Part shown: positions 1-64,000 of the stretch, one piece after another
Numbering within the stretch: the first letter of the stretch is position 1
How the letters are laid out: each line of letters opens with the position of its first letter
From: an uncultured Candidatus Saccharibacteria bacterium
GTDB taxonomy: Bacteria; Patescibacteriota; Andersenbacteria; UBA10190
DNA: 64,000 bases
Direction: 5' to 3'
Assembly: GCA_964371255.1 (NCBI GenBank)
Contig: CAYJKV010000005.1
Location: 13,816-77,815 of the forward strand
Position numbers and translations under genes: made by a program
The notes under the pieces: generated by a model
Seen by the model: only the letters and a program-made list of their open reading frames with translations
Database searches by the model: none
Told to the model about the DNA's origin: nothing

Positions 1-17
1 CAAAATTGAATCGGAGC

Positions 18-587
18 TTACTTAGCCTCGCTTTTATCCGTACTTTCCGCTTTTCCAGTTTCTTGAGCCTCGTCTGTCTTCTCCCCTTCTGTGCTGACTT
101 CCTTCTGCTCTTCCTTCGCTTCCGCAGCTGCTTTCTCTGCCGCAATCTTTTTCCTTTCTTCCTTGGCCTGCGCTTCGGCTTCTCGCTTAACCTTGTCCTC
201 TGCTAATCGTTTCTTTTCACCCTCTTCCTTAATCAAGCGCTGCATGGACTTTACGTCTTCCGCAAATCGGCGTCGTCCCATTTGTCTTAGATACAATAGC
301 TTCGCCCGTCTAACCTTTTGTCTCTTCACAATAACAATATTCTGGATCAAAGGACTGTACAGCGGGAAAACTCTTTCTACTCCAAAACCACCCGTCTCGC
401 GGCGCACGGTAAATGTAGTCGATGGCCCGCTGCCGCGTATTCCCAACACCGTTCCCTCAAAGGCTTGTAGTCGCGACTTTTCGCCTTCCTGCACCTTTGT
501 TTCTACTCTGACAATATCGCCAGCTTTAAGAACCGGCCGTTCTACGCCGACGATCTGCTTCTTTTCAAAATATCTTAATAAATCCAT
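18..587 (-). CDS. rplS: 50S ribosomal protein L19 with a Lys/Glu/Ala-rich C-terminal extension of about 80 aa
   Basis: N-terminal 110 aa read as canonical L19 (..GDIVRVETKVQEGEKSRLQAFEGTVLGIRG..FTVRRE..GVERVFPLYSPLI..IVKRQKVRRAKLLYLR). The C-terminal half is low-complexity KEEA repeats. Confidence 0.85.
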   Translation of the reverse strand: MDLLRYFEKKQIVGVERPVLKAGDIVRVETKVQEGEKSRLQAFEGTVLGIRGSGPSTTFTVRRETGGFGVERVFPLYSPLIQNIVIVKRQKVRRAKLLYLRQMGRRRFAEDVKSMQRLIKEEGEKKRLAEDKVKREAEAQAKEERKKIAAEKAAAEAKEEQKEVSTEGEKTDEAQETGKAESTDKSEAK

Positions 588-723
588 AGCTAACTCTCGC
601 TTTGTAGTAATTAAAATCTACACTAAAGGGTAAACAACATAATAATCACTAAGCTATTATAAGTCAATATTATTGACCTATATTCACAGCCTGCCCGGTT
701 TTTCCCATTCGTATCTCGATTAT

Positions 724-1311
724 TTAGGGCAGAAACACCACTGTCATCTCTTGAGCTCTCACGCCATGTGCCAGCGCTTCCTGTCGGCTTGGTTTCCATA
801 TATCAACCACATACTTATTATTAAACCTCTCATTCATACGGTCCTGAACAACGTAGACCTTACCATCAAGTTTAACTTTGCTCCCCAGTGGCAAAAAGTT
901 TGCCGCCATGATTCCTGGACCAACTATCGCGCCGCTAGCCGTTATAAACGGATTACCGTCTGTCTGATCAACCGTTGAGGAATAAGCTGTCACCAGCACC
1001 CTGACTGCACTGCCTTCGGCTAAAGAGGATCTTACTTGGAAAGGTTCAGCCCGTAAGACCCGCTCAAATGTTCTGGCCTGCGGCCACTCATCAATACCTA
1101 CAACCGCCATCCCCTCCAGTGCTGGGTCGCGTTGAAACTCCAGGCTTGAGCCTGATATCCCAAGTTTAGTATTAAAAGCCAGCGTTTGTGCCGGGAATAT
1201 GCTCACACCAGCAAAGATCAGTAAGATAGTTAACTCTAATCCGTCCAAAAACCTTGCTCCTGCCTTATGGAGAAGTTGACCCCCCTTTGTTTGGGTCAGG
1301 GAGTTAGTCAT
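724..1311 (-). CDS. 3D-domain (DPBB fold) cell-wall-associated protein with an N-terminal signal anchor
   Basis: The C-terminal segment VLVTAYSSTVDQTDGNPFITASG..GPGIMAANFLPLGSKVKLDGKVYVVQDRMN matches the 3D / MltA-like motif pattern. An N-terminal hydrophobic segment is present. Confidence 0.55.
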   Translation of the reverse strand: MTNSLTQTKGGQLLHKAGARFLDGLELTILLIFAGVSIFPAQTLAFNTKLGISGSSLEFQRDPALEGMAVVGIDEWPQARTFERVLRAEPFQVRSSLAEGSAVRVLVTAYSSTVDQTDGNPFITASGAIVGPGIMAANFLPLGSKVKLDGKVYVVQDRMNERFNNKYVVDIWKPSRQEALAHGVRAQEMTVVFLP

Positions 1312-1486
1312 ATTTATTTATAAAAAGCTTGATTGTTGCGAATCAAGCTCACCTTTTATATTATCATATTTATGTCCACTAGTCAATGACGTATGAACAA
1401 CAATAGTGCACACATCAATCTATCCACGTTCCTTCGACTAATTATTGTTCTCACTCTCAATCTTATAGGTCGCCAAGCAAAATGCC

Positions 1487-2194
1487 TTAATACACTTCGA
1501 CCCGAACATGTCCTAATCCCCCGCTTATACCAATGGCCTGTTTAGTCGCGATCGTTAAGTCGGCCACACGGTTTCCGTATTTGCTTTGGTAAAAGCCGCC
1601 TGTATCCGTGATCAACACATCTACCGACTGCCCAGAGTTAATATTAGTAACTTTGGCCCTATAACCAACTAAGTGTTTTTTATCGGCGCCGATAGCCATA
1701 GTGAGGGCATGGTCGTTCAATGGTTGCCCATTAGCCATGATTCTAAGCGGGTTACAGCCTAAACAGCCGGCCCGGCTATAATAACTGGCTTCACCTTGCA
1801 GCACCACAGGAGCGCCCCCGCGAGGCAATACCCGCTCCGTCACATATGATTCGTTATCGGCCGATGCCAGTTTCCTAGAGGTCCAATCACCTTTCTTTGT
1901 TTCCACCATGGAATTTGCCGTTACCGATCCAGCCGTTCTTTGGGTATATTCCGGTTCACGCACCACCTCCGCGCCATCCTGCCAATCCTCGCTATGCAAG
2001 AGCTGCACTTGTGCCACCAGCTTTTTAGCCGGGGCTTGAGTGTAATCTACTTCAAAAGCCAGCCCGACCTGCGGTACTAACGAATAAGCCAGCACTGCAG
2101 CCATTAAGGTTATTAAGTTTATTCTTTCTGCGATGGATTTTCTTGTTTTGTGTTTGTTTCCTAAAATGCATATCGCTGCCAATAATAAGGCCAT
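1487..2194 (-). CDS. RlpA-like double-psi beta-barrel domain protein (secreted)
   Basis: The C-terminal GEASYYSRAGCLGCNP..IMANGQPLND..LTMA...V.NINSGQSVDVLITDTGGF resembles the RlpA/expansin-like DPBB core (ASWYG..G..TA.G). An N-terminal signal or TM segment is present. Confidence 0.5.
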   Translation of the reverse strand: MALLLAAICILGNKHKTRKSIAERINLITLMAAVLAYSLVPQVGLAFEVDYTQAPAKKLVAQVQLLHSEDWQDGAEVVREPEYTQRTAGSVTANSMVETKKGDWTSRKLASADNESYVTERVLPRGGAPVVLQGEASYYSRAGCLGCNPLRIMANGQPLNDHALTMAIGADKKHLVGYRAKVTNINSGQSVDVLITDTGGFYQSKYGNRVADLTIATKQAIGISGGLGHVRVEVY

Positions 2195-2627
2195 AAAAGC
2201 ATTTAAGGATTAACACAGTAAGGTTTTCCCAAAGGGACCCTGGTGGGAGCGAATATGGCATTTCGCCTATTTCGCTAAAACTGTCCTGGGCTGCCTATAA
2301 CTCATTAATTGGCTGTTTGGGGCTTAGGGGCCCGCCCAGCCACCCCTAAATGGGGTTAATGAGGGCAACAAAAAAGCCTGATAGAACTATTCCTATCAGG
2401 CAAAACAGAGCATAATACCATAACCACATAATATGTCAAGACACGTTTTCTGGCCCTCGTCAAACCCTGGAAACGCGAAAAAACGACCTGAATTTCGCTG
2501 AAGACATCACTCTCTTGTTACTAATGCCTAACTGTCAGCTGGATTATTGACCTCGATAAAATCAAAAGCTAGAGATACAATCAAAAATCATTCTTCATCC
2601 TCATCCGCTCGTGATATAATATAACCA

Positions 2628-3473
2628 ATGATCAAACATTATCTTTCTATACTTGGTATCAGTTTACTGATTGGTGTGTCTTCTTCGACGGCTCAGGCGC
2701 AAACACCTAGCCAAGCACTTCTCTCCTCCCCTACTGCCGAGTCGAATAGTGTCACCGCAGATTCAGCTATTGAAGAGCTATCAGACTCAGATCTTTCCGT
2801 CGATCTGGCCGCTGAAGCCCTGCCCACCCAAAATCAATTTACTTACCGCTGGGAGAACATGCGCAACAGTGTCCTTCGTTTCTTTACGCTGAAAGCGGAA
2901 AATAAAGTCGAACTCTACGAGCGTCATTTGCATACCCTGGATCGCAAACTGGCTGCCTGCGCAGAAATTGGCGATGAGCAATGTACGGAGGCGATAGAAG
3001 CCCGTATTGAGTCACTCACCGCGCGTGCCACAAACTACTTGGAACGTCGCGAGGAACTTCGGGACAAACTGCAGGATAAATTCCAGGCCTGGCGCCAGCA
3101 TCGCGAAGCCATGATCACTGAACGCCAACAGCGGGTCGCTGAACTTAAAGACAAACGCGAAGAATTAGTCGCTGCTCGTCAGGCAGTTACGGAACAAGCC
3201 CGTCAAAACCGAGCTGCTCGGCAAGAGGAGATAAAGACCAACATACAGGAACAGCGCGAACTGATTGAACAAAATATTGATCAGCGTCAAGAGATCCGTC
3301 AGGAGATCCGACAAGACGCCCAAGAACAAAAACAGCTTAATCTTGAACAGCGGCGCGAAAATCAGGAGCAGCTAATTGAGATGCGAAGCCAAAACGTTAA
3401 AGACAAATTGGATAACACCCGCGCTAAAGTCGAGGCTCGCCAGGAAGCTGCTGCCACTCTCGACGCTGAATAA
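2628..3473 (+). CDS. Secreted coiled-coil protein rich in Q/E/R (hypothetical)
   Basis: Signal peptide MIKHYLSILGISLLIGVSSSTAQAQ, followed by a long heptad-like Q/E/R/K-rich sequence. No catalytic motif is visible. Confidence 0.5.
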   Translation: MIKHYLSILGISLLIGVSSSTAQAQTPSQALLSSPTAESNSVTADSAIEELSDSDLSVDLAAEALPTQNQFTYRWENMRNSVLRFFTLKAENKVELYERHLHTLDRKLAACAEIGDEQCTEAIEARIESLTARATNYLERREELRDKLQDKFQAWRQHREAMITERQQRVAELKDKREELVAARQAVTEQARQNRAARQEEIKTNIQEQRELIEQNIDQRQEIRQEIRQDAQEQKQLNLEQRRENQEQLIEMRSQNVKDKLDNTRAKVEARQEAAATLDAE

Positions 3474-3476
3474 CAA

Positions 3477-4085
3477 CTACCCCTGTTTCATTCCGCTCTT
3501 TTTCTTCCTGCTTACCCACCACTCATCGTTCTTGTCCGCAAACCACCAGTGATCAGAATCTGTTTTTAGGATGCGTAAAGCCAGCCGCTTGGCTGGTTTT
3601 GTTATCAGACGTTTAACTGCTGATGGAATCCATGTCTTGGCCCTGGCGTTTCCAGTATCCGCCTGTTCTTTCAAGGATAATATCCAGTCAAGATTATCTG
3701 CATCCTTAGCCAGCCTGGCCTCCTTGGTCCGCCGTTCCTTATATTCCCGGATTATTTCTAGAATATCCTGTCCAAATGGTAAAGTTGCCGCCAAATCTTC
3801 CACCGCCTTTTGCTCATCTGCCTGTGCGTACTTCTGATGCACATAATTCAAGTCTGATGTCCTGGCTTCTGCCAGGTCATGAAAGAGACACATTTTCAAT
3901 ACCTTCTCCATATTTACCCCCTTTTCCATTTGTGCCAGCGCGTAGCCGATAAACACATCACGACAAATATGTTCCGCCACAGACTGCTTACCGCTGCCCA
4001 GAAAATAAAAGCCGCTGCGCGGCGTTTCCGCCAATATCCCAACCTCAAACAGAAAATCCACTATTTGTGCCGTGTCTTTAGACAT
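3477..4085 (-). CDS. HD-domain phosphohydrolase (YfbR-like 5'-deoxynucleotidase family)
   Basis: Carries the H..HD..E metal-binding pattern (SVAEHI....LFHDLAEARTSD) typical of HD hydrolases. Confidence 0.7.
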   Translation of the reverse strand: MSKDTAQIVDFLFEVGILAETPRSGFYFLGSGKQSVAEHICRDVFIGYALAQMEKGVNMEKVLKMCLFHDLAEARTSDLNYVHQKYAQADEQKAVEDLAATLPFGQDILEIIREYKERRTKEARLAKDADNLDWILSLKEQADTGNARAKTWIPSAVKRLITKPAKRLALRILKTDSDHWWFADKNDEWWVSRKKKSGMKQG

Positions 4086-4135
4086 CTAGTCAGCTTAGGG
4101 ATTTTCTCGAAATAAAAAAAGCCCTAGCGTTTATG

Positions 4136-4396
4136 CTAGGGATTTATCGCGATTTTATCCTTCTTACGGTCTCGCCAGAACCAGATATAAATCCCGTAAA
4201 TCCAATTCATTGTATAAGCAATGTTTAGGAGAAATACTCCCCACTGGTCATTCAGATAAGATGTAATAAACCAAAAAGGAGCACTCACCAACCCAATCAC
4301 AAATCCCCACTTATTTTTCCGTGCCACCAAGAAAATAGCCGTCACACCGGTCACGGTTATCATTATTTGGCTGATTAAATCGAGCGTCATCATCAT
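4136..4396 (-). CDS. Small integral membrane protein (2-3 TM, Trp-rich)
   Basis: 86-aa ORF that is mostly hydrophobic helices. No recognisable family. Confidence 0.4.
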   Translation of the reverse strand: MMMTLDLISQIMITVTGVTAIFLVARKNKWGFVIGLVSAPFWFITSYLNDQWGVFLLNIAYTMNWIYGIYIWFWRDRKKDKIAINP

Positions 4397-4424
4397 TCCT
4401 TAAATAAATATTACCACTGCTTCT

Positions 4425-5963
4425 CTACCTTCCGCCAAATCGCCTCAGGTCTCTGGCCAGCAACCACTCTACCGGCGCATAATCATCGGTAAAAATTACC
4501 GTATTCTCACTCGGTTCTTCTAATCCTTCAATTAATTGCGCGGGCAATGACGATAGTATACTGCCAGGCATTAAATTTTCCGGTTCCGCTATCTCCACCC
4601 GCTTGCTAGTCTTAAACCCCACAGCCGCGATGTTTTGAATGTCTTTCGTATCCGGATCTACCGCCGCAAAAAAATAACTGTTCGGCCATACCTTACGCCA
4701 GGTCGCAATTTGCGCCGTCGCGTAGGTTGTCTCTTCTACACCTACATTACCAATCAAATTAGCCACCATAACGCCATTAGCGCTGGTTTTATCTCGCGCT
4801 AACTGTAGAAACTCAAAGGTTGCTAAATGCGGAGGCACATTCCATCCTCGATACGCGTCCAGGTAAATTAAGTCGTATTCACCCGGCGATTTATGCAAAT
4901 ACCTCCGGCCGTCCTCAATGACTACCCTTAAACGCTCACTATCTGGCACTTGAAAATAACGCCTTGCTAAACCAAATAACCTCGGCTCGATTTCCGCCAC
5001 GTCGACTCTAACAGCCGGATCATTTTCTAATAACATCTTAGGCACTATCATCGCTCCCCCGCCGATTACCAGCGCCTTGTTCAATTCCGGCCTGGTCAAT
5101 TTATATAATTCAAAATACTTGTTAAACCCAAACGCCGTTTCCCCGTCCGGCAACAAAATAGCGCTTTCCGCCGTCGCGTCCTGCCAAAGTATACGGGCTA
5201 GCCTGCCTTCATAGATCGTATCGGTTATCGTTATCCGGTCATACAAACCATCTATCATATAAACTACCTTATCCGACCATCTTCCCTGTTGTATTACCCA
5301 CAAAGACATGCCGACCATTACAGCCATTACCACAAAATTAGTCGTCCTTTTCCTACTGCTAAACAATCTTTGGCTATTACCGAGCAGCCCTATACCAAGT
5401 AGCAACAAAGCCACCCCGGTGACAATTAGTCTGAGGCCATAATGTGGGATTAGGTAAAATCCAGTTAAGAAGGTGCCGACAATACTGCCTGCCGTCCCCC
5501 AAAAAAATATACTACCGGCCACCGTCCCGGCCCCCTCCTCGGGCTGTGATTTATGCTGCAAAGCCACCGCGTATGGTGATACCATACCCAGCAATAACGC
5601 TGGGCCAAAAAACAGCAGCACGCTAAATACTGGCGGGCCGCTTACCATTGAGAAAAAATTCACGCTCATAGGCAAGAGGAAGGCTAGTAACAGTTGCAGC
5701 GCCAGCACACTCAAACCACTCAGAATAATTATATTAAACAGATATTCCTCTTTAGTGTACTTATCCGCTATCCGTCCCCCTAAATAATAACCGACACTCA
5801 GTGCGGCTAAAACCACACCAATCACACTCGAGACAGTAAATATGGTCGTGCCAAAAAACGGTGCCAGGATTCTAGTTGCCACCACTTCGACTACGAGTAC
5901 GCAGCCGCCCGTCAAAAAAACCACTGCTTTGAGCTTATTGTTCTTCACCCAGTTAATTAGCAT
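4425..5963 (-). CDS. Fused polytopic membrane domain plus spermidine synthase-like (PABS) aminopropyl/methyltransferase domain
   Basis: N-terminal half has about 8 TM helices. The C-terminal half carries a Rossmann GxGxG-type motif (VIGGGAM) and the spermidine-synthase-like block DLIYLDAY. Confidence 0.7.
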   Translation of the reverse strand: MLINWVKNNKLKAVVFLTGGCVLVVEVVATRILAPFFGTTIFTVSSVIGVVLAALSVGYYLGGRIADKYTKEEYLFNIIILSGLSVLALQLLLAFLLPMSVNFFSMVSGPPVFSVLLFFGPALLLGMVSPYAVALQHKSQPEEGAGTVAGSIFFWGTAGSIVGTFLTGFYLIPHYGLRLIVTGVALLLLGIGLLGNSQRLFSSRKRTTNFVVMAVMVGMSLWVIQQGRWSDKVVYMIDGLYDRITITDTIYEGRLARILWQDATAESAILLPDGETAFGFNKYFELYKLTRPELNKALVIGGGAMIVPKMLLENDPAVRVDVAEIEPRLFGLARRYFQVPDSERLRVVIEDGRRYLHKSPGEYDLIYLDAYRGWNVPPHLATFEFLQLARDKTSANGVMVANLIGNVGVEETTYATAQIATWRKVWPNSYFFAAVDPDTKDIQNIAAVGFKTSKRVEIAEPENLMPGSILSSLPAQLIEGLEEPSENTVIFTDDYAPVEWLLARDLRRFGGR

Positions 5964-6083
5964 ATCTCATGATTATGCGGTAGTAGCCAAGTACAGCGCA
6001 ATCCTACCGTACTGATCTGTTAAGCTGTTCATTACATCCTTAAAAAGGATTATGCTTAACATAAATTATCTCTTTTACTCATT

Positions 6084-6569
6084 ATGACTATCAAACGGCT
6101 CCCTATTCTGCTGTCCTTGTTGGCATTCTCCGTGATTGTTATGGTGGCTTTAGCCTCGTCGCCACAATCCGGCGTTATCTTATCTGCTAGTATCCCGCGC
6201 GAATATTCCGTCCCCAAGTGGCAATGCGACGTCATCTGCAAATGTTCCGCCCCAAGCATGATGTCCGAAATCTTCTATGAGGTAATTGGCACCACCTCTG
6301 GACAGGAAGTAGTTTGTGCTTTGACTGATCCCGCTCCTAACTCCAGCAACCCGGGTAATTATGGCATTCGCAATAGTAGTAACTGTAACACCGAATGCCA
6401 AGCAGCATATCCCAACCGCAACGATGTAAGAGGGGCTTCCATCGTCAGCAGCCGGCAGGCTTGTCACAGAATTGGCGAATGTCTTGTGCCCACTCTGATT
6501 AAATCAAGTTCACAACAAATCCGACCCGCCGAAAATCCGTCTTTGCCGATAAGTCTTTCATCCAGCTAA
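6084..6569 (+). CDS. Secreted Cys-rich hypothetical protein
   Basis: N-terminal signal peptide. At least 10 cysteines in 161 aa. S/N-rich. Confidence 0.4.
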   Translation: MTIKRLPILLSLLAFSVIVMVALASSPQSGVILSASIPREYSVPKWQCDVICKCSAPSMMSEIFYEVIGTTSGQEVVCALTDPAPNSSNPGNYGIRNSSNCNTECQAAYPNRNDVRGASIVSSRQACHRIGECLVPTLIKSSSQQIRPAENPSLPISLSSS

Positions 6570-6966
6570 TACATTCCTTTTAGTCCAAACCAGGCCTACT
6601 CTGGCACTGATTAATTAACAGACCATCCATACGCCAGCGGCGCGATTACTTTATTTATTATGAGTCAGTTCTGGGTTTTACTAGCAAACTGATGTCGCCT
6701 GGTGGCGTCGGAGCAGTGAAGCGATAAGGGAAGGGGTACCTACCCTCCTTCATATAATGAGCTCCTTCGTAAAACCGCATTCGAAGCTTTTAGCAGACTA
6801 CTACAGCTAATTTTTAATTAGCTAATTTTGGTACAAGAATTGCTAAAATGCACGATTTTAGCCTCTGCAAGGCTGCACTTGACTATTTATCAAAAAAAGA
6901 GTATCATATAAAGTCAGTTTTGACCATTCTTTGACAACCTATACCTCCCACTGAAAGGGGTTCACC

Positions 6967-7578
6967 GTGTCCACAATTCAGAGCATTCTGTCAGTGGTCG
7001 CTGGTCTGCTGTTCTTGGCTGGGTTCGTTCCCTACATTATCGCCATCGTTCGTGGCGAAACGAAACCTGCCAAAGCGTCCTGGGTCATTTGGGCATCACT
7101 CGACACCATCACACTCGTCGGTATGTATGTCTCTAACGCCATGAATGGACAAATCATCGGTGCAATGCTCGGTGCCTGGGTTGTGGTTGCACTGGCCATT
7201 AGGTACGGAAAGCCTGGATGGACAAAGCTGGACGCGTTCTGCTTGGTTGGAGCCGTTGTTGGCATCGTTCTCTGGCAAACGTTCAGTAACCCTGTTCTGG
7301 CAATCCTGACGAGCCAATGCGTCGTATTTATCGGTTCGATCCCAACGTTCGTGTCAGCTTGGCATGATCCCAGCAAGGAGGATCGGACTGCCTGGACGAT
7401 CTTTTGGCTGTCCTGTGTGGCTGCTGTGATTGCGATTCATTCGTGGACTCTACAAGACGCAGCCCAGCCTGTCACTTTCTTCACGATTGAGACAGTGATG
7501 ATGTATCTTCTGTACTTACGGTCTAGAGCTTCAAAGCTTCCTGAGAAGAGTGAGCCTATAAGTCCCAATTATGAATGA
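6967..7578 (+). CDS. Polytopic membrane protein (about 6 TM), hypothetical; GTG start
   Basis: Hydrophobic helices throughout. Locally GC-rich compared with the flanks. Preceded by an AT-rich region containing a 12-bp palindrome, aattagctaatt. Confidence 0.45.
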   Translation: MSTIQSILSVVAGLLFLAGFVPYIIAIVRGETKPAKASWVIWASLDTITLVGMYVSNAMNGQIIGAMLGAWVVVALAIRYGKPGWTKLDAFCLVGAVVGIVLWQTFSNPVLAILTSQCVVFIGSIPTFVSAWHDPSKEDRTAWTIFWLSCVAAVIAIHSWTLQDAAQPVTFFTIETVMMYLLYLRSRASKLPEKSEPISPNYE

Positions 7579-7613
7579 GTCGAGAACCGAACACCCCTAC
7601 AAAGGAGAGTAAG

Positions 7614-7826
7614 ATGACTCTACGTGTCGTCGGGTGGGGATGTCAGGCAGGCGAGATGTGTGAGCTCTGTTTCGAAAACAGAGCGACCGTCTACGTCACG
7701 GACACACAAGACAAAGGCATGGATTTGATTCCTGCCTGCAACTCCTGTGTGCCTCCTGGCTCTTGCCCAGACCCCATCGCTGATGTCTTCGCCCGAGTTC
7801 TGGAAAAAGCTTCCGCCAACCAGTAA
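7614..7826 (+). CDS. Small Cys-rich protein (two CxxC-type clusters), hypothetical
   Basis: AAGGAG ribosome-binding site 8 nt upstream of the ATG. Cysteine pattern GCQAGEMCELC ... ACNSCVPPGSC. Same GC-rich patch as the upstream membrane protein. Confidence 0.35.
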   Translation: MTLRVVGWGCQAGEMCELCFENRATVYVTDTQDKGMDLIPACNSCVPPGSCPDPIADVFARVLEKASANQ

Positions 7827-7942
7827 CAAAAGCGTCGATGTCAGACACCCCTAGTAGCTTACGAGCGAACGGGGTTTTCTTTACTCAAATTCCAAATAAA
7901 TAGGGTCAGGTAAATGGGTAAATGAAGTTCAGCCAACGTTTC

Positions 7943-8002
7943 TGCAATTTGCCGAACTTGCAGGCTTTGCCTGCAAACTGAGACCACTGTGTGGTGAAGG
8001 AG
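7943..8002. repeat. 60-bp direct repeat, copy 1 (59/60 identical to 9001-9060); contains an 8-bp-stem hairpin TTGCAGGC-ttt-GCCTGCAA and ends in GGTGAAGGAG
   Basis: Read directly from the sequence. A few partially similar bases also lie immediately upstream (cagccaac vs cagccacc). Confidence 0.9.
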
Positions 8003-8399
8003 TAGAAAAATCACGAAGTGGTGGAATGCAGGCGTCAGGTACTTTTATTCATTAGTCCCACTTCGCTTCCGCCAGTTAGCGGATGGTGGAGCTTCGCGGG
8101 ACCCTTCTTCGCATCTGTCTATGAAGTATCAGACAAGAAGAAATGGCTTTCCCGTCCTTCTTCGCCAAGGCTTCGAAGAACACTTCTTCTAAACTGGTCT
8201 GAAAATTGAATGTTATACCAAAGAAGGGCTTACGCTTCGAAGCTCCTGCGTCAGCAGGAGTGAAGAAGTGAGCTGGCACCAAAAATACACAGCGATGACA
8301 TATATTAATCATGAGAGATATCAATCTTCCGTCTTCCGTCAAAAGCGGGGCACGAGACAGCTAGTCGTGGTTCACCTAGTGCGCTAAACTGTTTCTTGT

Positions 8400-8957
8400 A
8401 TGTTTTATAATGTCTTGTTAGCTGCGGGATCGACCTCTAATCCGGCCCTCGAAGCAGCCATTGCCGTGGAAACTCATAGCTGGTGGTACTACTTCCTTAA
8501 TCCTTTATTGCTGCCAAATCTGGTACCTAGTGGTTACTTTTATTTAGAGAGCGTGTTGTGGATACTTCTAGTGATTGGTTTTGTTCTGCAAAAGAAACCT
8601 CGTCGCTACTATATAAGAAGAATGTCAATTGGAATGGGTATTGCTATAGTCATGGTTGGTTTAGGGCTAATAGTTCCCTCAGCGATAATTCTATTTACAT
8701 TGCCAATATCGCTGTGGATTATGGCGCATGCTCCTTATGTTTATCACTATAATCGTTATCCTGAAGGAATTGGTGATCAGCTGCTAATTATACATGCAAT
8801 TCTAGCGAATGTTCCTATTGCTGGTATATTTTCTGGTGCACTGGGTCACAGTAGTCGTATATATAAGTGGCTTTTTGTAATTGCTTTCCTTTTGCTTTGT
8901 GCCTACAGTTTGTTGATCCTGTTTATGTTTAGGTTTGCTGCTTCTGCTTACGGATAG
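8400..8957 (+). CDS. Polytopic membrane protein, hypothetical (AT-rich)
   Basis: 185 aa with 5-6 hydrophobic helices. Lies between the two 60-bp repeats. Confidence 0.45.
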   Translation: MFYNVLLAAGSTSNPALEAAIAVETHSWWYYFLNPLLLPNLVPSGYFYLESVLWILLVIGFVLQKKPRRYYIRRMSIGMGIAIVMVGLGLIVPSAIILFTLPISLWIMAHAPYVYHYNRYPEGIGDQLLIIHAILANVPIAGIFSGALGHSSRIYKWLFVIAFLLLCAYSLLILFMFRFAASAYG

Positions 8958-9000
8958 GAAACGTGGGGTCAATGATGAATATGCGGGCAGCCACCACTTA

Positions 9001-9060
9001 TGCAATTTGCCGAATTTGCAGGCTTTGCCTGCAAACTGAGACCACTGTGTGGTGAAGGAG
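9001..9060. repeat. 60-bp direct repeat, copy 2
   Basis: tgcaatttgccgaatttgcaggctttgcctgcaaactgagaccactgtgtggtgaaggag, differing from copy 1 by a single base. Confidence 0.9.
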
Positions 9061-9469
9061 CTAGAACAGACCGATCGGGGCGAACCTCAACCTGCTGGTC
9101 GGGCCTCGCTTTTATTATAGCGGGCCGCCCAGCCCTTGGCTGGAGCGAGCCTCGCTCAAAAATCGCTAGCAATTTTTGAGCTCCTTTTTGAGTGACGTGC
9201 TAACTGCGGTTAAGGATATGAAGGTTGTATTCTTTGTGCCTAACTATAGCAGTTCTGCCGCCTATTAGCCCATCTTGGGCAAGAGTAGAGCAACCACCCA
9301 CAACGGGGATTGTGACGTGGCGATGGCTCGTGGAGTGAGCGGCAAGCTGCTTCCTCTCTCTCCACTCGGACTGATGTAGACAGGAGGGATGGGAGCACCC
9401 TAAGACACTCTGCGCGTGTAGGGGTGGTGTTCCATTCGCGCTCGCATTTATATCAAATCCAACAACTAC

Positions 9470-9940
9470 CTAAATTATTCGAGCATCAAGACGTTTTTCG
9501 CTCGCGTCATATGTTATCCAAACAATCTTACCTTGCCACTCACTCGGTGGATTTTTCAGTCTCTCGCTCAACTCGCTCCACATTGCTTCTAGTTCCTTCT
9601 CTTGCTCTGGCAAGATAATGTTCAAGGATTGAGCGAACTCCACTTTGGTTACCGTCATCCATCCACGAAGGTGTTTCTTTGGCCTCATTCGCTTCATTAA
9701 TTTCCAGAGCGCAAGAAGTGTGCCCTGGAAAGCAGTCCACAGCGTCCCATCTCGCAGAAAAGCAACAATATCAAAATTAGCGAAAACAATTTTGACTACT
9801 TCCTGCAAATCACCGTAGGCCTCCGTTCGATACTGATATATGTCAACATTAAAGTTAACCGAACTAAAAATATCCTTTACTTCCTTGAGCTCGGCTGACG
9901 AAATATCACTGATGGCTAATTGGAATTTGTCTTTCTTCAT
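9470..9940 (-). CDS. Hypothetical 156-aa protein; downstream partner of the 766-aa membrane protein
   Basis: Sits 3 bp downstream of the preceding ORF on the same strand. AT-rich. No recognisable motif. Confidence 0.5.
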   Translation of the reverse strand: MKKDKFQLAISDISSAELKEVKDIFSSVNFNVDIYQYRTEAYGDLQEVVKIVFANFDIVAFLRDGTLWTAFQGTLLALWKLMKRMRPKKHLRGWMTVTKVEFAQSLNIILPEQEKELEAMWSELSERLKNPPSEWQGKIVWITYDASEKRLDARII

Positions 9941-9943
9941 TTG

Positions 9944-12241
9944 TTATGAATCCTTATCGTTAGTAATCTGGCGTAGTTCTGCAACCCCTACCCTCACCTC
10001 ATTGTAATTGAGAGTCGAGGCAACCTTCGATTGTGCTTCATTAATACCAGGAATACGGTGCAAAAGATTATAATATTCCTCTTCTAAATTACGAATGCCA
10101 CGGAAGAAATCGAGGCCTATTTTATCATCTTCCTCGCGAAACTTTTTCTTATATTCAGAATAAAGCGCGGATATTTTATCTGACGCGAGTTTTTTGGCAT
10201 CGTTATCTCCCTTTTTTCCTGCATAGAGAACAATGTAGGCAAGTTTATCTGCTATACGTGGTACGCGATAAAAAGCTTCCATATCCTTTTCTAGAATCTT
10301 TTTAGCAGCATAAGCAAGGGAATGTATGGCCGCATCAGTAATTTCTTTAGACTTAATATCAATTCCGTTCATTGCCGAGGTTGCCAGCAGGTCATCAAAA
10401 CCCCAACCTTCCTGCCCCGTAAAATTTGTAAGCTCCTTATATAATTTCTGGAAGTAATAGATTAGCCAGGATGCATCACCCTCGATTTTCTTTTTGTCAG
10501 CCATATTCTCGCCTCGCAGTAGCTCAAAGTAGATTAGTAGAATACTGCGGATATTCATCCCGATTTGATGCAGAAGAAAGGAACCATTCCTCACAATAGG
10601 TATCAGGTCACGGTAGAAGCGATGGCTTAATTCCTCACTGAATTCATAAAAGATATGATGATACTGGTCATAAAGTTCTTCGTTATTTGCACCAATCTTT
10701 TGAGCTAGACCGTAGAATGTATCCACTAAAGTTGTTTCGCCTGCGCCACTCATTATTGGTTCATAAGCGTGCGAAATATCAACTCGTCCCTTTAGGGTGC
10801 CAGTCTCTAATTGCGGTAATGACACAGAAATGAGGGCCTGAATATGTTGTAGTGTAGGTTGCAGTATTTGAGCCGCTATAAAGGGCTCCTGAATCGTGGC
10901 TACGCGCAAGATGCCTCCAAGTCCCTTTAGCGCATATGTAGTTAAATACCACTGCTGGTGAACCAAACCCAGCAGTCCCAATTCCTTTAGTTTTTCTTGG
11001 ATGGTTAAAACGGTAAGATATGACTTCTGTTGAACAAGAAATGCAGCAGTTGCGCCTAAAATACCTGAACCCTGAAGGCCAACATCATACATACCCTTGT
11101 GAATACACGTTTTGATGCTATCAAATAAGAAGCTTATCGCCATCGCAGCGACGCTATTTTCTACATTTTGTTTTGGTATTGGCTTTACCGCAGTAGCCGT
11201 GTAAGCAATTTCAGCAAATTCAGCAATAATCACCGAGGCCATTTCCTTGTCTTTGTTGCTGACTGCAATCTCAACAACGGAATGGAGGCGGTCATACACT
11301 TGTTCCATAAATCGGGAACTGGCAGTGCGAGGAATGCTGGAAGTAAAAAACATCCCCGTAAAATCCATAAAATTATTGAGTCGAATAGCAAGATATTGCC
11401 TAACTAAAATGGCAATGTAGTGCACTCCTGTCTTTACGACATCTAACCGTCGTTGTTCAGCAAAATGCTTAGTTATCTCAAAAATTTCATTGAGGTTGTA
11501 CTCAAATCCTTGCGTAAACTCTTTGGCATTATCGTAAACAAATGCTTGTCTTTCTTCCTTGCTTGGCGCAGGCATTGTTGTGTCCTTTGACGTAACACCG
11601 CCGAATAAAATAAATCTCTCAATATGTAGTGGCAGTTTTCGCAAATGTTTTATGCTGGGTAGAAAGTATAATTCTCGTATTTGGGTCGAGGGGTTAGCCA
11701 TTTTTGCTGCATAAGAAAAGACAGCCCACCAGAGCCCAAAACTTTCGATAAGAAAGAGACAGGCAAAGATTACAATAGGGAGGACAGTATATTTATTGAT
11801 TGGTATGAAGGTGAGAGCAAAAGATGCAAAAGCAATAATCGTCAGCGAAATAAACGCTAGGTAAAAAAGAGGCTTACGGCGAATTGCTTCGGCTGTACCA
11901 ACCGTTGATTTCTCAAGTGTTTGTTGTAAGGCAAATTGAGCCAAGCCAAAGACAATGACAGAGCCAGCGCCTAGAACAGTCCCGATGCCAATGGCAAGTT
12001 GTTGTAAGAGGCCTTCATTAGTTAAGCGGTACAGCAAATAACCTGTTATTGCTTCCTGGTAAAAGCCGAGCAGTACAAGTAGCAAGGCAAACAATGAAAG
12101 GGCAGATGAAAATAGCAATAGTTGCCTATGCGCATATAGCAGGCGCAGAATCTTCCAATAGCCATAAAACCAGGCCTTCAAGGCAGCTATACGAAAACGG
12201 TGCCAAATTCTGTTCTGATGCGGCATAAGCTTATTATGCAT
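9944..12241 (-). CDS. Large 4-TM membrane-anchored all-alpha protein (766 aa), hypothetical
   Basis: After the first ATG (12241) there are four hydrophobic helices, then about 550 aa that look predominantly helical. No Walker, nuclease or known catalytic motif seen. Low GC. Confidence 0.6.
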   Translation of the reverse strand: MHNKLMPHQNRIWHRFRIAALKAWFYGYWKILRLLYAHRQLLLFSSALSLFALLLVLLGFYQEAITGYLLYRLTNEGLLQQLAIGIGTVLGAGSVIVFGLAQFALQQTLEKSTVGTAEAIRRKPLFYLAFISLTIIAFASFALTFIPINKYTVLPIVIFACLFLIESFGLWWAVFSYAAKMANPSTQIRELYFLPSIKHLRKLPLHIERFILFGGVTSKDTTMPAPSKEERQAFVYDNAKEFTQGFEYNLNEIFEITKHFAEQRRLDVVKTGVHYIAILVRQYLAIRLNNFMDFTGMFFTSSIPRTASSRFMEQVYDRLHSVVEIAVSNKDKEMASVIIAEFAEIAYTATAVKPIPKQNVENSVAAMAISFLFDSIKTCIHKGMYDVGLQGSGILGATAAFLVQQKSYLTVLTIQEKLKELGLLGLVHQQWYLTTYALKGLGGILRVATIQEPFIAAQILQPTLQHIQALISVSLPQLETGTLKGRVDISHAYEPIMSGAGETTLVDTFYGLAQKIGANNEELYDQYHHIFYEFSEELSHRFYRDLIPIVRNGSFLLHQIGMNIRSILLIYFELLRGENMADKKKIEGDASWLIYYFQKLYKELTNFTGQEGWGFDDLLATSAMNGIDIKSKEITDAAIHSLAYAAKKILEKDMEAFYRVPRIADKLAYIVLYAGKKGDNDAKKLASDKISALYSEYKKKFREEDDKIGLDFFRGIRNLEEEYYNLLHRIPGINEAQSKVASTLNYNEVRVGVAELRQITNDKDS

Positions 12242-12254
12242 ATATAATGACGGT

Positions 12255-12638
12255 ATGGCACAAAATTTGACGGTTAAACAGCGCAGATTTGTTTCCGCCC
12301 TGGTAGAGCACGGTAATGCCACGCAAGCTGCTATTGATGCTGGCTACGAAGTACAAGACAGGATGTCAGCCAAAGTTATCGCCAGCCAGAACCTGGATAA
12401 GCCGAACATTCGCACAGCCCTTGATGCTGCCCTCTCACAGCGTGGCCTGGATGAGACTGCTATCGTTCAAGGACTTGCACGGCTTCTGGAATCCGAAAAC
12501 TTGGCTCACGTTGCCAGAGGCGTTGAGCTCCTATTAAAAATTAGAGGTGATGCCGCACCAAAACGAAGTATGCACGTACGTATGAGCTATGCCGAGCGAA
12601 TTAGGGAGGAATTAACCAGAAACGACCAACAAAACTGA
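12255..12638 (+). CDS. Phage terminase small-subunit-like protein (Terminase_2-type N-terminal HTH), orphan
   Basis: LTVKQRRFVSALVEHGNATQAAIDAGYEVQDRMSAKVIASQNL matches the conserved N-terminus of P27-family TerS (LT.KQ..F..Y...NATQAA..AGYS). No TerL, portal or capsid genes nearby. Confidence 0.7.
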   Translation: MAQNLTVKQRRFVSALVEHGNATQAAIDAGYEVQDRMSAKVIASQNLDKPNIRTALDAALSQRGLDETAIVQGLARLLESENLAHVARGVELLLKIRGDAAPKRSMHVRMSYAERIREELTRNDQQN

Positions 12639-12703
12639 CAACTGCCCATCCAAACTAAAATCCTGGAGGTCAATCTATGGAATCTGCAGAAATGTGGAAT
12701 TTT

Positions 12704-13474
12704 CTACTCATTATTTTTTACCCAGAAAATCACTCGTTTCTCTAAAAGGACAACCACCCAGAAAAATAAAATTCCAGCCAGTGCCGCCGCAATGACTGCA
12801 CTAAACATTTTTACTATCTCCAAGTGATAGGAGTTAACTAGAATTAAATACCCAATGCCTCTATTTGCACCAACAAACTCACCAACAATTGCCCCAACGA
12901 CAGCGAGCGAGGTTGATATTTTAAGAGCCGAAAAGATATAGGGTAAGGCATTTGGTAATCGCAGCTTAGTAAAAATTTGCCATTTGGTTGCCGACAGGCT
13001 GCGTAGTAGGTCTAATGCTTCAGTATCCACCGCCTTAAGCCCCTTTGTTGTATTAACTATGGCAGGAAAGAAAGCGATTAGGGCTGCCGCAGCAACTTTG
13101 GATGATATACCGTTACCGAACCATAGCAGGAGTAATGGAGCCATTGCGATAATAGGAGTTGTTTTAAGGGCAATAGCATAGGGATATAACCCTTTTTCAA
13201 GCGTAGATGAGTGAGCAAAGACAATAGCGACAAGTACACCAATGGCGTTAGCAAGTGCAAAACCAAGAAAAGCCTCCCAAAGAGTAATACCTGTATGAAA
13301 AGCAAGGGTGTGAATGTTGACGATGAAATCTATAACAATTGCCGATGGCGCAGGAAGAAGATACTGTGGCACCTCAAGTGCACGAACAGTAAACTCCCAA
13401 GCAATGAGTATTGCCACGAAGGCAACAGCAGGAGCAAGGAAGTATGTTATTCGTGAAGTTGATTTCGTAGCCAT
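12704..13474 (-). CDS. ABC transporter permease, NitT/TauT family
   Basis: About 6 TM helices. Genomic context is an ATPase and NMT1-like binding proteins. Confidence 0.8.
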   Translation of the reverse strand: MATKSTSRITYFLAPAVAFVAILIAWEFTVRALEVPQYLLPAPSAIVIDFIVNIHTLAFHTGITLWEAFLGFALANAIGVLVAIVFAHSSTLEKGLYPYAIALKTTPIIAMAPLLLLWFGNGISSKVAAAALIAFFPAIVNTTKGLKAVDTEALDLLRSLSATKWQIFTKLRLPNALPYIFSALKISTSLAVVGAIVGEFVGANRGIGYLILVNSYHLEIVKMFSAVIAAALAGILFFWVVVLLEKRVIFWVKNNE

Positions 13475-14187
13475 TGGATTTGGTCTAAATATTCTTTACT
13501 GCTTTTTGTCTCAATTGCACGGGGACGAGGTAGCTGTATGTCTCTTACTGCCGCGATAGTCGCGGGTCGGTCTGATAAAACTATCACCTTATCTGATAGA
13601 AAAACTGATTCGGATAATGAGTGGGTAACAAAGAGAATAGTTTTCTTAGTCTTCTGCCAAATGTCTAGCAAGACCAAATTCATTCTTTCTCGCGTAAGTT
13701 CATCTAAAGCTCCAAACGGCTCATCCATTAACAGAATGTCGGGATTAAAAACTAGCGCACGAGCTAGGGATACTCGTTGCTTCATTCCACCAGACAACGC
13801 ATCAGGATAGTAGCCCGCAAACTCTTTCAGTCCAATTAGCTCAATGAGCTCTTGTGCTTCGGCAAGAGGAGAAGTATCCCCAATAATCTCTAACGGGAGT
13901 TCTACATTCTTTAATACCGTCCGCCAGGGAAATAAAACGGGGTTCTGGAACACAAAACCAAGTTCTCTTTTTTTAACTGCTACATCAAGCGAACTCTCTT
14001 TGATGCTTATGTGCCCGCGCAGTGGAGGAAGGAGACCCCCAACTATTTTAAGTAGTGTTGTTTTACCACAGCCAGAGGGGCCGACAATACTGACAAACTC
14101 CCCCTCCTGTATTTGGAAATTAATATCACGCAGGACGTGGAGAGAATCATAGGAATGATAAACATTCTGGGCTGCAATGAACGACAT
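13447..14187 (-). CDS. ABC transporter ATP-binding protein, NitT/TauT family
   Basis: Walker A GPSGCGKTT, signature LSGGMKQR, Walker B LLMDEPFGALD. Confidence 0.9.
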   Translation of the reverse strand: MSFIAAQNVYHSYDSLHVLRDINFQIQEGEFVSIVGPSGCGKTTLLKIVGGLLPPLRGHISIKESSLDVAVKKRELGFVFQNPVLFPWRTVLKNVELPLEIIGDTSPLAEAQELIELIGLKEFAGYYPDALSGGMKQRVSLARALVFNPDILLMDEPFGALDELTRERMNLVLLDIWQKTKKTILFVTHSLSESVFLSDKVIVLSDRPATIAAVRDIQLPRPRAIETKSSKEYLDQIQWLRNQLHE

Positions 14188-15197
14188 TATGGTAAAAACT
14201 CATTAGTGAATACCTGACGAGGGTCTAATTCTTGTTTAAGCAATTCCTGCTGCTTTAGAATCTCTGTTGTAGACTCCCACACTGAAGCCTCCATCAAACC
14301 AACCTTTGATTTTGCAGGCTGAACCAGAAGCTTGGTTGCAGAAAAGCTATCTTGCTCAAATTGCTCATTAAGTTGCGGGTCATATTTTCTTGCTAGTGCG
14401 TGTGCCTCTTGCTCATTATTAACTGCATATTCCCACCCACGAATAGTGGCATTGAGAAATTTTTGCACCGTTTCGGGATGTTCATTAATAAAGTCCTCAC
14501 GGGCAAAGATAACCTGGGCATACATAGGAATTCCATAGTCTTTCGGGAAAATGAGATTTGTCTCGAACCCCTGCGCCCTGGCAATGATGGGCTCAACATT
14601 GATGAAGCCTGGCCAGACATCAACTTCCCTTCTAAAGAAAAGGGTCATATCAAATTTTACAGGCACCTCCGTAACATCGCTGGACTTGATATTAAACTGG
14701 CTCAGGAGAGCTCGGTAAAGGATTTCTGTATCAAGGCCAGTCTTAACGCCAATTTTCTTTCCTCTAAAATCGCTAGGTGTGGTTATGCCAGAATCTTTGT
14801 GCGAGAAATAAACGATAGGATTTTCTTTGTAAATCGCTGCTATCGCTTTAATCGGGATGTCTTTATTTCTTGCCTGCAGAACTTCTACTGCCCCAGCCAT
14901 TCCGAAAGTATCAGAGCCGCTAGCAACCAGCAGGATAGAATTATGGTCTACACCTCCTGGGTGAATATCAACCTTTAGTCCTTCGTTTTCATACAATCCT
15001 CTTTCTTGCGCGGCATAATATCCCTCAAATCCTGCACCGTGCAGCCAAGCCAGCCTCAAAGAAATATTTTCTGCGTTATCGCTTTGTTCAGTCCGATTCC
15101 ACCAGAGAGTAGCAGTAATAAGAGCGACGAATACGATAAGAAGTATAGTTGCTTTTGAGCCAGTTATCTTAGGAAATAGTGGCATATTATTGCACAA
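14187..15197 (-). CDS. ABC substrate-binding protein, NMT1/THI5/SsuA-like (paralog 1)
   Basis: Signal anchor, then LRLAWLHGAGFEGYYAAQERGLYENEGLKVD...VASGSDTFG, typical of NMT1-like periplasmic binding proteins. Confidence 0.8.
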   Translation of the reverse strand: MCNNMPLFPKITGSKATILLIVFVALITATLWWNRTEQSDNAENISLRLAWLHGAGFEGYYAAQERGLYENEGLKVDIHPGGVDHNSILLVASGSDTFGMAGAVEVLQARNKDIPIKAIAAIYKENPIVYFSHKDSGITTPSDFRGKKIGVKTGLDTEILYRALLSQFNIKSSDVTEVPVKFDMTLFFRREVDVWPGFINVEPIIARAQGFETNLIFPKDYGIPMYAQVIFAREDFINEHPETVQKFLNATIRGWEYAVNNEQEAHALARKYDPQLNEQFEQDSFSATKLLVQPAKSKVGLMEASVWESTTEILKQQELLKQELDPRQVFTNEFLP

Positions 15198-16194
15198 ACT
15201 CTGTAGTAAAAGTCTTGTCTATTTCTACCGCATTTTTCATAAAGCCTTGCTCCAATAGTAATGTTTGTATTGACCGCCAAGTGGCATCATCCATAAAACC
15301 GACAGGGTTACTGTCTGGCTTCACCAGTGGAATACTTGCTTTCATCATTTTGGTTTCGTGTTCCTGATTAAGCTTGTCGCTAGACTGCAATGTATAAACC
15401 ACCGCCTGTTCAGGATTTTGCAAAGCAGCCTCCCACCCCTCAATAGTTGCTTGGACAACTCGCTGCACCACATCGGGCTTGTTCTTAATCATCTCCTCGG
15501 TAGTGAACAAAGTATCAGCATAGAGATTCACACCATAATCACTCGGCCAAATTAAATTGACCTGATGACCTTGTTCTTCAGCAGTAAGCGGTTCATTAAT
15601 GGCATAACCTGGCCAAACGTCTACCTGCCTGGTAAGGAGCGGCGTAATATCAAACTTTACAGGAACTTCCTGAAAGGACTTAGAATCAACACCCGCTTTC
15701 TTAAGTACAGCACGATACGTTAATTCCTCATTGCCGCCCAACTTCACACCCACCTTCTTGCCAACAAAATCTTTCGGCGAAGTAATATCAGAATCTTTTA
15801 GTGAAAATAGTACAAAGGGACTTTTTCGGTAAATAACCGCAAGTGCCACGACAGGAATTTCCTTTTCTCGCGCCAGCAAAATCTGGTCTGCCCCTGTTAC
15901 ACCAAATTGGTCTGACCCGCTAGCAACCATCTGAATTGCAGGAAAATCAACACCCCCTGGCTGAAGTGTGACGTTTAGATTTTTATCCTTGTAGAATCCT
16001 CCTTTATCGGCAAAGTAGAAACCTGCAAATTGAGCTTGGTTTAGCCACTTAAGACGAATAGAGACATTTTCTCCGTTTCCTGTCTCTAATAATGAATTAT
16101 TTTTACGAGCTGAAATTCCCCACCACAGAAGGGCACCTATTCCCATCACTATTATTGCGGCAATCAAAGTTTTCTTACTTGAGTTCATTATCAT
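15187..16194 (-). CDS. ABC substrate-binding protein, NMT1/THI5/SsuA-like (paralog 2)
   Basis: Paralogous to 14187-15197 (IRLKWLNQAQFAGFYFADKGGFYKDKNLNVTLQPGGVD..MVASGSDQFG). Confidence 0.8.
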   Translation of the reverse strand: MIMNSSKKTLIAAIIVMGIGALLWWGISARKNNSLLETGNGENVSIRLKWLNQAQFAGFYFADKGGFYKDKNLNVTLQPGGVDFPAIQMVASGSDQFGVTGADQILLAREKEIPVVALAVIYRKSPFVLFSLKDSDITSPKDFVGKKVGVKLGGNEELTYRAVLKKAGVDSKSFQEVPVKFDITPLLTRQVDVWPGYAINEPLTAEEQGHQVNLIWPSDYGVNLYADTLFTTEEMIKNKPDVVQRVVQATIEGWEAALQNPEQAVVYTLQSSDKLNQEHETKMMKASIPLVKPDSNPVGFMDDATWRSIQTLLLEQGFMKNAVEIDKTFTTEFVQ

Positions 16195-16265
16195 ATTTGC
16201 TATTTATAAAATGCAGTGGTTTCAGGAAAAAGTCCACTTTTCCTGTACCCTAAAGAGCAAATATT

Positions 16266-16484
16266 TTAATGCAGTCCTCGGAAGAGTTCTGCTAAAGAGA
16301 CTCCTAAAGCTCTAGCAATTTTCTCAATGTTAATGATGGATACGTTCTGCTCACCACGCTCAACAGAGCCAATGTAGGTGCGGTGTATTTTAGCTTTCAT
16401 CCCCAAGTCCTCTTGCGAGAAGCCACGCTGTAGCCGTAGCTGCCGCACTCGTTCCCCTAAGTAATAACGTATATCCCGTGCCAT
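16266..16484 (-). CDS. XRE-family helix-turn-helix transcriptional regulator (cI/Cro-like)
   Basis: LRLQRGFSQEDLGMKAKIHRTYIGSVERGEQNVSIINIEKIARALGVSLAEL is a classic HTH_3 sequence. Divergent from the downstream + strand gene block. Confidence 0.8.
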   Translation of the reverse strand: MARDIRYYLGERVRQLRLQRGFSQEDLGMKAKIHRTYIGSVERGEQNVSIINIEKIARALGVSLAELFRGLH

Positions 16485-16589
16485 ATCTGTATGGTCGGGC
16501 TGATGCAGTCAATGAATCTACAGACAATAACTAGCATTAGCATTGAGCTAGTGATACGGTAGTAATGATGACTATAACTAGCGTTCTTT

Positions 16590-16958
16590 ATGCCGCTTCG
16601 TAATATATTCATAACCCTGGCTATAATTGTTTTAGGCTGTTTGGTGCTGGGGTGGCTGTTTGGTTCAATCACAAGTGCTGCATATTCTTACAGAAAACGG
16701 ATAGACCCTGTTGGGCAATATTATCTGGATATTTTGTGGTGGAAACAGCAAGGGTGGGACTTGCTTAGATACGGCATAGGCGGATTCTTTATCTGTGTAC
16801 CGATGATTTTTGCTTTCTTTTTTCTGTTTGATAGTTTTAATGACTTGTTCAATCAAAATCCGCTTTCGCCAGTATTCCTCGGCAAGATGTTAATTCTATT
16901 TTTCGTGTCGGGTTTTTTGATGTATTCAGCCAACTCAATTCTTGAAAGCAGAGAATAA
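16590..16958 (+). CDS. Small membrane protein, hypothetical
   Basis: 122 aa with 3-4 hydrophobic helices. Confidence 0.45.
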   Translation: MPLRNIFITLAIIVLGCLVLGWLFGSITSAAYSYRKRIDPVGQYYLDILWWKQQGWDLLRYGIGGFFICVPMIFAFFFLFDSFNDLFNQNPLSPVFLGKMLILFFVSGFLMYSANSILESRE

Positions 16959-17342
16959 ATGACAAAAAAGCACGGTATCGTTCGCCTCGCCTTTCTTGAC
17001 GACGGCCTATCATCGCTGGCGTATGTCCTACACACGCTACAATCAGCCCAGCCTGTGTTGGAGAGTCAGGGAGTAATAATAGCCCTCACCATCCTGCCTA
17101 AGTCCTTACCCCAAACCAGGCACTACGTTGAAACAATGATACTGCGGCAGCAAGATATTCTCTTGTATAACCAGGAGCATCTAAAAAATGACACAGCCAC
17201 CTTATTTGGGGTTAAAGAAGTACAACCATACAGACTATGGCTACGGGAAGGTCAAGAGCACAATTCTGACGACTACGGCACGCTCCAAGAAGCCCTGCAA
17301 GCCGTGTTTGCTCACCTTAAAGTACAAACCCCAGCACTATGA
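16959..17342 (+). CDS. Hypothetical protein
   Basis: Starts at the stop of the previous ORF. No recognisable motif. Confidence 0.4.
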   Translation: MTKKHGIVRLAFLDDGLSSLAYVLHTLQSAQPVLESQGVIIALTILPKSLPQTRHYVETMILRQQDILLYNQEHLKNDTATLFGVKEVQPYRLWLREGQEHNSDDYGTLQEALQAVFAHLKVQTPAL

Positions 17343-17508
17343 TTACTCTCGAACAAGCCCGTAAATTTTATCCCAAAGACCAGTGTCCGCCTGACGACGT
17401 GATACTCCGCGTTCTCGCTTCATCTTACCGCCTCGCAGAAATGGAGTGGGACATTATGATGGACGAAAAAGCAGCAGAACGAAAAAAGAAAGATGGTAAG
17501 AAAAACCT

Positions 17509-17715
17509 ATGACTGTTGCCGAAGCACGCAAGTACCTTACTCCCGAAGATAACCAACGTCTGTCAGACGCAGAGGTGCAAAAACTCTTGGCCGAGGATTA
17601 TACTCTGGCAGATATAGCCATTGATGAAGTGCTGAACAATGGGCCGTTTTACAGGAAGTTGAAAAAGGAGAAAGATAAAAACAATGCCAAAGACTATCCG
17701 CATTCTGTTACTTGA
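17509..17715 (+). CDS. Hypothetical small protein
   Basis: 68 aa. Overlaps the next ORF. Confidence 0.3.
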   Translation: MTVAEARKYLTPEDNQRLSDAEVQKLLAEDYTLADIAIDEVLNNGPFYRKLKKEKDKNNAKDYPHSVT

Positions 17716-18097
17716 GGACGACCTGGCAACAGTTTCGGCTATCGCCCAAAAGCTGGCTGAGTTGGAACAGGATTTGCAGGAGCGCGGCACCGACATCGCC
17801 TTAACTGTACTATCTGAATACACGCAGGTGGAGCAATACATCAACACTGATAAAGTTCATCAATATGATATTGTCCTCCTTGACCGCGACTGCAAAGCTG
17901 GCGGGTCTTTCCACGCCCTGGATTTTGAGAGGATTGGCGTTGAGAAAATAATCTCCATTTCATCTACCCCGCAGTGGAACGAAGAAGCGCAAGCGCGAGG
18001 TATAACTAACGTTGTTTGGAAGGATTATAGCAACCTTGAAAACTTTGCAGCCGAACTATCGCACATTATCAGGAGCACCATAGCTGACTTGGCGTAA
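17684..18097 (+). CDS. Stand-alone CheY-like receiver-domain protein
   Basis: IRILLLEDD...DIVLLDRDC...IISISS resembles the acidic pocket, phospho-acceptor Asp and conserved Ser/Thr of REC domains. No output domain. Confidence 0.5.
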   Translation: MPKTIRILLLEDDLATVSAIAQKLAELEQDLQERGTDIALTVLSEYTQVEQYINTDKVHQYDIVLLDRDCKAGGSFHALDFERIGVEKIISISSTPQWNEEAQARGITNVVWKDYSNLENFAAELSHIIRSTIADLA

Positions 18098-18144
18098 CTG
18101 CTTTTCAGAGCCACACTAAAATTGGTTGCGTAAGGCGGCCACTA

Positions 18145-18909
18145 ATGAAAATGACGATGAAAGAACACGATAAAACTTTAGCTGACTATTATGCTGATGT
18201 AGTGCGGCGGATTAGCGAGCAGGCGGCGATTGAGGGGTATGGCAGTGAAATGATGGTTACTTTGCATCCGCCAAAACAAAAGACAGAAGCAGACATTATC
18301 TACAATTTGCATAATCGCGGAGCCCTGTGCATTACTGACAACAGCCAAGACACGATAACCCTGATAGCTTTACCTGAATTACAACGCTTACTTACTCCAA
18401 CGAACCGTGACATTAAATCCACCCGTGACCTCGCGACCATTGACTACGCTTTGCCACGGCCATCTGACGAGCGCAAGACATCGCCTGTTATGCAAAGCAG
18501 TGGCAACGCTTCAATTAAGTACCGAGACGAACCGCCCAAACCCAAACAAAAGCTGGGCTGGAAAGATACTTATTATCAACCAGGACACGCCGTATTTGAG
18601 CGCACTGCTGACAATAAAGGAGCCCTGAAAATTGTCGGCTACCAATCACTTTCATTTGAGAACATCCCCGCAGATATTGTTGAGTTTTTCTGTGCTCTAC
18701 CCCACCCCGACTCAAAGAAGCCGCGAACTTATGGTGACCTTCCAACAAGGATAAGGGACAAATGTAATAGTGAGCGGTATAGGAAAGCCATCGCAGAAAT
18801 TAACAAACGGTTCCGCAGGCATACGGAAGAAAAGTTTGGTGACCTAATCCATCGGGTAAAAAAAGAGCCTGGATACAACGAAGCCAACGAATACTATTGG
18901 GGATTATAG
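18145..18909 (+). CDS. Hypothetical protein (254 aa)
   Basis: No recognisable motif. Confidence 0.45.
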   Translation: MKMTMKEHDKTLADYYADVVRRISEQAAIEGYGSEMMVTLHPPKQKTEADIIYNLHNRGALCITDNSQDTITLIALPELQRLLTPTNRDIKSTRDLATIDYALPRPSDERKTSPVMQSSGNASIKYRDEPPKPKQKLGWKDTYYQPGHAVFERTADNKGALKIVGYQSLSFENIPADIVEFFCALPHPDSKKPRTYGDLPTRIRDKCNSERYRKAIAEINKRFRRHTEEKFGDLIHRVKKEPGYNEANEYYWGL

Positions 18910-19433
18910 TCCGTCGGGTGGTCGTCGGGTGTAGATAACTTTTGATTGAAAGGCTACATAAGCTTTCAATTTTTTGGCTAAAAATTACGTAAGCGTCCTG
19001 TTCCCGTCCGACGAGACGCGACCCTACCGTTGTAGGTAATGACACGAAGCATTACCTCAACTCAACACTGGACGACCAGCGACCTCGCAATGGCTGCTGC
19101 TATTTCGTTATGGGAACCAATTGAGGACATTGATACTTCGCGACCACGAGCAGTTTTCAAGTTTGCAAACTGTCAGCGAGTACAAGAACTGGCAGACAAA
19201 TACCACCGTGGAGTAATTCGCATCGAGCCACGCCAATTTTTTGACCAAATCCGCGCCGTCAAAGCGCGGATATACGCCTAATTTTATGCAGCCCACTGCC
19301 ACACAGGTTGCCCGTTACCAAGAACTGTACCGCCGCTACGGTATTGAAATTACCGAACAGCAAGCCCGCGAGGAAGGTGCAGCCCTAATGCAGCTTGTGT
19401 CGCGTATTTACCGACCCTTAACGCAAAAGGAAT

Positions 19434-19910
19434 ATGAACACTACCGACCAACCAAGCGATAATACAAAAAAAGAACCGCTCCCAACCACGGAAACGGTTT
19501 CTTCTATTTCCAGTGTACCGCAGGAGGACTACTACGCAAGCCGAGGTACTAAAGAGTGGCGTCAGGAACAAATTAGGAGCCTACGGGAGCGGCTGACTGA
19601 CCCGCGCTGGCACGTTCGTATGCCTGGAACGCTCTTTACGACCAAATGGCGAGAACTGTTAGGAAAAGGTACCTGTTATCAACTTTTAGCGGTGTTGATG
19701 CGAACGTGTAGCTGGGAACGCCGTGAGTGGCACGGGAACATCTTTCAGTTGGCAGCAGTTATGGGGTTATCCGAGCGGACGGTGCGCTATCAACTCAACA
19801 AACTAAAGCAGATTGATGGTTTCAAGGTACACCGTCACCCGTGGTCAATCACGATTTATATGCCTGACCGCATTTTTCCCAAAGATAAACGAGAGGGAAA
19901 GAAGGTATGA
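19434..19910 (+). CDS. Winged-helix DNA-binding protein (replication-initiator / DnaD-like?)
   Basis: The C-terminal region LAAVMGLSERTVRYQLNKLKQIDGF looks like a wHTH recognition helix. Confidence 0.4.
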   Translation: MNTTDQPSDNTKKEPLPTTETVSSISSVPQEDYYASRGTKEWRQEQIRSLRERLTDPRWHVRMPGTLFTTKWRELLGKGTCYQLLAVLMRTCSWERREWHGNIFQLAAVMGLSERTVRYQLNKLKQIDGFKVHRHPWSITIYMPDRIFPKDKREGKKV

Positions 19911-20190
19911 CCAGCTTACTAAAATGCGCGGCAATGGACTTCCAGCGTGCGGCAACCATACAAACACACATCGGCAATCGTCGTCCAGTGAACGGCAACA
20001 TAACGGATTTTGACAGCTTTTTTCCTTTTGGAAAAGTTACTCAATTTAGCCAGGAAATAAGGGTGAACGGCAATTTTTGTGCGCGCTGTACTAACTCCTT
20101 ATCGAATACGAATATCCAGCTCTTTTTAACAACTCATTCGAGAGGTGCGCAGATTTTTCTGAAGAAAAATCTGCTGCCCCAGGGGGCTTT

Positions 20191-20469
20191 ATGGAAAAAA
20201 TGACGGATAATCGTCCCAATCGCAATCGCATCCCCGTAAGCAAGTTTCAACCTCGCACACGGGAGGAACGGGTGATATACGAAATCGCGCAAGCGTTGAA
20301 CGAACCGTACATTGATTTTATTAAAAGTATCAAAGACCGCTTTGGTTTCGACCTCATTTGGGATGCGTGGCAGGAATACAAGGAAGTAATGAAGCGGGGC
20401 GCGCCTATTGAGCACCCGCGCGGTTTCTTTAACTACCTTATCAAAATCAGGCGGCCTGATAGGAAGTGA
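20191..20469 (+). CDS. Hypothetical protein
   Basis: 92-aa basic protein. Confidence 0.35.
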   Translation: MEKMTDNRPNRNRIPVSKFQPRTREERVIYEIAQALNEPYIDFIKSIKDRFGFDLIWDAWQEYKEVMKRGAPIEHPRGFFNYLIKIRRPDRK

Positions 20470-20777
20470 CTTGCCATTACTTAACCCTATGACGGCAGAA
20501 AAACTATCGAATCTATATAAACAGAGGAGGTGATGCGTACACGCAGTAAGCTCTTAAAAGAATTGAGAACGGCAATTTACTGCCGAACTGGACTTAGCAC
20601 CAAATGCAATGATATTATTAAAGCGTTGTCCCAGAGTCCGTTGTCATATCCGAAGTTTTTTTATTGGCCTTCCTGTCGCCAAAAGGGCGGTTCTGCCAGG
20701 AAGCCAACTCTTCGGAGAAAGCGGACTGGGACAACCAGAACCGTCCTTTTAGTTTGTAATGACTTGAAATAACTACT

Positions 20778-22388
20778 ATGGAAAATAAAAAAATGCGGTA
20801 CGTTATGTACCTTCGTAAAAGTACTGATGAGGATAATCGCCAGGTGCAGTCAATTGACGACCAGAAAAAAGAACTCGACCGCGTGGTGGAGCAGCACGGC
20901 TTAAATATTGTGGAGATTATCAGTGAGTCGCGGTCAGCCAAAAAACTTGGGCGGTCAGGCTTCAATAAAATGATTGAAATGATTGTAAGTGGCAGTGCCG
21001 ATGCAATTTTATGCTGGGAGGCAACCCGCCTCGCGCGTAATCCCGTTGATGGTGGAAAAATCCAGTGGCTTATGCTGGAAGGGAAAATTAAAGTGGTGCA
21101 CACCCCGCAACGAAAATACCTCTGTACTGACAATGTCATTATGATGGCTGTGGAGTTTGGTATGTCCACCCAGTTCAGTGTTGACCTGGCAAAAAATGTG
21201 AAGCGCGGAATGTTAAGCAAAGCAGAAAAAGGCTGGCGGCCAGGACAGGCTCCACTTGGCTATCTGAACGATAAGGTAGAAGAAAAAGGCAATAAGCGTA
21301 TCTACACGGATAATGAAAAGTTCCCTATTGTTCGTAAGCTATGGGACTTATTGCTATCAGGCAATTACACCGTCCCTGCGCTCGTCACTATTGCTAACGA
21401 GCAGCTTGGCCTGCGTACCAAGCGAGGCAAGAAAATCAGCCTGGGCAGCCTGTATCACCTGTTCAATGATAAGTTCTACTACGGTGAATACACTTTTGAC
21501 GGTGAAGTCTACCAGGGCAAGCACAAGCCAATGATTTCTGCCGAGGAGTTTGACCGCACCCAAAAGATTTTAGGCCGTGCGGGACGGCCGCGACCAAAGT
21601 ACAAGCGGCTACCATTTAATGGGTTAATCCAATGCGCTGCCTGCGGTCGCACTATCACCTGCGATGAGCGGGTCAAGGTCATTAAGCGTACAGGCGAAAC
21701 CAAAAGTTTTATGTACCATCGCTGCACGCATAAAACTAGGAACCACTACTGCCCGCAGCCGCCCGTGACATTTGGCAACTTGGTCGAGCAGGTGCAGCAG
21801 TACCTGGGTAACATCACTATCCCGCCAGAGTTCTTAGAGTGGGCCGTACAGTCACTACGCGAGCAGCAGAAGCTGGAAGAAACGAACCGCAACCAAATCC
21901 TCGCCAACCTACGGAACAACCACCAGAACGTGATTGACCGCATTGATAGTCTGGTCAACAACTATATCGCGCCAGAAAATGCCAAGCGCGAACTAATTAG
22001 CGACGATGATATGAAGCGGCAAAAGGCTGCGCTCCTGCAAGAGAAGTCAGTGATTGAGCGGGAGTTGAGTAACACAAGTCTGCGCGTTAATGAGTGGGTG
22101 GACTTAACCATCAAAACTTTTCACTTCGCCACCTACGCCAAAGCCTGGTTTGATAAAGGCGACTACGAAACCAAGACTGCTATTCTCCGCGCGCTTGGCG
22201 TGACATTCACACTCAAAGACCGTAGCCTCCTGTTGGACTTGAAAGGGCCGTACGTCGTCATTAAAAAAGGTGTTGCAGCAGGATTGTTTGAGAACCCCGT
22301 ACTCGGACTGGTCAGGAAGGCTCTGCAAGAGCCTGCGCTGGCTCAACAGCCTGAAATTGCATCCGTATTATCCAGTTGGAGCGGGTAA
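20778..22388 (+). CDS. Large serine recombinase (resolvase catalytic domain + recombinase domain + Zn ribbon)
   Basis: N-terminal YVMYLRKSTDEDNRQ..SIDDQ is the catalytic-Ser motif region. Mid-section matches the recombinase domain. C-terminal CAACGR..C...YHRCTHK..HYC is a Zn ribbon. The stop codon lies inside the tRNA-Gly 3' end. Confidence 0.9.
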   Translation: MENKKMRYVMYLRKSTDEDNRQVQSIDDQKKELDRVVEQHGLNIVEIISESRSAKKLGRSGFNKMIEMIVSGSADAILCWEATRLARNPVDGGKIQWLMLEGKIKVVHTPQRKYLCTDNVIMMAVEFGMSTQFSVDLAKNVKRGMLSKAEKGWRPGQAPLGYLNDKVEEKGNKRIYTDNEKFPIVRKLWDLLLSGNYTVPALVTIANEQLGLRTKRGKKISLGSLYHLFNDKFYYGEYTFDGEVYQGKHKPMISAEEFDRTQKILGRAGRPRPKYKRLPFNGLIQCAACGRTITCDERVKVIKRTGETKSFMYHRCTHKTRNHYCPQPPVTFGNLVEQVQQYLGNITIPPEFLEWAVQSLREQQKLEETNRNQILANLRNNHQNVIDRIDSLVNNYIAPENAKRELISDDDMKRQKAALLQEKSVIERELSNTSLRVNEWVDLTIKTFHFATYAKAWFDKGDYETKTAILRALGVTFTLKDRSLLLDLKGPYVVIKKGVAAGLFENPVLGLVRKALQEPALAQQPEIASVLSSWSG

Positions 22389-22451
22389 CGGGAGTCGAAC
22401 CCGTATCTCTACCTTGGCAAGGTAGTGTAAAAGCCATTATACGATACCCGC
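22377..22451 (-). tRNA. tRNA-Gly (anticodon GCC), CCA encoded
   Basis: Reverse-complement folds as acceptor GCGGGTA/TACCCGC, anticodon stem CTACC/GGTAG with loop TTGCCAA, T-arm ACGGG-TTCGACT-CCCGT, discriminator T, then CCA. Confidence 0.85.
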
Positions 22452-22520
22452 AGGTGATATTATTTGTACCTAATTATTATCAATGCATCAATAGCGTGTA
22501 AACAAATCGCCTGCACGCAA

Positions 22521-22560
22521 TGTTTTTCATTTTTCGCTTTACGCTTTTCGTTTCTCTTGT
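22521..22560. repeat. Conserved T-rich tRNA-trailer motif, copy A (gtttttcatttttcgctttacgcttttcg)
   Basis: About 25/29 identical to the motif at 63731-63779, and similar to the one at 58616-58668. Confidence 0.7.
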
Positions 22561-22631
22561 GCCGCGGGTCAGAGTTGAACTGACTACGCCGACCTCTTCA
22601 GGGTCGCGCTCTACCGATGAGCTACCGCGGC
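22560..22631 (-). tRNA. tRNA-Phe (anticodon GAA)
   Basis: Reverse-complement GCCGCGGTAGCTCATCGGTAGAGCGCGACCCTGAAGAGGTCGGCGTAGTCAGTTCAACTCTGACCCGCGGCA. Anticodon loop is CTGAAGA. Confidence 0.8.
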
Positions 22632-22860
22632 GTTTAAACAATTATTAGTTGTATCTCTGAGGATAAGAGAAAGAGCAATTAATATCAATTATTTCCCTGT
22701 CCAACCCTTAAAGCTAGCCAACCTATACGTAGGCGTAGCCAGCTGATCAAAGATTGACAAGATTAATAATAGCTACTAATTTTATAGGTCATGCATGAGG
22801 CTGTTTTTTCGTCAGCAAGGAAGTACTTTTTACAACTCTTTTTGTGGAAGGAAGTGAGAC

Positions 22861-23865
22861 GTGGGACGACCAGTAACTTTGTTCACAGGACAATGGGCAG
22901 ATCTGAAACTTGAGGAGCTAGCCGCCAAAGCAGCCAATTTCGGCTACGATGGGCTGGAACTCGCTTGTTGGGGAGACCATTTCGAAGTAGATCGAGCCAT
23001 CAATGAAGATGGCTACTGTGCCAAGCAACGCGCGATACTGGAGCGTTATGGATTGAAGTGTTACGCCATCAGCGCTCACCTGGTTGGTCAAGCCGTGTGT
23101 GACCTCATCGACGAACGTCATAAAAGCATCCTGCCTGAAGATGTATGGGGAGATGGTGATCCCGCGGGTGTGCGTTGGCGAGCTGCGGAGAAGATGAAGC
23201 AAACAGCCATAGCGGCCAAGAGATTCGGTGTCGAAGTAGTTAACGGCTTCGTGGGCAGCTCAATTTGGCACTTACTTTATTCTTTCCCACCAGCCTCGAG
23301 AGAAACGATCGCCGCCGGCTTCACCGATTTCAAAGAAAGGTGGACTCCAATTCTCGATCACTTTCGGGCAGTAGGCGTTAAGTTTGCTCTGGAGGTTCAC
23401 CCCACCGAAATCGCCTTTGATATTGCCTCAGCCAGTCGAGCCTTACAAGCTGTTGACTGGCACCGATCTTTCGGATTCAATTATGACCCGTCTCATCTCG
23501 CCTATCAAGGAGTAGACTACGTCAGATTCATCCGTGAGTTTGGGCAACGTGTCTTCCATGTACACATGAAGGACGTCTGGTGGAACCACGGTGACGGCAG
23601 CGTAGGAGTGTTTGGCGGACACACAGCCTTCGGTGATCCACGACGTTATTGGGACTTCCGCTCGCTTGGGCATGGCGATGTTAATTTCGAAGAGATCATC
23701 GTAGCGCTCAATGATGCTGGTTACCAAGGACCGCTTTCGGTGGAATGGGAAGACATGCGCATGGATCGTGAGCACGGGGCAGCAGAAGCCTGCCAGTTTG
23801 TGAGACGAGCAGACTTCAAACCATCAAACGTCGCTTTTGACGCCGCCTTCGATAAGGAATCATGA
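22861..23865 (+). CDS. Sugar phosphate isomerase/epimerase (xylose-isomerase-like TIM barrel family)
   Basis: GTG start. [17 protein letters not shown]...H.KD..W is characteristic of the AP-endonuclease-2/XylA-like TIM barrel. GC-rich. A TTGACA(17)TAATTT-like promoter lies upstream. Confidence 0.75.
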
Positions 23866-23964
23866 CCATCACCACCTATCGGTTGATGCTAGTAGCATTA
23901 ACCGATTTTTTATGCCGATATTTACAATCATAATATGTTAAGGTAAAACCATTATATCCATGCG

Positions 23965-24036
23965 GGGCGGTTAGCTCAGTGGTAGAGCAGTGCGTTTACA
24001 TCGCAAAGGTCGGGGGTTCGAACCCCTCACCGCCCA
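23965..24036 (+). tRNA. tRNA-Val (anticodon TAC)
   Basis: GGGCGGTTAGCTCAGTGGTAGAGCAGTGCGTTTACATCGCAAAGGTCGGGGGTTCGAACCCCTCACCGCCCA. Anticodon loop is TTTACAT. Confidence 0.85.
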
Positions 24037-24137
24037 CCTTACACAGCGTCCTCGCCTAACACGGCATATCCAATATTTACTACCTAAAAGCTTTAGCCAG
24101 AACAACTAAAGACTATATCCACTGTTAATATCATTAG

Positions 24138-24222
24138 TGCGGACGGTGGGATTTGAACCCACAACCTCGTAATGAGGCACAGCCCCTCAAGCTGCTGCGT
24201 AAACCAATTCCGCCACGTCCGC
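24138..24222 (-). tRNA. tRNA-Leu (anticodon GAG), long variable arm
   Basis: Reverse-complement GCGGACGTGGCGGAATTGGTTTACGCAGCAGCTTGAGGGGCTGTGCCTCATTACGAGGTTGTGGGTTCAAATCCCACCGTCCGCA. Anticodon loop is TTGAGGG. Confidence 0.8.
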
Positions 24223-24256
24223 ATAGTGAAGAGAGTAGCTTTGTTCTCATGATGTT

Positions 24257-24967
24257 TCAAGCGATTCGCAATATCGACCCGCCCTTTTTGTAGCCTTTGG
24301 GTTGCTGTCCTTTCTGGGCGAGGTAATTAGCTGCCCATTGGCGATCAAGTTTTGCTTTTTTGCGCTGAAGACATGCGATGCAATCAGAGTAATACATTGC
24401 CTGGTAAATCTTCAGTGAGTTTTGTTTTGCATATTTCAAACAATATACCTTGGAGCCACGACGAACATGTCCAGATATTCCAGCTAATTTATTGACTGTT
24501 TGGTCAAGCCATACTAAATGTTTTTTACTAGCACAGGCAAAGCTAATGTAAAGCGAAACACTACTGTGCCATCGAGTATCCCAGTAGGCATGTGATGATC
24601 CATCGCCATCAAATTCTCCGCGTAAATAATCAAAAAAATATTGGTCTGGGATTTGTACTTTACCAATAGTGTGAGTTTTACGAGGAGTAATGCCTATAGA
24701 AACAAACCACTCGTAAAGGGTTACGTCACCAAATTGCACTTGTGAGCAACGATTTCCGTCACCCGAGGGCTTGCTGCTTATCTTAACATTTAAACTTAAG
24801 CATTTTTTAAATGTTTCTAATAATTGAGTATCCTTAGAAGTTAGGCTCAAGTGTCTACCGTCAGAATATAGGCATCCGTCAGTAGCCATAAGACCACAAG
24901 CGTAAGCTAACTCTGGTGTCCATTCTGGAATTCGTAGGCGCCTTGGTTTTGAACCTCTTTTCCCCAT
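24257..24967 (-). CDS. Free-standing double-motif LAGLIDADG homing endonuclease
   Basis: Motif 1 LAYACGLMATDGCL. Motif 2 YLRGEFDGDGSS, about 100 aa later. 236 aa with a basic C-terminus. Confidence 0.8.
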   Translation of the reverse strand: MGKRGSKPRRLRIPEWTPELAYACGLMATDGCLYSDGRHLSLTSKDTQLLETFKKCLSLNVKISSKPSGDGNRCSQVQFGDVTLYEWFVSIGITPRKTHTIGKVQIPDQYFFDYLRGEFDGDGSSHAYWDTRWHSSVSLYISFACASKKHLVWLDQTVNKLAGISGHVRRGSKVYCLKYAKQNSLKIYQAMYYSDCIACLQRKKAKLDRQWAANYLAQKGQQPKGYKKGGSILRIA

Positions 24968-25107
24968 ATGTAAAAGAATTCAAAGTCACTTATTTTTATT
25001 GTACGCCTCTTGTTTACACGATCACATGGTTAAAAAAGCTGAGCTAAAATATGCCATTTTCTGCGTCGATTAGCTGTATACAACCAGAACACAGTAAAAT
25101 ATGTTTT

Positions 25108-25746
25108 TCAAAATAACGCTGCCTGCTTTTGTTGGGACAATATTTCTTTTTGGCTCTCCTCTTCTTTGTTTATTGGATTACCTTGTTTCAGTAATTTCAG
25201 TACTTTAGGAATATTTTGAAAATCAGTCAACAGTACCGGTCGTAAATTCCCCCGGTAAAGCGCTGCGGCCGGATGATACATAGGAATTACCACTTGGTCC
25301 TTCTTGTTTCTTTTTGGCTGCCCATGAATTTTTGAGATCGATAAAGTTTCACCCAAAAAATGAGCCATTGAGTACCTGCCTAAAGTCACAATCAATTTTG
25401 GCTGTATGATCGCTACTTGTCCATCCAGCCATGGTGCATAAGCTATTAACTCCTCCGGTAGCGGATCTCGATTTCCCGGCGGTCTATGCTTTACCATATT
25501 CGCAATAAAGACATCTTCCCTCTTGAGCCCGATACTGCCAATCAACTCCGTTAAAAATCGGCCTGCCGCCCCGACAAACGGCCTGCCTTGTTCATCTTCA
25601 TCTTTGCCGGGTCCTTCCCCGACAAATAAGAGTGCGGCGTCTGGATCCCCCTCCCCCGGGACCCCTTGGGTAGCCGTGGCCTTGAGCGGCAACTCCTTAG
25701 CTATCCATTCTTTGTTTAACTCTTCTAGTTGTTGCTGTTTGGACAT
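25108..25746 (-). CDS. Uracil-DNA glycosylase, family 4
   Basis: GEGPGKDEDEQGRPFVGAAGRFL and the HPAA region match UDG family 4 motifs. The start is taken at MSKQQQ. Confidence 0.85.
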   Translation of the reverse strand: MSKQQQLEELNKEWIAKELPLKATATQGVPGEGDPDAALLFVGEGPGKDEDEQGRPFVGAAGRFLTELIGSIGLKREDVFIANMVKHRPPGNRDPLPEELIAYAPWLDGQVAIIQPKLIVTLGRYSMAHFLGETLSISKIHGQPKRNKKDQVVIPMYHPAAALYRGNLRPVLLTDFQNIPKVLKLLKQGNPINKEEESQKEILSQQKQAALF

Positions 25747-25764
25747 ACAGAATATAATTATAAA

Positions 25765-26005
25765 TCCAAATTCCAAAGCTCAAATGCCAAATTAATATCA
25801 AATGACTAAACGACAAAATCTCAGACATTAGTCATTTGGATTTTGATTAATCATCGAAATTTGGCCTCTAAGAGGTCCCATAAGGATCATTGATCATTAT
25901 AAACCTTGTTTGAAATTTGGTCTTTGTAAATTGAAAAGTGTTGCTCCTTGTTTGAAATTTGGTCATTCGGATTTGATTGGGATTTGGGATTTGGACATTG
26001 GGATT
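25765..26005. repeat. Array of CCAAAT (x4, 25765-25792) and inverted ATTTGG-type (x7 or more, 25855-26005) hexamer motifs, with an 11-bp perfect inverted repeat caaatgactaa/ttagtcatttg (25799-25809 / 25828-25838) and a 19-bp direct repeat cttgtttgaaatttggtc (x2)
   Basis: Read directly from the sequence. Intergenic between the nfo stop and the UDG start, and extending into the nfo 3' end. Confidence 0.8.
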
Positions 26006-26871
26006 TTTTTCACTGTTCTCCATTCCTTTAGCCTCTCCAAATCCTGTCCAATCAGTTCGTCCTGTTTCGTCTCCAGCACAAAATTGACCTGTTGAAAATA
26101 TGGATGGGCTAATATGGCCTTAAATCCATCCTCTCCAATCTTGCCTAGTCCGATATGTTCATGGCGGTCCTTTTGTTCACCTAAGCCAGCCTTTGAATCA
26201 TTGATATGCACCAGTTTCAACCGCTCAATGCCTAAAGATTGCTTAAATTGAACCATTGTTTCATCTAGCGCCGCTCTTGTTCTTATATCATAACCGCTGG
26301 CAAACATATGACACGTATCTAAACAAACCTGCATGTCTTTCTTACCTAAACCTTTGATAATATACGCTAGCTCTTCGAATGAATTGCCAATCAACGCTCC
26401 AGCACCCGCGGAAATCTCCAACAACAAGCGCGCGGTAAACTTTGGGTTGCCGTGTAGCACCGCCCGCAGTCCCTTGATCGTTCGTTTTAATGCCCCACCG
26501 GGTGTTTTACCCTTTTCCACACCTGGCCAATCCCTGGCGCTGCCCAAATGCGTTACCACGTATTTTACTCCCAATAAACTAGCTCTCTCCATCTCCTCTC
26601 GTACCACCCTGACAGTATTCTCCGCCAACTCCTTCTTGGGAGCAGCAAAGTTAATGTAGTAAGGCGTATGCATATAACTTTCCATCTCATACTGCTGGCA
26701 GCGTTGCCTGAATAGCAATGCATCATCTTCGCTTATTTGGGGAGCTACTCCACCGCGCGGACTGCGCGAAAAAAACTGGAAACACTCCGCGCCGACCTCT
26801 TTCGCTCGGTCCGGTGCCTTGGCCACTCCCCCGGCCGCCGATACATGTAATCCTACTTGCTGGTATTTCAT
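25963..26871 (-). CDS. nfo: Endonuclease IV (AP endonuclease family 2)
   Basis: YMHTPYYINFA...HLGSA...CLDTCHMFASGYD are the conserved Nfo metal-binding blocks. The C-terminal tail of about 20 aa is encoded by the repeat array. Confidence 0.9.
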   Translation of the reverse strand: MKYQQVGLHVSAAGGVAKAPDRAKEVGAECFQFFSRSPRGGVAPQISEDDALLFRQRCQQYEMESYMHTPYYINFAAPKKELAENTVRVVREEMERASLLGVKYVVTHLGSARDWPGVEKGKTPGGALKRTIKGLRAVLHGNPKFTARLLLEISAGAGALIGNSFEELAYIIKGLGKKDMQVCLDTCHMFASGYDIRTRAALDETMVQFKQSLGIERLKLVHINDSKAGLGEQKDRHEHIGLGKIGEDGFKAILAHPYFQQVNFVLETKQDELIGQDLERLKEWRTVKKIPMSKSQIPIKSE

Positions 26872-26881
26872 ACCCTCTATC

Positions 26882-27205
26882 TTATTCCTGACCAGAAATT
26901 CCGCTTAAGCACATCTCATAATCTTCACAATTCCTGATCCCCTGGGTTTTGCATTGGTCTTTCACTATATTGCATAGCTCAACATCGGCGGCGATCCTCG
27001 GCGCCCCTTCAAATTCTATCGCGTATTCTTCCAGCGCGACCTGTTCTAAAGGTTGGGGAATCTCTGGTGCCATAGTCGGCCCCGCTGCCTCTTGTTGTGC
27101 CAGTTGTTTACCACTATCCTTCTGCGCGTTAAACCAAAGCGCGGCCCCTGCCAGCACCACCATTAATACTGCCACCGCCAAGATCACTTTCAATAATCCG
27201 TTCAT
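26882..27205 (-). CDS. Small secreted/membrane-anchored protein, hypothetical
   Basis: N-terminal TM segment. 107 aa. 4 Cys. Confidence 0.4.
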   Translation of the reverse strand: MNGLLKVILAVAVLMVVLAGAALWFNAQKDSGKQLAQQEAAGPTMAPEIPQPLEQVALEEYAIEFEGAPRIAADVELCNIVKDQCKTQGIRNCEDYEMCLSGISGQE

Positions 27206-27229
27206 AATATACTTGCCTGTTATAATAAC

Positions 27230-28246
27230 TTATAAACCGCGCGGTTTTTGCGGACTGGCGGCCCGCCAAAACTTCATCACTGTTCTTAGGCGGTCTTCTG
27301 TGCCTATTGCCTCACGGCGGTTTGGCTGCGCGACCAGTCTGGGTGCATAGTACGACCAAATATCCCAGGTGACAAATCGCTCTCCCAACTCTTCCCGAAT
27401 AATAGCGTTCAGCCTGGGCAGCAATTTTGCGCCCGTTGTTTTAGCTCCTTTGACAACTCCGCTTTGCGGCGCTCTGATTTTATCCAACTTTGGGTCGGTA
27501 CTAAGAGCCCAGGCATCGATAAAGAAATTGCGGTCGGTCACCTCGTTTGTTACGTCCTGTCTATCATAAACATCATTGATAAACTTAAAACTAATCTCGC
27601 TGCCCGCGAAACTCCGCAGTAAACCCACTTGGTGTATGCGGTATTTATTATCCCCTTGCTCCATGGTTAAAACCTTCCACGCTTGCCCGTCTATATATAC
27701 CGCCACCTGGACCGGTTCCGGTTGATCATGGCGAGCGGTGATGTACAACCAATAGTTCTCACGCGTCACCCGAACAACCTTACTAACCGTTGACGTGTTC
27801 CCGGCCAGTCTTGCTACCACCCGTTCCTGGTCTTCAACGATAGTTGTATTACTGCCGCTGGTCTGATGCCCCCGTTCCGGCGCAAATGGATAAGTAACGA
27901 TATTGATGCTGGCTGCCGCGTCACCCCCGACACCGCCCGATCCCCCTCCGCCTTCATCGCCGCTCGTTTCTTCCCCGCTATCTGTCGGCCCCAGTACTTT
28001 TATTGTCACCGGTTCGCTTTGTGCCAGCGTGTCACCAATCTGCCCATCTTCCACTGTAATATTAAACGTATGATCACCTGGAGGGGCATCGGCGGGAATG
28101 GTAATAGCTACTTTCTGCTCCAAGATTGTTTCTGAAACAACTGAGGTCGTTATAAATTTTTGTATTTCTGGCACACTAAGTACGATGCTTCCCGTGATCA
28201 CCGCCCCGGCTAATAGAAATAAATACAGTTTAGATGTTTTTTTCAT
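27230..28246 (-). CDS. Secreted protein with a Gly/Ser-rich linker, hypothetical
   Basis: Signal peptide MKKTSKLYLFLLAGAV. Linker GGGGSGGVGG. No recognisable catalytic motif. Confidence 0.5.
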   Translation of the reverse strand: MKKTSKLYLFLLAGAVITGSIVLSVPEIQKFITTSVVSETILEQKVAITIPADAPPGDHTFNITVEDGQIGDTLAQSEPVTIKVLGPTDSGEETSGDEGGGGSGGVGGDAAASINIVTYPFAPERGHQTSGSNTTIVEDQERVVARLAGNTSTVSKVVRVTRENYWLYITARHDQPEPVQVAVYIDGQAWKVLTMEQGDNKYRIHQVGLLRSFAGSEISFKFINDVYDRQDVTNEVTDRNFFIDAWALSTDPKLDKIRAPQSGVVKGAKTTGAKLLPRLNAIIREELGERFVTWDIWSYYAPRLVAQPNRREAIGTEDRLRTVMKFWRAASPQKPRGL

Positions 28247-31059
28247 TATTTAATTTCACTGAAGTAGATATTAACTGTCATCTTCAACAGCAAACGGGCC
28301 TTGTCTAAAATATTTGACCTAACTGTAAAAGGTACTTCAATGGTCTGCCCAGGCCTGGCTTCTAATCTAGTCTGTCCTGGAATATTGATTGTTGCTTGGC
28401 GGGACACCGCCCTTACTATTGTCTCGTCATAAGCCGTCAGATTACCGTCATTGGCCATTAATCTTAAAACATATTCCCCTTCTTGCCTGAAGATTGCGTT
28501 AGTGGTTGCTGTTTGGCTATCACTTAACTCCATCTGTCCCGCTGGCCCACTGACCTGAGCCCATTCTACCAGCAGCGGGTTTGCTCCTGATATTCCATCA
28601 TCACTGACCACCCCCGTCATCTGAACAGGTTCATTGATCAGAAGCTGCAGGTCTTCCCCGGCCGAAACTTGCGGAGCATTATGGACAATCACCGCCACCT
28701 CATCAGCTGCCAACAGTTCACCGTCACTGGCACTGAGCCGTAGTATATAACGACCAGGTAAAGTAAAATCAACCGACGTGGCAGCCTGGTCGTATCCATT
28801 TATACTCACTTCGCCCGGTCCGCTAATTTTACTCCACAGGAGGTTCACCTGTCCTGGCTCCGTTGGTTTTCCGTCATCGGTCACCACTCCGGACAGCTGC
28901 ACTGCACTGCCCCATTCGGCGATAATATCATTTCCCGCGCTTACCTGGGGAGCTGCGTTGCGTACAATCACGGACACCTCGACTGTGCTAATAGATGAAC
29001 TCGCCTTACTATCTGAAGACACGTAAGTGAAAGTATCTTTCCCTGCAAAAAATCGATCCGACAAGTAAAGAAAGGAGCCGTTCGCATTGAGTGTCACATT
29101 ACCATGCTGTGACTCTTGTACTAGTTGTGCTGTTAAAATGTCGCTGTCTTCATCTGTGTCATTCGCCAATACGCCAGGTGCGGGGATCGTTAATTCCTCG
29201 TATTGAAAAGCCTCATAACTATCATTCTGGCCCACCGGCACCGTGTTCACTTGCACGATGATTTCGTCGGAAGATATTAATTCCCCATCACCTGCCTGCA
29301 ATCTTAAAGTATAATCTCCAGCTTCACTGAATGTAGCGCTAGTCGCAGCCAAAGTATCGTCTATAAACACCACTTCACCTGTCCCGCTTACTTTGCTCCA
29401 CATTATTTGCTGGGGCTGCCCCGGCGGCTCACCGTCGTCTTCCACTGTCCCAAGCAGTATTGCGGCATCGGGTAGATTAATTATCATATCCTCTCCCGCC
29501 TGTACCACTGGCGCGGCATTTCTGACCGCTACGGTTATTTCTACTGTGACCGGCTGTGATGTGGTTACTCCATCAAATGCCTGATAAGTAAAACTATCTA
29601 CCCCCCGCCAGTCGCTATTAGATGTATAACTAAACGAACCGTTGGCACTTAACGCTAATTCACCATGTTGCACATTATCGACCAGCTGTGCGGATAATTG
29701 ATCTCCGTCTGGATCGGTATCATTCTGTAATACGCCATTAGACATTTCTATCTGCAACGATTCACCTCTCCAGGCGTCATATTCTTCGTCATTAGCGCTC
29801 GGTGCTTGATTTTCCGCCTTGACCGTTATTACTACATCGTCGGTAGATGTCAAAGTTCCGTCTCCTGCTGACAATTCCAACACGTACACCCCTGCTTCCA
29901 AAAACGTGGCTGTTGTTGTCAATGCGGTCGCATCACCGAAAATCACCCCGTCAGGCCCGTTTACCTTACTCCATGCTACCGCTACGCTCGCTGGAGGATC
30001 CGGCAAGCCGTCGTCTGACATAGTACCATTCAGATTAACCTGACTAAGCGGCAACCTTATTTGTTGATCAACGCCGGCATTCACTGCCGGTGGAGAATTT
30101 TCCACCAAGACATTAATCACCGCTTCTCCGGTAACAATATCAGGGATGATTTCGTAACTGTCTGTCTCTATTAAAACATTGCCAAAAGGCTTACTAGATG
30201 ACTTATTGGCTGTCGTGACTGTTGTTTGTCCCACCCCCACTGCTTTGAAAGTGAATATCCCTAAAGTACCGGCGCCGCTATTATTATTGGCTAGGCTAAA
30301 ACCGCCCGATCTCACCTCTCCGGAACTGTTAATCGTACTCAAGCCCCGCGTATCAGCAATAAAAGTCGCAAAGTCCCCACTCTGTTGATCGACCAATGCC
30401 AGTTTAGTCTGGTCGAACCTCAAATATTGCGCCCAGTTCGCAAATGGAGTTGCTTCCTCCAGCCTTACTCTAATTTCTACGTTATCGCCCAAAGCCAGCT
30501 TTGTCTTGTTTGTTTGCAATGATAAATCTGGCGCCGGTGGTGCCGCCTCAACCGTTAAGATGATTTCATCGCTGCCGCTGGTTTGCCCGTCATTGGCTGT
30601 CAGTGCTAATGCGTACGTTCCGGCGACAGAAAAAGCGGCCGTTGTTTGCAATGCGTTTACAGATCCAAACGCCACATCACCAGGACCAGATATTTTGCTC
30701 CAATTAATTGTCATTTCGCCCGGCACTATGGGTAACCCATCATCGGTAGCTGTACCTGCCAAATTCGCTTCTTGAGGTAGACGAACAGTACTATCGTCTC
30801 CGGCTGCGACTGTTGGCGGCACATTCTTGGCCGTCACCACCACTTTCACGGGATCACTGGAAAAAGTATCAATACTGTCATTGGCGGTAAACTGGATTGA
30901 ATGTTCACCAATCAAACTTAGGTCATCAGGCACCGTATAGTGAAATATCTTTTGTATTTCCTGCTCGGGGGGCAAGACCTGTGTTCTAATATATTGCGTC
31001 AGCATACTGCCGGCAGCGACCAGCAACAGTAAGCCAGCTGCCACTACTATACCAGTCAT
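28246..31059 (-). CDS. Giant surface protein: N-terminal TM anchor, a cohesin-like domain, and at least 7 PKD/K319L-like Ig-fold repeats
   Basis: Repeating unit of about 95 aa: P.V.AG.D....LP.....L.G...DDG.P.......WSK.SGPG.V.F........A.FS..G.Y.L.L.A.DG.L...DE. Cohesin-like segment VRLEEATPFANWAQYLRFD...GGFSLANNNSGAGTLGIFTF. Start taken at MTGIVVAAG (31059). Confidence 0.7.
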   Translation of the reverse strand: MTGIVVAAGLLLLVAAGSMLTQYIRTQVLPPEQEIQKIFHYTVPDDLSLIGEHSIQFTANDSIDTFSSDPVKVVVTAKNVPPTVAAGDDSTVRLPQEANLAGTATDDGLPIVPGEMTINWSKISGPGDVAFGSVNALQTTAAFSVAGTYALALTANDGQTSGSDEIILTVEAAPPAPDLSLQTNKTKLALGDNVEIRVRLEEATPFANWAQYLRFDQTKLALVDQQSGDFATFIADTRGLSTINSSGEVRSGGFSLANNNSGAGTLGIFTFKAVGVGQTTVTTANKSSSKPFGNVLIETDSYEIIPDIVTGEAVINVLVENSPPAVNAGVDQQIRLPLSQVNLNGTMSDDGLPDPPASVAVAWSKVNGPDGVIFGDATALTTTATFLEAGVYVLELSAGDGTLTSTDDVVITVKAENQAPSANDEEYDAWRGESLQIEMSNGVLQNDTDPDGDQLSAQLVDNVQHGELALSANGSFSYTSNSDWRGVDSFTYQAFDGVTTSQPVTVEITVAVRNAAPVVQAGEDMIINLPDAAILLGTVEDDGEPPGQPQQIMWSKVSGTGEVVFIDDTLAATSATFSEAGDYTLRLQAGDGELISSDEIIVQVNTVPVGQNDSYEAFQYEELTIPAPGVLANDTDEDSDILTAQLVQESQHGNVTLNANGSFLYLSDRFFAGKDTFTYVSSDSKASSSISTVEVSVIVRNAAPQVSAGNDIIAEWGSAVQLSGVVTDDGKPTEPGQVNLLWSKISGPGEVSINGYDQAATSVDFTLPGRYILRLSASDGELLAADEVAVIVHNAPQVSAGEDLQLLINEPVQMTGVVSDDGISGANPLLVEWAQVSGPAGQMELSDSQTATTNAIFRQEGEYVLRLMANDGNLTAYDETIVRAVSRQATINIPGQTRLEARPGQTIEVPFTVRSNILDKARLLLKMTVNIYFSEIK

Positions 31060-31170
31060 TACCTCGCCCTTGTTTAACACCGATGCCTCAAGGTTACCTG
31101 GCCGGCAGCCTGTCGGCTCTCTCTTTACTCTCTGCCCTGGGCTATGCAGTAAATTAATCATCAGCCTTGA

Positions 31171-32376
31171 TTATTCAAATATTGAATCGGTAAACACTTG
31201 CGGACTGTCCGTTATAAAGTTGAATAATAAACTTGTCAGGTCCACATTACGACCTCTGACCGTAATTGGTATTGCAGCGTTACTGCCAATTTCTACATAA
31301 ACAACATCCGGGGCGACAAAGTACACTTCCGGTGCCGGTTGAACCGATATTGTTACTTCGTCTGTCGTGTTCAGCGCCCCGTCATTAGCTGTTAGTCGCA
31401 GCACGTATGTTCCATCCGTGCTGAATGTCGCTGTAGTGGTTGTCTTATCACCAGAGCCAAAAGTCACCGTGCCTGGCCCGGACACTTTGCTCCATTGCTT
31501 AGTTACCAGCGCTGGTGGTGTAGGCAAGCCATCGTCGGACACCGCCCCTATTAAAGTTATTGAGTTAGGTAGTCTGATTGTCTTATCCTCCCCCGCTGCC
31601 ACCACCGGAGCAGTATTATGCGGCCAGACATTTATTACTAATTCTCCTCCGCCTACCGTTGGAACAAAATCTGTTCCGCCGGTATCGCTAAATCGGTTAC
31701 CAAACAAGTTGGACGCGGAATAATTCTCAGTCGTAATCTTGACTGGCACCGGCACGGTTGCTGCCGCCGGCAAACTAGACTCAACCCTAAACGTAAAACT
31801 GCCTAATGTCCCGCTCCCCCCCTCGTTATTGGTCAAGCTAAAGCCACCGGCTCTAATCTCGTCCGTTTGGTTGATTGTTTGCAGACTTCTTGAATCCGGG
31901 ACAAACGTTGGCCAACTGCCGCCATTTTGTTGTTCCAGTTTTAGCAACCGATTATCGCCATTAAAGCCCAGCCATTCTTGCCAGCTGGCAAACGCAGCAG
32001 CGTCCGCCAGGTTCATGGTCACTGTCACGGCCTCACCAACAGTCACATTCTCTTTATCAACGCTAATTGTTAAATTAGTGTCACCTTCTCGGGCAAAATT
32101 GGCAATCACGATCATTAAGTCAGTATTATTAACCGCTCCGTCGCTATTAGCATCGGCGCGGCCATCCAAGTCTGGATCTCCCGTTGTTTTGCCAAAGTTA
32201 GCTGAAACTAGCATTAGGTCGGTAATATTCACTACCCCATCACCATTCAAATCGCCTAAAGTCCCAGCCGCTTCCGCCTTGATCGCCTGACCCCATATTA
32301 TGGCTAGCACAAATAGCCCTTTCAGAACGACCGAAGATTTCCAAGAAGCATTCATAAGGACAACAAAAGTATGCAT
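31171..32376 (-). CDS. Surface protein with signal peptide, type-I dockerin repeats, a cohesin-like domain and one PKD-like repeat (paralog of 28246-31059)
   Basis: Dockerin-like GDLNGDGVVNITDLMLVSANFG and ADANSDGAVNNTDLMIVIANFA. Cohesin-like VTMNLADAAAFASWQEWLGFN..GGFSLTNNEGGSGTLGSFTF. PKD-like APVVAAGEDKTIRLP..SDDGLP..WSKVSGPG. Confidence 0.7.
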   Translation of the reverse strand: MHTFVVLMNASWKSSVVLKGLFVLAIIWGQAIKAEAAGTLGDLNGDGVVNITDLMLVSANFGKTTGDPDLDGRADANSDGAVNNTDLMIVIANFAREGDTNLTISVDKENVTVGEAVTVTMNLADAAAFASWQEWLGFNGDNRLLKLEQQNGGSWPTFVPDSRSLQTINQTDEIRAGGFSLTNNEGGSGTLGSFTFRVESSLPAAATVPVPVKITTENYSASNLFGNRFSDTGGTDFVPTVGGGELVINVWPHNTAPVVAAGEDKTIRLPNSITLIGAVSDDGLPTPPALVTKQWSKVSGPGTVTFGSGDKTTTTATFSTDGTYVLRLTANDGALNTTDEVTISVQPAPEVYFVAPDVVYVEIGSNAAIPITVRGRNVDLTSLLFNFITDSPQVFTDSIFE

Positions 32377-32483
32377 TTATTGTACTATACCGCCTATTAA
32401 AAAGCAGTATGCCAATATGGGCGACTAAGCTGGTTTGATTGCTTTTTTCGCTTAAAGTTGTGTTGTTCGGCTTAATTTTTTCT

Positions 32484-34013
32484 CTAACGGGCGACGGCGC
32501 TTGTTCTTGTCTCTCTGATTACGTTTACCCTGACATCACCCGGATAAGTTAACTCTTGCTCAATTCTCTTTGCGATCCCCTGCGCCAGTTTGATGGCCTG
32601 TAAATCATCGATATCGCTCGGTTTAACGAATACTCGCACTTCCCGTCCCGCGTAAATCGCGTAAGCTTTTTCCACCCCTTCAAAACTGCTCGCAATATTT
32701 TCCAGATCCTCCATGCGTTTGATGTATTTTTCTGCCGTGTCTCGTCGGGCACCAGGCCGGGCGGCTGAAATGGCATCGGCTACCTGTACGATCACTGCTT
32801 CCACCGTCTCGAAGGGATAATCCTCGTGGTGTGCTGACGCCGCTTTAATAATTTCATCTGCGATGCCGAACTTCTTCATGATCTTCTCCCCAATCTCAAC
32901 GTGGTTGCCTTCCACTTCGTGGTCGATAGCTTTACCAATGTCGTGTAACAAAGTTGCTCTCTTGGCAATATTGACGTCCGCGCCAAGTTCTTCGGCCAGC
33001 ATCGTCGCAATATGAGCGGCTTCCCAACTGTGCTTAAGAATGTTTTGCCGATAGCTTGTTCGATACTTTAAGCGGCCAATCAGCTGGACTAACTGTTCTG
33101 GCAAATCCATCAAACCTAAATCATAAACAACCGCTTCGCCCGCCTCTTTAATATCGTCATTGATTTTCTTTTTCGCCTCTTCTACTACCTCTTCAATTCG
33201 GCCGGGATGGATGCGCCCATCAGTCAGCAATTTTTCCAGGGCCGTTTTCGCCACTTGCCGGCGGACCGGTGAAAAACCCGACACCATTATCGAGTTAGGC
33301 GTCTCGTCTATCACTACTTCACAGCCGGTTAAACGCTCTAAATGTTGGATATTCCTGCCTTCTTTGCCTATCACCCGACCTATCATGCTCTCATCTTCCA
33401 CATGGACATGTGTGGTTGTTGTTTCTGACACATGTGATGCTGCGTAGCGTTGTATAATGCTCGCAAGAATATTACGAGCCTCATCCTCCAGACGTTTTTC
33501 GCCTTCTTTCTCTAATTTACGGACCCTGCGCACAATCTCTTCTGATGTCCTCTCTTCCGCCAATTCCAGTACTCGCTTCTCTGCCTGGTCGGGTGTTAAA
33601 CCGGAAATTTCGGCCAGTTGATGTTCTTCCTCGGTCTTTAATTCTACTAATCGCTGTTTCTGCTTGTCGAGCTCGGCTTGGGTATTCTTAATAGTTGTAT
33701 CTTTCTTATCGAGCTCCATAATTTTTGTTTCCAGTGACTCCTCGCGGTCTGCTACCCGCTTCTCCAAATTCACTAATTGGTCGCGGCGCTTATCCAAGTC
33801 TTTCTCTGCCCTTGTCTTTATTTCCCGCGCATCTTTCTCGGCTTTTTCCCGTAAAGCCACCACTTTTTTCTTTGCTTCGGCTAATTTCTGTTCCAGTTTA
33901 TTCTCTAGTGATTTGGCAGACTTCACGCCAAAGCGTTTTCGCCAAACATAATCAATCACTGCTCCCAGGCCAGCTGCCACCACCGCTATCGCAAGAGCTG
34001 CTATAGTCGTCAT
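32484..34013 (-). CDS. rny: Ribonuclease Y
   Basis: N-terminal TM, coiled coil, KH domain (GRVIGKEGRNI), and HD domain (HVEIGEKIM...LLHDIGKA). Confidence 0.9.
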   Translation of the reverse strand: MTTIAALAIAVVAAGLGAVIDYVWRKRFGVKSAKSLENKLEQKLAEAKKKVVALREKAEKDAREIKTRAEKDLDKRRDQLVNLEKRVADREESLETKIMELDKKDTTIKNTQAELDKQKQRLVELKTEEEHQLAEISGLTPDQAEKRVLELAEERTSEEIVRRVRKLEKEGEKRLEDEARNILASIIQRYAASHVSETTTTHVHVEDESMIGRVIGKEGRNIQHLERLTGCEVVIDETPNSIMVSGFSPVRRQVAKTALEKLLTDGRIHPGRIEEVVEEAKKKINDDIKEAGEAVVYDLGLMDLPEQLVQLIGRLKYRTSYRQNILKHSWEAAHIATMLAEELGADVNIAKRATLLHDIGKAIDHEVEGNHVEIGEKIMKKFGIADEIIKAASAHHEDYPFETVEAVIVQVADAISAARPGARRDTAEKYIKRMEDLENIASSFEGVEKAYAIYAGREVRVFVKPSDIDDLQAIKLAQGIAKRIEQELTYPGDVRVNVIRETRTSAVAR

Positions 34014-34447
34014 AATATATTTACTCCTTCTTCCACGTAATTATCGTGGATTAATTATCAAGTTAAGAAGGGCCCTGATTGTTTTAGCGAGCTGCTTACC
34101 TGTCTGATAACTTTGACGGTTTTAGTAATGTCGCTGCCTTCTATGCTCTCTCTGCTCTCATTCAAGTCTTAGCATGATTGGTAGCGGCCATATCCTTGCT
34201 ATTCCCGGGTTAATTTCTTTAAGTGGGAACAACCGTGAGTTTTTAATTATTACGCAAACTTGCTAGACCTACCATTCCATCAGTTCTTATTATCAGACTC
34301 GTAAGCGCTTACTGAACAAATCGAGCTCCTATCAAAGACTTCGCTATTTATCGTTCAACACCAACATGTCTTTGCGCAGAGTAATGCGCCGAGTACAAAC
34401 TGTTATTGATTTTGTTAACCCTGCACCGTTTGACCTGTCGTCACTTT

Positions 34448-35053
34448 TTAAGACTTTGCGGCCTGGCGTGCAATCGGGATAATAATTTCATCAATCAGCC
34501 CATACTCCTTAGCTTCCTCCGCAGACATATAATAGTCTCGATCAGAATCTTTTTCCACTTTTTTTACAGGCTGACCAGTATGTAGAGCCAAAATTTTATT
34601 CAAACGCTCTTTAATCTTCAAAATATGTCGCGCGTTTATTTCAATATCTGATGCTTGTCCCTCGGCGCCTCCCATGACCTGGTGGATCATCACCTCTGCG
34701 TTTTGCAGTATTAATCGCTTACCCGCGGTCCCTCCTGCCAGCAAAGTGGCCGCCATACTGGCTGCCATGCCCACACAAATCGTCGATATATCTGGGGTGA
34801 TGAATTGCATGGTGTCATATATTGCCATGCCAGACGTTACTGAACCGCCTGGTGAGTTAATGTACAACTTTATATCCTTTTTAGGATCCTCGTGTTCCAA
34901 GAATATTAATTGCGCGATTATTAAATTAGCTACATCGTCACCGATCGGTCCTCCGAGAAAAATAATTCTCTCTTTTAGCAGCCTTGAGTAAATATCATAC
35001 GCCCTTTCTCCGAACTGTGATTTTTCCAGCACGGTTGGAATTAAATACGACAT
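34448..35053 (-). CDS. clpP: ATP-dependent Clp protease proteolytic subunit
   Basis: [21 protein letters not shown]...[12 protein letters not shown]...MIHQ carries the ClpP Ser-His-Asp triad blocks. Confidence 0.9.
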
Positions 35054-35193
35054 ATAGAATGAATTTAGCAAATGAAATAAACTACTCTCCACCTATACTA
35101 TACAACAATCCCCTCCTCTTTCGCTAAGCTTATCCGCAGAGACCTTTAACTAGCGGCCAAACATTACCGCCACAATTCCCTTCTACTCAGCTA

Positions 35194-35748
35194 TCATTCC
35201 CGTGATTGAACAAATACTCGCTTAAGATACCTTTCATTGCTGGTGAAAGCCAGCGTCTCGGGCTTATAGTCCGTCACGTCAAGCCACTTTATACTCTTTA
35301 TCTCACTTGGATCTGCCCGATAAGGCTTCCCTTTAGATATTCGTGCTAACCATCCCACCGTCAATGTCGTTTCCCAAATACCTTGGTAAAAATAGTGGTC
35401 GATTTCGAACCCCAGCAAGTTTATCAATTCCACCTCCACACCAATTTCTTCTCGAGCTTCCCTGATTGCAGCGTTCCTCGGGTGTTCACCAAGCTTCATG
35501 AAGCCTCCCGGCAAATCCAATTTACCTTTATCCGGCTCTATGCCCCTTTCCGTCATTAGTACTCGCCCTTTATCGTCCTGGATAACCGTTACCACGCAAG
35601 GCTTTGAATTCTGCCAGAAAATGAAGCCACAGGCCTCATTCTGGCAGGTCGGCATTAGCTCTTCTCCCTGCTCTCTTGGCACCATTTTGCTGCCGCACTT
35701 CGGACAAAATTTATATGCTTTTAGAAAATCTCTATCTGTCTGTTGCAT
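35194..35748 (-). CDS. NUDIX hydrolase with N-terminal zinc ribbon (NudC-like)
   Basis: CPKCGS...C....CG zinc ribbon. Nudix box GGFMKLGEHPRNAAIREAREEIGVEV. Confidence 0.8.
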   Translation of the reverse strand: MQQTDRDFLKAYKFCPKCGSKMVPREQGEELMPTCQNEACGFIFWQNSKPCVVTVIQDDKGRVLMTERGIEPDKGKLDLPGGFMKLGEHPRNAAIREAREEIGVEVELINLLGFEIDHYFYQGIWETTLTVGWLARISKGKPYRADPSEIKSIKWLDVTDYKPETLAFTSNERYLKRVFVQSRE

Positions 35749-35795
35749 TCTACGGTGTTATTTTCCCTTTTCCCTTGATGTTTTACTGTTTCAAT

Positions 35796-37100
35796 CTAAG
35801 CCGCTTTTGCCTCTTTAACTGTCACTTTTGTTTCCAGTAATTCCATCGCCTTTTGGTTCCTCAGCAAGTAAGTTAAATGCTCACGTAATTCTTCCGGGTC
35901 AATTTTTTTCGCCGCTTCTTTGCTGGAACCAAAGCGTTTTAAATAGTCTTGAATCTTCTCTTCCAGTTCATTTTCATCAATCACCACTCCCTCTTGCTTG
36001 GCAAATGACCGCAGCGCCAGTCCGACTTTAACGCTTTTCTCGGCGTTAGGTTTCATTTCTTCTCGTATTTGTTCTATCGTTCGGCTTTTTTCCAGGCAAT
36101 AATCATTAATTGTTTTTTGTTGCCACTGCAGCATTTGCTCAAATTCTCCCAATAAACGATCGATTTCTTTATCGATCAACACTTCATGGATTTTCGAAAA
36201 AGTAGCGCCTGCAGCCAGTTTCTCTGTCATCTCGCCTTGCCGGCGCTCTTCTTCTCGATGTAACCTCTCGTGCTGTAAATTATCCTTCATATGTTTCTTG
36301 AGATCATCCAAGTCCGTAAACTTACCGAGCTGCTTAGCAAAAGCATCATTCACTTCCGGCACCATCCTTTTTTGCACCGCCTTAGCCTGCACCCAAGCCT
36401 CTGCCTCTTTGCCCGCTAAATTACCTTTCTTGTAGTCCTCCGGAAACTTAATTTTGAATTCGCGCACATCACCGGCTGCAATCCCCACTAATTTCTCCTC
36501 AAAGTCCGGTACAAAATGACCTTCCCCCAATTGCACGGTTTGGTCTTTGCCTTCTCCGCCCTCCAGCATTACGCCTCCCACGGAAATCTTGAAATCAACT
36601 ACTATTGTGTCGCCCTTGCCGGCCGGTCGCGCTACTTCCAGGGCTGAACTGCGCATTTTAGCAAGGCGTTCCAGCTCTTTGTCTACCTCGCTGTCCGTGA
36701 CTTCCACTGTTCTTTTCTCGATCTCTATTTTGCTCAAGTCGCCTAGCGTAACCGTGGGCAGAACAGCGGCTGTAGCCGTAAATTTTATGCCCTTGTCTCG
36801 GCCAATTTCCTCAACAGCCACCTTCGGGCGGGCAATGGCATCAATATCATTATCCAATACCGCTTCTATAAAAAAGCGTGGAATAGCTCGATCCATCGCC
36901 TCGTTTAACAATCGCCCCGTACCGAATACTTCCTCTACTACCTCTACTGGCGCTTTACCCGGTCGAAAACCCTTAATTGATTTTTCTTTGGATAATTTCT
37001 TAGCCGCGTCTTTTACGTACGGCGCAAAGTCGTCCGCTGAGGCGCTAATCTTCAGTTCAACTTCTGACTTTTCCTGGTTTGGTTTGATGTCAACTTTCAT
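35796..37100 (-). CDS. tig: Trigger factor
   Basis: N-terminal ribosome-binding domain (GFRPGKAPVEVVEE), a central PPIase-like domain, and a C-terminal helical arm. 434 aa. Confidence 0.85.
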   Translation of the reverse strand: MKVDIKPNQEKSEVELKISASADDFAPYVKDAAKKLSKEKSIKGFRPGKAPVEVVEEVFGTGRLLNEAMDRAIPRFFIEAVLDNDIDAIARPKVAVEEIGRDKGIKFTATAAVLPTVTLGDLSKIEIEKRTVEVTDSEVDKELERLAKMRSSALEVARPAGKGDTIVVDFKISVGGVMLEGGEGKDQTVQLGEGHFVPDFEEKLVGIAAGDVREFKIKFPEDYKKGNLAGKEAEAWVQAKAVQKRMVPEVNDAFAKQLGKFTDLDDLKKHMKDNLQHERLHREEERRQGEMTEKLAAGATFSKIHEVLIDKEIDRLLGEFEQMLQWQQKTINDYCLEKSRTIEQIREEMKPNAEKSVKVGLALRSFAKQEGVVIDENELEEKIQDYLKRFGSSKEAAKKIDPEELREHLTYLLRNQKAMELLETKVTVKEAKAA

Positions 37101-37193
37101 ATTAATGTTGTAAACAATAGGGGATTAATGGTCAAATTGCAACCCTGCACTCACTATTGTTAGAACTTACTCCTAACCATATACTTAGCTAAT

Positions 37194-37463
37194 ATGAATG
37201 AAGTAGACGAACTTGCCCAAATCACCAAGAAAAGCTTTGACCAAGTAGACAAGCAATTTATTGAAGTCAAGCAAGCCATTAAAGCTATTAGAAAGGAATT
37301 GAAAGTCAATCAAAAAGTTATCATTAACGAATTCAAAGTCTTAGCCGAAAACATTCACCAGGACGTAGCTGGTGCTAATCAAGATAAGATTTCCCTCATT
37401 GAACAAAAACAAGCTGTACTCGATAAGAGACTTACTAGAGTGGAACACAAAGTTGGCGTATAG
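37194..37463 (+). CDS. Small coiled-coil protein, hypothetical
   Basis: 89-aa helical, charged ORF. Confidence 0.35.
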   Translation: MNEVDELAQITKKSFDQVDKQFIEVKQAIKAIRKELKVNQKVIINEFKVLAENIHQDVAGANQDKISLIEQKQAVLDKRLTRVEHKVGV

Positions 37464-37586
37464 CCAGCTACATTCCGTCCGATATTACTTTCCGTAACCG
37501 ACAATTTTCGAATTGTGGCTTGGAAGAAGAGTGCCCACAACCAGCCGTCAGCATCAGCCATTTGCGGCATTCTTGATGGATTTTGT

Positions 37587-37642
37587 ATAAAAAAACGCCG
37601 TAGGGAACTCGTTATATAAGACAATAATTCACCTACGACGGC
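37587..37642 (-). terminator. Putative rho-independent terminator on the minus strand (stem gccgtcgtagg/cctacggcg plus T7 tract)
   Basis: Plus strand reads ataaaaaaacgccgtaggg...(26 nt)...cctacgacggc. On the minus strand this is a hairpin followed by TTTTTTT. Confidence 0.4.
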
Positions 37643-37662
37643 TAAAGAAACGCTACCAATGA

Positions 37663-37968
37663 CTAGTCCCAAGACGGATCCGGTCCTGGTCTATCCGGAA
37701 GCTTACGTGGGTTGTTTTGCCACCGAAAAAATCGACCAAAGGAATCTCCCCAGTAAGATGTCATCGGCCGTTTGTCGCTGCCAGGGCACCTTTTGTCTTC
37801 TCGCTTGTGTTCTCCGAAAGCCTCATTGGGTGGAGCCTCAGCCGCCCCTGGCCCAGCGGATAAAGATATGGGACCTCTTCTGTGGGCACTATCACAATCT
37901 TCGCAAACCAACCATTCTACAGCCATCGATACTTCCTTTCGTGCGGTAACCAAAATATTTATGAACAA
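37663..37968 (-). CDS. Hypothetical small protein (possible Zn-ribbon, CEDCD...CPG)
   Basis: The ORF ends just upstream of the putative minus-strand terminator, in an otherwise 617-bp gap. Confidence 0.3.
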   Translation of the reverse strand: MFINILVTARKEVSMAVEWLVCEDCDSAHRRGPISLSAGPGAAEAPPNEAFGEHKREDKRCPGSDKRPMTSYWGDSFGRFFRWQNNPRKLPDRPGPDPSWD

Positions 37969-38080
37969 ACGAACAAAACACTAGACAGTACCGCAAAATA
38001 ATACGGTAGTCAACAATAAATTCATTTAGTTTATTCAGTATATTAGCTCGCTCTTAGTTTCAAATTTTGCATTTCTATCC

Positions 38081-40063
38081 CTACAACAGCGGTGCGATAA
38101 TCAGCGCGACGATCGACATTAACTTGATCAATATGTTTAAGGCGGGACCGCTTGTATCTTTAAATGGATCACCAACCGTATCGCCTACTACCGCTGCCTT
38201 ATGCGTCGCTGATCCTTTGCCGCCGAGAGCTCCGGCTTCAATATATTTCTTGGCATTATCCCAAGCACCGCCTGAATTAGCCATCATTACGGCGAGCAAA
38301 AAACCTGTGACGATGCTGCCTGCCAGCACGCCGCCCAATGCCTCTGCGCCCAACGTAAACCCAATCACGACCGGTACAGCGATGGCTAACAGGCCTGGAA
38401 TTAACATTTCTCTTAAAGCCGCTTTAGTCGAAATATCCACACAGGCTTTATAGTCAGGCTTATTTTCTTTGGTCATGATTCCCGGAATTTCCTTGAACTG
38501 CCGCCTGACTTCTTCCACCATCTTAATTGCGGACTTGCCTACTGCCTGCATCGAAAAAGCGGAGAACAAAAAGGGCAGCATACCGCCGATAAATAATCCC
38601 GACATTACAGTTGGTGACAGCAAGTTTACTACTTCAATTTTAGCGACCGTCACGTAACTGACCATCAAAGCAATGGCTGTTAAGGCAGCTGATCCGATCG
38701 CAAACCCTTTACCAATAGCTGCCGTGGTATTACCCACTGCGTCCAGCGCTTCCGCTCGTTCCCTGGTCTCGGCTCCCATCCCTGCCATCTCAGCAATACC
38801 GGCCGCGTTATCAGCTACCGGACCGTAAGTATCAGAAGCTAATGTCATGCCTAAAGTCGAAAGCATCCCAACTGCCGCTACTGCGATACCATAAATACCA
38901 GCTATCTTGTATGACATTAATATTGCTACTACCACAATCACAACCGGCAACGCTGTTGAGAACATACCCAATGCCAAACCACTGATAATATTAGTAGCCG
39001 GTCCAGTCTGGGCTGCGTCCGCTACCCGGCGGACCGGTGCCCGGTCATGACTGGTGTAATATTCCGTCACTAGCCCGATCAAGACTCCGGCAATTAGACC
39101 AGTCACGACCGCCCAGAACAGAGACAATTCGCCAAACAAATTATCTGTCCACCACCACGCCCCCACAATCAATAAACCGGCCGACGTGAAAACGCCGCGA
39201 TTGAATGCCTGTTGTATTTTTTGCTCATTATTAGTCCGTACGAGTGCAATGCCTATCACACTAGCAATAATGCCTAGTGCCGCCACTCCCAGCGGGTAAA
39301 TCGCCCCCAGTGTTCCGTGTGTCGGCAGCGCCACTAAACCCAAAGCCATAGCGGCAATTAAGGTATCGACATAGCTTTCAAACAAATCGGCTCCCATGCC
39401 GGCCACATCCCCCACGTTATCGCCGACGTTATCGGCGATCACGGCTGGATTTCTGGGATCATCTTCCGGAATTCCTTGTTCTACCTTTCCAACCAAATCA
39501 GCTCCGACATCAGCTGCCTTAGTGTAAATACCTCCCCCGACGCGCGCGAACAAAGCTACCGCTGAAGCGCCAAAACCAAAACCATACACCATATTAGGAT
39601 CCTTAAATATCATCCATAGGATTACAACGCCCAGAAGCCCCAAGCTTACCACCGACAACCCCATGACAGAACCTGACGAAAAAGCGACTTTCAGTCCTTG
39701 TGCCAATCCTTTTTTGGCCGCTTCCGCTGTCCTGACATTGGCTAAAGTCGCCACCCGCATTCCGATATAACCGGTAATAACTGAGAAGATCGAACCCGTA
39801 ATAAAAGAAATTATAATTTGCGGTGCGATCGGTTGTTCTGTAAAAAATCTAGTTACCCACATTAGCAAGGCCACCGCCACTACTACCATTGCTAAAATCC
39901 TGTACTCACGATTTAGAAAAGCCATCGCTCCTTCTCTGATTGCCAGGGCGATACTGCTCGCTTCTTCGCTTTCCACCTTTTGCACCGATATCATCCAGGC
40001 CCGCCAGCCCGCGAAGATCAGTGCCACTATCGCTGCTCCGCCTATCCAAAATTCATATAACAT
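38081..40063 (-). CDS. hppA: Membrane-bound proton/sodium-translocating pyrophosphatase
   Basis: [53 protein letters not shown] are hallmark H+-PPase motifs. About 15 TM helices. Confidence 0.9.
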
Positions 40064-40318
40064 ATGACTCTATACGTTAAGTAATAAATAACAAATTAAT
40101 GTACATGATAATTTCTTTATAGTAAACCAACCACCTTGATTATGGAACGATCATTTATTTATCATATCCAATGATTATCTGCCCTCCGGCTTGCCGTCCA
40201 ATTCCAGAAAAAGGCTCATCCGCACCGTCTGCGTGCAGGGATTTTTCTGCTCACTCTCTATTACGCGGTTTCCTTCTTTATCGGCGCTTTAACCGTCTCA
40301 CCCTTTTCTCTTACCAGC

Positions 40319-41611
40319 CTACGCTTTCTCGTCGGTGGCCTCTGTCACTTCGTCACTAGCCTTTTTCTCAGTCAATACTGCTGGATCAGCCGCCGCCGTT
40401 TCCGTGCCATCGCCTACTGCCGGTTCGTTATCAACTGCCGCGGCTTCCTGCTCTTCCTCCTTCGCCACGTCACCTTTCTCTGTCTGGTCTGCGCTCTCTT
40501 CTTTTTTGTCGCTAGTTGCTCCTTCATCTGCTATTGCTTCCAATTCAACAGGTTCTTCTTCACCGGCCCGCACAATGTCGATTCTCCAGCCGGTTAACTT
40601 AGCGGCCAGTCGTACATTTTGACCTCGCTTACCGATCGCCAAACTCAACTGATGTTCTTCCACGTGTGCCACAGCGCGCTTTTCTTTCTCATAGACATCG
40701 ACTGCTACCACCCGTGCTGGCGACAAGGCGTTAGCAATGTATCGGGCCGGCTCCTCGTCCCATTGAATGATATCAATCTTTTCGCCAGATAATTCCGCAA
40801 TAATGGTTTGGATCCTAGTGCCCCGTTGTCCGATACACGCCCCGACCGGATCAATCCCTTCTTCTTTAGCCCAAACGGACACTTTTGATCGCTCCGATGC
40901 TTCCCGTGCAATTGCCTTAATATCAACGCTGCCGGCGAAAATTTCTGGTACTTCCAATTCAAATAAGCGGCGCAGCATACCGGGATGGCTACGCGATAAA
41001 ACAATTTCCGGTTCGCGGCTGGCGACATCCACCCGCACCACGAATACTCGGATTCTTTGGTTCGGCCGGTATCGTTCCCCTCGGACCTGCTCGTTGGACG
41101 GCAGCACTCCAGTCGTTCGGCCGATATCAACATAGACCGTGTCTCCCTCCACCCGCTGTACGATCCCTGAGATAATTTCGCCTTCCTTATCTTTAAATTC
41201 TTCAAACGTTGCGTCTCTCTCCGCTTCGCGAATTCGTTGAATAATCACTTGCTTGGCCGTCTGGGCCGCGACCCGGCCATAATGCGGATCTTCTGGAGTT
41301 ACATCCTCTACATACTCTTTGCCTGCTTCCGCCTCCTTGTCTTGCTCCTTCGCTTCCGTCAGCGCAATTTGAGCCGCGGCGTTTTCGATCGCGCCGTCTT
41401 CTACTACCGTCATCACTTTATACACCCTAGCCGACCCGTCCACCTCGTTAAACTCAGCCCGGACGTCCTGCCCTTTTTCACCATAATCTTTGCGGTAGGC
41501 CGCCGCTAAAGCCGCTTCAATTGTTTCTAATACTTTCTCTCGGCTAATACCCTTTTCTGCCACCAGCTGATCAATCGCCGAGCCAAAACTTACATTTTGT
41601 TCATCACTCAT
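40319..41611 (-). CDS. nusA: Transcription termination/antitermination factor NusA with an acidic C-terminal tail
   Basis: N-terminal domain, S1 domain (GEIISGIVQRVEGDTVYVDIG), tandem KH domains, and a Glu/Asp-rich tail. Confidence 0.9.
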   Translation of the reverse strand: MSDEQNVSFGSAIDQLVAEKGISREKVLETIEAALAAAYRKDYGEKGQDVRAEFNEVDGSARVYKVMTVVEDGAIENAAAQIALTEAKEQDKEAEAGKEYVEDVTPEDPHYGRVAAQTAKQVIIQRIREAERDATFEEFKDKEGEIISGIVQRVEGDTVYVDIGRTTGVLPSNEQVRGERYRPNQRIRVFVVRVDVASREPEIVLSRSHPGMLRRLFELEVPEIFAGSVDIKAIAREASERSKVSVWAKEEGIDPVGACIGQRGTRIQTIIAELSGEKIDIIQWDEEPARYIANALSPARVVAVDVYEKEKRAVAHVEEHQLSLAIGKRGQNVRLAAKLTGWRIDIVRAGEEEPVELEAIADEGATSDKKEESADQTEKGDVAKEEEQEAAAVDNEPAVGDGTETAAADPAVLTEKKASDEVTEATDEKA

Positions 41612-41831
41612 AACTCATTTATTTAATTGTTATTAAATTTTATCATCCGTTAAAAAACCGCGGGACTCACCGCGGTATCTGATGCCACCATAATACAAAA
41701 AAAAGACCCTCACTGTCAACTTTATCTATTACGCCTCCCCATCTCAATTTAAGAATCATTTACCGCAAATGTGCAGCTGTCTTGGTCCAAATAACAACAA
41801 TTATGCGCACTAGGTGCGTCATACCTTTTAT

Positions 41832-42245
41832 TTATGTGCCAAAAGCATCTTTAATATGCTCAATTTGCCACTTTTTATGCCCTTCGGGAATGACCGCCAC
41901 CACATCAAAACGCACATCACCCCACCAACCACTCTGCTGCAAATAAAACTTCGTCGCTTTAATTATCTTCACTTGTTTTTTATGATTAACCGTCTCAGTC
42001 GCTAATCCATACTCCGCTGATGCGCGCATGCGTACCTCCACTACTACCAGCGTTTCTCCGTCTTTCATGACTAAATCTAGTTCACCCCATCGGCAACCAA
42101 AATTTCGCGCCACAAATTTCATCCCCTGTGTTTGTAAATATAACCGCGCCTCTTCTTCACCCACACTCCCAGCTTTTTTTGGTTGTTGGCGTTCTTTTTT
42201 CTTTATTGGAAAAAACTTCATTCTGCGGCCAGTCCTTCTTCCCAT
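41832..42245 (-). CDS. YraN/UPF0102-family endonuclease-like protein
   Basis: EEEARLYLQTQGMKFVARNFGCRWGELDLVMKDGETLVVVEVRMR matches the YraN family core. Confidence 0.7.
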   Translation of the reverse strand: MGRRTGRRMKFFPIKKKERQQPKKAGSVGEEEARLYLQTQGMKFVARNFGCRWGELDLVMKDGETLVVVEVRMRASAEYGLATETVNHKKQVKIIKATKFYLQQSGWWGDVRFDVVAVIPEGHKKWQIEHIKDAFGT

Positions 42246-44944
42246 TTCTTCATCGGCGGACTGACTGCATCATCCACCCTGATGGCACTGCCTGCTAGCG
42301 GCCGCCATCCGTCGGAGACTGGCCATACAATTTTTCTTAGGTCAATCAGCACCACCGTGGTCAACGCCAGCCCGATAATGATATACCAGTCGCGTAATGA
42401 CAGTGGCACAGTATCAAAGATAAGTTGCATCTTTGGCACGTAAATCGCCAGTAAATGCAAGCTGGCTGATACCGCCATGGAGATTAATACCCATTTATTT
42501 CCCCATATTCCTCGTTTCCAGATAGACTCTTTTAGCGACCGAAAGCTCCACACCGACAACAAGGACACAAACGAAATAAATGTGAAGGACATGGTTCGGA
42601 CATATATCAAATTCTGTGAGATATCTCGGAGCAAGTAAACGTACAAACCCATCGTCATAGCCGTGACGACTGCTCCTGGCACCGCAATATGATAAAGCAT
42701 CTCGCGGTTAAGCAAAGCGGCATCAGGTTCTGTTGGTTTGCGTTTCATGACATCACGCTCCTTAGGTTCCAGCGACAAAGCAATGTCTGCCGTACCATCA
42801 GTCACCAGGTTCACCCACAATATCTGAGCCGGTAAAAGAGGCAATGGCATGCCCAACATCAAACTGACAAAAAAGATCGCTACCTCCGCGGCGTTCGTGG
42901 CCAGCAAAAAAGCCAAAACCTTCTTGATGTTGTCCCGCAGTATTCGTCCCTCTTTGATCGCTTCCACAATGGTCTCAAACCGATCGTCCAGTAGCACCAG
43001 ATCAGATGCTTCCTTGGCAATATCTTTACCGCTTCCCATTGCCACGCCGATATCAGCGCTCTTTAATGCGACCGCGTCATTGACCCCGTCACCTGTCATC
43101 GCCACCACATGCCCTTGTCGTTGTAAGGCCTTTATCACCCGCTGTTTATCGATAGGCGTAGCCCGGGCGATCACCGTCGTATTGTTAAGCACATCCATTA
43201 ATTCGTTGTCCGTCATTTTTTGTACATCGTCGCTTGTCAGCAGCGTGTCATCCGTCTCCATAATGCCTACTTCCCTCGCTACGGATTTCGCCGTTTCAAA
43301 ATGGTCTCCAGTAATTAAAATAACTTTGATCCCCGCTCTTCGGGCTTGCTGAATAACGGCCCCAACGCCTTCACGGGCGTCGTCATTAATAACTAATACT
43401 CCTAAAAACAAAAGTTCATTAATATCATCGTGATCGATATCTGTCTCCAGTACATTTCTCTTCACCCCGATGCCTAGCAGTCTCTTGCCTGTCGCTGCCA
43501 TATTCTCTACCTCCTGCTGAATCTCAAATCTGTCTTTATCTCGTATCTCCGTCACTTCACCGCTCGGCGCGATCCATGTGTTAGCCCTGGCCAAGATCGT
43601 TTCTGGCGCGCCGTTAACAAATAAATAACGCACTGGTTGACTGGGATGATCATTTAAAGTGGCGCGATATTTCCATTGCCTGTTAAAACTAATTTCATCT
43701 CTCTGCCGCCACAGTTTGCGGGCATCCTCCTGTTTTACTCCGCCTTTTTCTGCAAACTCTAACGCTGCCCTTTCCGTTGCTGATCCGATATACCTGATTA
43801 TTTTATCGTCCAAAGCCGCGCGATGGGCATCACTGGCCAGCGTTAAGCTGATCAATGCCAGATGATACCACGGATTATTGTCCTTTGTATCACTAATTAC
43901 CGCGTTGCCGTTCAATAACGCTATCTTAGAGGCCGTCATATTCCCATGAGTAATAGTGCCTGTCTTGTCGGTGCAAATTACCGTGGCTGATCCTAGGGTT
44001 TCTGCCGCGCTAAGCTCACGCACAACTCCTTGGTGGCGTAAAATTTTTGTGACTCCGACCGTTAACGCGATTGTTAAAATCATTGTCAGGTCCTCTGGTA
44101 CGGCACTAACTATTAATGTAATCGCCGTTACTATGGTCTCGAGCCAACCTTGCCCGGCCGCCACCCCAGCCACCATTAACACTGCGATCGCTGCTATTAC
44201 ACTCACACCGATCTGTATCCCGGTGCGGTTCAGTTGTCTGCTCAATAAGGATTTAGGCGACTTGCTGACTTTTAATACCTGGGCAATCTTACCAATTTCT
44301 GTCACTACTCCAGTGGCCGTTACAATCGCCAAGCCCGACCCGTCAGTCACTAATGTCCCCATATATAACATATTTTTTCGGTTGCTCACCGGCGTTCGTT
44401 TTTTTAGCACCAAAGCGTCTTTCTCGTTATCGTCTGATTCACCTGTCAAAGAAGCTTCCTGTGCTTTCAAGCCTCGAGTTTCAAATATCCTGGCATCAGC
44501 CGGCACTCGTTCCCCGGCTCGGACCTCAATTATATCTCCCGGTACCAATTTAGCGGCATCAATTTTTTTTATACTGCCTTCCCGTAAGACTATGGCTGTT
44601 GGCTGCAGCTGTTCTCGTAATTTTCTTAATGTATTCTCGGTTCGTAAAACCTGTGTGAAACTAAGTGTGGCATCAATCAAAATTACTATTCCGATTAACA
44701 GCGCGTCGCCATATCGGCCCAACACTAATGATGCAGCTGTACCTAACACCAACACCACTACCAACAAATCCCTGAATCTATCCAAAAATAACCAGACGTA
44801 AGATCGCTTGTTATCTGATGGTATGAAATTTTCACCGTATTTCTCCTGCCTCTTTTTCACTTCCTGCGTCGACAAGCCGCGGCTTTTCTCCACCATCAAC
44901 TCGCGTTCAATCTCGTACACTTGTTTTAAATGCCACTCATTCAT
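42218..44944 (-). CDS. Cation-transporting P-type ATPase (type IIA/IIB, Ca2+-ATPase-like)
   Basis: DKTGTIT phosphorylation motif. TGDHFETA and GDGVNDAVALKSADIGVAMG hinge motifs. 10 TM. Confidence 0.9.
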   Translation of the reverse strand: MNEWHLKQVYEIERELMVEKSRGLSTQEVKKRQEKYGENFIPSDNKRSYVWLFLDRFRDLLVVVLVLGTAASLVLGRYGDALLIGIVILIDATLSFTQVLRTENTLRKLREQLQPTAIVLREGSIKKIDAAKLVPGDIIEVRAGERVPADARIFETRGLKAQEASLTGESDDNEKDALVLKKRTPVSNRKNMLYMGTLVTDGSGLAIVTATGVVTEIGKIAQVLKVSKSPKSLLSRQLNRTGIQIGVSVIAAIAVLMVAGVAAGQGWLETIVTAITLIVSAVPEDLTMILTIALTVGVTKILRHQGVVRELSAAETLGSATVICTDKTGTITHGNMTASKIALLNGNAVISDTKDNNPWYHLALISLTLASDAHRAALDDKIIRYIGSATERAALEFAEKGGVKQEDARKLWRQRDEISFNRQWKYRATLNDHPSQPVRYLFVNGAPETILARANTWIAPSGEVTEIRDKDRFEIQQEVENMAATGKRLLGIGVKRNVLETDIDHDDINELLFLGVLVINDDAREGVGAVIQQARRAGIKVILITGDHFETAKSVAREVGIMETDDTLLTSDDVQKMTDNELMDVLNNTTVIARATPIDKQRVIKALQRQGHVVAMTGDGVNDAVALKSADIGVAMGSGKDIAKEASDLVLLDDRFETIVEAIKEGRILRDNIKKVLAFLLATNAAEVAIFFVSLMLGMPLPLLPAQILWVNLVTDGTADIALSLEPKERDVMKRKPTEPDAALLNREMLYHIAVPGAVVTAMTMGLYVYLLRDISQNLIYVRTMSFTFISFVSLLSVWSFRSLKESIWKRGIWGNKWVLISMAVSASLHLLAIYVPKMQLIFDTVPLSLRDWYIIIGLALTTVVLIDLRKIVWPVSDGWRPLAGSAIRVDDAVSPPMKKWEEGLAAE

Positions 44945-44953
44945 ATATATCCA

Positions 44954-45964
44954 TTATACATATTTTAACCGATATGTTCCGCTTACCTTGATTATGCTTA
45001 CCGCTATTATTAGGTACACAAGGGCTGCCAGCTTTGTGATGAAAAAATGATCAAGCAGAATAACTGGCACTAAAGCAGCCAATATTGTCATTGACGTTCT
45101 GCCTAAAGTCATCAGCATCCACAGTAAAATTCCAATAATTATCAAACTTCCGCTAATCGCTCCAATCTGCGATAAAATCATTAATGGAACTGAGTGTGCG
45201 TAATCAATCTCCCAGGGCTGATATGAAATATGTTCTGCATCCAAATAACTTCTCAGTTCCATTTTGTAGTTACGTACACCAAGGCCAGTCCAATCATTGT
45301 GTAATTTTATAATTTGTACACTCCACTCATATCCTCTTAATCTCTCCGGTTTAGCCAAATCGCGACTATCATTCAATCGTTGTGACAACAGGGGCCATAG
45401 AACGATCATGAATAAAACAATTATGTTTATTGATAAATAACGACGGTTGCTATTGTCCATCGCAAAAATACCTGATGCTAATAATATCCATCCCAATATT
45501 GCTGCGCGCGAAAAAGCCATACACAAACCAAAACCTAAAGTAAATACAATGATAACGAAAATTATCTTCGCGCCTCTTTCGCCCCAAAGGCGCTCTGTCA
45601 TAATTAATGCTAATAAACACAGGCCCCCTAAAATATTAGCGTGTTCAAATGGTCCATAGCCCCGCACAATTCCATTCCCGAATTTTGCCACGCCGCTCAT
45701 TGAACTGTTAATTACGGATTCCCCAATTAGCCTCAATCCCAAATCATGCTGCAATACAAATTGGGCTACACCCCATTGGGCAAAAATGCATATTATTAAT
45801 ATCATGATCCACCCCAAAACAATCTTCTCTTTCTTGTCCACGAAAGCGACGCTTGCCAGCACTGCGATGACTAATATCAATTTAGCCGCATAATTATCAA
45901 CAAATCCCAAACCAAACATTGCTAAGCCTCCAGTAATAACTAACCACATGTGTTGATAGCTCAT
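44954..45964 (-). CDS. O-antigen ligase-like polytopic membrane protein
   Basis: About 10 TM helices, with a Wzy_C-like loop (AFSRAAILGW, PFEHANILGG). Confidence 0.55.
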   Translation of the reverse strand: MSYQHMWLVITGGLAMFGLGFVDNYAAKLILVIAVLASVAFVDKKEKIVLGWIMILIICIFAQWGVAQFVLQHDLGLRLIGESVINSSMSGVAKFGNGIVRGYGPFEHANILGGLCLLALIMTERLWGERGAKIIFVIIVFTLGFGLCMAFSRAAILGWILLASGIFAMDNSNRRYLSINIIVLFMIVLWPLLSQRLNDSRDLAKPERLRGYEWSVQIIKLHNDWTGLGVRNYKMELRSYLDAEHISYQPWEIDYAHSVPLMILSQIGAISGSLIIIGILLWMLMTLGRTSMTILAALVPVILLDHFFITKLAALVYLIIAVSIIKVSGTYRLKYV

Positions 45965-46030
45965 ATAAACTCCTAATGATTATTGTTGTTTAATTTTACT
46001 GTTTTGTATAATGTGCCTATAATACTGTTT

Positions 46031-46104
46031 CGGGCCCATAGCTCAGTTGGCTAGAGCGTTCGCATGGCATGCGAAAGGTCGGGAGTTCGAGTCTCCCTGG
46101 GTCC
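46031..46104 (+). tRNA. tRNA-Ala (anticodon GGC), G3:U70 present
   Basis: GGGCCCATAGCTCAGTTGGCTAGAGCGTTCGCATGGCATGCGAAAGGTCGGGAGTTCGAGTCTCCCTGGGTCCA. Confidence 0.85.
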
Positions 46105-46269
46105 ACGATTCAACAGAGTGCCTCATGGCACCCCACATGCCTGGTCCGCTCGCCCTATTTGTTACACACTCCACCGCGACCTTGCTTAGTAGTCAGAACT
46201 TTCCATATCAATTTATATAGATTAATCGTTGATGAGATTGTATATACGGTGTAAAATCTGAAATGACTT

Positions 46270-46341
46270 GGGCCAGTAGCTCAGTGGTAGAGCGCTACAT
46301 TCGCATTGTAGAAGTCAGGGGTTCGAGTCCCCTCTGGTCCA
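46270..46341 (+). tRNA. tRNA-Ala (anticodon CGC), G3:U70 present
   Basis: GGGCCAGTAGCTCAGTGGTAGAGCGCTACATTCGCATTGTAGAAGTCAGGGGTTCGAGTCCCCTCTGGTCCA. Confidence 0.85.
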
Positions 46342-46397
46342 CAGTTAGATTCAGTACTCTTACCAATCTCATAGTCAATCAATTTTGGAGCGTCGCT

Positions 46398-46604
46398 ATG
46401 GCTAAAGAATCGGTTCCATCATACAAAACCGCAGACGAACTGATGCAGGGCGCAGAGAAATCAACTCTGTTACAAGATGTACGCAAACAGATTGCAGAAG
46501 AAAGTGCATTAGATCTGAGCGATTCAGACGTAGTTTATGAGTTGGAAGGTTGGAGTTTGATCGCCAATAAAATTGTCGGGCATGAAGATGAACCAACGCT
46601 ATAG
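46398..46604 (+). CDS. Small hypothetical protein (68 aa) between tRNA genes
   Basis: The track ORF 46263-46604 overlaps the tRNA, so it was trimmed to the internal ATG at 46398 (MAKESVPSYK...). Confidence 0.3.
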   Translation: MAKESVPSYKTADELMQGAEKSTLLQDVRKQIAEESALDLSDSDVVYELEGWSLIANKIVGHEDEPTL

Positions 46605-46784
46605 CCAGCTGTCTCAGACCTCAGGCATGTCTATGCACGATCCACTTTCAAAATTCTTCAATACCTTATCGCTCAACAGTGTTGAAACTTGAGGGCTATG
46701 GGGTTTTTTTTGGATCAGTAATATATCTGTACGATCAAAACCATTATTGTGTCATAATTAACTTACTGCTATTTTATTTCCAAT

Positions 46785-46856
46785 CGGGGATTAGCGCAGT
46801 GGTAGCGCGCAGCGTTCGGGACGCTGAGGCCGCGAGTTCGAATCTCGCATCCCCGA
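46785..46856 (+). tRNA. tRNA-Pro (anticodon CGG), C1:G72
   Basis: CGGGGATTAGCGCAGTGGTAGCGCGCAGCGTTCGGGACGCTGAGGCCGCGAGTTCGAATCTCGCATCCCCGA. Confidence 0.85.
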
Positions 46857-47036
46857 CAAATCTCAACATGTTTTATTGGGTGTCAAACCAAAAATAAACT
46901 TTTCATTGGTGAAATCGTATAGTCGATCAGCCCAGTATCATTGATTACAGGTACGCCAAACCACAAAATAATATCCTGATTCCAACCCATGGAGTCAAGA
47001 TTATAATAAGTCGTATGACGTAGAACGACCGGCCGA

Positions 47037-48164
47037 TTATTTTAAAGTCAATCCTAATCGATGCTCTTTTGGCTGAAGAGAAATAATTTTGAATTTAATT
47101 TTCTTGCCAACCTCTAAGACACTAGTTGGGTCAGTCGCAAATTCGGGGGGTAACTCTGATACATGGACCAGTCCATGAATGTCGTTATCAAGTTTAATAA
47201 AACCTCCAAACGGTGTTACCTTAATAACTTCACCTTTAACTTCGTCACCTACTTTATATCTATCCTCAACCTTGCTCCACGGATCATCCTGTAATTGCTT
47301 GATCGATAGCGAAATTCGTAATCCATCAACACCAATAACTCGAGCCTTAATCATTTCACCTACACTCACAATATCACCGGGATTATCAATGCGTTGCCAG
47401 GCTAATTCTGAGATATGTACTAGCCCCTCCAATTCGCTATCACCTTTGTTGAACTTAATAAATATTCCAAATTCAACTATGCCGCTTACCATACCTTCAA
47501 CAATGTCCCCCTCATTAATATCTTTCAATATATGACTCATCTCATCACCAATCGCTGCTTTTTCTGATACTATTAATTTTTCTGAATCACGTTCTGCGCC
47601 AATAATTTTCACTTTAAACTTTTCTCCAACGTAGCTTTTCAATCGTTCGAGAATTTTATTTTTATCCCCGCCTTCCACGCGAGGATAATGATCAGGCGCC
47701 AATTGTGAAACAGGTAGGAAACCTGTGACACCCTGAATCCTAACAATTAACCCTCCCTTATTGGCGTCCAAAATTTCAACCTCTAATATATTGCCAGATT
47801 CCAGCACAGATTTAATCTCGCTCCAGCTCTGCTCAATAGAGATAGACCGCAGCGACAACTCTATCAGTTCATCCTCATTATCAATACTTTGTACCGTTGC
47901 GTTCAGTTGATCACCAAGTTTGGTCTCGCGGAACTTTTCACTGTCTTCCAGCAGCTCACGGCCATAAATAACACCCACACCAAGGTGCCCCAAATCGAGA
48001 TATAAGGCATTACGTGCCTTATCGATTACCTGCCCAGTCACAATTTCCCCGACTTTTGGGACGTTGAGCATGTCTTCTCGTTGTTCTACGATTGATTTCA
48101 TTGCCTCACTCATAGCGCATATAATGCCATATCCATTCCATTGGTGCAAATTTATTTTTCTCAT
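47037..48164 (-). CDS. rpsA: 30S ribosomal protein S1 (four S1 domains)
   Basis: Four repeated S1/OB units (G.IV.G.V........G.....G..H.SE). The exact start is uncertain (48164 or 48113). Confidence 0.8.
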   Translation of the reverse strand: MRKINLHQWNGYGIICAMSEAMKSIVEQREDMLNVPKVGEIVTGQVIDKARNALYLDLGHLGVGVIYGRELLEDSEKFRETKLGDQLNATVQSIDNEDELIELSLRSISIEQSWSEIKSVLESGNILEVEILDANKGGLIVRIQGVTGFLPVSQLAPDHYPRVEGGDKNKILERLKSYVGEKFKVKIIGAERDSEKLIVSEKAAIGDEMSHILKDINEGDIVEGMVSGIVEFGIFIKFNKGDSELEGLVHISELAWQRIDNPGDIVSVGEMIKARVIGVDGLRISLSIKQLQDDPWSKVEDRYKVGDEVKGEVIKVTPFGGFIKLDNDIHGLVHVSELPPEFATDPTSVLEVGKKIKFKIISLQPKEHRLGLTLK

Positions 48165-48297
48165 TCTTAAAATTCATAGTAAGGCACAAACAGTCACCTT
48201 AAATTCCTTCATTATCAAGCAGTGACTAAACAAATATTTCCTAGTTTTACGACAAAAAAGATTGGATTAGTTATGAATTTTCATGTAGTATTTTTCC

Positions 48298-48930
48298 ATG
48301 ACTATCACCTGGGCCGGACACTATGCGGTAAAGCTATTCAACAGCTCTACCACTATTATTATCAACCCCTACTCACCAACTATTGGTCTGCCCCCATTTC
48401 GTTCCAAAGCTAACTTTGTTTTTCTGACAAATCCTACTGACCCAACCATGTCTCATCTTAATGGTATACAAGGTGACTATATTAATATTAATGTTGCCGG
48501 TGAATATTCCTTCGAAAATTTAACTGCCTACGGTATCGGTTGGTTTGCAGAAGCATCCAGCACTGAACAAATAATTTATCGGATAATATTTGATGATCTT
48601 TCCATTCTTTACCTGGGGTCACTAAGCAAGAAACTTAATCAGGCTGAGCTTCAGCTTATAGAACAATCGGACACAGATGTACTCATCGTTCCAATTGGAG
48701 GTTCCACTAGCATTGATACAGCGGCGGCTATCGACCTCGTTTCCACTATCGAGCCCAATGTTGTTATTCCTATCAATTACTTAATTCCCAAACTGAACCA
48801 CAAAGTAGATCCTGTGACTAAGTTTGCTAATGAGATGGGAGTCAGTCCAAAATCAGACTTAAAAAAGATCACGCTTTCTTCCAGCAAGATTGATCGTGAA
48901 AACATCACTACCATTATTCTCAACCCCTAG
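48298..48930 (+). CDS. MBL-fold metal-dependent hydrolase (Lactamase_B_3-like, short form)
   Basis: N-terminus MTITWAGHYAV..L resembles the ItwlGHss start of this family. 210 aa. Confidence 0.55.
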   Translation: MTITWAGHYAVKLFNSSTTIIINPYSPTIGLPPFRSKANFVFLTNPTDPTMSHLNGIQGDYININVAGEYSFENLTAYGIGWFAEASSTEQIIYRIIFDDLSILYLGSLSKKLNQAELQLIEQSDTDVLIVPIGGSTSIDTAAAIDLVSTIEPNVVIPINYLIPKLNHKVDPVTKFANEMGVSPKSDLKKITLSSSKIDRENITTIILNP

Positions 48931-49006
48931 CATATTTCCATCTGAGATTTTATTACGATTCCATCTATATAATAACCAACCACCAACCCAACACTAAAGT
49001 CAAAAC

Positions 49007-51478
49007 TTGATTATGGCTAACAAATCAAACACCGGATCAATTATCGGCCGGGACCTTTCTGAAGAAATCCAACAAAGTTATTTGGATTATGCCATGTCCG
49101 TGATCGTCTCACGCGCTCTGCCTGATGTTAGAGATGGCATGAAACCTGTTGCCCGCCGTATTTTATTCTCGATGTGGCAACAGGGCCTCCGATCCACCGC
49201 TAAATTTCGTAAATCCGCGAATGTCGTCGGTGACGTCTTGGGTAAATATCACCCTCATAGTGATACCGCTGTCTATGATGCCTTGGCTCGTTTAGCCCAG
49301 GACTTCTCTCTCCGCTATGAGCTAATTGAAGGGCAGGGGAACTGGGGAAGCCTGGACGGCGACGCCCCGGCGGCTATGCGTTATACCGAGGCGCGCCTGT
49401 CAAAGGTGGCTGACGAGATGATGATTAATATTGAAAAGGATACGGTTGATTTTACGGACAATTATGACGGTACCAGGCGCGAACCAATTGTTCTGCCCAG
49501 TGCGCTGCCGAATTTCATAATTAACGGCACTCTCGGCATTGCGGTCGGTATGGCCACCACAGTTCCGCCTCATAACCTAACAGAAGTGTGCGATGCTGCA
49601 ATTCACCTGATTGACCACCCCAATGCGACGGTAGAAAATTTGCTTCAATTTGTTAAAGGCCCCGACTTTCCTACTGGTGGCGCTATCTATGACCAACAAG
49701 AGATTATGCGCGCCTATGCTACCGGTAAAGGCAGTATTATTACACGCGCGCTGGCCGATATTGAAGAGGATAAAGGGCAGGCTTTTCGGATTATTGTTCG
49801 TGAAATTCCTTACCTCGTGAATAAGTCTGTCTTGGTCGCAAAAATTGCAGAGAGTGTCAAAACCAAAAAGATCGAGGGTATTCGGGACCTGCGGGATGAG
49901 TCGGATAAGGATGGCGTCCGCATCGTTATTGAATTAAAAAAGGATGCGTATCCGCGCAAAGTCCTTAACCGTTTGTTTGCCATTACAGACCTGCAAAAAA
50001 CTTTCCACGTTAACATGCTTGCCCTGGTGGACCAGGGCCGTCAACCCAAAGTTCTTTCCTTAAAGGAAGTACTTGAAGAACATATCAAGCATCGCCAGGT
50101 CGTTATAACCCGCCGGACCAAGTATGACCTCGATCGTGCTAAGGAACGAGCCCATATTCTCGAGGGCTTGAAAAAGGCGCTGGATCATATCAATGAAATA
50201 ATCTCCACCATTAGGAAAAGCCGCACCAAAGAAACTGCCCATGAGAATCTGCGCAAAAATTTCGTATTGTCCTCCGCGCAGGCCACTGCCATTTTGGAAA
50301 TGCGCTTGCAAACCCTGGCCGGCTTGGAGCGTCAGAAAGTCGAGGATGAATTAGCGGAAAAGAAAAAAATAATTGCCGAACTAGCGGCTATTTTAAAAGA
50401 TCCTAAAAAAGTATTGACGATGATCCGGTCAGATTATAAATCCCTTAAGGAAAACTATGGTGACGAACGGCGGACTCGCGTCTTTAAACAATCCATCAGC
50501 AACTTTTCCCAGGAGGATTTGATACCAGATGATCCGACCGTTATTATCGTCACTCGCGGCGGCTACATTAAACGTTTAGCCACTTCGGCCTATCGCGTCC
50601 AAAATCGCGGCGGCCAAGGAGTCAAAGGGATGGTTACTAAGGAAGAAGACATTGTGGATACTCTGCTGGCCACCACTACACATAAGGACCTCCTCTTCTT
50701 TACTAATCTGGGACGTGTCTTTACGACCAAGGCTTACGAAATACCGGCCACCACCCGAGCGGCTAGGGGACAGGCTTTGCCAAACTTTCTAGACTTATCG
50801 ACCGATGAGAAAGTCACTGCTGTGCAAGCGCTGCCCTCCAAGGACGAAAATGGAGAATATTTAGTCATGGCTACCCGCCAGGGGATTATCAAAAAAACAC
50901 CTCGCGAAGACTTTACGAATATCCGCCGCTCAGGACTCAAGGCCATCACGCTTAAAGACGGCGATACCTTAGAATGGGTCAGCGTCTCGTCAGGTAAGGA
51001 CGATATTTTACTTACCACCGGCGGGGGACAGGCTATTCACTTCTCAGAAAAGGACGTCCGTCCGATGGGCCGCACTGCGGCCGGCGTCCACGGTATGAAA
51101 CTTAAGCACTCTGATACTATAGTTACCATGCACGTCATACCTGCTGGTACAGCCAATAAACCACAGGTTCTGGTTATTACTGAGCAAGGTTATGGTAAGA
51201 GAACTCCACTGGCCAGCTATCGACGGCAACGTCGAGGTGGCAGTGGCATCAAAACTGCGCATATCACGGCTAAGACTGGCCGACTAGTGCAGGCTGCCAT
51301 CATTAATAAACAGAACCTATCAACGTCCGACCTCTTGATTATCTCCGAAAAGGGCCAAGTCATTCGCATCAACGCTGCCACTGTCAGTGAACAAAGTCGC
51401 GCTACTCAGGGTGTTAAAGTTATGAAGCCCACCGCTCAATCTGGCCGCATCGCCACCTTTACTACTTGGACCGACTAA
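49007..51478 (+). CDS. gyrA: DNA gyrase subunit A
   Basis: N-terminal breakage-reunion domain (AMSVIVSRALPDVRDGMKPVARRIL, active-site region ..AMRYTEARL). C-terminal beta-pinwheel with GyrA box QNRGGQGVKG. Confidence 0.9.
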   Translation: MIMANKSNTGSIIGRDLSEEIQQSYLDYAMSVIVSRALPDVRDGMKPVARRILFSMWQQGLRSTAKFRKSANVVGDVLGKYHPHSDTAVYDALARLAQDFSLRYELIEGQGNWGSLDGDAPAAMRYTEARLSKVADEMMINIEKDTVDFTDNYDGTRREPIVLPSALPNFIINGTLGIAVGMATTVPPHNLTEVCDAAIHLIDHPNATVENLLQFVKGPDFPTGGAIYDQQEIMRAYATGKGSIITRALADIEEDKGQAFRIIVREIPYLVNKSVLVAKIAESVKTKKIEGIRDLRDESDKDGVRIVIELKKDAYPRKVLNRLFAITDLQKTFHVNMLALVDQGRQPKVLSLKEVLEEHIKHRQVVITRRTKYDLDRAKERAHILEGLKKALDHINEIISTIRKSRTKETAHENLRKNFVLSSAQATAILEMRLQTLAGLERQKVEDELAEKKKIIAELAAILKDPKKVLTMIRSDYKSLKENYGDERRTRVFKQSISNFSQEDLIPDDPTVIIVTRGGYIKRLATSAYRVQNRGGQGVKGMVTKEEDIVDTLLATTTHKDLLFFTNLGRVFTTKAYEIPATTRAARGQALPNFLDLSTDEKVTAVQALPSKDENGEYLVMATRQGIIKKTPREDFTNIRRSGLKAITLKDGDTLEWVSVSSGKDDILLTTGGGQAIHFSEKDVRPMGRTAAGVHGMKLKHSDTIVTMHVIPAGTANKPQVLVITEQGYGKRTPLASYRRQRRGGSGIKTAHITAKTGRLVQAAIINKQNLSTSDLLIISEKGQVIRINAATVSEQSRATQGVKVMKPTAQSGRIATFTTWTD

Positions 51479-51673
51479 CACCGTCAGACAAGGCATCTCC
51501 AGGAGTAGCCAGGTTTAGCTTCAAATCAGCCTCTGGTCTGGGGACTTGATTGAACATTTAACGTTAGTCTTTTCATTAAGTTTATTTCTCGAACCAGAGC
51601 TTCCTCTCATTTCCAATTTATCTTGCTGTTTGTCGTAGTTGTTAGTGTCAGCCTCGTTTGGTATCTTATAAAC

Positions 51674-52219
51674 ATGGCTCAACCCGAATCGTTCCTTCGT
51701 CCTGATCAGTTTTGGTCTGATCTTGATCTCCGTACAAATCAAACCGTTATCCACCTAGGTTGTGGTCCTGGCTTTTTTCTCTTGCCAGCTGCTCGTATTG
51801 TCGGCAAGCATGGGCAAGTTATCGGTGTCGACATCCGTGAAGACATGCTGCGCGAAACAGAGGGGCAGGCTAGACGTGAAGGCTTGTCAGATATCGTTCA
51901 GACTATTCGATCCGACTTAGAGCAAGGACCTACCAAAAGTATTAAAGCTAATATTGCGGACTGGACCCTCTTAGTAAATATTCTCCCCCAGGCTGATCCC
52001 AAAAAAATACTTCGCGAGGCAAAACGCGTGACCAAAACAGGGGGAATCATTATTATTGTGGAGTGGCTGCTTTCCCAAGCAACAATTGGTCCTCCGGTTG
52101 CAAATCGCATTACCAGAAGCGAAATTTTGTCTATAATTGATGAATTAAAATTAACCTTATACAAAACCTTTAGTCCCAGTTCATATCACTATGGCCTCCT
52201 CATTAAGGTTGAAAATTAG
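51674..52219 (+). CDS. Class I SAM-dependent methyltransferase
   Basis: SAM-binding motif VIHLGCGPGFF. The acidic residue after beta-2 is in VIGVDIRED. Confidence 0.75.
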   Translation: MAQPESFLRPDQFWSDLDLRTNQTVIHLGCGPGFFLLPAARIVGKHGQVIGVDIREDMLRETEGQARREGLSDIVQTIRSDLEQGPTKSIKANIADWTLLVNILPQADPKKILREAKRVTKTGGIIIIVEWLLSQATIGPPVANRITRSEILSIIDELKLTLYKTFSPSSYHYGLLIKVEN

Positions 52220-53510
52220 CGCCTCGATATTAACAGTAATAAGTCTGTTTACCTTAACGGGTGTTAGTTGTAATCCATTTAGCGGTAATGGCGGAAATTC
52301 TAACACTGATACACCCTTAGTAGTTTGGGGTTTGTGGGAAGAAAGTGTTGCGCTAGAGCCTATCATCACCAGTTTTCAGGAAGAAACAGGTGTTAATGTT
52401 GAATATCGCAAAATCGCCTCAGTCGCTGATTACGAAAATGAATTATTATCAGCCATTGCCGAGGATCGTGGTCCGGACATTTTTGTCATTCATCATACCT
52501 GGGTCGAAACCAAGCGGGGTTTAATGAGCCCCGCGGACCCTACTATTATTGACGAGCGTGCCCTGCGCGAAGAATTTGTTGATGTTGTGGCCGATGATCT
52601 AATCCGCGATGGCCATGTCTATGCCTTGCCGACCTCTGTTGATACCTTGGCGCTTTATTACAATAAAGACCTCCTGAGCGCTGCTGGCGTTGCCAGACCG
52701 CCTCGCACCTGGGATGAATTTCTATCCGTTATTGAACGCATCACTCGCGTCAATCGATTAGGTGTGATTGAACAAAGTGCTGCGGCATTAGGTACTGCCG
52801 TCAATATCAGCCGTGCGACTGACATTATTCAGCTGCTCTTTTTGCAAAGCGGCATCTCTTTAACCAATGCTGATAAAAAAATCCAATTATCCAACGACAT
52901 TGGGGTCAACGCCCTCACTTTCTATACCGACTTCGCCAATAAATCAAAAACGGCCTACACCTGGAATTTACAACAAGAACATTCTTTAGATGCCTTTTCC
53001 CAAGGGAAAACAGCGATGATGATAAATTACTCTTATCACATCCCCACCGTCCGGGCGAAGAATCCACGTTTACGATTTGACATTGCGCCCGTTCCTCAAA
53101 TCGTCGACAGTAAAGTCCAAAATTTTGCTTCCTATTGGCCTTACGCAGTCTCAAATAAATCCAGCGCCCCTGATACAGCTTGGCAATTTTTACGCCGTCT
53201 GACTAACACGGATGGTGCGATGGCCATTATTCGTCATCACCAGATTCCGCCTGCCCGACGCGATGGCGTCGCGGCTCTAAGCCGCGATCCAATCTTAGGC
53301 GTCTTTTCCGAACAATCTTTAACTGCCGTCACCTGGCCAAGAGGGGACATTGTGGCCATTGATGCTATCATGAATGCCATGATCGACAATGTTGTTACTG
53401 GTGCCTCAACCATTAACGCCAGCCTTGTCCGCGCCCAGGAGCAAATTAACCTGATTCAACCCACGCCAGCTGTCGAGCCAGCCGACCAGCCACCAGTCGG
53501 CGGTCTGTAG
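52191..53510 (+). CDS. ABC transporter substrate-binding lipoprotein (solute-binding family 1, sugar-type), orphan
   Basis: Lipobox LTGVSC. SBP_bac_1-like sequence. No permease or ATPase adjacent. Confidence 0.7.
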   Translation: MASSLRLKISASILTVISLFTLTGVSCNPFSGNGGNSNTDTPLVVWGLWEESVALEPIITSFQEETGVNVEYRKIASVADYENELLSAIAEDRGPDIFVIHHTWVETKRGLMSPADPTIIDERALREEFVDVVADDLIRDGHVYALPTSVDTLALYYNKDLLSAAGVARPPRTWDEFLSVIERITRVNRLGVIEQSAAALGTAVNISRATDIIQLLFLQSGISLTNADKKIQLSNDIGVNALTFYTDFANKSKTAYTWNLQQEHSLDAFSQGKTAMMINYSYHIPTVRAKNPRLRFDIAPVPQIVDSKVQNFASYWPYAVSNKSSAPDTAWQFLRRLTNTDGAMAIIRHHQIPPARRDGVAALSRDPILGVFSEQSLTAVTWPRGDIVAIDAIMNAMIDNVVTGASTINASLVRAQEQINLIQPTPAVEPADQPPVGGL

Positions 53511-53537
53511 TAATATATCTACCGATTTTGAATTTTA

Positions 53538-53912
53538 ATGTATACTAAGCCCATGTCCATTATCACCCGTTATACCAAGCGATTATCCGTTATTCTGACC
53601 CTTGGGCTATTATTTTTGCCCCTTATCTCCCAGGCTCAGGCTACGCCCGCCAACTTTGAAAATCCCCTAGACCCTGTCAGGGACGTCCGGGTTCTAATTC
53701 AAAACCTAATTATTTGGCTTGTTGGATTATCGGCCCTCATCGCCCTTCTTGCTTTGGTTGTGGGAGGTATGCGTCTGATCGTTGGCGGTTTCGACAATGA
53801 ACAAGAAGCTGCCAAAGCAAAAAGAATTATTACCTGGGCTGTTATCGGCCTGGTTGTGGTAGCTATGGCGGCAGGCATTCTGTCTACACTCAGCGACGTA
53901 CTCGACATTTAA
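53538..53912 (+). CDS. TrbC/VirB2-like (CPR-type) pilin, single domain
   Basis: Signal peptide, then hydrophobic helix-GG-R-hydrophobic-acidic/basic loop-hydrophobic helix: LVVGGMRLIVGGFDNEQEAAKAKRIITWAVIGLVVVAMAAGI. Confidence 0.65.
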   Translation: MYTKPMSIITRYTKRLSVILTLGLLFLPLISQAQATPANFENPLDPVRDVRVLIQNLIIWLVGLSALIALLALVVGGMRLIVGGFDNEQEAAKAKRIITWAVIGLVVVAMAAGILSTLSDVLDI

Positions 53913-53930
53913 TCGATTAGATCATCACTT

Positions 53931-54563
53931 ATGCCTAAATTCCTGCCATCACTTATCATAATCCTGCTCGCTTGCGTCTTTTTAGTCTTACCCGTTCAAA
54001 TTCTTCATGCTCAAACGTCGTGCGACAACCTGTCCGCCTGCATAACCGAGACGTATTCTTGGGCCACCGAGACGGTTAGATTATCTCCATACACCATTAG
54101 TGAATTTCTGACTAACATCATAGTTTTTGTATCTTCCTTTGTTGCCATTGTGACAGCGGTCGTAATTTTGTTCGGTGGTCTCATGTACGTCTTTTCTGCT
54201 GGTGATGAAAGACGTGCCGCGCAAGCCAAAAACATTATTTTATTCGCCATTATTGGGCTAATCATTGCCGTCAATACCAGTATCATCGTCGGACTTATCC
54301 AAGACGTCGCTGGCGACCCTGCTGGTCCTGGTCTTGGGGTTGGGCCGATAATCGAACTGATTGGTCAGATTGGTATTATTATACTTGCTCCACTTGCTTT
54401 GATAGCCACTGGGGCCATCGTTTATGGCGGTTATATGTATATCACCTCGGCTGGTGAAGAAGATCGGGCTCGTCGTGGAAAACAAATAATTATCTACGCT
54501 CTCGTTGGTGTCTTTATTACCTTAATTTCAGCCTTAATAGTTAATGTTGTGATTTCGTTATAG
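53931..54563 (+). CDS. Tandem two-domain TrbC/VirB2-like pilin fusion
   Basis: Two copies of the pilin unit (..ILFGGLMYVFSAGDERRAAQAKNIILFAIIGL.. and ..IVYGGYMYITSAGEEDRARRGKQIIIYALVGV..) joined by a Gly/Pro linker. Confidence 0.65.
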   Translation: MPKFLPSLIIILLACVFLVLPVQILHAQTSCDNLSACITETYSWATETVRLSPYTISEFLTNIIVFVSSFVAIVTAVVILFGGLMYVFSAGDERRAAQAKNIILFAIIGLIIAVNTSIIVGLIQDVAGDPAGPGLGVGPIIELIGQIGIIILAPLALIATGAIVYGGYMYITSAGEEDRARRGKQIIIYALVGVFITLISALIVNVVISL

Positions 54564-54595
54564 CATTAAGCATCCTCACTAAAACTTTTAAGACC

Positions 54596-54985
54596 ATGCC
54601 TTTTAAGAACACCCTGCCCAAGTTACTGCAAACACGCATCTTATTATACGTCGTGTTCGTGTCATCTTTGTTTCCATTATCGACCTACGCCCAAGCTGTC
54701 AGGCCAGTGCCCAACCTGTGGTGTAGTCTGTGGGGAATCCGCTGCGGCGGTGGAGCGCCGCTTAATACTCTGTGGGGCATGCTGTGGTCAGTTGTCACCA
54801 TTGCTTTATCTTTTGTTGCCATTGTTGCTACTGCTTTTTTGGTCTATTATGGCTTTCTTTATGTAATGTCACGCGGCGAAGAGGACAACGCTCGTCGTGC
54901 CAAAGCCGGTATTGTTTATGCGATCCTGGGTATGATTGTTGCCGGTACAGCCGCTTGGCTGGTTAACGCTGTCATTAATATATAA
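54596..54985 (+). CDS. TrbC/VirB2-like pilin variant with a Cys pair in the mature N-terminus
   Basis: LWCSLWGIRCGG, then the pilin unit LVYYGFLYVMSRGEEDNARRAKAGIVYAILGM. Confidence 0.6.
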   Translation: MPFKNTLPKLLQTRILLYVVFVSSLFPLSTYAQAVRPVPNLWCSLWGIRCGGGAPLNTLWGMLWSVVTIALSFVAIVATAFLVYYGFLYVMSRGEEDNARRAKAGIVYAILGMIVAGTAAWLVNAVINI

Positions 54986-54987
54986 TT

Positions 54988-55812
54988 ATGGCCAGTATAG
55001 CAAAATCATTATTCTTTGTTGCCACCATCACTATCTTGGCCCTAAGCGTCTTCCCGGTTATCGCTCAAGTCCAACCAATTATTGCCCCCGATTGTGGTTT
55101 CTTGGGCATGAACTGTACGGGCGGTGAAACTTTTGGCGGCAATTTCGCTCCCTTTATGCTTACTCTCATCAACGTCGCTCTCGGCTTAATTGGTACCATA
55201 TCAACCGCCTTCATTGTTATTGGTGGCTACTTGTATGTCACCTCCACCGGTGACGAGCACAAGGCGGAAAGAGCTAAAAATCAGATTATTTACGCCATTC
55301 TTGGTCTTGTTGTTGCCGGTGGCGCATTTGCGCTAGTCAACACAGTCACTACTGTTACTTCCACTCCGCTCGTGTTTTACCTTGTGCCTTACGTTTTGAT
55401 GGCCTTATCTTTAGTTAGTATTATTGCCGCCATATACCTTGTTTATGCCGGATACTTATACATCACCTCCACCGGTGACGAGGAAAATTCTGCTCGCGCC
55501 AAACGGCAAATAGTCTACGCCATGCTCGGAATGTTTATTGCCAGTTCTGCTCTTGTTATCGTCAATGTTATCGCTAGTCGTGATGCCACGGGTCTAATCG
55601 TTAATATTCGCAGTGTTGTTAACACCCTTTTAACTATTCTGGGCGTCGCGGCGGCTGTGTATATTATTATCGCCGGCGCCATGTATATAACCTCTACTGG
55701 CGACCAAGACAAGTCGGCCAGGGCAAAAATGCAAATCGTCTACGCTCTGATCGGGATTGTTGTTATAATCTTGTCTGCCGTAGCTGTCAATCTCATCGTT
55801 AGGGCGGTCTAG
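54988..55812 (+). CDS. Tandem three-domain TrbC/VirB2-like pilin fusion
   Basis: Three pilin units (..GGYLYVTSTGDEHKAERAKNQIIYAILGL.. ; ..AGYLYITSTGDEENSARAKRQIVYAMLGM.. ; ..AGAMYITSTGDQDKSARAKMQIVYALIGI..). Starts 3 bp after the previous gene. Confidence 0.65.
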   Translation: MASIAKSLFFVATITILALSVFPVIAQVQPIIAPDCGFLGMNCTGGETFGGNFAPFMLTLINVALGLIGTISTAFIVIGGYLYVTSTGDEHKAERAKNQIIYAILGLVVAGGAFALVNTVTTVTSTPLVFYLVPYVLMALSLVSIIAAIYLVYAGYLYITSTGDEENSARAKRQIVYAMLGMFIASSALVIVNVIASRDATGLIVNIRSVVNTLLTILGVAAAVYIIIAGAMYITSTGDQDKSARAKMQIVYALIGIVVIILSAVAVNLIVRAV

Positions 55813-55890
55813 CCTCTCCCTTCCCGCGCCGTCCAAAATCCCTATTATCTAAATTTTATAAATAAGCTATATTAACATCACACCAAGGAG

Positions 55891-56250
55891 GTGAATTTTA
55901 TGAAAATAAAAACTACCCTTTTCGTTTTAGCGTTTCTCATGTTTCTGTTGGTCCCCACTGCATCTTTAGTTGCTAGCGGCCTGACGACAGTGACACCTTT
56001 TGAGGGTACTGCCACAAATAGGGATCCTATCGTGGCCATAACTAACCTGGTTAACGGTTTGCTGGTTGTTGTCGGTATTATCGCGGCTATTTTCGTTGTT
56101 ATTGGTGGTATGCGCTATATCTTCTCGCAAGGCGATGAAGACGCTCAGGTTCAGGCGCGTAACACAATTCTCGCGGCCGTGATAGGTATCGTTGTGGTTA
56201 TTCTATCCGCCGTGGTTGTGAACTTGGTGATCAGGGCTGCTCGAGGATAA
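55891..56250 (+). CDS. TrbC/VirB2-like pilin, single domain
   Basis: AGGAGGTGA ribosome-binding site. Signal peptide. VVIGGMRYIFSQGDEDAQVQARNTILAAVIGIVVV. Confidence 0.7.
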   Translation: MNFMKIKTTLFVLAFLMFLLVPTASLVASGLTTVTPFEGTATNRDPIVAITNLVNGLLVVVGIIAAIFVVIGGMRYIFSQGDEDAQVQARNTILAAVIGIVVVILSAVVVNLVIRAARG

Positions 56251-56548
56251 ACTATTACAATCTAAATCATTGTCTGGGTCGCTGACGGCTTCTGCGGCGA
56301 TTTTTGCTAAGCAAACAAGATATTTACTCAAGCAAACATCCAGTCACGCGCTTAGCGCAATTATTTACCTGCTAATTTAACAGACACCGATGGTCTCGGC
56401 ACAAACGTAGATAACCTACACTGGACTCTGCTGTTTTAACTCATGAAGACTGCCGGCAAAAATTTGCGACTATAGTTTACTCAAGAAAAGTGCTATATTT
56501 TTCATATAATCCACGCCCAGACAGAAGGCGTTATAAATTTTTCAGGAG

Positions 56549-56902
56549 GTGATACAAATGATTTGCAAAAAAACTATACTAACCATCTCGCTCGTGAGTT
56601 TAGTGCTTCCTCTGGTCGTCAGCGCCCAAGGATTCTCGCCTGTCACACCGTTTGCTGGCACTTCTACTGGCACCTTGATTCAGGCCATCACCAACATAGT
56701 TAACGCGTTATTAGCCCTCGCTGCTGTTATCGCTGCTATTTTCGTCATTATTGGCGGAGTTCGTTATGTTACCTCCCAAGGCGACGAGGATGCTTCCGAG
56801 CAGGCTAAAGGCACTGTCCTTTATGCAATAGTCGGCATTATCATAATCGCCCTGTCAGCTGTTATTGTGAACTATATTATTGCCGCTGTCCCAGCGGGAT
56901 AA
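56549..56902 (+). CDS. TrbC/VirB2-like pilin, single domain (close paralog of 60036-60377)
   Basis: AGGAGGTGA ribosome-binding site. QGFSPVTPFAGTSTGTLIQAITNIVNALLALAAVIAAIFVIIGGVRYVTSQGDEDASEQAKG. Confidence 0.7.
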   Translation: MIQMICKKTILTISLVSLVLPLVVSAQGFSPVTPFAGTSTGTLIQAITNIVNALLALAAVIAAIFVIIGGVRYVTSQGDEDASEQAKGTVLYAIVGIIIIALSAVIVNYIIAAVPAG

Positions 56903-57222
56903 TATTCTTTGGTCAGAAAGTAAACAACCAATTTAGCTGTCTCAATTTTCCGGCCATCGCCATCTGTTAGTACGTGATTCGGTGAGTCGCGTACTTTTGT
57001 GTATACACCAGAAAAATACCAGACAAAAAAGAGTCATGGGTTGTCAGGTGGCACCTGGCATTGATTTGCCCTCTCTCAGGAGCATTTCCGCTTTGGTATT
57101 TGGACTTTGTGTCCCCGTGCTTGAAACTTATATGATTGGTTATTAATTGAAAATTGAATCCTTTCTAATTCTAACGCACTGTACTTTGTATCCTTTTTCT
57201 AATTTACTTATAAGTATCACCT

Positions 57223-58416
57223 ATGTGCTCATCTCCCACCCGCGTCCTGATTATCGCTCCCACCCCCTTCTTCGCCGACCGGGGTTGCCATATTCATATC
57301 GCCGAACAAGCCTTGGCGCTGCAGCGCCAAGGGCTTGTCACACTAATGGTCACATATGGTCTCGGCCGGGATGTTGACGGTATTAAAACCATGCGTACAT
57401 GGCGGTTGCCCTGGTATAAACAAGAAGCCATCGGCCCCAGTTGGCATAAGTTCTATCTTGACGTGTTTTTGTTTATTGTAGCCCTTCTAGCCGTCCGGCG
57501 ATTTAAGCCTCAGGTAATCCACGGCCATTTACATGAAGGCTGCCTGATCGCATGGAGCATTAGCCGCCTTTTTAAAATCCCCTTTGTTTTTGATTGCCAG
57601 GGGAGTTTAACAGGGGAATTACTTGTCCATAATTTCATTCTGGCCAAAACCAACTGGTTAAAAGGCTTCTGGTACGCGTTAGAACAAGCCATCGATCATT
57701 TGCCCAATATTATCCTCGCTCAATCAACGGAAATGCGTCGTGAGCTCATTGTGCGTTTTAAGATTGATCCCAGTCGTATTGTGATGGCTTACGACGGTGT
57801 TAATACTCACGTCTTTCACCCCCAACAAAAAGACCCACAACTTCTCCGGGAATTAAAACTGCCTGCCGACCAACCAATTATCGTGTATCTAGGGGGGCTA
57901 AGTCCGCACAAAGGAGTTGATGTATTGCTTAAAGCCTTTCAGGTTGTGTTGCAGACCCACCCTGCTGTTTTCCTGTTGCTTATGGGCTATCCCCACGAAG
58001 CCAACTACCAACAGTTAGCGCAATCGCTTCGGATAAATCATCGCACTCGGATCACGGGCCGTGTCCGCTACCAAGACGCTCCGCGCTATCTTGCCCTTGG
58101 TGACATCGCGGTTGCTCCCAAGCGTACCCAGACTGAAGCCAATGGGAAAATCTATAACTACATGGCCACCGGATTGCCCACTGTTGCTTTTGATACGGTG
58201 GTCAACCGTGACATCTTAGGTGATATCGGCGTTTATACCAATCCATCTGATGATTATCGTGGTCTGGCCCAAGCCCTGAACAAATTATTAAATGATCCGT
58301 CAGCAGCGCGTCTTATTGCCGGTCAAGTACGTACCAAAGCTGTCGCTCGCTATTCGTGGGATCGTGTTGCTGATCGTATAATAGCTGCTTATCAGCGCAT
58401 TCAAGCTCCCTTTTAG
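57223..58416 (+). CDS. Glycosyltransferase family 4 (GT-B, RfaG-like)
   Basis: The C-terminal domain (GGLSPHKGVDVLLKAF ... E...G.P) is GT4-like. Confidence 0.8.
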   Translation: MCSSPTRVLIIAPTPFFADRGCHIHIAEQALALQRQGLVTLMVTYGLGRDVDGIKTMRTWRLPWYKQEAIGPSWHKFYLDVFLFIVALLAVRRFKPQVIHGHLHEGCLIAWSISRLFKIPFVFDCQGSLTGELLVHNFILAKTNWLKGFWYALEQAIDHLPNIILAQSTEMRRELIVRFKIDPSRIVMAYDGVNTHVFHPQQKDPQLLRELKLPADQPIIVYLGGLSPHKGVDVLLKAFQVVLQTHPAVFLLLMGYPHEANYQQLAQSLRINHRTRITGRVRYQDAPRYLALGDIAVAPKRTQTEANGKIYNYMATGLPTVAFDTVVNRDILGDIGVYTNPSDDYRGLAQALNKLLNDPSAARLIAGQVRTKAVARYSWDRVADRIIAAYQRIQAPF

Positions 58417-58615
58417 TTTCTCCACATGTCAAACTGGTAGGGGACATGCCCCTAGTGAGAATGGGCAACCTTAGAAACACAAAAGGAAAAACGGAAAGTG
58501 AAAATCGCTGTGTAAAAAAATACATCGATATAATCCGCATAAACTAAGTAGTAACAGAGTGATAGACATTATAAATACAGACTGGGATCCTCAATTAGCT
58601 AAAAATACCAAGCTA

Positions 58616-58668
58616 TTTTTTGAATTTTTAATTGTTGTTTTTCGTTTTTAGCTTTACGTTTTTCGTTC
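58616..58668. repeat. Conserved T-rich motif, copy B (aattgttgtttttcgtttttagctttacgtttttcg), not next to a tRNA
   Basis: Shares the 14-mers aattgttgtttttc and ctttacgtttttcg with copy C at 63731-63779. Confidence 0.7.
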
Positions 58669-58768
58669 TTTCAGATTTCCTTCAGTTTATCCCTAGGGAA
58701 CCCCATCGGGGGATTTCGGATTTAACTCATTAGTCTTTTAACCCTTCTTACGATATTGTTCTTAATAA

Positions 58769-59929
58769 ATGACAACAAAATTCAACCCCCACCTCTTTTT
58801 AGCTGTCTTTTTAGTCTCCTTTCTGATTCATTCCAGCTATTTTCGGTTAATAACTTTTGCGGACTATGACAAATGGGTCGCACGAACCATTAACTTGTCA
58901 GAGGACATATTGACCCCATCACCGCAAATACGTTTTTTTGACGTGAATCACGAATACCGTTATGGTTCGCATCCCGGCACAACCTTTCTTCTGCCCGCTG
59001 CCTCTTTATATAAACTTGGCCTGCCTGGTCCCACCAGCCTCTTCCTCAGCATTACATTCATTTCTTCTTTCTTGACCGCTTCTATTGCAGCTGCCTGCCA
59101 TCACTTAAGGCCCAGAAGTCCCTGGTGGCTGATATCGTCGATTATTCTCTTTATCCACCCGCTCTACTTCTACAGCACACCGACTAATGCTATTATCGGG
59201 CCCATCACTGCCTTGCTTTTCCTCTTAGCCCTAATTGTGTACGAGCAAAGGAAGCAATCGTTGTCTGTTGGTTTAATATTGTTTATATCATTCATTTTTG
59301 GGCTAGGCTTATCTACTCGCTTGCACGATACAGTATTCATTGGTGCTCCCCTGATCACTTTTATAGGTGCCTATGTGCGTAAAAAACACCTTATCTTAAT
59401 GATCTTGGCAGCGGCTTTATTCGCTTTCGTCCTTAACCCGTTCCTCTGGTTCATTCCCCTGGAATATCTGAAGACCGCCATTCTACGCACCTCTTCTCAT
59501 CTCGCCTACACTGGGATGCCTGGTTTCAACCTTACTCTTCTTTGGGCGCTTTATTATACGCCGCTGACCATTATCTCTATTGCCCTCGCGGTCGTGTCCT
59601 TTATCTTTGCCCGAAAAAAACTACCCGTTTCTTCTCCCTTTCTTCTCACTCTGTTTCTCATTACTGCCATCACCATCGGTCTGTTCCGAAGCGCCAACTT
59701 TAAAACGCTTCGCTATTTCTACCCATTAATTTTTACTTGGGATATTTTCTTGCCGCTATTTCTCCTTTGCTTGTCTGACAATATTTACTTTCCTTTTATT
59801 TCTTCAGTGCGTTCTGCCCTCTACGCCCGTCATTTAACGCGCCTCGTGCTAATGGTAATCGTCGTTTTTGGCTTTGCTTTTCTGACCGCCTATAACTTGC
59901 TTTTGCCTGGTTCTCAAGGACTTATTTAA
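58769..59929 (+). CDS. Polytopic membrane protein (about 11 TM), possible glycosyl/oligosaccharyl-transferase-like
   Basis: Hydrophobic throughout, with short loops. The only functional hint is its position next to the GT4 gene and the pilin genes. Confidence 0.45.
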   Translation: MTTKFNPHLFLAVFLVSFLIHSSYFRLITFADYDKWVARTINLSEDILTPSPQIRFFDVNHEYRYGSHPGTTFLLPAASLYKLGLPGPTSLFLSITFISSFLTASIAAACHHLRPRSPWWLISSIILFIHPLYFYSTPTNAIIGPITALLFLLALIVYEQRKQSLSVGLILFISFIFGLGLSTRLHDTVFIGAPLITFIGAYVRKKHLILMILAAALFAFVLNPFLWFIPLEYLKTAILRTSSHLAYTGMPGFNLTLLWALYYTPLTIISIALAVVSFIFARKKLPVSSPFLLTLFLITAITIGLFRSANFKTLRYFYPLIFTWDIFLPLFLLCLSDNIYFPFISSVRSALYARHLTRLVLMVIVVFGFAFLTAYNLLLPGSQGLI

Positions 59930-60035
59930 ACACAAAAATGTGTATGGAGAATAATATGACAATTAACCAGTTAGTGTGTTATTATTTATGCATACCTAAA
60001 CGTCTAACATTACCAGAGAAGGAGGTGAGGAGGAC

Positions 60036-60377
60036 ATGAACATTAAGAAAGTATTAGCTACCACAGCCGCTGTCGGTTTGATAGCGATTCCAATGATTGC
60101 CTCTGCTCAAGGATTTGCACCGGTGACTCCATTTGAAGGGACTTCAACCGGCACACTGATTCAAGCCATCACCAACATTGTTAACGCTCTACTCACCTTG
60201 GCTGCTGTTATCGCCGCTATCTTTGTCATCATCGGTGGCGTGCGGTACATAACCGCTCAAGGAGATGAAGATGCAGTCGCAGCTGCGAAGAACACAGTTA
60301 TCTATGCCGTCATCGGTATAGTCGTGATTGCTTTATCAGCCGTAGTCGTCAACTTCATTATTGCTGCCATCCCGTAA
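60036..60377 (+). CDS. TrbC/VirB2-like pilin, single domain
   Basis: AAGGAGGTGAGGAGG ribosome-binding site. QGFAPVTPFEGTSTGTLIQAITNIVNALLTLAAVIAAIFVIIGGVRYITAQGDEDAVAAAKN. Confidence 0.7.
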   Translation: MNIKKVLATTAAVGLIAIPMIASAQGFAPVTPFEGTSTGTLIQAITNIVNALLTLAAVIAAIFVIIGGVRYITAQGDEDAVAAAKNTVIYAVIGIVVIALSAVVVNFIIAAIP

Positions 60378-60397
60378 GTTTGGCGTTATTTATACAA

Positions 60398-60432
60398 GGC
60401 GCTCGATTCAACTAGGAATCGCGCGCTTTTGT
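60398..60432 (+). terminator. Putative rho-independent terminator after the last pilin gene
   Basis: GGCGCTCGATTC-aactag-GAATCGCGCGC stem-loop followed by TTTTG. Confidence 0.5.
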
Positions 60433-60662
60433 AATTAAGCAACGAATCGTTCAAAATAAATTTTTTAAAAATAACCCATCTCCATTATTTTGTGGGCAGG
60501 AACAGCCATTGCCTAATACCTGATTTCTAATATATCAATTAGGACTTAAGAGCTGCTTAGCCTGCCTGCCGATAGGGAGGCCTGTGGATAGGCCGGGACT
60601 TCTTCGTTTCTAACTCCTGATTTATATTTTCTTAAGAATCCGCATTAAGATACACTACACCT

Positions 60663-60890
60663 ATGACCATTCTTCCCCCTGAAGTTATTTTAGCTGTCAA
60701 CGCCGCCTTGTTGCTTATATCTGGCATCATTACGATGCTTTTGCTACGCACCGGCGTCCATTACGCCCATAGTGTCGGAGATTCCGCCGCCCAAGACACT
60801 CAAAAGAAGGCTATCTTAATATTCGTCTTGTCCCTTTTCGCTCTCAGCCTTCTGGCCGCCTCGTTTAACGTCCTGGTTTCCTCCGTCTAA
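60663..60890 (+). CDS. Small membrane protein, hypothetical
   Basis: 75 aa, 2 TM. Confidence 0.3.
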   Translation: MTILPPEVILAVNAALLLISGIITMLLLRTGVHYAHSVGDSAAQDTQKKAILIFVLSLFALSLLAASFNVLVSSV

Positions 60891-61013
60891 TAATAATCAG
60901 AACAAATACGCGCGTTTCTTATGATCGGGTATTCACGACTAGCCTTTATAACCAATAAAAAAAGCCTCAGATAAATTCCAAGGCTTTCAAAGAACGAATA
61001 AACGTACAACAAC

Positions 61014-62255
61014 TTACTTACTCTCTGCGTCCGCTACCGGGAAGAAAACTTCCCAATAAACTAACGCCGGCGTTGGTGGCTGGAAGTAAACAACCGCCCG
61101 CTCAACCTGTTCATCCGGATTTCCTTCCCAGAACCTCCTCACCTCAGCTGACGTGACAGTGAAACTGTCACGTGTCGGGCTCTCTCTCGCGGGAAATAAA
61201 GGCCGGAGCTCTTTCCTGAACACAGACACAGCGTCCATACCCGCTTTAAGCGCTTCTGGGTTCGAATTGTCCAGAGTAACGTTCTCGGGCATCAACCACA
61301 ACCTCGGCTGCTGTGTGTCATAGAAGCCTGGAACAGTAATTGTCTCCTTAAGTTCCCACGCTCCCGGTGCAACAGGTTCCGACGGAATAAAGGTTATTCG
61401 CATCGTCCAACTCACTTCCTCCCCATCAACCCTAAACGGTACCACGCCTGGTACCTGGAGAGAGTTCGGCATGCACGTACTGTACGAACCAACCCAAAGA
61501 ACACTGTCATTTGGCAGTTTTGTCACAGTTGCTGTGCATTCCAAACCGTTCACGCCAACTGTTCTACCAAAATTAGGATGTCTTGAGTATCCGGAAGTAC
61601 TCCGAACCTCTAAGAACAACGCCACTTCGTTGGTACCTATGCGGTTTTCATCACCACATACTTGGAATGGTTCCTGATCCTGCCTAGTAATCCACCACGC
61701 GGGTGTTGCTGGCAGCGAACTTCCTCCTAACCTGGTTTCCACCATCGCGCCTTGTAATAGCGGTCCAATTGGCAGCGGTAGATATCCGTGCTTATCAATC
61801 GAACCTGTCCATTCCCTGCGCATCCTGTTCCATCCTTCGTCTGGTCCAGTCATAGACCGTAGCATCCAATCATTTATCTGGTCAGGCGCAACATTCGTCA
61901 TCACCGTCTTTGGACCACCAACAATAGTTCCGTCAGCACCATCTTCAGCAATAGGGGGTATAGCATGTATCTCCCTCCCATTTTCCACTGCTGTTGAAAT
62001 TGCGTCAGGTTTTTCGTCGGACAGTTCGTCGCTACATCCTTTCGGGAAGAACATCCAACACAGAATCAATAAGAGGATGATTGTCATGCGTCCCAGATAG
62101 CGTTGAATCCAGCCTAGCACACTTAAAAACGCCGCTGGTCCTAGTCTGGGGATATGCGCACCGAACGCTCTGGTAATTTTCACGATCACGATCACGATCA
62201 CAGCCACGATGAATAAAGCGCATATCACGGCAATGAAATGTAGTACCACGCTCAT
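61014..62255 (-). CDS. Membrane-anchored extracytoplasmic protein, hypothetical
   Basis: Two N-terminal TM helices followed by an extracellular domain of about 330 aa. Same strand as, and 12 bp downstream of, the SPFH gene. Confidence 0.5.
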   Translation of the reverse strand: MSVVLHFIAVICALFIVAVIVIVIVKITRAFGAHIPRLGPAAFLSVLGWIQRYLGRMTIILLLILCWMFFPKGCSDELSDEKPDAISTAVENGREIHAIPPIAEDGADGTIVGGPKTVMTNVAPDQINDWMLRSMTGPDEGWNRMRREWTGSIDKHGYLPLPIGPLLQGAMVETRLGGSSLPATPAWWITRQDQEPFQVCGDENRIGTNEVALFLEVRSTSGYSRHPNFGRTVGVNGLECTATVTKLPNDSVLWVGSYSTCMPNSLQVPGVVPFRVDGEEVSWTMRITFIPSEPVAPGAWELKETITVPGFYDTQQPRLWLMPENVTLDNSNPEALKAGMDAVSVFRKELRPLFPARESPTRDSFTVTSAEVRRFWEGNPDEQVERAVVYFQPPTPALVYWEVFFPVADAESK

Positions 62256-62267
62256 TCTAGCTCTCCT

Positions 62268-63413
62268 TTAGGGGTTTTCTTTTTTCAGGAATCCTTCAAT
62301 GGCTGATAGCACATCCGCTGCGTCTTTCACGTTTATGGCAGATAATTTTATTTCGCCTGCCTTGCTGCGAATCACATCCATTAGGAATGCTTTCTGTTTG
62401 TCATCTGTCAGACCCAGCTTATCTGCCAGTGCTTCGATACCTTCCGCTTCACCAATGCGACGCAGTCTTTCGATCGCCTGTTGTTTTAAGCCTTCCTGAT
62501 GGCCAATAAAACTTAGATCAATCGCTCTGGATGCCTCAGCATCGTCTGGGGAAGCGGGTTGAAGCTGAATTTTCTCAACTACGATATTGCACACTAACAG
62601 AGAATCACCGGTCTCAAATGTATCATCATCAGGAGTAGGTCCAGGAATACGTCTAAGCAGCTTGCCCTGGATGAAGATGGTGTCGTCATCTTCGGTAAGC
62701 GCTTTACGCACTTTCCTCTCAAATAGACCCCTTTCTCTGATTATGTCATTGTTCACAACATCTCCCGCTGCCGGAAACACAGAAAAAGTGAAGAACGTAG
62801 CCGCTTCTCGCATAGCTTCCTTCATTGGCTTATTTACTACCCGGAAAAAACGTGCAGCAATTCGTTTGACTGACTCTTCCACCCCGTTCTCCTGAATAAG
62901 CACCTCGTGGTTAGTCAAATCCCTCGCACTCTTTGACAGGTAGTAATTCAGATCCTGCTTAAACAGGGAGAAAACTATCCCCAGATGCACCGGGTTTTCT
63001 GACAAACGGATTTGAAGAGTGGCGTCTCCTTCAACTCTTACTCTTGGATACTGCGTATTTGATGAGTCTGTGTACATCATTGAGGCATGGATAGGCACCT
63101 CAAACTGATCTGTCGGTACGCGATATCCAAGGTAAAGCGGCCACAAGCCGAAAGCCCAACTGCCCTTCCAAAAGGCCAACTTAACGGTATCTTGGTCAGG
63201 CACCTTAGCTCGGTTGCTGATGTTTTGGTCTCCAGCCCATGATTCGTCCCAATAGGAACGACCCAGCACCGTTCTCTCATACTGACCAAAGCGGTAAAAC
63301 ACAATTTTTTCATTAGCCCTCAGCATGTACAACGACTGGTAGATGATCACAGCCGCAACCATTGCTAGAGCCAACCCCACAACAGCCAATTCCACGATCG
63401 TTAACGTGTCCAT
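62268..63413 (-). CDS. SPFH/band-7 (stomatin/flotillin-like) membrane protein
   Basis: N-terminal TM, then IVFYRFGQYERTVLG (SPFH core start), and a C-terminal coiled coil. Confidence 0.65.
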   Translation of the reverse strand: MDTLTIVELAVVGLALAMVAAVIIYQSLYMLRANEKIVFYRFGQYERTVLGRSYWDESWAGDQNISNRAKVPDQDTVKLAFWKGSWAFGLWPLYLGYRVPTDQFEVPIHASMMYTDSSNTQYPRVRVEGDATLQIRLSENPVHLGIVFSLFKQDLNYYLSKSARDLTNHEVLIQENGVEESVKRIAARFFRVVNKPMKEAMREAATFFTFSVFPAAGDVVNNDIIRERGLFERKVRKALTEDDDTIFIQGKLLRRIPGPTPDDDTFETGDSLLVCNIVVEKIQLQPASPDDAEASRAIDLSFIGHQEGLKQQAIERLRRIGEAEGIEALADKLGLTDDKQKAFLMDVIRSKAGEIKLSAINVKDAADVLSAIEGFLKKENP

Positions 63414-63730
63414 TTCTTAACTCCTGTTCGGGTAGGTTAGATTGTCAACGAGCTGCCAAAACAGCCCAAAAGCACACAAAAACTACAACACTTTACTATA
63501 TGTCATAATAACCGTCATGTCAAGTTATTAACCGTCAGTTCTCAACAGTCAAGAAAAACCGTGTATTGACCCCAGAAAAGATGAATGAAGGGGGTTTCAT
63601 TTCCAGACATTAGCGACAAACCCTTCTAACTGTCAGAATATCTATGCGAATATACCCTCAACCGGTGAGCGCTTACTTTCAGTCATTATTCGGACCCTTA
63701 CCTTATCAATAACTCACAAAACCAGAGAAT

Positions 63731-63779
63731 CTTTTAATTTTCAATTGTTGTTTTTCACTTTTCACTTTACGTTTTTCGC
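63731..63779. repeat. Conserved T-rich tRNA-trailer motif, copy C
   Basis: cttttaattttcaattgttgtttttcacttttcactttacgtttttcgc, immediately 3' of tRNA-Leu(TAG). Confidence 0.7.
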
Positions 63780-63787
63780 TGTCTAAG

Positions 63788-63869
63788 TGCGGATGAGAGG
63801 ACTCGAACCTCCAAGGGTTGCCCCACATGGTCCTAAACCATGCGCCTTTACCAATTTGGCCACATCCGC
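63788..63869 (-). tRNA. tRNA-Leu (anticodon TAG), long variable arm
   Basis: Reverse-complement GCGGATGTGGCCAAATTGGTAAAGGCGCATGGTTTAGGACCATGTGGGGCAACCCTTGGAGGTTCGAGTCCTCTCATCCGCA. Anticodon loop is TTTAGGA. Confidence 0.8.
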
Positions 63870-64000
63870 AGAAAACCTATCTACCAACCATACTAACCAT
63901 AACCTCTAAACGTCGCAGCGCCAAGCAACCAGCCTATGCACGTCAAGCATCCATGCATCAGTCTGAGCAGTAAAACTACCCTAGGTGTAAAGCTTGGCAA

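Follow-up and report, generated by a model that had tools for sequence, protein, structure and literature searches.

A free-standing LAGLIDADG homing endonuclease gene family adjoining tRNA-Leu(GAG) in CPR/Patescibacteria

The endonuclease gene and its locus

The window analyzed here, a 64,000-nucleotide stretch of contig CAYJKV010000005.1 from an uncultured Candidatus Saccharibacteria bacterium, contains a free-standing gene for a two-domain LAGLIDADG protein, with tRNA-Leu(GAG) downstream and genes encoding a family-4 uracil-DNA glycosylase (UDG) and deoxyribonuclease IV/Nfo directly upstream (Table 1). The open reading frame (ORF) begins with ATG, encodes 236 amino acids followed by its own stop codon and occupies an intergenic position; downstream on the same strand, and clear of the ORF, is the tRNA gene, which is uninterrupted. 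An earlier sequence-only reading had put the two 35 bp apart, which is essentially equal to the 34 nt measured. Alignment of ten members of the window's clade revealed a semi-conserved ..GGTAC.CTCT.. block in this spacer, and among the alleles inspected the block was present only in endonuclease-bearing alleles of that clade. A scan for promoters and terminators around the gene gave nothing above shuffled expectation, with no convincing promoter in the interval between the UDG and endonuclease genes.

Table 1 Features at the endonuclease locus, in window coordinates.
Feature	Position	Strand	Basis
tRNA-Leu(GAG), invariant downstream partner	24137..24222	-	ARAGORN and Rfam, 55.6 bits
Spacer, endonuclease stop codon to tRNA position 1, 34 nt	24223..24256	-	Clade alignment
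Endonuclease gene, two-domain LAGLIDADG, free-standing	24257..24967	-	ORF, Pfam, PDB match, AlphaFold2/Foldseek, dN/dS
LAGLIDADG motif 2, LRGEFDGDGS, residues 115-124	24596..24625	-	Sequence
Codon of catalytic Asp122 (motif 2)	24602-24604		
LAGLIDADG motif 1, LAYACGLMATDG, residues 20-31	24875..24910	-	Sequence
Codon of catalytic Asp30 (motif 1)	24878-24880		
Intergenic interval, UDG stop to endonuclease start, 140 nt	24968..25107	-	Left insertion edge relative to endonuclease-less alleles
Family-4 uracil-DNA glycosylase (UDG)	25108..25776	-	Pfam and NCBIfam
Deoxyribonuclease IV/Nfo	25963..26871	-	Pfam and NCBIfam

An Rfam search of the whole window at gathering threshold returned tRNAs only, group I and group II introns and rRNA being absent, and the region 22300-26200 again yielded only tRNAs at a permissive threshold, with intron and rRNA models unmatched. 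The ORF is not fused to any host protein and is therefore not an intein. The description of the gene as lying outside an intron or intein thus holds, as does the expectation that no unnoticed group I intron surrounds it; its suggested role as a marker of intron or intein mobility does not.

LAGLIDADG homing endonucleases are characterized by site-specific double-strand cleavage of targets of about 18-22 bp, leaving 4-nt 3' overhangs. The protein encoded in the window matches Pfam LAGLIDADG_3 (E=5.6e-7), passing the family cut-off, and no other Pfam family, so that no added HTH domain was detected; a search of NCBIfam gave no match. By sequence, the top PDB match is I-Tsp061I (2dch, E=5e-8). 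The AlphaFold2 model (pLDDT 89.4) consists of two alpha-beta-beta-alpha-beta-beta-alpha halves, with secondary structure H18-29/E/E/H/E/E/H followed by H108-122/E/E/H/E/E/H and a LAGLIDADG motif at the C-terminal end of the first helix of each. Its best Foldseek matches in the PDB are exclusively LAGLIDADG proteins, led by 2dch (E=4.7e-11) and including WhiA (PDB 3hyi, E=3.9e-8), and sequence identity to the solved monomeric LAGLIDADG enzymes among them is about 22%. Both motifs, the Pfam match and the confident fold bear out the identification of a double-motif endonuclease.

As judged from a dN/dS of 0.12 between the window gene and a 94%-identical relative (L093), the endonuclease gene is under purifying selection. 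The intactness of the catalytic residues, which the sequence-only reading had left to be checked, was confirmed across 88 distinct family sequences, with D30 kept in 87 and both D122 and K97 in all of them. Further invariant positions are G25, L26 and G31 in motif 1 and R116, G117, D120, G121, D122 and G123 in motif 2 (88/88). The window ORF is thus a free-standing gene for a two-motif, monomeric-type LAGLIDADG homing endonuclease whose catalytic residues are intact; no other member of the family occurs in the window. A function as maturase was considered and rejected, because Rfam finds no intron at the locus for a maturase to serve and the catalytic Asp is kept.

Linkage to tRNA-Leu(GAG) and presence or absence of the gene

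At least 408 genomes, each representing a species and almost all bearing CPR/Patescibacteria in their titles, encode a relative of the endonuclease; the number of clusters is 88 at E<=1e-30 and 974 at E<=1e-10. For the neighborhood analysis 80 genome loci were kept, two of which were cut by contig ends; in all 78 evaluable loci (77 seen directly, L019 after re-delimitation of the ORF) the end of the ORF lies between -36 and +35 nt from tRNA-Leu(GAG). The spacing varies by lineage, from 34-35 nt in the window's clade to -36 to +14 nt in most others, where the ORF frequently extends into the tRNA. In the homologue loci examined first, unrelated neighborhoods included, tRNA-Leu(GAG) was without exception 3-35 nt downstream, and the tRNA was located 3' of the ORF in 91 of 93 tRNA-Leu-type family ORFs, the remaining two being cut by contig ends. 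Adjacency to tRNA-Leu(GAG), which the sequence-only reading had noted as no more than a distance, is the defining, near-invariant feature of the family.

The upstream neighbor differs. About 66 of the 80 loci have rplS there and the window's clade has UDG, synteny with UDG and Nfo being limited to the closest clade. While the sequence-only reading was right that both repair genes lie next to the endonuclease gene, its emphasis on them was misplaced: the synteny is lineage-specific, and L214 has the same gene order without the endonuclease. UDG and Nfo (25108..26871) are syntenic host genes outside the element, and tRNA-Leu(GAG) is the meaningful neighbor, which corrects a tempting functional link to DNA repair. 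A functional operon with UDG and Nfo was likewise rejected, given the restricted synteny, the rplS neighbor in most loci and the existence of an Nfo-UDG-tRNA-Leu arrangement lacking the gene.

A sister subfamily, 37% identical, ends on tRNA-Phe(GAA) in five of five independent loci and in one truncated copy. The window itself carries an empty site at tRNA-Phe with respect to this architecture. ORFs bearing an HTH also lie upstream of tRNA-Gly(GCC) and tRNA-Val(GAC). In viral contigs close relatives were absent and matches reached only 22-29% identity, and a tRNA pattern search gave no viral match; with viral contigs devoid of close relatives, no vector was identified.

Among related genomes the endonuclease gene is present or absent at one precise site. 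Distances between rplS and tRNA-Leu have a bimodal distribution, with 14-126 nt in 10 endonuclease-less loci and 647-950 nt in endonuclease-bearing ones (with outliers of 1162 and 1360 nt); the former compare with about 66 of the latter but were retrieved via a tRNA pattern and hence form a biased sample. Outside the rplS context, L107 has the order UDG-HAD-tRNA-Leu without the ORF and L006 is its counterpart with the ORF. The arrangement in L214, which matches the gene order of the window, is Nfo-UDG-28 nt-tRNA-Leu(GAG)-tRNA-Val without endonuclease, and its Nfo and UDG are 82% and 77% identical to those of the endonuclease-bearing L014. Relative to the empty alleles the indel is clean and comprises about 700 nt, which is the ORF alone.

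A metagenome scan with a pattern for the 3' half of tRNA-Leu(GAG) was dominated, among the matches listed, by archaeal-type tRNAs; about 37 of 120 loci were of bacterial type and about 12 of CPR type, allowing only a crude estimate of prevalence. Decayed copies linked to tRNA-Leu, which the classical cycle of invasion, decay and loss predicts, were not seen. Comparison of filled with empty alleles gave no target-site signature consistent across lineages. In one lineage, 6-7 substitutions grouped in the stretch from the D loop to the anticodon stem set the tRNAs of L127 and L071 apart from the conserved, endonuclease-less L094 type, a clustering that is suggestive of a target site or of resistance.

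Divergence around the gene and turnover of the tRNA

Overall, the more similar two hosts are, the more similar are their endonucleases (Spearman 0.61), so that much of the history of the gene is vertical. Despite this correlation, the divergence of the endonuclease is incongruent with that of its flanks in outlying comparisons. Between the window and L015, UDG and Nfo are 86% and 83% identical at the protein level and the endonuclease 61%; between L060 or L087 and L085, rplS is 100% and RluD 97-98% identical, compared with 75-77% for the endonuclease.

The distribution of these differences along the DNA is uneven. L085 and L060 are 95-100% identical as far as about 175 nt into the ORF. Identity drops to 49-60% in the 3' portion of the reading frame and in the tRNA, and is again 100% once the T arm of the tRNA is reached. 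Within this trough the acceptor, D, anticodon and variable arms of tRNA-Leu all differ, with pairing preserved. A trough at the same place separates L049 from L086, and in L085 versus L087 this segment is likewise replaced; the replaced part is about 40% divergent in otherwise near-identical genomes. The L085 patch has its best match in L063/L065, over the tRNA and the final 145 nt of the ORF. In these few comparisons the 3' part of the gene and tRNA-Leu look to have been swapped together. Between L214 and L014, tRNA-Val is 90% identical and tRNA-Leu about 49%.

On a broader scale, the endonuclease-linked tRNA-Leu(GAG) sequences are uncoupled from host phylogeny. Their identity hardly follows host identity (Spearman 0.15) and averages 0.75 at host identities of at least 0.8, whereas tRNA-Val(TAC) and tRNA-Arg(TCT) of the same genomes reach 0.92 and 0.96 and track the host. 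Such uncoupling is not unique to tRNA-Leu(GAG), since tRNA-His(GTG) also tracks the host poorly (Spearman -0.12). Moreover, after correction for the host, endonucleases sharing a tRNA-Leu type are only 1-2% more similar (permutation p 0.05-0.22), and the association of endonuclease with tRNA type has a partial Mantel p of 0.14. As the global association is weak or not significant, the case for joint travel of gene and tRNA rests on three to four individual mosaics, and cassette swaps are claimed for these only.

Proposed homing to the tRNA gene, rival explanations and known systems

The invariant position of the tRNA, the presence or absence of the gene and the apparent tRNA swaps together make it probable that the endonuclease gene is a selfish element with the tRNA gene as its target. 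With some reservation, we favor the reading that this free-standing gene specifies an active homing endonuclease, that its homing site is the tRNA-Leu(GAG) locus and that the tRNA gene is co-converted, with cleavage, target and resistance inferred from sequence comparison. Alleles of tRNA-Leu(GAG) without the endonuclease would be recognized and cut, probably inside the tRNA gene or at its 5' edge, and the break in this important gene would be mended by recombination with an endonuclease-bearing copy. Homology for repair could be offered on one side by rplS or UDG and on the other by the T arm together with the tRNA-Val/Phe/Gly cluster. Such repair would bring in the ORF of about 700 nt and often also the donor's tRNA-Leu allele, which would need to resist cleavage. 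With almost no distance between ORF and tRNA, the nuclease and its linked tRNA allele would stay together, as in the intronless homing of the T4 Seg and Mob endonucleases.

An unlikely alternative is that the gene was acquired anciently, inherited vertically, lost repeatedly and no longer homes, the linkage persisting because 0-35 nt is too close for rearrangement and the mosaics reflecting ordinary recombination between strains. The overall agreement of endonuclease and host identity fits such a history, as do the non-significant association with tRNA type after host correction and the fact that phage-borne close relatives were not found. It leaves the low dN/dS and the catalytic residues held across 88 sequences without the selective reason they need, because a non-homing selfish gene offers none. 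It is also at odds with divergence troughs centered on the 3' end of the gene and the tRNA within 95-100% identical DNA, with the unscrambled tRNA-Val and tRNA-Arg of the same genomes, and with the tRNA-Phe sister family, which repeats the architecture down to the empty site in the window.

Domestication, also raised by the sequence-only reading, appears improbable because the gene is missing from precisely this site in close relatives that have the same flanking genes and the same cluster of tRNAs. A domesticated LAGLIDADG protein might serve the host in connection with tRNA-Leu(GAG), for instance in regulation or processing after co-transcription with the tRNA, or in DNA repair, as a nuclease acting with UDG and Nfo. 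Co-transcription is implied by the shared orientation and near-overlap of ORF and tRNA, purifying selection is strong and the spread wide, over at least 408 species, and domesticated LAGLIDADG proteins are known, with WhiA among the structural matches. However, the catalytic residues are kept, Pfam finds nothing past LAGLIDADG_3, the divergence of the gene is incongruent with its flanks, and adjacency to UDG and Nfo is a feature of one clade, with rplS the neighbor elsewhere.

Group I introns can occupy bacterial tRNA-Leu genes, as known for tRNA-Leu(UAA) in cyanobacteria, and the closest solved structure, 2dch, is that of an enzyme whose gene lies within an intron of archaeal rRNA. Even so, and although CPR rRNA insertions carry many LAGLIDADG genes (PMC11270868), the ORF is most improbably the stranded remnant of an intron- or intein-encoded endonuclease, once within a group I intron in tRNA-Leu or an rRNA insertion; this reading is essentially refuted by the uninterrupted tRNA lying entirely downstream of the ORF, by intron and rRNA models unmatched even at permissive thresholds, by an indel consisting of the ORF alone and by the identical architecture of all 91 evaluable family loci.

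Homing to the tRNA gene, if true, would extend intronless homing from phages to cellular chromosomes and would make a selfish nuclease the driver of turnover in an essential tRNA gene. It would explain the departure of tRNA-Leu(GAG) from organismal phylogeny, which would be a caveat for tRNA-based inference. The clusters described above (88 at the stricter and 974 at the looser threshold) would then form a large natural library of compact monomeric meganucleases (about 210-240 aa), with targets that could be guessed at by comparing filled alleles with their empty counterparts. Free-standing LAGLIDADG endonucleases are, to our knowledge, rare in bacteria. A literature search on LAGLIDADG in CPR, Patescibacteria or Parcubacteria and tRNA returned rRNA-insertion cases only, and we found no published account of a chromosomal endonuclease family tied, throughout a phylum-level radiation, to the gene of a single tRNA isoacceptor.

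With I-Tsp061I, I-DmoI, I-SceI, I-AniI and the I-OnuI family the endonuclease shares the two-domain LAGLIDADG fold, a catalytic Asp ending each motif and a size of about 200-240 aa; the coding sequences of those enzymes reside in inteins or in introns of rRNA or protein genes, whereas here the ORF stands alone between genes, on the 5' side of a tRNA gene. WhiA is likewise a chromosomal, stand-alone bacterial protein of the LAGLIDADG fold. In this Gram-positive transcription factor the catalytic residues have been lost and a C-terminal HTH domain is present, and it is universal within its lineages; in contrast, the present protein has an intact active site and LAGLIDADG_3 as its sole Pfam match, and the gene is missing in close relatives.

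In CPR bacteria, 16S and 23S rRNA genes hold LAGLIDADG endonucleases in insertions, often group I introns, as described in a paper in which the word tRNA is absent (Tsurumaki et al. 2024, PMC11270868). Host group and superfamily are the same and the home is again a conserved RNA gene, but those endonucleases lie inside the rRNA genes, whereas here the tRNA gene is left intact with the ORF beside it. SegB of phage T4 is located in a tRNA gene cluster and causes preferential inheritance of the tRNA region via co-conversion of flanking markers (PMC2330249, PMC2790892). SegB and the other Seg and Mob endonucleases resemble the present family in being free-standing, inserted between conserved genes and absent from related genomes, and SegB may be the closest mechanistic analogue of the L085/L060 and L049/L086 mosaics. 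Unlike SegB, a GIY-YIG enzyme that is phage-borne and active during co-infection, the family described here is LAGLIDADG, resides on bacterial chromosomes and keeps to one tRNA isoacceptor across a phylum-level radiation.

Synthetic cleave-and-rescue and home-and-rescue drives, engineered with Cas9 in insects, use a nuclease that destroys the wild-type copy of an essential gene and is tightly linked to a recoded, resistant copy of it. If the proposed mechanism holds, the likeness is close, the nuclease being tightly linked to a recoded tRNA copy of putative resistance. We therefore raise, as a tentative idea that we hold with more doubt than belief, that the family acts as a natural bacterial cleave-and-rescue gene drive, which would cut foreign or wild-type tRNA-Leu(GAG) while carrying a recoded, resistant and functional tRNA. 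The resulting arms race might scramble the tRNA stems, with compensatory pairs, independently of host phylogeny, and with sister families at tRNA-Phe(GAA), and perhaps at tRNA-Gly or tRNA-Val, the CPR tRNA cluster might be a battlefield of meganucleases.

The endonuclease and its surroundings

The gene adjoining tRNA-Leu(GAG) had been identified as a LAGLIDADG endonuclease from sequence alone, and the evidence agrees: both motifs quoted in that sequence-only reading are present, the Pfam model LAGLIDADG_3 matched above cut-off (E=5.6e-7), and the sole PDB sequence match was I-Tsp061I (2dch, E=5e-8), an archaeal intron-encoded enzyme. An AlphaFold2 model with 36 homologues as input (pLDDT 89.4, pTM 0.87) predicted two alpha-beta-beta-alpha-beta-beta-alpha halves, and the top Foldseek matches in the PDB were all LAGLIDADG proteins, led by 2dch (E=4.7e-11) and followed in order by intein endonucleases, WhiA, I-DmoI, I-SceI and the I-OnuI family. 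By its predicted fold and active site, the protein belongs to the LAGLIDADG homing endonucleases. Among 88 distinct family sequences, K97, R116 and a YWDxRW block do not vary, and the catalytic aspartate, whose loss would have spoken against the identification, is kept in 87 at motif 1 and in all 88 at motif 2. In comparison with the 94%-identical gene of the close relative L093, 27 of the 40 changed codons are synonymous (dN/dS 0.12). Because the catalytic residues are kept and dN/dS is this low, the gene is functional, with its active site under selection.

No intron or rRNA model matched window-wide, nor around the gene at permissive thresholds. The earlier statement that the gene lies outside any intron or intein thus stands, no hidden intron having emerged from these searches, and the endonuclease is free-standing by genomic habit. 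The spacer between its stop codon and the tRNA carries a semi-conserved block, (A/T)(G/A)GTAC.CTCT, which recurs in filled (endonuclease-bearing) alleles of the window's clade (window, L001, L004, L014, L015, L016), does not occur ahead of the tRNA in the empty (endonuclease-less) alleles L214 and L107, and is a possible promoter or processing signal. Beyond the tRNA, tRNA-Val(TAC) and a TIM-barrel gene are both inverted with respect to the one-strand order tRNA-Leu, tRNA-Val, tRNA-Phe, tRNA-Gly of relatives, and homology with L093 breaks exactly at the tRNA-Leu 3' end. A large serine recombinase gene runs 12 nt into the 3' end of tRNA-Gly(GCC) before it terminates, a position at which relatives have no recombinase; it may mark an integrated element left of this tRNA.

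Coordinates of the endonuclease, its neighbours and related genes at comparison loci (L handles)
Locus	Feature	Position	Strand	Details
Window	LAGLIDADG endonuclease ORF	24257-24967	-	ATG start, 236 aa
Window	LAGLIDADG motif 1	residues 20-31		LAYACGLMATDG
Window	LAGLIDADG motif 2	residues 115-124		LRGEFDGDGS
Window	Family-4 uracil-DNA glycosylase (UDG) and deoxyribonuclease IV/Nfo			upstream of endonuclease
Window	Stop-tRNA spacer	24223-24256		34 nt
Window	tRNA-Leu(GAG)	24137-24222	-	begins 34 nt past endonuclease stop codon
Window	tRNA-Val(TAC)	23965-24038	+
Window	Sugar-phosphate isomerase/IolE-like TIM-barrel gene	22861-23865	+
Window	tRNA-Phe	22559-22631
Window	tRNA-Gly(GCC)	22377-22451		strand opposite to recombinase
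Window	Serine recombinase gene together with tRNA-Gly(GCC)	20778-22451		536 aa; Resolvase, Recombinase, Zn-ribbon domains
L004	Sister subfamily copy	7873-8562		at tRNA-Phe(GAA)
L214	Sister subfamily copy	2501-3196		at tRNA-Phe(GAA)
L215	Sister subfamily copy	2501-3220		at tRNA-Phe(GAA)
L216	Sister subfamily copy	2501-3193		at tRNA-Phe(GAA)
L217	Sister subfamily copy	2501-3172		at tRNA-Phe(GAA)
L017	Sister subfamily copy	7250-7687		truncated; at tRNA-Phe(GAA)
L139	HTH-bearing ORF	5399-6112
L167	HTH-bearing ORF	5035-5871
L217	HTH-bearing ORF	1720-2391	-
L183	HTH-bearing ORF	3-464
L094	HTH-bearing ORF	1-588

Linkage of endonuclease families to tRNA genes

A protein search with the window endonuclease returned 183 homologues, the named ones all from CPR/Patescibacteria (Andersenbacteria, Berkelbacteria, Minisyncoccia). 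Every 50%-identity cluster representative was read, which yielded 88 clusters with E<=1e-30, rising to 974 with a cut-off of 1e-10 and to 6098 with 1e-3. In a scan of one genome per species, no fewer than 408 species genomes had a relative; the titles of nearly all of these name Parcubacteria-type CPR lineages. Four loci (L022, L032, L049, L089) have a CPR-type rplS-endonuclease-tRNA-Leu arrangement yet are titled Omnitrophica, Gammaproteobacteria or Burkholderiales, and are probably mis-binned or mislabelled MAG contigs.

The order Nfo-UDG-endonuclease is repeated in the three closest homologue loci, a fourth having an extra intervening gene; farther homologues lie in unrelated neighbourhoods, behind rplS or a solute-binding protein gene. 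Of the 80 species genomes retained after the scan, about 66 have rplS-endonuclease-tRNA-Leu; the UDG/Nfo adjacency is thus synteny of the window's own clade with no evident functional meaning, and the weight first laid on the repair genes was misplaced. The adjacency to tRNA-Leu(GAG), also pointed out in the sequence-only reading, is real and is the key feature of the locus. In all homologue loci first examined this tRNA follows the ORF by 3-35 nt on the same strand; the linkage was found directly in 77 of the 80 genomes and in L019 after proper ORF delimitation, the locus being cut by contig ends in the remaining two. A profile search of all ORFs in 93 loci gave 96 family matches, with tRNA-Leu(GAG) downstream in 91, tRNA-Phe(GAA) in three and no tRNA before the contig end in two. 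The position of the family stop codon varies between 36 nt into the tRNA and 35 nt ahead of it, and frames running into the tRNA often stop at U33-G34-A35 (TGA) in the anticodon loop. Loci whose frame has no stop ahead of the tRNA and ends inside it include L038, L053, L067, L068, L070, L071, L075, L076 and L091, among others; RNase P processing of such co-transcripts would strip off the endonuclease stop codon.

A second LAGLIDADG_3 gene in L004, 37% identical to the window protein, ends on tRNA-Phe(GAA). The search for this sister family gave 262 matches, and four further members from different CPR lineages all overlap the tRNA-Phe(GAA) 5' end by about 10-20 nt, so that the subfamily sits on this tRNA in five of five independent loci, plus the truncated copy. 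No sister gene was found upstream of the window's tRNA-Phe (region 22559-22860), which makes the window an empty site for the sister family. That specific subfamilies are tied to specific tRNA genes argues for recognition of the tRNA gene by the enzyme. In CPR tRNA clusters, ORFs combining an N-terminal HTH with a single LAGLIDADG-like motif (FYWAEGFK, LYWGEGDS, LYISEGGK or FYLAEGGK) also stand directly upstream of tRNA-Gly(GCC) or tRNA-Val(GAC); the HTH alone is recognised by Pfam, and these ORFs may constitute another tRNA-linked endonuclease family, so far unrecognised.

Empty sites, mosaic alleles and tRNA turnover

Metagenome contigs were scanned with a pattern covering the anticodon loop and 3' half of CPR-type tRNA-Leu(GAG); most matches listed were archaeal-type tRNAs, which were set aside. 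Among the matches listed, the CPR-type cluster runs ftsH, tRNA-Ile(TAT), tRNA-Val(GAC), rluD-like gene, rplS, endonuclease or nothing, tRNA-Leu(GAG), tRNA-Val(TAC), tRNA-Phe(GAA), tRNA-Gly(GCC). Distances between the rplS match end and the tRNA follow a bimodal distribution, with 14-126 nt without the ORF (ten loci: L094, L124, L130, L139, L140, L147, L167, L178, L183, L210) and 647-950 nt with it (filled outliers: L034, 1162 nt; L028, 1360 nt), and in these rplS-context loci the indel is the ORF alone. Empty alleles occur in the window's type of context as well: L107 has UDG-HAD-tRNA-Leu without the ORF and L006 with it (UDG 76%, tRNA 89.5% identical), while L214 reads Nfo-UDG-28 nt-tRNA-Leu(GAG)-tRNA-Val(TAC) without the ORF; compared with filled L014, its Nfo is 82%, UDG 77% and tRNA-Val 90% identical, but its tRNA-Leu only about 49%. 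This pattern fits a mobile or readily lost element, unlike a domesticated housekeeping gene.

Endonuclease identity correlates with host identity (Spearman 0.61 over 52 rplS-context loci, host being rplS plus rluD), with outliers in both directions. The window and L015 (Candidatus Andersenbacteria RIFCSPHIGHO2_02_FULL_46_16) share 86% identity in UDG and 83% in Nfo but only 61% in the endonuclease; L001 is more distant, yet its endonuclease is closer to the window's (67%). The clearest incongruent case is L085 against L060/L087, with rplS 100%, rluD 97-98% and endonuclease 75-77% identical. Here DNA identity is 95-100% from rluD to about 175 nt into the ORF, falls to 72-90% and then 49-60% over the ORF 3' part and most of the tRNA-Leu gene, and returns to 100% from the T arm and 96-100% further downstream; the acceptor stem, D arm, anticodon stem and variable arm are all changed, each still paired. 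The divergent patch of L085 is most similar to L063/L065, with 80% identity across the final 145 nt of the ORF and the tRNA. L049 and L086 show a like trough (identity upstream 0.74-0.84, ORF 3' third 0.61, tRNA 0.57, downstream 0.90 and 0.84). Since 40% divergence within near-identical DNA is impossible by mutation alone, these alignments indicate that the patches must be recombinational replacements by a diverged allele, in a unit spanning the gene 3' end and the tRNA gene.

In genomes with the endonuclease, the identity of tRNA-Leu(GAG) is decoupled from that of the host, whereas tRNA-Val(TAC) and tRNA-Arg(TCT) of the same loci follow the host at host identity >=0.8. Unlike these two, tRNA-His(GTG) also follows the host poorly (22 loci among L013-L092).

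Identity of tRNA genes in relation to host identity
tRNA	Spearman vs host	Mean at host >=0.8	Minimum
tRNA-Leu(GAG)	0.15	0.75	0.59
tRNA-Val(TAC)	0.64	0.92	0.81
tRNA-Arg(TCT)	0.21	0.96	0.85
tRNA-His(GTG)	-0.12	0.84	0.75

Seven endonuclease-less lineages share only 60-78% identity in rluD but 94-100% in tRNA-Leu(GAG), in loci ascertained through the tRNA 3' half, which is a caveat for this comparison. One tRNA body recurs with differing acceptor stems across hosts. Relative to the conserved endonuclease-less type, the L127 and L071 tRNAs carry a cluster of 6-7 substitutions between D loop and anticodon stem, which is suggestive only, in one lineage, of a target or immunity patch. Pairs with a common tRNA type have endonucleases only 1-2% closer after host correction (p 0.05-0.22; partial Mantel p 0.14); because this association is so small, the co-travel of nuclease and tRNA rests on the individual mosaics rather than on a global statistic.

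Probable homing to tRNA-Leu(GAG) and known systems

The locus thus holds a LAGLIDADG nuclease gene that is intact, subject to purifying selection and invariably joined to the 5' side of tRNA-Leu(GAG). It is there or missing as a clean indel the size of the ORF, its divergence does not agree with that of its flanks, and it lies at a recombination trough in which the tRNA gene is included. Probably, though by no means certainly, the endonuclease homes to the tRNA-Leu(GAG) locus. It would cut alleles that lack the endonuclease or are of a different type, within the tRNA gene or at its 5' edge, and the break would be repaired from an endonuclease-bearing copy. Homology arms would come from the conserved flanks, namely rplS or UDG upstream and, downstream, the T arm together with the tRNA cluster that follows it. 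Repair would copy in the ORF and often the donor tRNA allele, which would have to be resistant, and near-zero spacing would preserve the linkage of the two. In alleles whose reading frame stops within the tRNA, translation of the co-transcript would compete with its processing by RNase P, which could hold nuclease levels low.

A vertical history with losses, in which homing no longer takes place, is a reading we consider unlikely. It would accommodate the overall correlation with the host and the weakness of the global link to tRNA type, but does not account for an active site under selection, for troughs that have the gene-tRNA junction at their centre, or for the tRNA-specific scrambling. 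Less likely still is a domesticated protein with a tRNA-related or repair-related role, given close relatives without the gene, the retained catalytic residues and the lineage-restricted UDG/Nfo synteny. A relic of an intron or intein can practically be dismissed: the tRNA is uninterrupted, no intron model matches and the indel comprises only the ORF.

Full-text literature searches found no description of LAGLIDADG-tRNA linkage in CPR/Patescibacteria, and no close relatives of the window endonuclease were found on viral contigs. Earlier papers report CPR LAGLIDADG genes located within rRNA insertions (PMC11270868, PMC11809585), the former paper never mentioning tRNA. For the proposed homing to tRNA-Leu, the closest mechanistic precedent is the intronless homing of phage T4 SegB, which is situated in the phage's cluster of tRNA genes and causes that region to be inherited preferentially (PMC2330249). 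Free-standing homing endonucleases are an already known kind; new here are the enzyme family for this lifestyle, the type of home, and the cellular rather than phage setting.

Follow-up and report, generated by a model that had tools for sequence, protein, structure and literature searches.

A conserved four-gene cohesin-dockerin cassette as a candidate enzyme-free surface scaffold in an Andersenbacteria-like CPR bacterium

The closest described systems to the locus reported here are the cellulosomal scaffoldins, such as ScaB/ScaA of Acetivibrio cellulolyticus and the ScaA cohesin-Cel48 dockerin pair of Pseudobacteroides cellulosolvens (2Y3N), which use the same pair of modules and the same logic, namely a cell-bound cohesin protein and a second protein carrying both a dockerin and a cohesin. 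Non-cellulosomal cohesin and dockerin proteins, known from beyond the cellulolytic clostridia, were reportedly surveyed by Peer et al. in 2009, and two non-cellulosomal cohesins, Archaeoglobus fulgidus 2XDH and the Clostridium perfringens cohesin-like 2JH2, are among the fold matches of the cohesin model described below. In the Nemodlikiaceae (Planctomycetes), a hypothetical "planctosome" would pair an anchor bearing a cohesin with an adaptor built as signal peptide-dockerin-X-cohesin, the latter proposed to bind dockerin-bearing peptidases (PMC6461901). Within the CPR, cohesin/dockerin genes have been reported from Cand. Shapirobacterales (PMC9123182), and the cultivated Saccharibacterium Southlakia epibionticum has an essential dockerin protein, SEML1_0315, proposed to target host glycans (PMC10633639). 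These CPR reports come from the same superphylum as our locus and concern surface-exposed proteins for which an action on glycans or a part in host interaction has been proposed; their basis is either domain annotation or essentiality in Tn-seq and, unlike the locus studied herein, they involve neither an anchor-adaptor pair nor a PKD/cadherin stalk. Finally, bacterial adhesins built from PKD and cadherin-like repeats (tandem-95, VCBS, Big_9) usually vary in repeat number between lineages.

The locus lies in a 64-kb window (the whole stretch of DNA that was analyzed) and consists of four consecutive minus-strand genes, P1-P2-P3-P4, within 26882-32376. Judged from its sequences, the host is a CPR bacterium of the Patescibacteria/Parcubacteria group and Candidatus Andersenbacteria-like, its NusA being 86% identical to that of Candidatus Andersenbacteria, which supports an earlier guess, made in a sequence-only reading of the window, of a small-celled or epibiotic organism. 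The four genes belong to an extended run of housekeeping genes that all point the same way, and a promoter/terminator scan of the locus returned signals no better than chance. Their features are as follows.

31171..32376, minus strand: P1 gene, an ORF of 401 aa with the order signal peptide-dockerin-cohesin-PKD-C-terminal tail
32269..32376, minus strand: P1 signal-peptide-like segment, aa 1-36, ending AEA/AG; a single mild hydrophobic 19-mer, KD 1.75
32092..32259, minus strand: P1 dockerin, aa 40-95; Pfam PF00404, with a near-symmetrical pair of Ca-binding repeats
31615..32085, minus strand: P1 cohesin, aa 98-254; family profile 170.7 bits
31342..31617, minus strand: P1 K319L-like PKD, aa 254-345; Pfam PF22352 and local repeat HMM
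31174..31341, minus strand: P1 conserved C-terminal tail, aa 346-401 (about 55 aa); 57-77% identical in orthologues
28246..31161, minus strand: P2 gene, an ORF of 971 aa from the first ATG
30991..31056, minus strand: P2 TM anchor, aa ~36-57; sole segment with KD >1.8, preceded by an invariant G-E-V
30826..30990, minus strand: P2 membrane-proximal N-domain, aa 58-112; common to P3 by hhalign
30550..30825, minus strand: P2 PKD repeat 1, aa 113-204; local PKD HMM 117 bits, Pfam K319L-like_PKD
30097..30537, minus strand: P2 cohesin, aa 209-355; family profile 194.6 bits
29821..30099, minus strand: P2 PKD repeat 2, aa 355-447; Pfam and local repeat HMM
29527..29811, minus strand: P2 bacterial cadherin-like/tandem-95 repeat 1, aa 451-545; Pfam, NCBIfam and local HMM
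29248..29520, minus strand: P2 PKD repeat 3, aa 548-638; Pfam and local repeat HMM
28966..29247, minus strand: P2 cadherin-like repeat 2, aa 639-732; Pfam, NCBIfam and local HMM
28408..28959, minus strand: P2 PKD repeats 4 and 5, aa 735-826 and 827-918; Pfam and local repeat HMM
28249..28407, minus strand: P2 conserved C-terminal tail, aa 919-971; 58-81% identical in orthologues
27230..28246, minus strand: P3 gene, 338 aa; 1 nt is shared between its start and the P2 stop
26882..27205, minus strand: P4 gene, 107 aa; TM anchor and a conserved 4-Cys C-terminal region

P1, which occurs as an identical protein on at least 22 metagenome contigs, combines the two halves of a cohesin-dockerin pair in one short chain. 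Its N-terminus holds a single, mildly hydrophobic segment with AEA/AG after it, a putative signal peptide in agreement with the sequence-only reading, and an A-x-A/AG-like site recurs in the orthologues from two related lineages (L087 and L091). The dockerin, also predicted in that reading as two Ca-binding repeats, scores 46 bits with Pfam Dockerin_1 (PF00404), where 22.9 would suffice; the match spans aa 40-93 and takes in positions 1-55 of the 57 in the model. The same module also matches at least 15 solved dockerins in the PDB, with 2y3n_B at the top (E 1.2e-12). A dockerin consists of two repeats of ~22 residues, in each of which a helix comes after an EF-hand-like loop, D-x-[DN]-x-[DN]-G-x-x-[DN]-x-x-D, and this is what P1 has: its two Ca-loops, at aa 42 (DLNGDGVVNITD) and aa 75 (DANSDGAVNNTD), are canonical, and the helices that follow them, TDLMLVSANFGK and TDLMIVIANFAR, are almost duplicated. 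For the dockerin and the PKD, the domain assignments of that reading are upheld by curated thresholds. The single PKD-like repeat anticipated for P1 is a K319L-like PKD (PF22352), which scores 44.5 bits over aa 261-345 where the cut-off is 27. The C-terminal tail had no match in Pfam and weakly resembles the tail of P2 (hhalign probability 44%).

The modules described beforehand as cohesin-like are genuine but divergent cohesins, a call that holds solely at the level of profile and fold. Searched alone against Pfam PF00963, the P1 module scored 14.7 bits (E 0.036), below the cut-off of 24.1, and the P2 module had no match. A profile of 42 relatives matched 22 PDB sequences, all of them cohesins (3l8q at the top with 1.7e-11, single cohesins at 4e-5), and PF00963 itself was matched by 28 of the 42 relative modules and by 46 of 115 full-length relatives. 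The AF2 model of P1 aa 100-254 (pLDDT 95.4, pTM 0.89), with ~10 strands and one short helix, has the elongated nine-stranded beta-sandwich (jelly-roll) that defines the cohesin fold; in a Foldseek search against the PDB, the best 50 matches listed were all cohesins, with probability 1.00 and TM 0.58-0.71, and included 2y3n_A, the partner of the top dockerin match 2y3n_B.

P1 and P2 have a single cohesin apiece, and the two modules are far from the near-identical copies that had been supposed: they share 40-41% identity here, and 35-42% across every genome with the cassette. They are, by their sequences, deeply diverged paralogues and probably differ in specificity. Both belong to a subfamily distinct from the non-cellulosomal cohesins named above, marked by the motif TF[VI]xDxRxLxxINxSGE[VI]RxGGF and comprising 134 representatives at 50% clustering. 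With the cohesin module as sole query, a word-index search for homologues returned no relatives; those of the subfamily were recovered by exhaustive HMM search. These relatives carry PKD, Ig-like adhesin, cadherin and He_PIG domains; Dockerin_1 (Pfam) was matched in 11 of 115, and no glycoside hydrolase or other CAZyme family was found among the 25 commonest Pfam families of the same 115.

P2 is a membrane-anchored stalk protein in which a TM segment and an N-domain are followed by PKD, cohesin, PKD-Cadherin-PKD-Cadherin-PKD-PKD and a tail. Alternative starts give 944 aa (GTG, the one taken by gene callers) or 937 aa (ATG). At 937-971 aa, P2 does not merit the label "giant" that had been applied to these proteins, whereas the TM anchor predicted for it is borne out by a single TM-like segment kept in five orthologues. 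The seven or more PKD-like repeats previously counted resolve into five PKD repeats (PF22352, 144.2 bits in five stretches, cut-off 27) and two bacterial cadherin-like repeats, the latter matching Cadherin_4 (PF17803; 104.6 bits against 25.1), Big_9 (PF17963; 104.9 against 23.6) and Cadherin_5 in Pfam, all three with E about 1e-28 to 1e-30, and tand_rpt_95 in NCBIfam (NF012211; 110.5 bits, cut-off 90). Thus, seven modules of P2 and one of P1 fall, above curated thresholds, into the same families as the PKD/cadherin-like adhesins, from which P2 differs in having a cohesin near its membrane-proximal end and a dedicated partner gene that bears a dockerin. The six PKD repeats delimited in P1 and P2 are of ~90 aa each. 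The repeats diverged long ago (copies share 31-52% identity), no tandem repeats were found at the DNA level, and the interdomain linkers of P2 measure 0-4 residues.

Three other readings of these proteins were considered and rejected. P1 and P2 are in frame, with a single TAA between them, and could be taken for one gene with a read-through stop; we rejected this because the frame relation is lost in L087 and L091 and because P2 begins with a TM region of its own. A pilin-like nature of P2, suggested by G-E-V, a hydrophobic helix and TQY, was dismissed in the absence of a prepilin HMM match, aa 1-116 having no Pfam family at E<=10 and no NCBIfam prepilin match. Nor are the C-terminal tails truncated cohesin N-termini left behind as pseudogene remnants, as they are kept in all orthologues and are not matched by the cohesin profile; the P2 tail had no Pfam match either.

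The two downstream proteins had been described as secreted, but each has a strong N-terminal TM-like segment, and both look membrane-anchored. P3 consists of this TM anchor, an N-domain like that of P2 (hhalign probability about 92%, E 7e-7 for the two N-terminal regions), a Gly-rich linker, a possible CBM60-like beta-sandwich and a conserved C-terminal domain. Its family is small, at nine clusters; CBM60 scored sub-threshold in five of the nine members (best 23.9 bits against 28.2), and the family profile found nothing significant in the PDB. P4 always comes after P3 in conserved loci.

The sequence-only reading tentatively counted the downstream genes as part of the locus, and this is supported by the preservation of the P1-P2-P3-P4 block in at least four related lineages (L087, L091, L092 and, as a partial copy, L089) and by the TM and membrane-proximal domain that P3 shares with P2. 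In the conserved blocks, P4 is followed by endonuclease IV, and also by UDG where the contig reaches that far. The cassette that includes P3 and P4 turned up on Andersenbacteria-like contigs only, and at every orthologous locus the dockerin and the cohesins occur together within it. Among orthologues, conservation peaks in the dockerin (62-77% identity) and the two cohesins (64-79%) and is lowest in the distal repeats (45-54%). The variation in repeat number that had been anticipated between strains is not seen within the population, where variants are near-clonal (P2 with 0-8 substitutions and unchanged length), but does appear between lineages, where P2 spans 894-1192 aa with differing repeat numbers, as is usual for PKD/cadherin-like adhesins. 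The population variants of P2 gave no sign of diversifying selection, which is frequent in host-contact adhesins.

Although the module pair is that of the cellulosomal scaffoldins, with the P1 dockerin nearest to 2y3n_B and the cohesin profile and model nearest to the type II-style cohesins 3l8q, 1qzn, 1tyj and 2y3n_A, the locus deviates from them in several respects. The multi-cohesin scaffoldin that defines a cellulosome is missing, P1 and P2 having one cohesin each, and no CAZyme, glycoside hydrolase or second dockerin was found within the ~84 kb made up of the window and 10 kb to either side of it. Neither a CBM nor catalytic partners are in view. The P1 dockerin is N-terminal and fused straight to the cohesin, without an X-module. 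Further, P2 is anchored by a TM helix and not by SLH domains or a sortase (Pfam and NCBIfam returned no match to CBM, SLH or LPXTG in P1 or P2), rigid PKD and cadherin repeats take the place of flexible linkers, and nothing points to cellulolysis in the CPR host. In domain architecture, the planctosome layout is that of P1 and P2, function being hypothetical in both; the dockerin-bearing peptidases proposed for that system are not seen near P1/P2.

The reading we prefer, and hold with middling confidence, is that the four genes may constitute a cell-envelope cassette encoding an enzyme-free, non-cellulosomal cohesin-dockerin surface scaffold. As we infer from the predicted export signals and topology, P2 would be inserted in the membrane through its one N-terminal helix and would project a rigid rod in which some ten beta-sandwich modules follow one another, with its cohesin near the membrane, while P1 would be exported by way of a Sec-type signal peptide. 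The P1 dockerin would then most likely plug, in a Ca2+-dependent manner, into the cohesin of a neighboring molecule, for which the anchored P2 cohesin is the prime candidate; such docking would tether P1 to the cell and display a second, different cohesin together with the PKD domain. P3, with the P2 anchor module and a possible carbohydrate-binding domain, and P4, a small Cys-rich membrane protein, are co-inherited partners, and the assembly would most plausibly act as an adhesive or structural surface fiber, for example in contact with a host cell or host glycans. Indirect support for this reading comes from the high conservation of the dockerin and the cohesins among orthologues, from the Ig-like adhesin domains of the subfamily relatives and from the short dockerin-to-cohesin linker of P1, with the planctosome model and the Southlakia dockerin protein as precedents. 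On the other side, one dockerin for two probably different cohesins leaves at least one cohesin with no partner in the cassette. A comparable arrangement occurs in the three metagenome loci whose dockerins come closest among the matches listed (L093-L095), where the gene for a dockerin-ending surface protein is directly followed by one for a signal-peptide-bearing cohesin protein, ending in a hydrophobic PEP-CTERM-like tail in L093 and L094. Contig scans seeded with generic dockerin peptides brought up no P1 orthologue among the matches listed, which were mostly from Poribacteria and other unrelated dockerins; the Poribacteria matches listed included many loci with cohesin proteins and proteins with C-terminal dockerins.

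Recruitment of enzymes is the canonical role of cohesins, and the locus could accordingly be a minimal cellulosome- or planctosome-like scaffold, in which P1 serves as an adaptor scaffoldin and dockerin-bearing hydrolases from other parts of the genome are captured by the cohesins of both proteins, e.g., glycosidases or peptidases attacking host or environmental polymers. The PDB relatives (the profile matches and the best 50 Foldseek matches listed) are all scaffoldin cohesins, the divergence between the cohesins of P1 and P2 points to a pair of specificities such as adaptor and anchoring scaffoldins have, and P3 has its sub-threshold CBM60-like domain; moreover, cohesin/dockerin genes expressed in another CPR lineage have been read as a cellulosome (PMC9123182), and a peptidase-recruiting model has been proposed for Planctomycetes (PMC6461901). 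We nevertheless consider this unlikely, given one cohesin per protein, the lack of a CBM in P1 and P2, the lack of a second dockerin or CAZyme in the window and its 10-kb flanks, the absence of glycoside hydrolases from the commonest families of the subfamily relatives, and interdomain linkers that are very short, unlike those of flexible scaffoldins. At the other extreme, P1 and P2 might be plain multi-domain adhesins or envelope proteins that do not interact through cohesin and dockerin at all, the cohesin being a beta-sandwich spacer or ligand-binding domain and the dockerin a Ca2+-stabilized or glycan-binding module. To our knowledge, pairing has never been shown for most non-cellulosomal cohesins and dockerins; the cohesins here are divergent and under the Pfam threshold, and the strict dockerin motif is absent from the polypeptides of 115 of the 134 cohesin representatives. 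In addition, the non-cellulosomal dockerins of giant Omnitrophota ORFs have been suggested to be adhesins themselves (PMC10066038). Such a role is improbable, as the dockerin and cohesin share the cassette at every orthologous locus and are its most conserved modules, adjacency of dockerin and cohesin genes recurs in unrelated lineages, and the intact Ca-loop residues and helix symmetry are typical of dockerins that bind cohesins.

A further possibility is that P1 polymerizes head to tail, the dockerin of one molecule entering the cohesin of the next, primed on the P2 cohesin, to give a self-assembling fiber; this would be the self-assembling scaffold of the sequence-only reading in its literal sense. 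P1 does contain both modules, and its dockerin-to-cohesin linker is just ~3-5 residues, so a dockerin folding back on its own cohesin seems unlikely; small signal-peptide-cohesin-dockerin proteins (~230 aa) recur in gut metagenome loci, and the strict dockerin motif lies in the cohesin's own chain in 19 of the 134 representatives. However, in characterized scaffoldins, the dockerin and the cohesins of a given chain are non-cognate, and one dockerin is unlikely to serve both cohesins when these are held at 35-42% identity in all lineages. The same divergence disfavors simple homotypic self-assembly through one shared specificity, and we regard polymerization of P1 as very unlikely.

The surface-scaffold reading can be carried further, to a self-contained, lineage-specific attachment organelle of Andersenbacteria, an extension that we think decidedly doubtful. 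P2 would be a rigid stalk of roughly 35-45 nm on which P1 docks through a dedicated cohesin-dockerin pair, and P3 would contribute glycan binding. The diverged cohesin of P1, or the half-domain-sized tails of P1 and P2, would make a second contact of a new type, either by tail-tail complementation or by capture of a host-surface ligand. If true, this would be the first cohesin-dockerin machine for adhesion of an episymbiont to its host and not for the assembly of enzymes.

All of the modules are from known families, and cohesin/dockerin genes have been noted earlier in CPR, Planctomycetes, Poribacteria and Omnitrophota; for these reasons, the impact of the finding is moderate. Public annotation overlooks the cohesins, P1 and P2 being annotated with dockerin, PKD and cadherin-type domains alone, and adding the 134-representative subfamily would improve surveys of non-cellulosomal cohesin-dockerin systems. 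For the biology of CPR/Patescibacteria, whose attachment to hosts is largely unexplained and for which few candidate surface structures have been defined at the sequence level, the P1-P4 locus provides a compact, conserved and experimentally tractable candidate with small modules, namely a 56-aa dockerin and cohesins of ~150 aa.

The four genes of the cassette (P1-P4) lie on the minus strand, and the first two are the adjacent ORFs that a sequence-only reading had placed here, both of which are present as it described.

31171-32376, minus strand: P1, ORF of 401 aa
28246-31161, minus strand: P2, ORF of 971 aa if read from the first ATG; later starts at a GTG and a second ATG give 944 and 937 aa
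27230-28246, minus strand: P3, ORF of 338 aa, with a 1-base overlap with the P2 stop
26882-27205, minus strand: P4, ORF of 107 aa, 24 nt after P3

A GAGG-like motif precedes each of the two later P2 starts (GTG and second ATG), and public gene calls give P2 as 944 aa. P1 is not an assembly artefact, since at least 22 metagenome contigs encode the identical protein. P1 and P2 share one frame, with a single TAA stop between them followed by three sense codons up to the first P2 ATG (31161-31176); this relation is not kept in L087 or L091, two contigs with related cassettes, and so probably reflects coincidence rather than read-through.

The dockerin-type calcium-binding repeats first noticed in P1 were borne out by the Pfam scan, in which Dockerin_1 matched aa 40-93 with 46 bits (cut-off 22.9). 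Both calcium-binding loops are canonical (DLNGDGVVNITD and DANSDGAVNNTD), the closest solved relative is a Pseudobacteroides cellulosolvens dockerin (2y3n_B, E 1.2e-12), and a six-frame scan of the 64-kb window found no further calcium-loop dockerin motif. The one PKD-like repeat proposed for P1 corresponds to a K319L-like PKD domain (aa 261-345, above the curated threshold). For P2, the proposed tally of at least seven PKD-like repeats was right in number but not in kind, as five are K319L-like PKD and two are bacterial cadherin-like (Cadherin_4/Big_9/Cadherin_5), all above curated thresholds, the latter also matching NCBIfam tandem-95 (110.5 bits, cut-off 90). Dockerin, PKD and cadherin-like modules passed the domain HMM scans; the cohesins individually fell below the Pfam threshold. 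Module borders were taken from locally built repeat HMMs.

Module map of P1
aa 1-36: predicted signal peptide
aa 40-95: dockerin
aa 98-254: cohesin
aa 254-345: PKD
aa 346-401 (window 31174-31341, minus strand): C-terminal tail

Module map of P2
aa about 36-57: TM
aa 58-112: N-domain
aa 113-204: PKD
aa 209-355: cohesin
aa 355-447: PKD
aa 451-545: Cadherin
aa 548-638: PKD
aa 639-732: Cadherin
aa 735-826: PKD
aa 827-918: PKD
aa 919-971 (window 28249-28407, minus strand): C-terminal tail

Linkers between modules are short (0-4 residues). A single hydrophobic segment marks the N-terminus of all four proteins; in P1 it is mild and AEA|AG comes next, and in P2-P4 it is strong, in keeping, for P2, with the TM anchor originally assigned to it. 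At the P2 N-terminus (aa ~31-62; window 30991-31070), an invariant G-E-V directly precedes the TM helix in 5/5 orthologues, and TQY[IVLM][RK]T[QK] follows it in the same five (window, L087, L091, L092 and L089); the superficially pilin-like look of this region was not accompanied by any prepilin HMM match.

The cohesin-like module scored 14.7 bits against Pfam Cohesin in P1 (cut-off 24.1) and gave no match in P2, and a word-index homologue search with it found no relatives. When the aligned P1/P2 pair was used for an exhaustive profile search, 134 representatives were recovered (88/134 below 1e-10), and we aligned the modules of 42 relatives for profile and structure tests. All 22 PDB sequences matched by the resulting profile are cohesins (ScaB cohesin dyad 3l8q, 1.7e-11; single cohesins, 4e-5), and 28 of the 42 relatives individually matched Pfam Cohesin (best 2.7e-8). 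Further, the AlphaFold2 model of the P1 module built from this alignment (pLDDT 95.4) retrieved only cohesins among the best 50 PDB matches listed by Foldseek (probability 1.00, TM 0.58-0.71). These include 2xdh, a non-cellulosomal cohesin from Archaeoglobus, and 2y3n_A, which partners 2y3n_B. Because these three lines agree, sequence and predicted structure both identify the module as a genuine, divergent cohesin, upholding its early recognition in P1 and P2. The two copies, once thought near-identical, are 40-41% identical; overall, the modules originally read from the sequence were correct, and three details were wrong.

The P1-P2-P3-P4 block recurs on three clearly diverged contigs (L087, L091 and L092), with a partial copy on L089. 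Endonuclease IV follows the cassette on all three, as in every related locus, with UDG next where the contig extends far enough (L087, L091); upstream lies RNase Y in the window, L091 and L092, and ATP synthase genes in L087. This setting looks like core-genome synteny rather than an island. Module by module, identity among P1 orthologues is 62-78%. In P2 the orthologues share the arrangement PKD-cohesin-PKD-(Cadherin-PKD)n-PKD, where n is 2 or 3, except that a PKD is missing from one variant. Conservation is highest in the dockerin (62-77%) and both cohesins (64-79%) and lowest in the distal repeats and P4 (41-54% in distant pairs). Within each genome the P1 and P2 cohesins are 35-42% identical, by which measure they are ancient paralogues kept distinct. 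The suggested check for repeat-number variation gave a divided answer, in that P2 ranges from 894 to 1192 aa between lineages and is constant in length and nearly clonal (0-8 substitutions) in the sampled population; no DNA-level tandem repeats were found in the window. A Cadherin-PKD unit seems to have been duplicated recently within the longest orthologue (L087, 9194-12772, 1192 aa), given the 79% identity between two of its PKD repeats and the presence of a third cadherin-like repeat, which carries a Cys-rich insertion.

Elsewhere in the window are the following features.

9944-12322, minus strand: 792-aa ORF without a Pfam match; its start differs from the public call, the L174 gene call being 760 aa
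12704-16194, minus strand: two NMT1/THI5-like genes in tandem, for substrate-binding proteins of 336 and 335 aa (11-nt overlap), adjoined by an ABC permease
20778-22388, plus strand: large serine recombinase (Resolvase and Recombinase domains), abutting tRNA-Gly and tRNA-Phe genes
22377-22451 and 22559-22631: tRNA-Gly and tRNA-Phe genes, at the end of the recombinase gene
22861-23865, plus strand, and 25963-26871, minus strand: two AP_endonuc_2 (endonuclease IV-like) genes within 4 kb of one another, the latter directly downstream of P4 (10-nt gap)
24257-24967, minus strand: free-standing LAGLIDADG-type homing-endonuclease-like ORF (faint Pfam LAGLIDADG_3), adjoining tRNA-Leu (24137-24222) and outside any rRNA gene or recognisable intron
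53553-56902 and 60036-60377, plus strand: seven small paralogous T4SS_pilin (PF18895)/TrbC genes, with a glycosyltransferase interspersed, an unusually dense cluster

The recombinase/tRNA junction may be the edge of an integrated element, and the recombinase holds the same position in L001 and L004. NusA in the window is 86% identical to that of Candidatus Andersenbacteria bacterium RIFCSPHIGHO2_12_FULL and shares 75-83% identity with several further proteins from Andersenbacteria, a lineage placed in the Patescibacteria/Parcubacteria group (phylum Candidatus Anderseniibacteriota). The seven T4SS_pilin/TrbC-like genes, the many ORFs without a Pfam match and a GC content near 46% fit this assignment, which makes the earlier guess of a small-cell or epibiotic organism reasonable.

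P3 and P2 have a TM and membrane-proximal domain in common (hhalign probability 91.8%, E 7e-7). None of the nine P3-family clusters is annotated; five matched CBM60, all under threshold (best 23.9 bits vs 28.2), and the family profile found nothing significant in the PDB. P4 combines a TM segment with a C-terminus in which four cysteines are conserved. The C-terminus of both P1 and P2 is a conserved, beta-rich stretch of roughly 55 aa (57-81% identical among orthologues), with no family match and, on comparison, no likeness to cohesin. The two tails are weakly alike (hhalign probability 44%), and since each is about half an Ig or cohesin domain in size, complementation between them is conceivable.

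Across the cohesin subfamily, one or more strict dockerin repeat motifs share a chain with the cohesin in 19 of the 134 representatives, mostly at the C-terminus. Among the 115 covered by a Pfam scan, the commonest families were Cohesin (46), K319L-like PKD (11) and Dockerin_1 (11), with PKD, Big_9, He_PIG, Ig domains and Por_Secre_tail also common; none of the 25 commonest was a glycoside hydrolase family. The three metagenome loci with the most P1-like dockerins among the matches listed (L093, 3943-6949; L094, 1742-3935; L095, 2-4031), on unrelated high-GC contigs, each encode a large dockerin-ending surface protein followed by a signal-peptide-bearing cohesin protein, which in L093 and L094 ends in a hydrophobic, PEP-CTERM-like tail. 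The arrangement appears to be a recurrent two-gene dockerin/cohesin module. Also among the matches listed, Candidatus Poribacteria have many proteins with a cohesin and then a C-terminal dockerin, and gut metagenome loci encode signal-peptide-cohesin-dockerin proteins of about 230 aa. Judging from these occurrences, dockerin genes are repeatedly paired with genes for anchored cohesins of this type, and the pairing is tied to adhesin-like architectures. The Poribacteria loci (L016-L086) number in the dozens, with proteins of about 950-1400 aa whose cohesin weakly matches this subfamily and whose genes are tandem in several loci (for example, three in a row in L023).

The first interpretation is partly supported, in that a surface locus in this CPR organism is upheld and the suggested self-assembly and host adhesion are hypothetical. 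The genes, modules, fold, taxon and synteny are established, and the mechanism proposed here is an inference. P2, as a membrane protein of type II-like topology, would hold out a stiff stalk of several domains, in which the cohesin sits near the membrane. P1 would be secreted, its dockerin binding a cohesin in trans, given that the 3-5-residue dockerin-cohesin linker disfavours self-binding; the most economical partner would be the P2 cohesin, as binding would tether P1 to the cell. The P1 cohesin, being diverged, probably has some other partner. We favour an enzyme-free scaffold or adhesin, at about an even chance, over three rivals. A mini-scaffold that recruits enzymes is unlikely; no other dockerin, cohesin or CAZyme was found in the window or 10 kb either side. 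That cohesin-dockerin pairing is absent altogether we consider just as doubtful. Head-to-tail polymerisation of P1, which carries both modules, seems the least probable.

Mechanistically, the favoured scaffold or adhesin comes nearest to the anchoring and adaptor scaffoldins of cellulosomes. Unlike the cellulosome, P1 and P2 have a single cohesin each and no CBM, an SLH or sortase anchor is absent here, and no dockerin-bearing enzymes were seen (window and 10 kb either side). The locus can be placed in the loosely bounded group of non-cellulosomal cohesin-dockerin proteins, reportedly surveyed by Peer et al. 2009 (PMID 19025568, as cited in PMC10066038 and PMC6461901). Its layout, an anchor with a cohesin (P2) plus a dockerin-cohesin adaptor (P1), resembles the hypothetical “planctosome”, composed of anchor(cohesin) and adaptor(SP-dockerin-X-cohesin) (PMC6461901). 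Expressed cohesin and dockerin genes have been noted in the CPR Cand. Shapirobacterales (PMC9123182), an essential dockerin protein of a cultivated Saccharibacterium was speculated to target host glycans (PMC10633639), and non-cellulosomal dockerins in Omnitrophota giant ORFs were proposed as adhesins (PMC10066038); no link of Andersenbacteria with cohesin or dockerin domains was found in the papers searched. The added value is modest, namely a compact and conserved CPR cohesin-dockerin pair that lends itself to testing, together with evidence for a cohesin subfamily overlooked by standard annotation.

Follow-up and report, generated by a model that had tools for sequence, protein, structure and literature searches.

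Introduction

VirB2-like pilin arrays are known from many Patescibacteria. A total of 441 arrays of 2-11 genes have been reported, some with an interrupting non-pilin gene, from a dataset that includes Andersenbacteria genomes (Quinonero-Coronel et al. 2025, PMC12102498). In the same work, just 1135 of the 1948 assemblies had a pilin gene close to virB4, and the Patescibacteria T4SS was related to the T4SS class MPF-FATA. Southlakia epibionticum ML1 carries an essential six-pilin array within its T4SS locus (Wang et al. 2023, PMC10633639; essentiality also in PMC12857230). Reviews treat a PF18895 pilus as a possibility, none having been observed in any organism (PMC12857230). VirB2 genes are also amplified in Bartonella and Anaplasma, where antigenic or host-range variation has been proposed (cited in PMC12102498). 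No glycosylated bacterial conjugative pilus is known (PMC9905601), but a type IV pilin is glycosylated by a GT-C arabinosyltransferase, TfpW, in the group IV pilA-tfpW locus of Pseudomonas aeruginosa (bioRxiv 10.1101/2020.04.19.049825).

A chromosomal array of VirB2-like pilins

The locus described here, from an uncultured bacterium of Andersenbacteria type (CPR/Patescibacteria), is a chromosomal array of genes for VirB2-like T4SS pilins. It was analysed within a window, the whole stretch of 64 kb. All seven pilin ORFs proposed in the initial annotation are present, on the + strand. The features are as follows.

53538..53912, +, pil1: single-domain VirB2-like pilin, signal peptide and two helices (PF18895 2.4e-14; PF04956 29.6 bits; hydropathy)
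53931..54563, +, pil2: fused two-hairpin pilin, signal peptide and four TM helices (PF18895 in two stretches; two domains by local HMM)
54596..54985, +, pil3: single-domain pilin (PF18895 5.1e-7)
54988..55812, +, pil4: fused three-hairpin pilin, signal peptide and six long helices (PF18895 4.9e-28, three stretches)
55891..56250, +, pil5: single-domain pilin (PF18895 1.4e-10; 10-nt SD)
56549..56902, +, pil6: single-domain pilin (PF18895 2.5e-13; PF04956 28.8 bits; SD)
56969..56995, +: terminator-like hairpin after pil6 (12-bp stem, then TTTTGTGT)
57223..58416, +, GT4: cytoplasmic glycosyltransferase, GT-B fold (Pfam Glycos_transf_1 5.5e-22, Glyco_transf_4 5.9e-12)
58769..59929, +, GT-C: minimal membrane glycosyltransferase, GT-C fold (386 aa; 11-12 TM helices in the AF2 model; no large outer domain)
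59956..59985, +: promoter-like site 5' of pil7 (ATGACA, 18 nt, TG, TATTAT; best regional match)
60036..60377, +, pil7: single-domain pilin (PF18895 8.2e-13; perfect 10-nt SD; own terminator)
60396..60431, +: intrinsic-terminator-like hairpin and T-run after pil7 (dG -22.4 kcal/mol, z -4.26)
60663..60890, +, orf75: 75-aa two-helix hairpin, no signal peptide (local pilin-domain HMM E 2.2e-5)

Each of the seven ORFs passed the Pfam gathering threshold of PF18895 (T4SS_pilin; E 5e-7 to 5e-28), and the two stretches in pil2 and three in pil4 bring the total to ten domains, as first counted. pil1 and pil6 also passed the cut-off of PF04956 (TrbC/VirB2, 27.9 bits). A local HMM made from the ten domains, scanned against every one of the window's 721 stop-to-stop segments, recovered the seven pilin genes (E 1e-26 to 1e-85) and, as a single weak additional match, orf75; no other segment scored below E 0.3. 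As the matches are confined to these genes, the clustering is far above chance. Identity among the ten domains averages 36% (range 21%-81%, the maximum being pil6 vs pil7). They share the motif G-G/A-x-x-Y-(I/V)-x-S-x-G-D/E-E-x(4)-A-K, flanked by two hydrophobic helices, and most of the pilins have a predicted signal-peptide cleavage site at A-Q or A-x-A. The PF18895 scores of all seven genes support the prediction that the units are TrbC/VirB2-superfamily pilin domains.

Within this common plan, the N-termini differ. pil2 begins with a Cys-x6-Cys segment, pil3 with a loop, W-C-x2-W-G-I-R/K-C, that is conserved when N-termini are compared with those of relatives, and pil5 with the motif V-T-P-F-x-G-T-S/A-T. 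pil4, which starts 3 nt after the pil3 stop, matches the NCBIfam model NF045849 (pilin-like conjugal transfer protein) in three stretches with 79.8 bits (cut-off 40; pil7 scores 33.7). In its AF2 model, a signal-peptide helix precedes three helix-turn-helix hairpins, whose turns span 4 residues at G-D-E. Structure prediction thus bore out the hairpins, but a Foldseek search with this model gave non-specific helical matches alone and found no solved pilins.

Comparison with known systems

The array resembles the published Patescibacteria arrays in its PF18895 domains, divergent tandem paralogs, occasional non-pilin interruption, chromosomal setting and lack of a nearby relaxase. It differs from those in PMC12102498 in that it does not adjoin virB4, contains fused two- and three-domain pilins, has a closest pair of domains that is 81% identical (maximum there 54%) and includes a GT4 and a GT-C gene; the stem 'glycosyl' is absent from that paper. 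The locus had been put forward as an uncharacterised surface-filament system. This does not hold, as Patescibacteria arrays of this kind are published (PMC12102498, PMC10633639, PMC12857230) and the kind of system is already recognised. The literature that we searched contained no description of fused 2-/3-hairpin pilins with copy number varying among close relatives, of as many as three GT-C paralogs placed among the pilin genes and evolving at pilin pace, or of an array in which three pilins have perfect 9-10 nt SD sites and the other four do not.

Like Agrobacterium VirB2, RP4 TrbC and F TraA (PF04956, whose cut-off pil1 and pil6 pass), the pilins have a signal peptide, two long hydrophobic helices, a short charged loop and about 70-75 mature residues. 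Predicted cleavage exposes an N-terminal Gln in several of them, and VirB2 has an N-terminal Gln after cleavage. In contrast to these proteins, the pilins here have a loop that is acidic and then basic (G-D-E-D...A-K) and belong to a monoderm host; classical monoderm T4SSs are without VirB2. Sequence-profile similarity to solved conjugative pilins is undetectable, since a PDB search with the ten-domain profile did not match any. We know of no multi-domain fusions in the classical VirB2/TrbC/TraA families.

Tandem amplification and divergence are shared with the VirB2 paralog arrays of Bartonella and Anaplasma, but those are diderm intracellular animal pathogens whose arrays lack fused pilins and glycosyltransferases. 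The Mycoplasma ICE protein family MMCAP2_0565/Mbov_0395 (NF045849) likewise comes from a monoderm host, and its model matches pil4. However, it belongs to a mobile ICE and to conjugation, whereas the array here is chromosomal with no relaxase or ICE genes nearby.

Expression signals

Several pilin genes had been credited with strong ribosome-binding sites. This was true of pil5, pil6 and pil7, which alone have strong AGGAGGTGA sites, but not of the other four. No other gene among the 55 in the window has a 9-10 nt SD site. The SD positions indicate that the true starts of pil5 and pil6 are ATG 55900, downstream of a perfect AAGGAGGTGA site, and ATG 56558, downstream of AGGAGGTGA, rather than the upstream GTGs. 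pil1 has no SD site, and ATG 53553 is a possible start. Thus, the three pilins with perfect SD sites are likely to be the major subunits. Among them pil7 is a candidate for the major subunit, being the best-conserved pilin among relatives (76-86% identity, vs 37-72% for pil1-4). pil6 and pil7 are 72% identical over their full length, yet their synonymous sites are saturated (pS 0.79), so that their duplication is old.

The apparent terminator noted after the cluster corresponds to the terminator-like hairpin past pil7 (z -4.3; 0/200 shuffles fold equally well), and another such hairpin lies past pil6. The promoter-like site before pil7 is a consensus match only, as the regional count of such sites is not above shuffled expectation.

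Secretion machinery and relatives

A Pfam scan of about 40 ORFs found no secretion ATPase, VirB4, VirD4 or VirB6 gene in the 64 kb, and the sole Walker A motif belongs to an ABC transporter, in agreement with the first reading of the window. With VirB4, VirD4 and VirB6 absent from the window, homology and the evidence from relatives carry the T4SS link. Among named genomes the closest, Ca. Andersenbacteria RIFCSPHIGHO2_02_FULL_46_16 (locus L012), shares this locus, and its listed entry reads 'Presence of VirB4: Yes'. This, together with the many assemblies in PMC12102498 whose pilin gene is not close to virB4, favours distant machinery and makes unrecognised machinery, the other option that had been raised, needless. 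In the L008 contig a VirB4-like fragment adjoins the glyco-pilin module; this adjacency starts precisely where a 176-bp repeated element lies and may reflect a join made in assembly.

The pilins evolve rapidly. Their dN is 0.27-0.42 (0.42 for pil1 against its L011 ortholog) and that of GT-C is 0.40, compared with 0.055-0.095 for GyrA (0.055), a methyltransferase and a solute-binding protein. Non-synonymous change in the pilins and GT-C is thus 3-8 times faster than in flanking housekeeping genes. Domain numbers of pil2/pil4 also vary, from 2/3 here to 3/3 (L009), 3/4 (L011) and 4/2 (L012).

Based on these results, we propose that the locus is a VirB2-like T4SS pilin array whose machinery lies elsewhere in the genome, with glycosylation as a hint (probability about 0.7). 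Sec would insert the pilins into the cytoplasmic membrane and the signal peptides would be cleaved. In the resulting hairpins the two ends would lie on the outer side and the short G-D-E-x loop on the inner side. A VirB4-driven T4SS whose genes are elsewhere in the genome may then pull the pilins from the membrane and polymerise them into a pilus or conduit. pil5-7 would be the abundant structural subunits. pil1-4, which lack SD sites and have Cys-loop N-termini, and two of which are a covalent dimer or trimer of the hairpin, may be low-abundance variable subunits for the tip, the base or host specificity.

The embedded glycosyltransferases

Both embedded genes hold as first described in outline: the GT4 is confirmed by its Pfam matches, and the 11-TM protein is polytopic. 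In relatives, the GT4 orthologs are 658-680 aa long and end in a SAM-methyltransferase domain; the gene after them encodes a TylF-type O-methyltransferase. Domain and gene are both absent here, and tblastn detected no relic. The polytopic protein matches no Pfam or NCBIfam family and belongs to a tiny family restricted to this lineage. Two of its residues are invariant: D32, within D-Y-D directly past TM1, and D46 of the first outer loop. Its identification as a GT-C glycosyltransferase is supported. Identity to ALG12/ALG9 (GT22), Pmt (GT39), AftA (GT85), ArnT (GT83) and AglB/PglB (GT66) is only 8-14%. A PglB/AglB/STT3-type oligosaccharyltransferase was rejected because the large outer soluble domain is absent.

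The embedded pair hints, through gene linkage, that the filament is glycosylated. pilA-tfpW is, by analogy, the best precedent for this layout: there too a polytopic GT-C gene lies directly beside a pilin gene, and its product modifies that pilin on Ser/Thr. The difference is that modification of a type IV pilin is demonstrated there, whereas here the pilin is VirB2-type and its modification is only inferred. We propose that GT4 would extend a polyprenyl-linked glycan in the cytoplasm, which would also be O-methylated in relatives. GT-C would move the sugar, at the outer face, onto the Ser/Thr-rich exposed pilin N-terminus (V-T-P-F-x-G-T-S-T-G-T). A polyprenyl-phosphate sugar, the usual donor of GT-C enzymes, is not made by a GT4, and the locus contains neither a GT2 synthase nor a flippase. 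We hold this route to a glycosylated VirB2-type filament only tentatively.

It is about as credible, if still short of an even chance, that the pilins are unglycosylated T4SS pilins, the gene order is inherited, and GT4 and GT-C make a general envelope glycan, on a lipoglycan, a wall polymer or another surface protein. Synteny bears on this choice. It had been asked whether the GT4 and the 11-TM gene always travel with the pilins, and they do so in all relatives with a GT-C of 45-74% identity. Near GT-C relatives of 27-33% identity, however, no pilin-domain ORF was found; their neighbours are a penicillin-binding protein, an ABC-2 permease, a GGDEF protein, a PMT_2 protein or a large Big_5 surface protein. 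The link is thus clade-specific, and pilin glycosylation stays an inference from gene linkage. Even within the clade conserved linkage is weak evidence, because gyrA and the genes of the methyltransferase and solute-binding protein show as much synteny. Additionally, a general envelope-glycan setting is suggested by two genes nearby: a second GT4, which same-strain loci (L001/L002) show just past the window end, and, within the window, a Wzy_C O-antigen-ligase-like gene 8.6 kb upstream of the array. In mycobacteria, PIM synthesis uses paired GT4 and GT-C enzymes on glycolipids, and in Gram-positives teichoic acids are glycosylated by GT-C enzymes. What speaks for the pilins as acceptors is the behaviour of GT-C itself. 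Its non-synonymous rate is like that of the pilins and unlike that of its neighbours, and one relative has a duplicated [GT-C-pilin] unit. The L007/L012 organism has two intact copies and one pseudogene copy, each between pilin genes, and in L011 the relocated gene is still two genes from the array.

Fused pilins and orf75

We consider it unlikely that some or all of the hairpin proteins, especially the fused ones, are membrane-resident parts of a T4SS channel or assembly platform, functionally nearer VirB6 or VirB3. The fused members are polytopic (4 and 6 TM), and public proteins with up to 17 such hairpins exist, which would be awkward in a helical pilus. VirB2 is reported to be homologous to the N-terminal part of VirB6, and CedA1 to CedA (PMC9905601). 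The missing SD sites suggest that pil1-4 are probably not abundant, and orf75 has no signal peptide. Yet each repeat retains the full pilin-domain signature and scores equal to single-domain pilins, and short outer linkers set successive hairpins parallel, side by side, like pilus-wall subunits. Moreover, pil5-7, all single-domain, carry expression signals of the kind to be expected for a bulk structural protein.

That the units are generic two-helix membrane hairpins (e.g. small stress or holin-like proteins) with a misleading Pfam name is very improbable: the unmatched solved pilins, the non-specific Foldseek result and the marginal PF04956 scores would fit it, but two genes pass the TrbC/VirB2 gathering score, the Mycoplasma ICE model also matches, and PF18895 genes lie beside virB4 in T4SS clusters of 1135 Patescibacteria assemblies and are essential with the T4SS in S. 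epibionticum.

Beside the ten PF18895 domains, orf75 forms a degenerate eleventh hairpin. Its pilin-like loop is degenerate (Y-A-H-S-V-G-D-S-A-A-Q-D-T-Q-K-K), and a Pfam scan gave no match. The ORF is retained at the same position in L007, L008, L009 and L006, with a dN/dS of 0.2 against L007.

The pilin array

Seven open reading frames on the forward strand at 53538-60377 have one repeated architecture in common, a signal-peptide segment followed by two, four or six transmembrane segments, as judged from hydropathy with the cleavage site placed by eye. The genes of the locus are:

53538-53912 (+), pil1, pilin gene
53931-54563 (+), pil2, pilin gene with two hairpins
54596-54985 (+), pil3, pilin gene
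54988-55812 (+), pil4, pilin gene with three hairpins
55891-56250 (+), pil5, pilin gene
56549-56902 (+), pil6, pilin gene
57223-58416 (+), GT4, glycosyltransferase gene
58769-59929 (+), GT-C, gene for a 386-residue membrane glycosyltransferase
60036-60377 (+), pil7, pilin gene
60663-60890 (+), orf75, open reading frame of 75 codons

All seven pil products exceeded the gathering score of the PF18895 T4SS_pilin family (30.1-97.5 bits against 26.6), and with two such stretches in pil2 and three in pil4 the array holds ten domains. The initial annotation had named the units TrbC/VirB2-like pilins and had counted ten domains in seven clustered genes, and both statements were borne out. For PF04956 TrbC/VirB2 (gathering score 27.9 bits), pil1 (29.6) and pil6 (28.8) lay above the threshold and pil7 (25.6) just under it; the remaining four (pil2, pil3, pil4 and pil5) gave no match. 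The ten aligned domains share a mean identity of 36%, from 21% to 81% (pil6 versus pil7). Across all 721 stop-to-stop segments of the window (64 kb), a profile HMM built from them matched only the seven pil genes and, weakly, orf75. Thus, the clustering is real and far beyond chance. Six contiguous pil genes with a seventh past two non-pilin genes agree with the definition of a Patescibacteria VirB2 array given by Quinonero-Coronel et al. (2025; PMC12102498), who applied PF18895 and PF04956 to 3,035 Patescibacteria genomes. The locus is genuine and clearly bounded, and its kind is already published.

Neither fold nor sequence comparison with solved pilins (F TraA, T-pilus VirB2 and others) was informative, and the outcome should not be read as negative. 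Among PDB sequences the ten-domain profile found no pilin, matching a designed coiled coil and PsbZ, and a Foldseek search of the PDB with the three-hairpin model of pil4 (pLDDT 68, pTM 0.43) returned generic helical proteins only, none at E<=0.001. That the units are nothing but generic hairpins is very improbable.

The product of orf75 is a two-helix hairpin that has neither a signal peptide nor a Shine-Dalgarno (SD) site. It did not match PF18895 and scored weakly with the local pilin-domain HMM (E 2e-5). It is kept at the same position in relatives (62% and 42% identity) with a dN/dS of 0.2, and may represent either a degenerate pilin or a small partner resembling VirB3.

The locus recurs in identical form in several ENA and Logan metagenome assemblies. 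On one same-species metagenome contig (L001), the domain matches of pil1 and pil5 are truncated (5050-5358 and 7325-7765) and the gene for the flanking solute-binding protein is not called; these differences reflect either strain-level variation or an assembly error within the array.

Fused pilins

Two of the genes encode several hairpins behind a single signal peptide, two in pil2 and three in pil4. In the AF2 model of pil4, a signal-peptide helix leads into six helices, each about 33 residues long and joined in pairs through four-residue turns at G-D-E. As both ends of a hairpin lie outside, concatenation is topologically neutral and sets successive hairpins side by side. The number of hairpins in genes 2 and 4 varies among close relatives, whose GyrA proteins are about 77-90% identical.

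Hairpins encoded by genes 2 and 4 in the window and in related loci
Locus; gene 2; gene 4
Window; 2; 3
L009; 3; 3
L011; 3; 4
L012 (Ca. Andersenbacteria RIFCSPHIGHO2_02_FULL_46_16); 4; 2

The ten-domain profile retrieved 64,964 representative proteins at E<=1e-3, and its top scorers carried several hairpins, as many as 17 in a protein of 1,775 residues. Public metagenomes commonly encode proteins with tandem pilin-type hairpins, 4-17 in number (P0063-P0203; for example P0077, P0082 and P0088), and at least one multi-hairpin protein, with Cys pairs between its repeats, comes from an Altiarchaeales archaeon. Fused VirB2-type pilins were not found described in the literature searched, which does not prove their absence. 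Such naturally occurring covalent dimers and trimers of the hairpin limit the ways in which subunits can be packed. It is unlikely, though conceivable, that the fused proteins are membrane-resident, VirB6-like parts of a platform instead of filament subunits.

Probable major and minor pilins

Among 55 genes of the window surveyed for SD sites, most had no match, and matches outside the array never exceeded 6 nt. Perfect matches to AAGGAGGTGA precede pil5 (10 nt), pil6 (9 nt) and pil7 (10 nt), in these regions:

55881-55899, SD site of pil5, AAGGAGGTGA match
56539-56557, SD site of pil6, AAGGAGGTGA match
60017-60035, SD site of pil7, AAGGAGGTGA match

The perfect sites led us to shift the starts of pil5 and pil6 to the ATG codons at 55900 and 56558. 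As this genome scarcely uses SD sites, matches of 9-10 nt mark pil5-7 as exceptional targets of translation. No SD match was found at pil1-4, so that strong sites, attributed by the initial annotation to several of the genes, belong to pil5-7 only. A terminator-like hairpin follows pil7, where the initial annotation had noted an apparent terminator, and another follows pil6. The best promoter-like site of the region, judged by consensus match only, belongs to pil7. In the long spacers of the locus, a search for regulatory RNAs gave no Rfam match at E<=1.

The segment ahead of helix 1 sorts the pilins into three types. In pil5-7 and their orthologs it reads V-T/x-P-F-x-G-T-S/A-S/T-G-T; pil3, pil4 and pil2 (the last in the window and in L012) have a conserved Cys-x6-7-Cys loop; and pil1 has F-E/Q-N-P-L. 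P-F-x-G-T-S also precedes an internal hairpin of a public multi-hairpin protein (P0063), which makes the motif part of the domain rather than of the signal-peptide cleavage site. We regard pil5-7 as the probable major pilins and pil1-4 as minor ones.

The embedded glycosyltransferases

Both domains of the GT4 enzyme scored above their cut-offs (Glycos_transf_1, 78.6 bits; Glyco_transf_4, 46.4 bits). By sequence, the GT-C protein matched nothing in Pfam at E<=1 or in NCBIfam; only structure comparison gave it a name, by way of a polytopic membrane fold that it has in common with ArnT, PMT, ALG and STT3. In 15 sequences with identities down to 25%, two acidic residues never vary and are the putative catalytic ones: D32, in a D-Y-D motif right behind TM1, and D46, in the first extracytoplasmic loop. 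In the AF2 model nearly all of the protein consists of transmembrane helices through residue 378. We considered an oligosaccharyltransferase of the PglB/AglB/STT3 (GT66) type acting in N-glycosylation and ruled it out, as the large C-terminal outer domain that bears WWDYG is missing. The locus has no recognisable donor synthase (GT2) or flippase.

Sequence relatives of GT-C are rare, numbering only 26 among 5.8 billion protein clusters. The single match in a set of species-representative genomes was L012, at 61% identity and with the same gene order; this match and the shared synteny place the window organism in the Patescibacteria (CPR), in the class Andersenbacteria. Wherever a relative reached 45% identity or more, its gene was next to pilin genes or interspersed with them, in these arrangements:

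L009 and L010, GT-C at the same position as in the window
L011, GT-C relocated between gyrA and the methyltransferase gene, two genes off the array
L007 and L008, two intact GT-C copies with a pilin gene after each (GT-C-pilin-GT-C-pilin)
L012, a third GT-C copy, decayed and interrupted by a 176-bp inverted-repeat element, lying between the array and GT4

At 27-33% identity, no relative had a pilin-domain ORF on its contig. The synteny comparison suggested in the initial annotation thus cuts both ways, with tight and dynamic linkage inside the clade and none among these remoter relatives.

The module has also been pared down in the window organism. In relatives, GT4 is 658-680 residues long with a C-terminal SAM-methyltransferase domain, and a gene for a TylF-type O-methyltransferase comes next. 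Comparison with L007 (1600-3220) and L009 (8400-9991) showed that the window organism has lost both and has a 350-bp spacer (58416-58769) instead. No relics of the methyltransferase domain, of TylF or of an extra GT-C copy were detected in its 300-350 bp spacers, unlike L012, which does carry relics. Any glycan that the module may make in the window organism would lack methylation.

What do these enzymes modify? GT4 enzymes act together with a GT-C transferase in the Campylobacter Pgl pathway, and likewise in mycobacterial glycolipid synthesis. In Pseudomonas aeruginosa, the GT-C enzyme TfpW is encoded beside the pilin gene and glycosylates the type IV pilin (bioRxiv 10.1101/2020.04.19.049825). 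The layout here is similar, as the GT-C gene lies immediately 5' of pil7; the glycan on the pilin is known for TfpW, whereas here it is suggested by the genes. Glycosylation of bacterial conjugative pili has never been described (PMC9905601). The main rival is that GT4 and GT-C serve general envelope-glycan synthesis, to which we give not much less than an even chance. The remoter GT-C relatives without pilin-domain ORFs on their contigs are consistent with it; the closer ones, which never leave the pilin genes and are duplicated with them in L007 and L008, argue against it. Pilin glycosylation itself we propose tentatively, at somewhat under even odds.

A Wzy_C (O-antigen ligase/PglL-type) membrane protein is encoded 8.6 kb upstream of the array (44954-45964, -; E 2.7e-9). 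The Wzy_C family includes O-oligosaccharyltransferases that glycosylate type IV pilins, and this protein is another candidate surface-glycosylation enzyme.

Divergence of the locus

Synonymous sites are saturated throughout between the window and L011. At non-synonymous sites the array and GT-C have evolved much faster than the flanking housekeeping genes.

Non-synonymous divergence (dN) between the window and L011
Gene; dN
GyrA; 0.055
Methyltransferase; 0.086
Solute-binding protein; 0.095
pil3; 0.27
pil5; 0.27
GT-C; 0.40
pil1; 0.42

Ortholog identity is 76-86% for pil7 and 37-72% for pil1-4. The similar genes pil6 and pil7 are an old duplicate pair held alike by selection. Their synonymous sites are saturated (pS 0.79) and their DNA is only 71% identical, which rules out recent duplication or gene conversion. 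Against L007, pS is low for pil7 (60036-60377; 0.20) and for the gene of a 381-residue protein (62268-63413; 0.22), and high (0.58-0.80) for GT4, GT-C, pil6, orf75 and the gene of a 413-residue protein. This mosaic suggests recombination between lineages within the locus.

Secretion machinery

The initial annotation had recognised no secretion ATPase in the window, and Pfam scans of about 40 ORFs agreed: no type IV secretion system (T4SS) ATPase was present in the 64 kb, and the sole Walker A motif lay in an ABC ATPase. The scans returned housekeeping genes, large PKD/cadherin/dockerin surface proteins, a P-type ATPase, an H+-pyrophosphatase, ABC transporters and a serine recombinase. A T4SS ATPase hidden among the unassigned ORFs (792, 156, 281, 413 and 381 residues) was rejected, since none has a Pfam, NCBIfam or PDB match or a Walker A motif.

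The further proposal, an uncharacterised filament system built by unknown machinery, was not supported, as such arrays are already published and the L012 genome (GCA_001817065.1) is listed with "Presence of VirB4: Yes" in Table S1 of PMC12102498. In that study a pilin gene lay near virB4 in just 1135 of 1948 assemblies. On L008, a divergent TraC-like gene and a VirB4-like ATPase fragment (P-loop_TraG, 31 bits; DUF87, 30 bits; CagE_TrbE_VirB, E 6e-4; Walker A G-A-G-K-S) precede a module of GT4-methyltransferase, TylF, GT-C, pilin, GT-C and pilin genes. L008 and L012 are 100% identical over 5 kb and then diverge exactly at a 176-bp repeat, of which L012 has a further copy downstream of gyrA. Either the junction reflects a real second arrangement of the locus or the assembly ran through the repeat; we therefore give the VirB4 adjacency less weight. 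Whichever reading holds, the fragment shows that a virB4 gene is present in the L008/L012 population, in agreement with Table S1.

The 176-bp repeat is a GC-rich, MITE-like element with terminal inverted repeats, found in at least three places in the Andersenbacteria relative. Neither it nor a second repeat is present in the window:

176-bp element, L012 781-956 and about 6642-6817, L008 2383-2558; one copy splits the GT-C pseudogene and another marks the L008/L012 divergence
118-bp repeat, L012 1388-1505, L008 9470-9587

A model for the locus

We favour the reading that the locus is a pilin array serving a T4SS, with a probability of roughly 0.7-0.8. In the first part of our model, Sec would insert the pilins, their signal peptides would be cleaved, and the hairpins would accumulate as a membrane pool. 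A T4SS of the VirB4 type, encoded elsewhere, would then extract and polymerise them. We propose that pil5-7 supply the bulk subunits, and that pil1-4, among them the covalent dimer and trimer, furnish scarce and variable subunits with a possible role in setting the tip, the base or host specificity. With lower confidence, the second part of the model has GT4 help to build a polyprenyl-linked glycan, which GT-C would then attach to the pilins at their exposed, Ser/Thr-rich N-terminal segment.

Few gene sets have been shown to be essential to Patescibacteria living as epibionts, and T4SS pilin arrays belong to them; in Southlakia epibionticum, Tn-seq found a pilin array inside the T4SS cluster to be essential (Wang et al., 2023; PMC10633639). 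Polymerisation into an extracellular pilus has been demonstrated for no PF18895 protein; in the words of a 2025 review (PMC12857230), a pilus in these monoderms is an "intriguing possibility". Three features of the locus were not found described in the literature searched: fused pilins of variable copy number, interleaved and fast-evolving GT-C paralogs, and a clear split into major and minor pilins. The split between pil5-7 and pil1-4, the covalent dimers and trimers, and the glycosyltransferases evolving in step with the pilins all offer testable handles. Glycosylated pilins, if confirmed, would be a novelty among VirB2-type filaments and would point to a way in which host range could vary. 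Without glycosylation, the locus is just another pilin array of the published type beside envelope-glycan genes.

A bolder version, which we consider speculative and unlikely to hold as a whole, is an Andersenbacteria T4SS filament of the VirB2 type that is O-glycosylated by dedicated GT-Cs co-diversifying with the pilins, its glycan O-methylated where relatives keep the methyltransferases, and that incorporates covalently concatenated 'poly-pilins' whose repeat number changes fast between strains. If true, it would provide the first example of a glycosylated bacterial pilus of the conjugative type, and also of a pilus whose subunits are fused genetically, and glycan and repeat variation would jointly set host specificity in these epibionts.

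Other features of the window

Several neighbours of the array are listed here as separate observations:

9470-12322 (-), a 792-residue protein (9944-12322) whose N-terminal region has several TM segments and leads into a long, helical soluble portion, followed by a 156-residue protein; neither has a Pfam or NCBIfam family or a Walker A motif
61014-62255 (-) and 62268-63413 (-), two conserved membrane-anchored proteins without a Pfam, NCBIfam or PDB match
27230-32376 (-), a run of three large secreted proteins (338, 971 and 401 residues) with PKD, cadherin-like, Big_9, dockerin and CBM60-like domains
20778-22388 (+), a large serine recombinase (Resolvase, Recombinase, Zn_ribbon_recom)

The two membrane-anchored proteins always come after the pilin/orf75 end in relatives and are 65% (61014-62255) and 87-92% (62268-63413) identical to those of L007. 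By eye, the second has a SPFH/stomatin-like start. In the same-strain loci L001 and L002 a second GT4 gene follows this pair, just past the end of the window. The secreted proteins are possible adhesins of a presumed epibiont. The recombinase gene ends inside or against a tRNA-Gly gene, alongside a cluster of tRNAs at 22377-22631 and 23965-24222, and the GC content of the window dips at 10-18 kb; the recombinase/tRNA region may be the edge of an integrated element.
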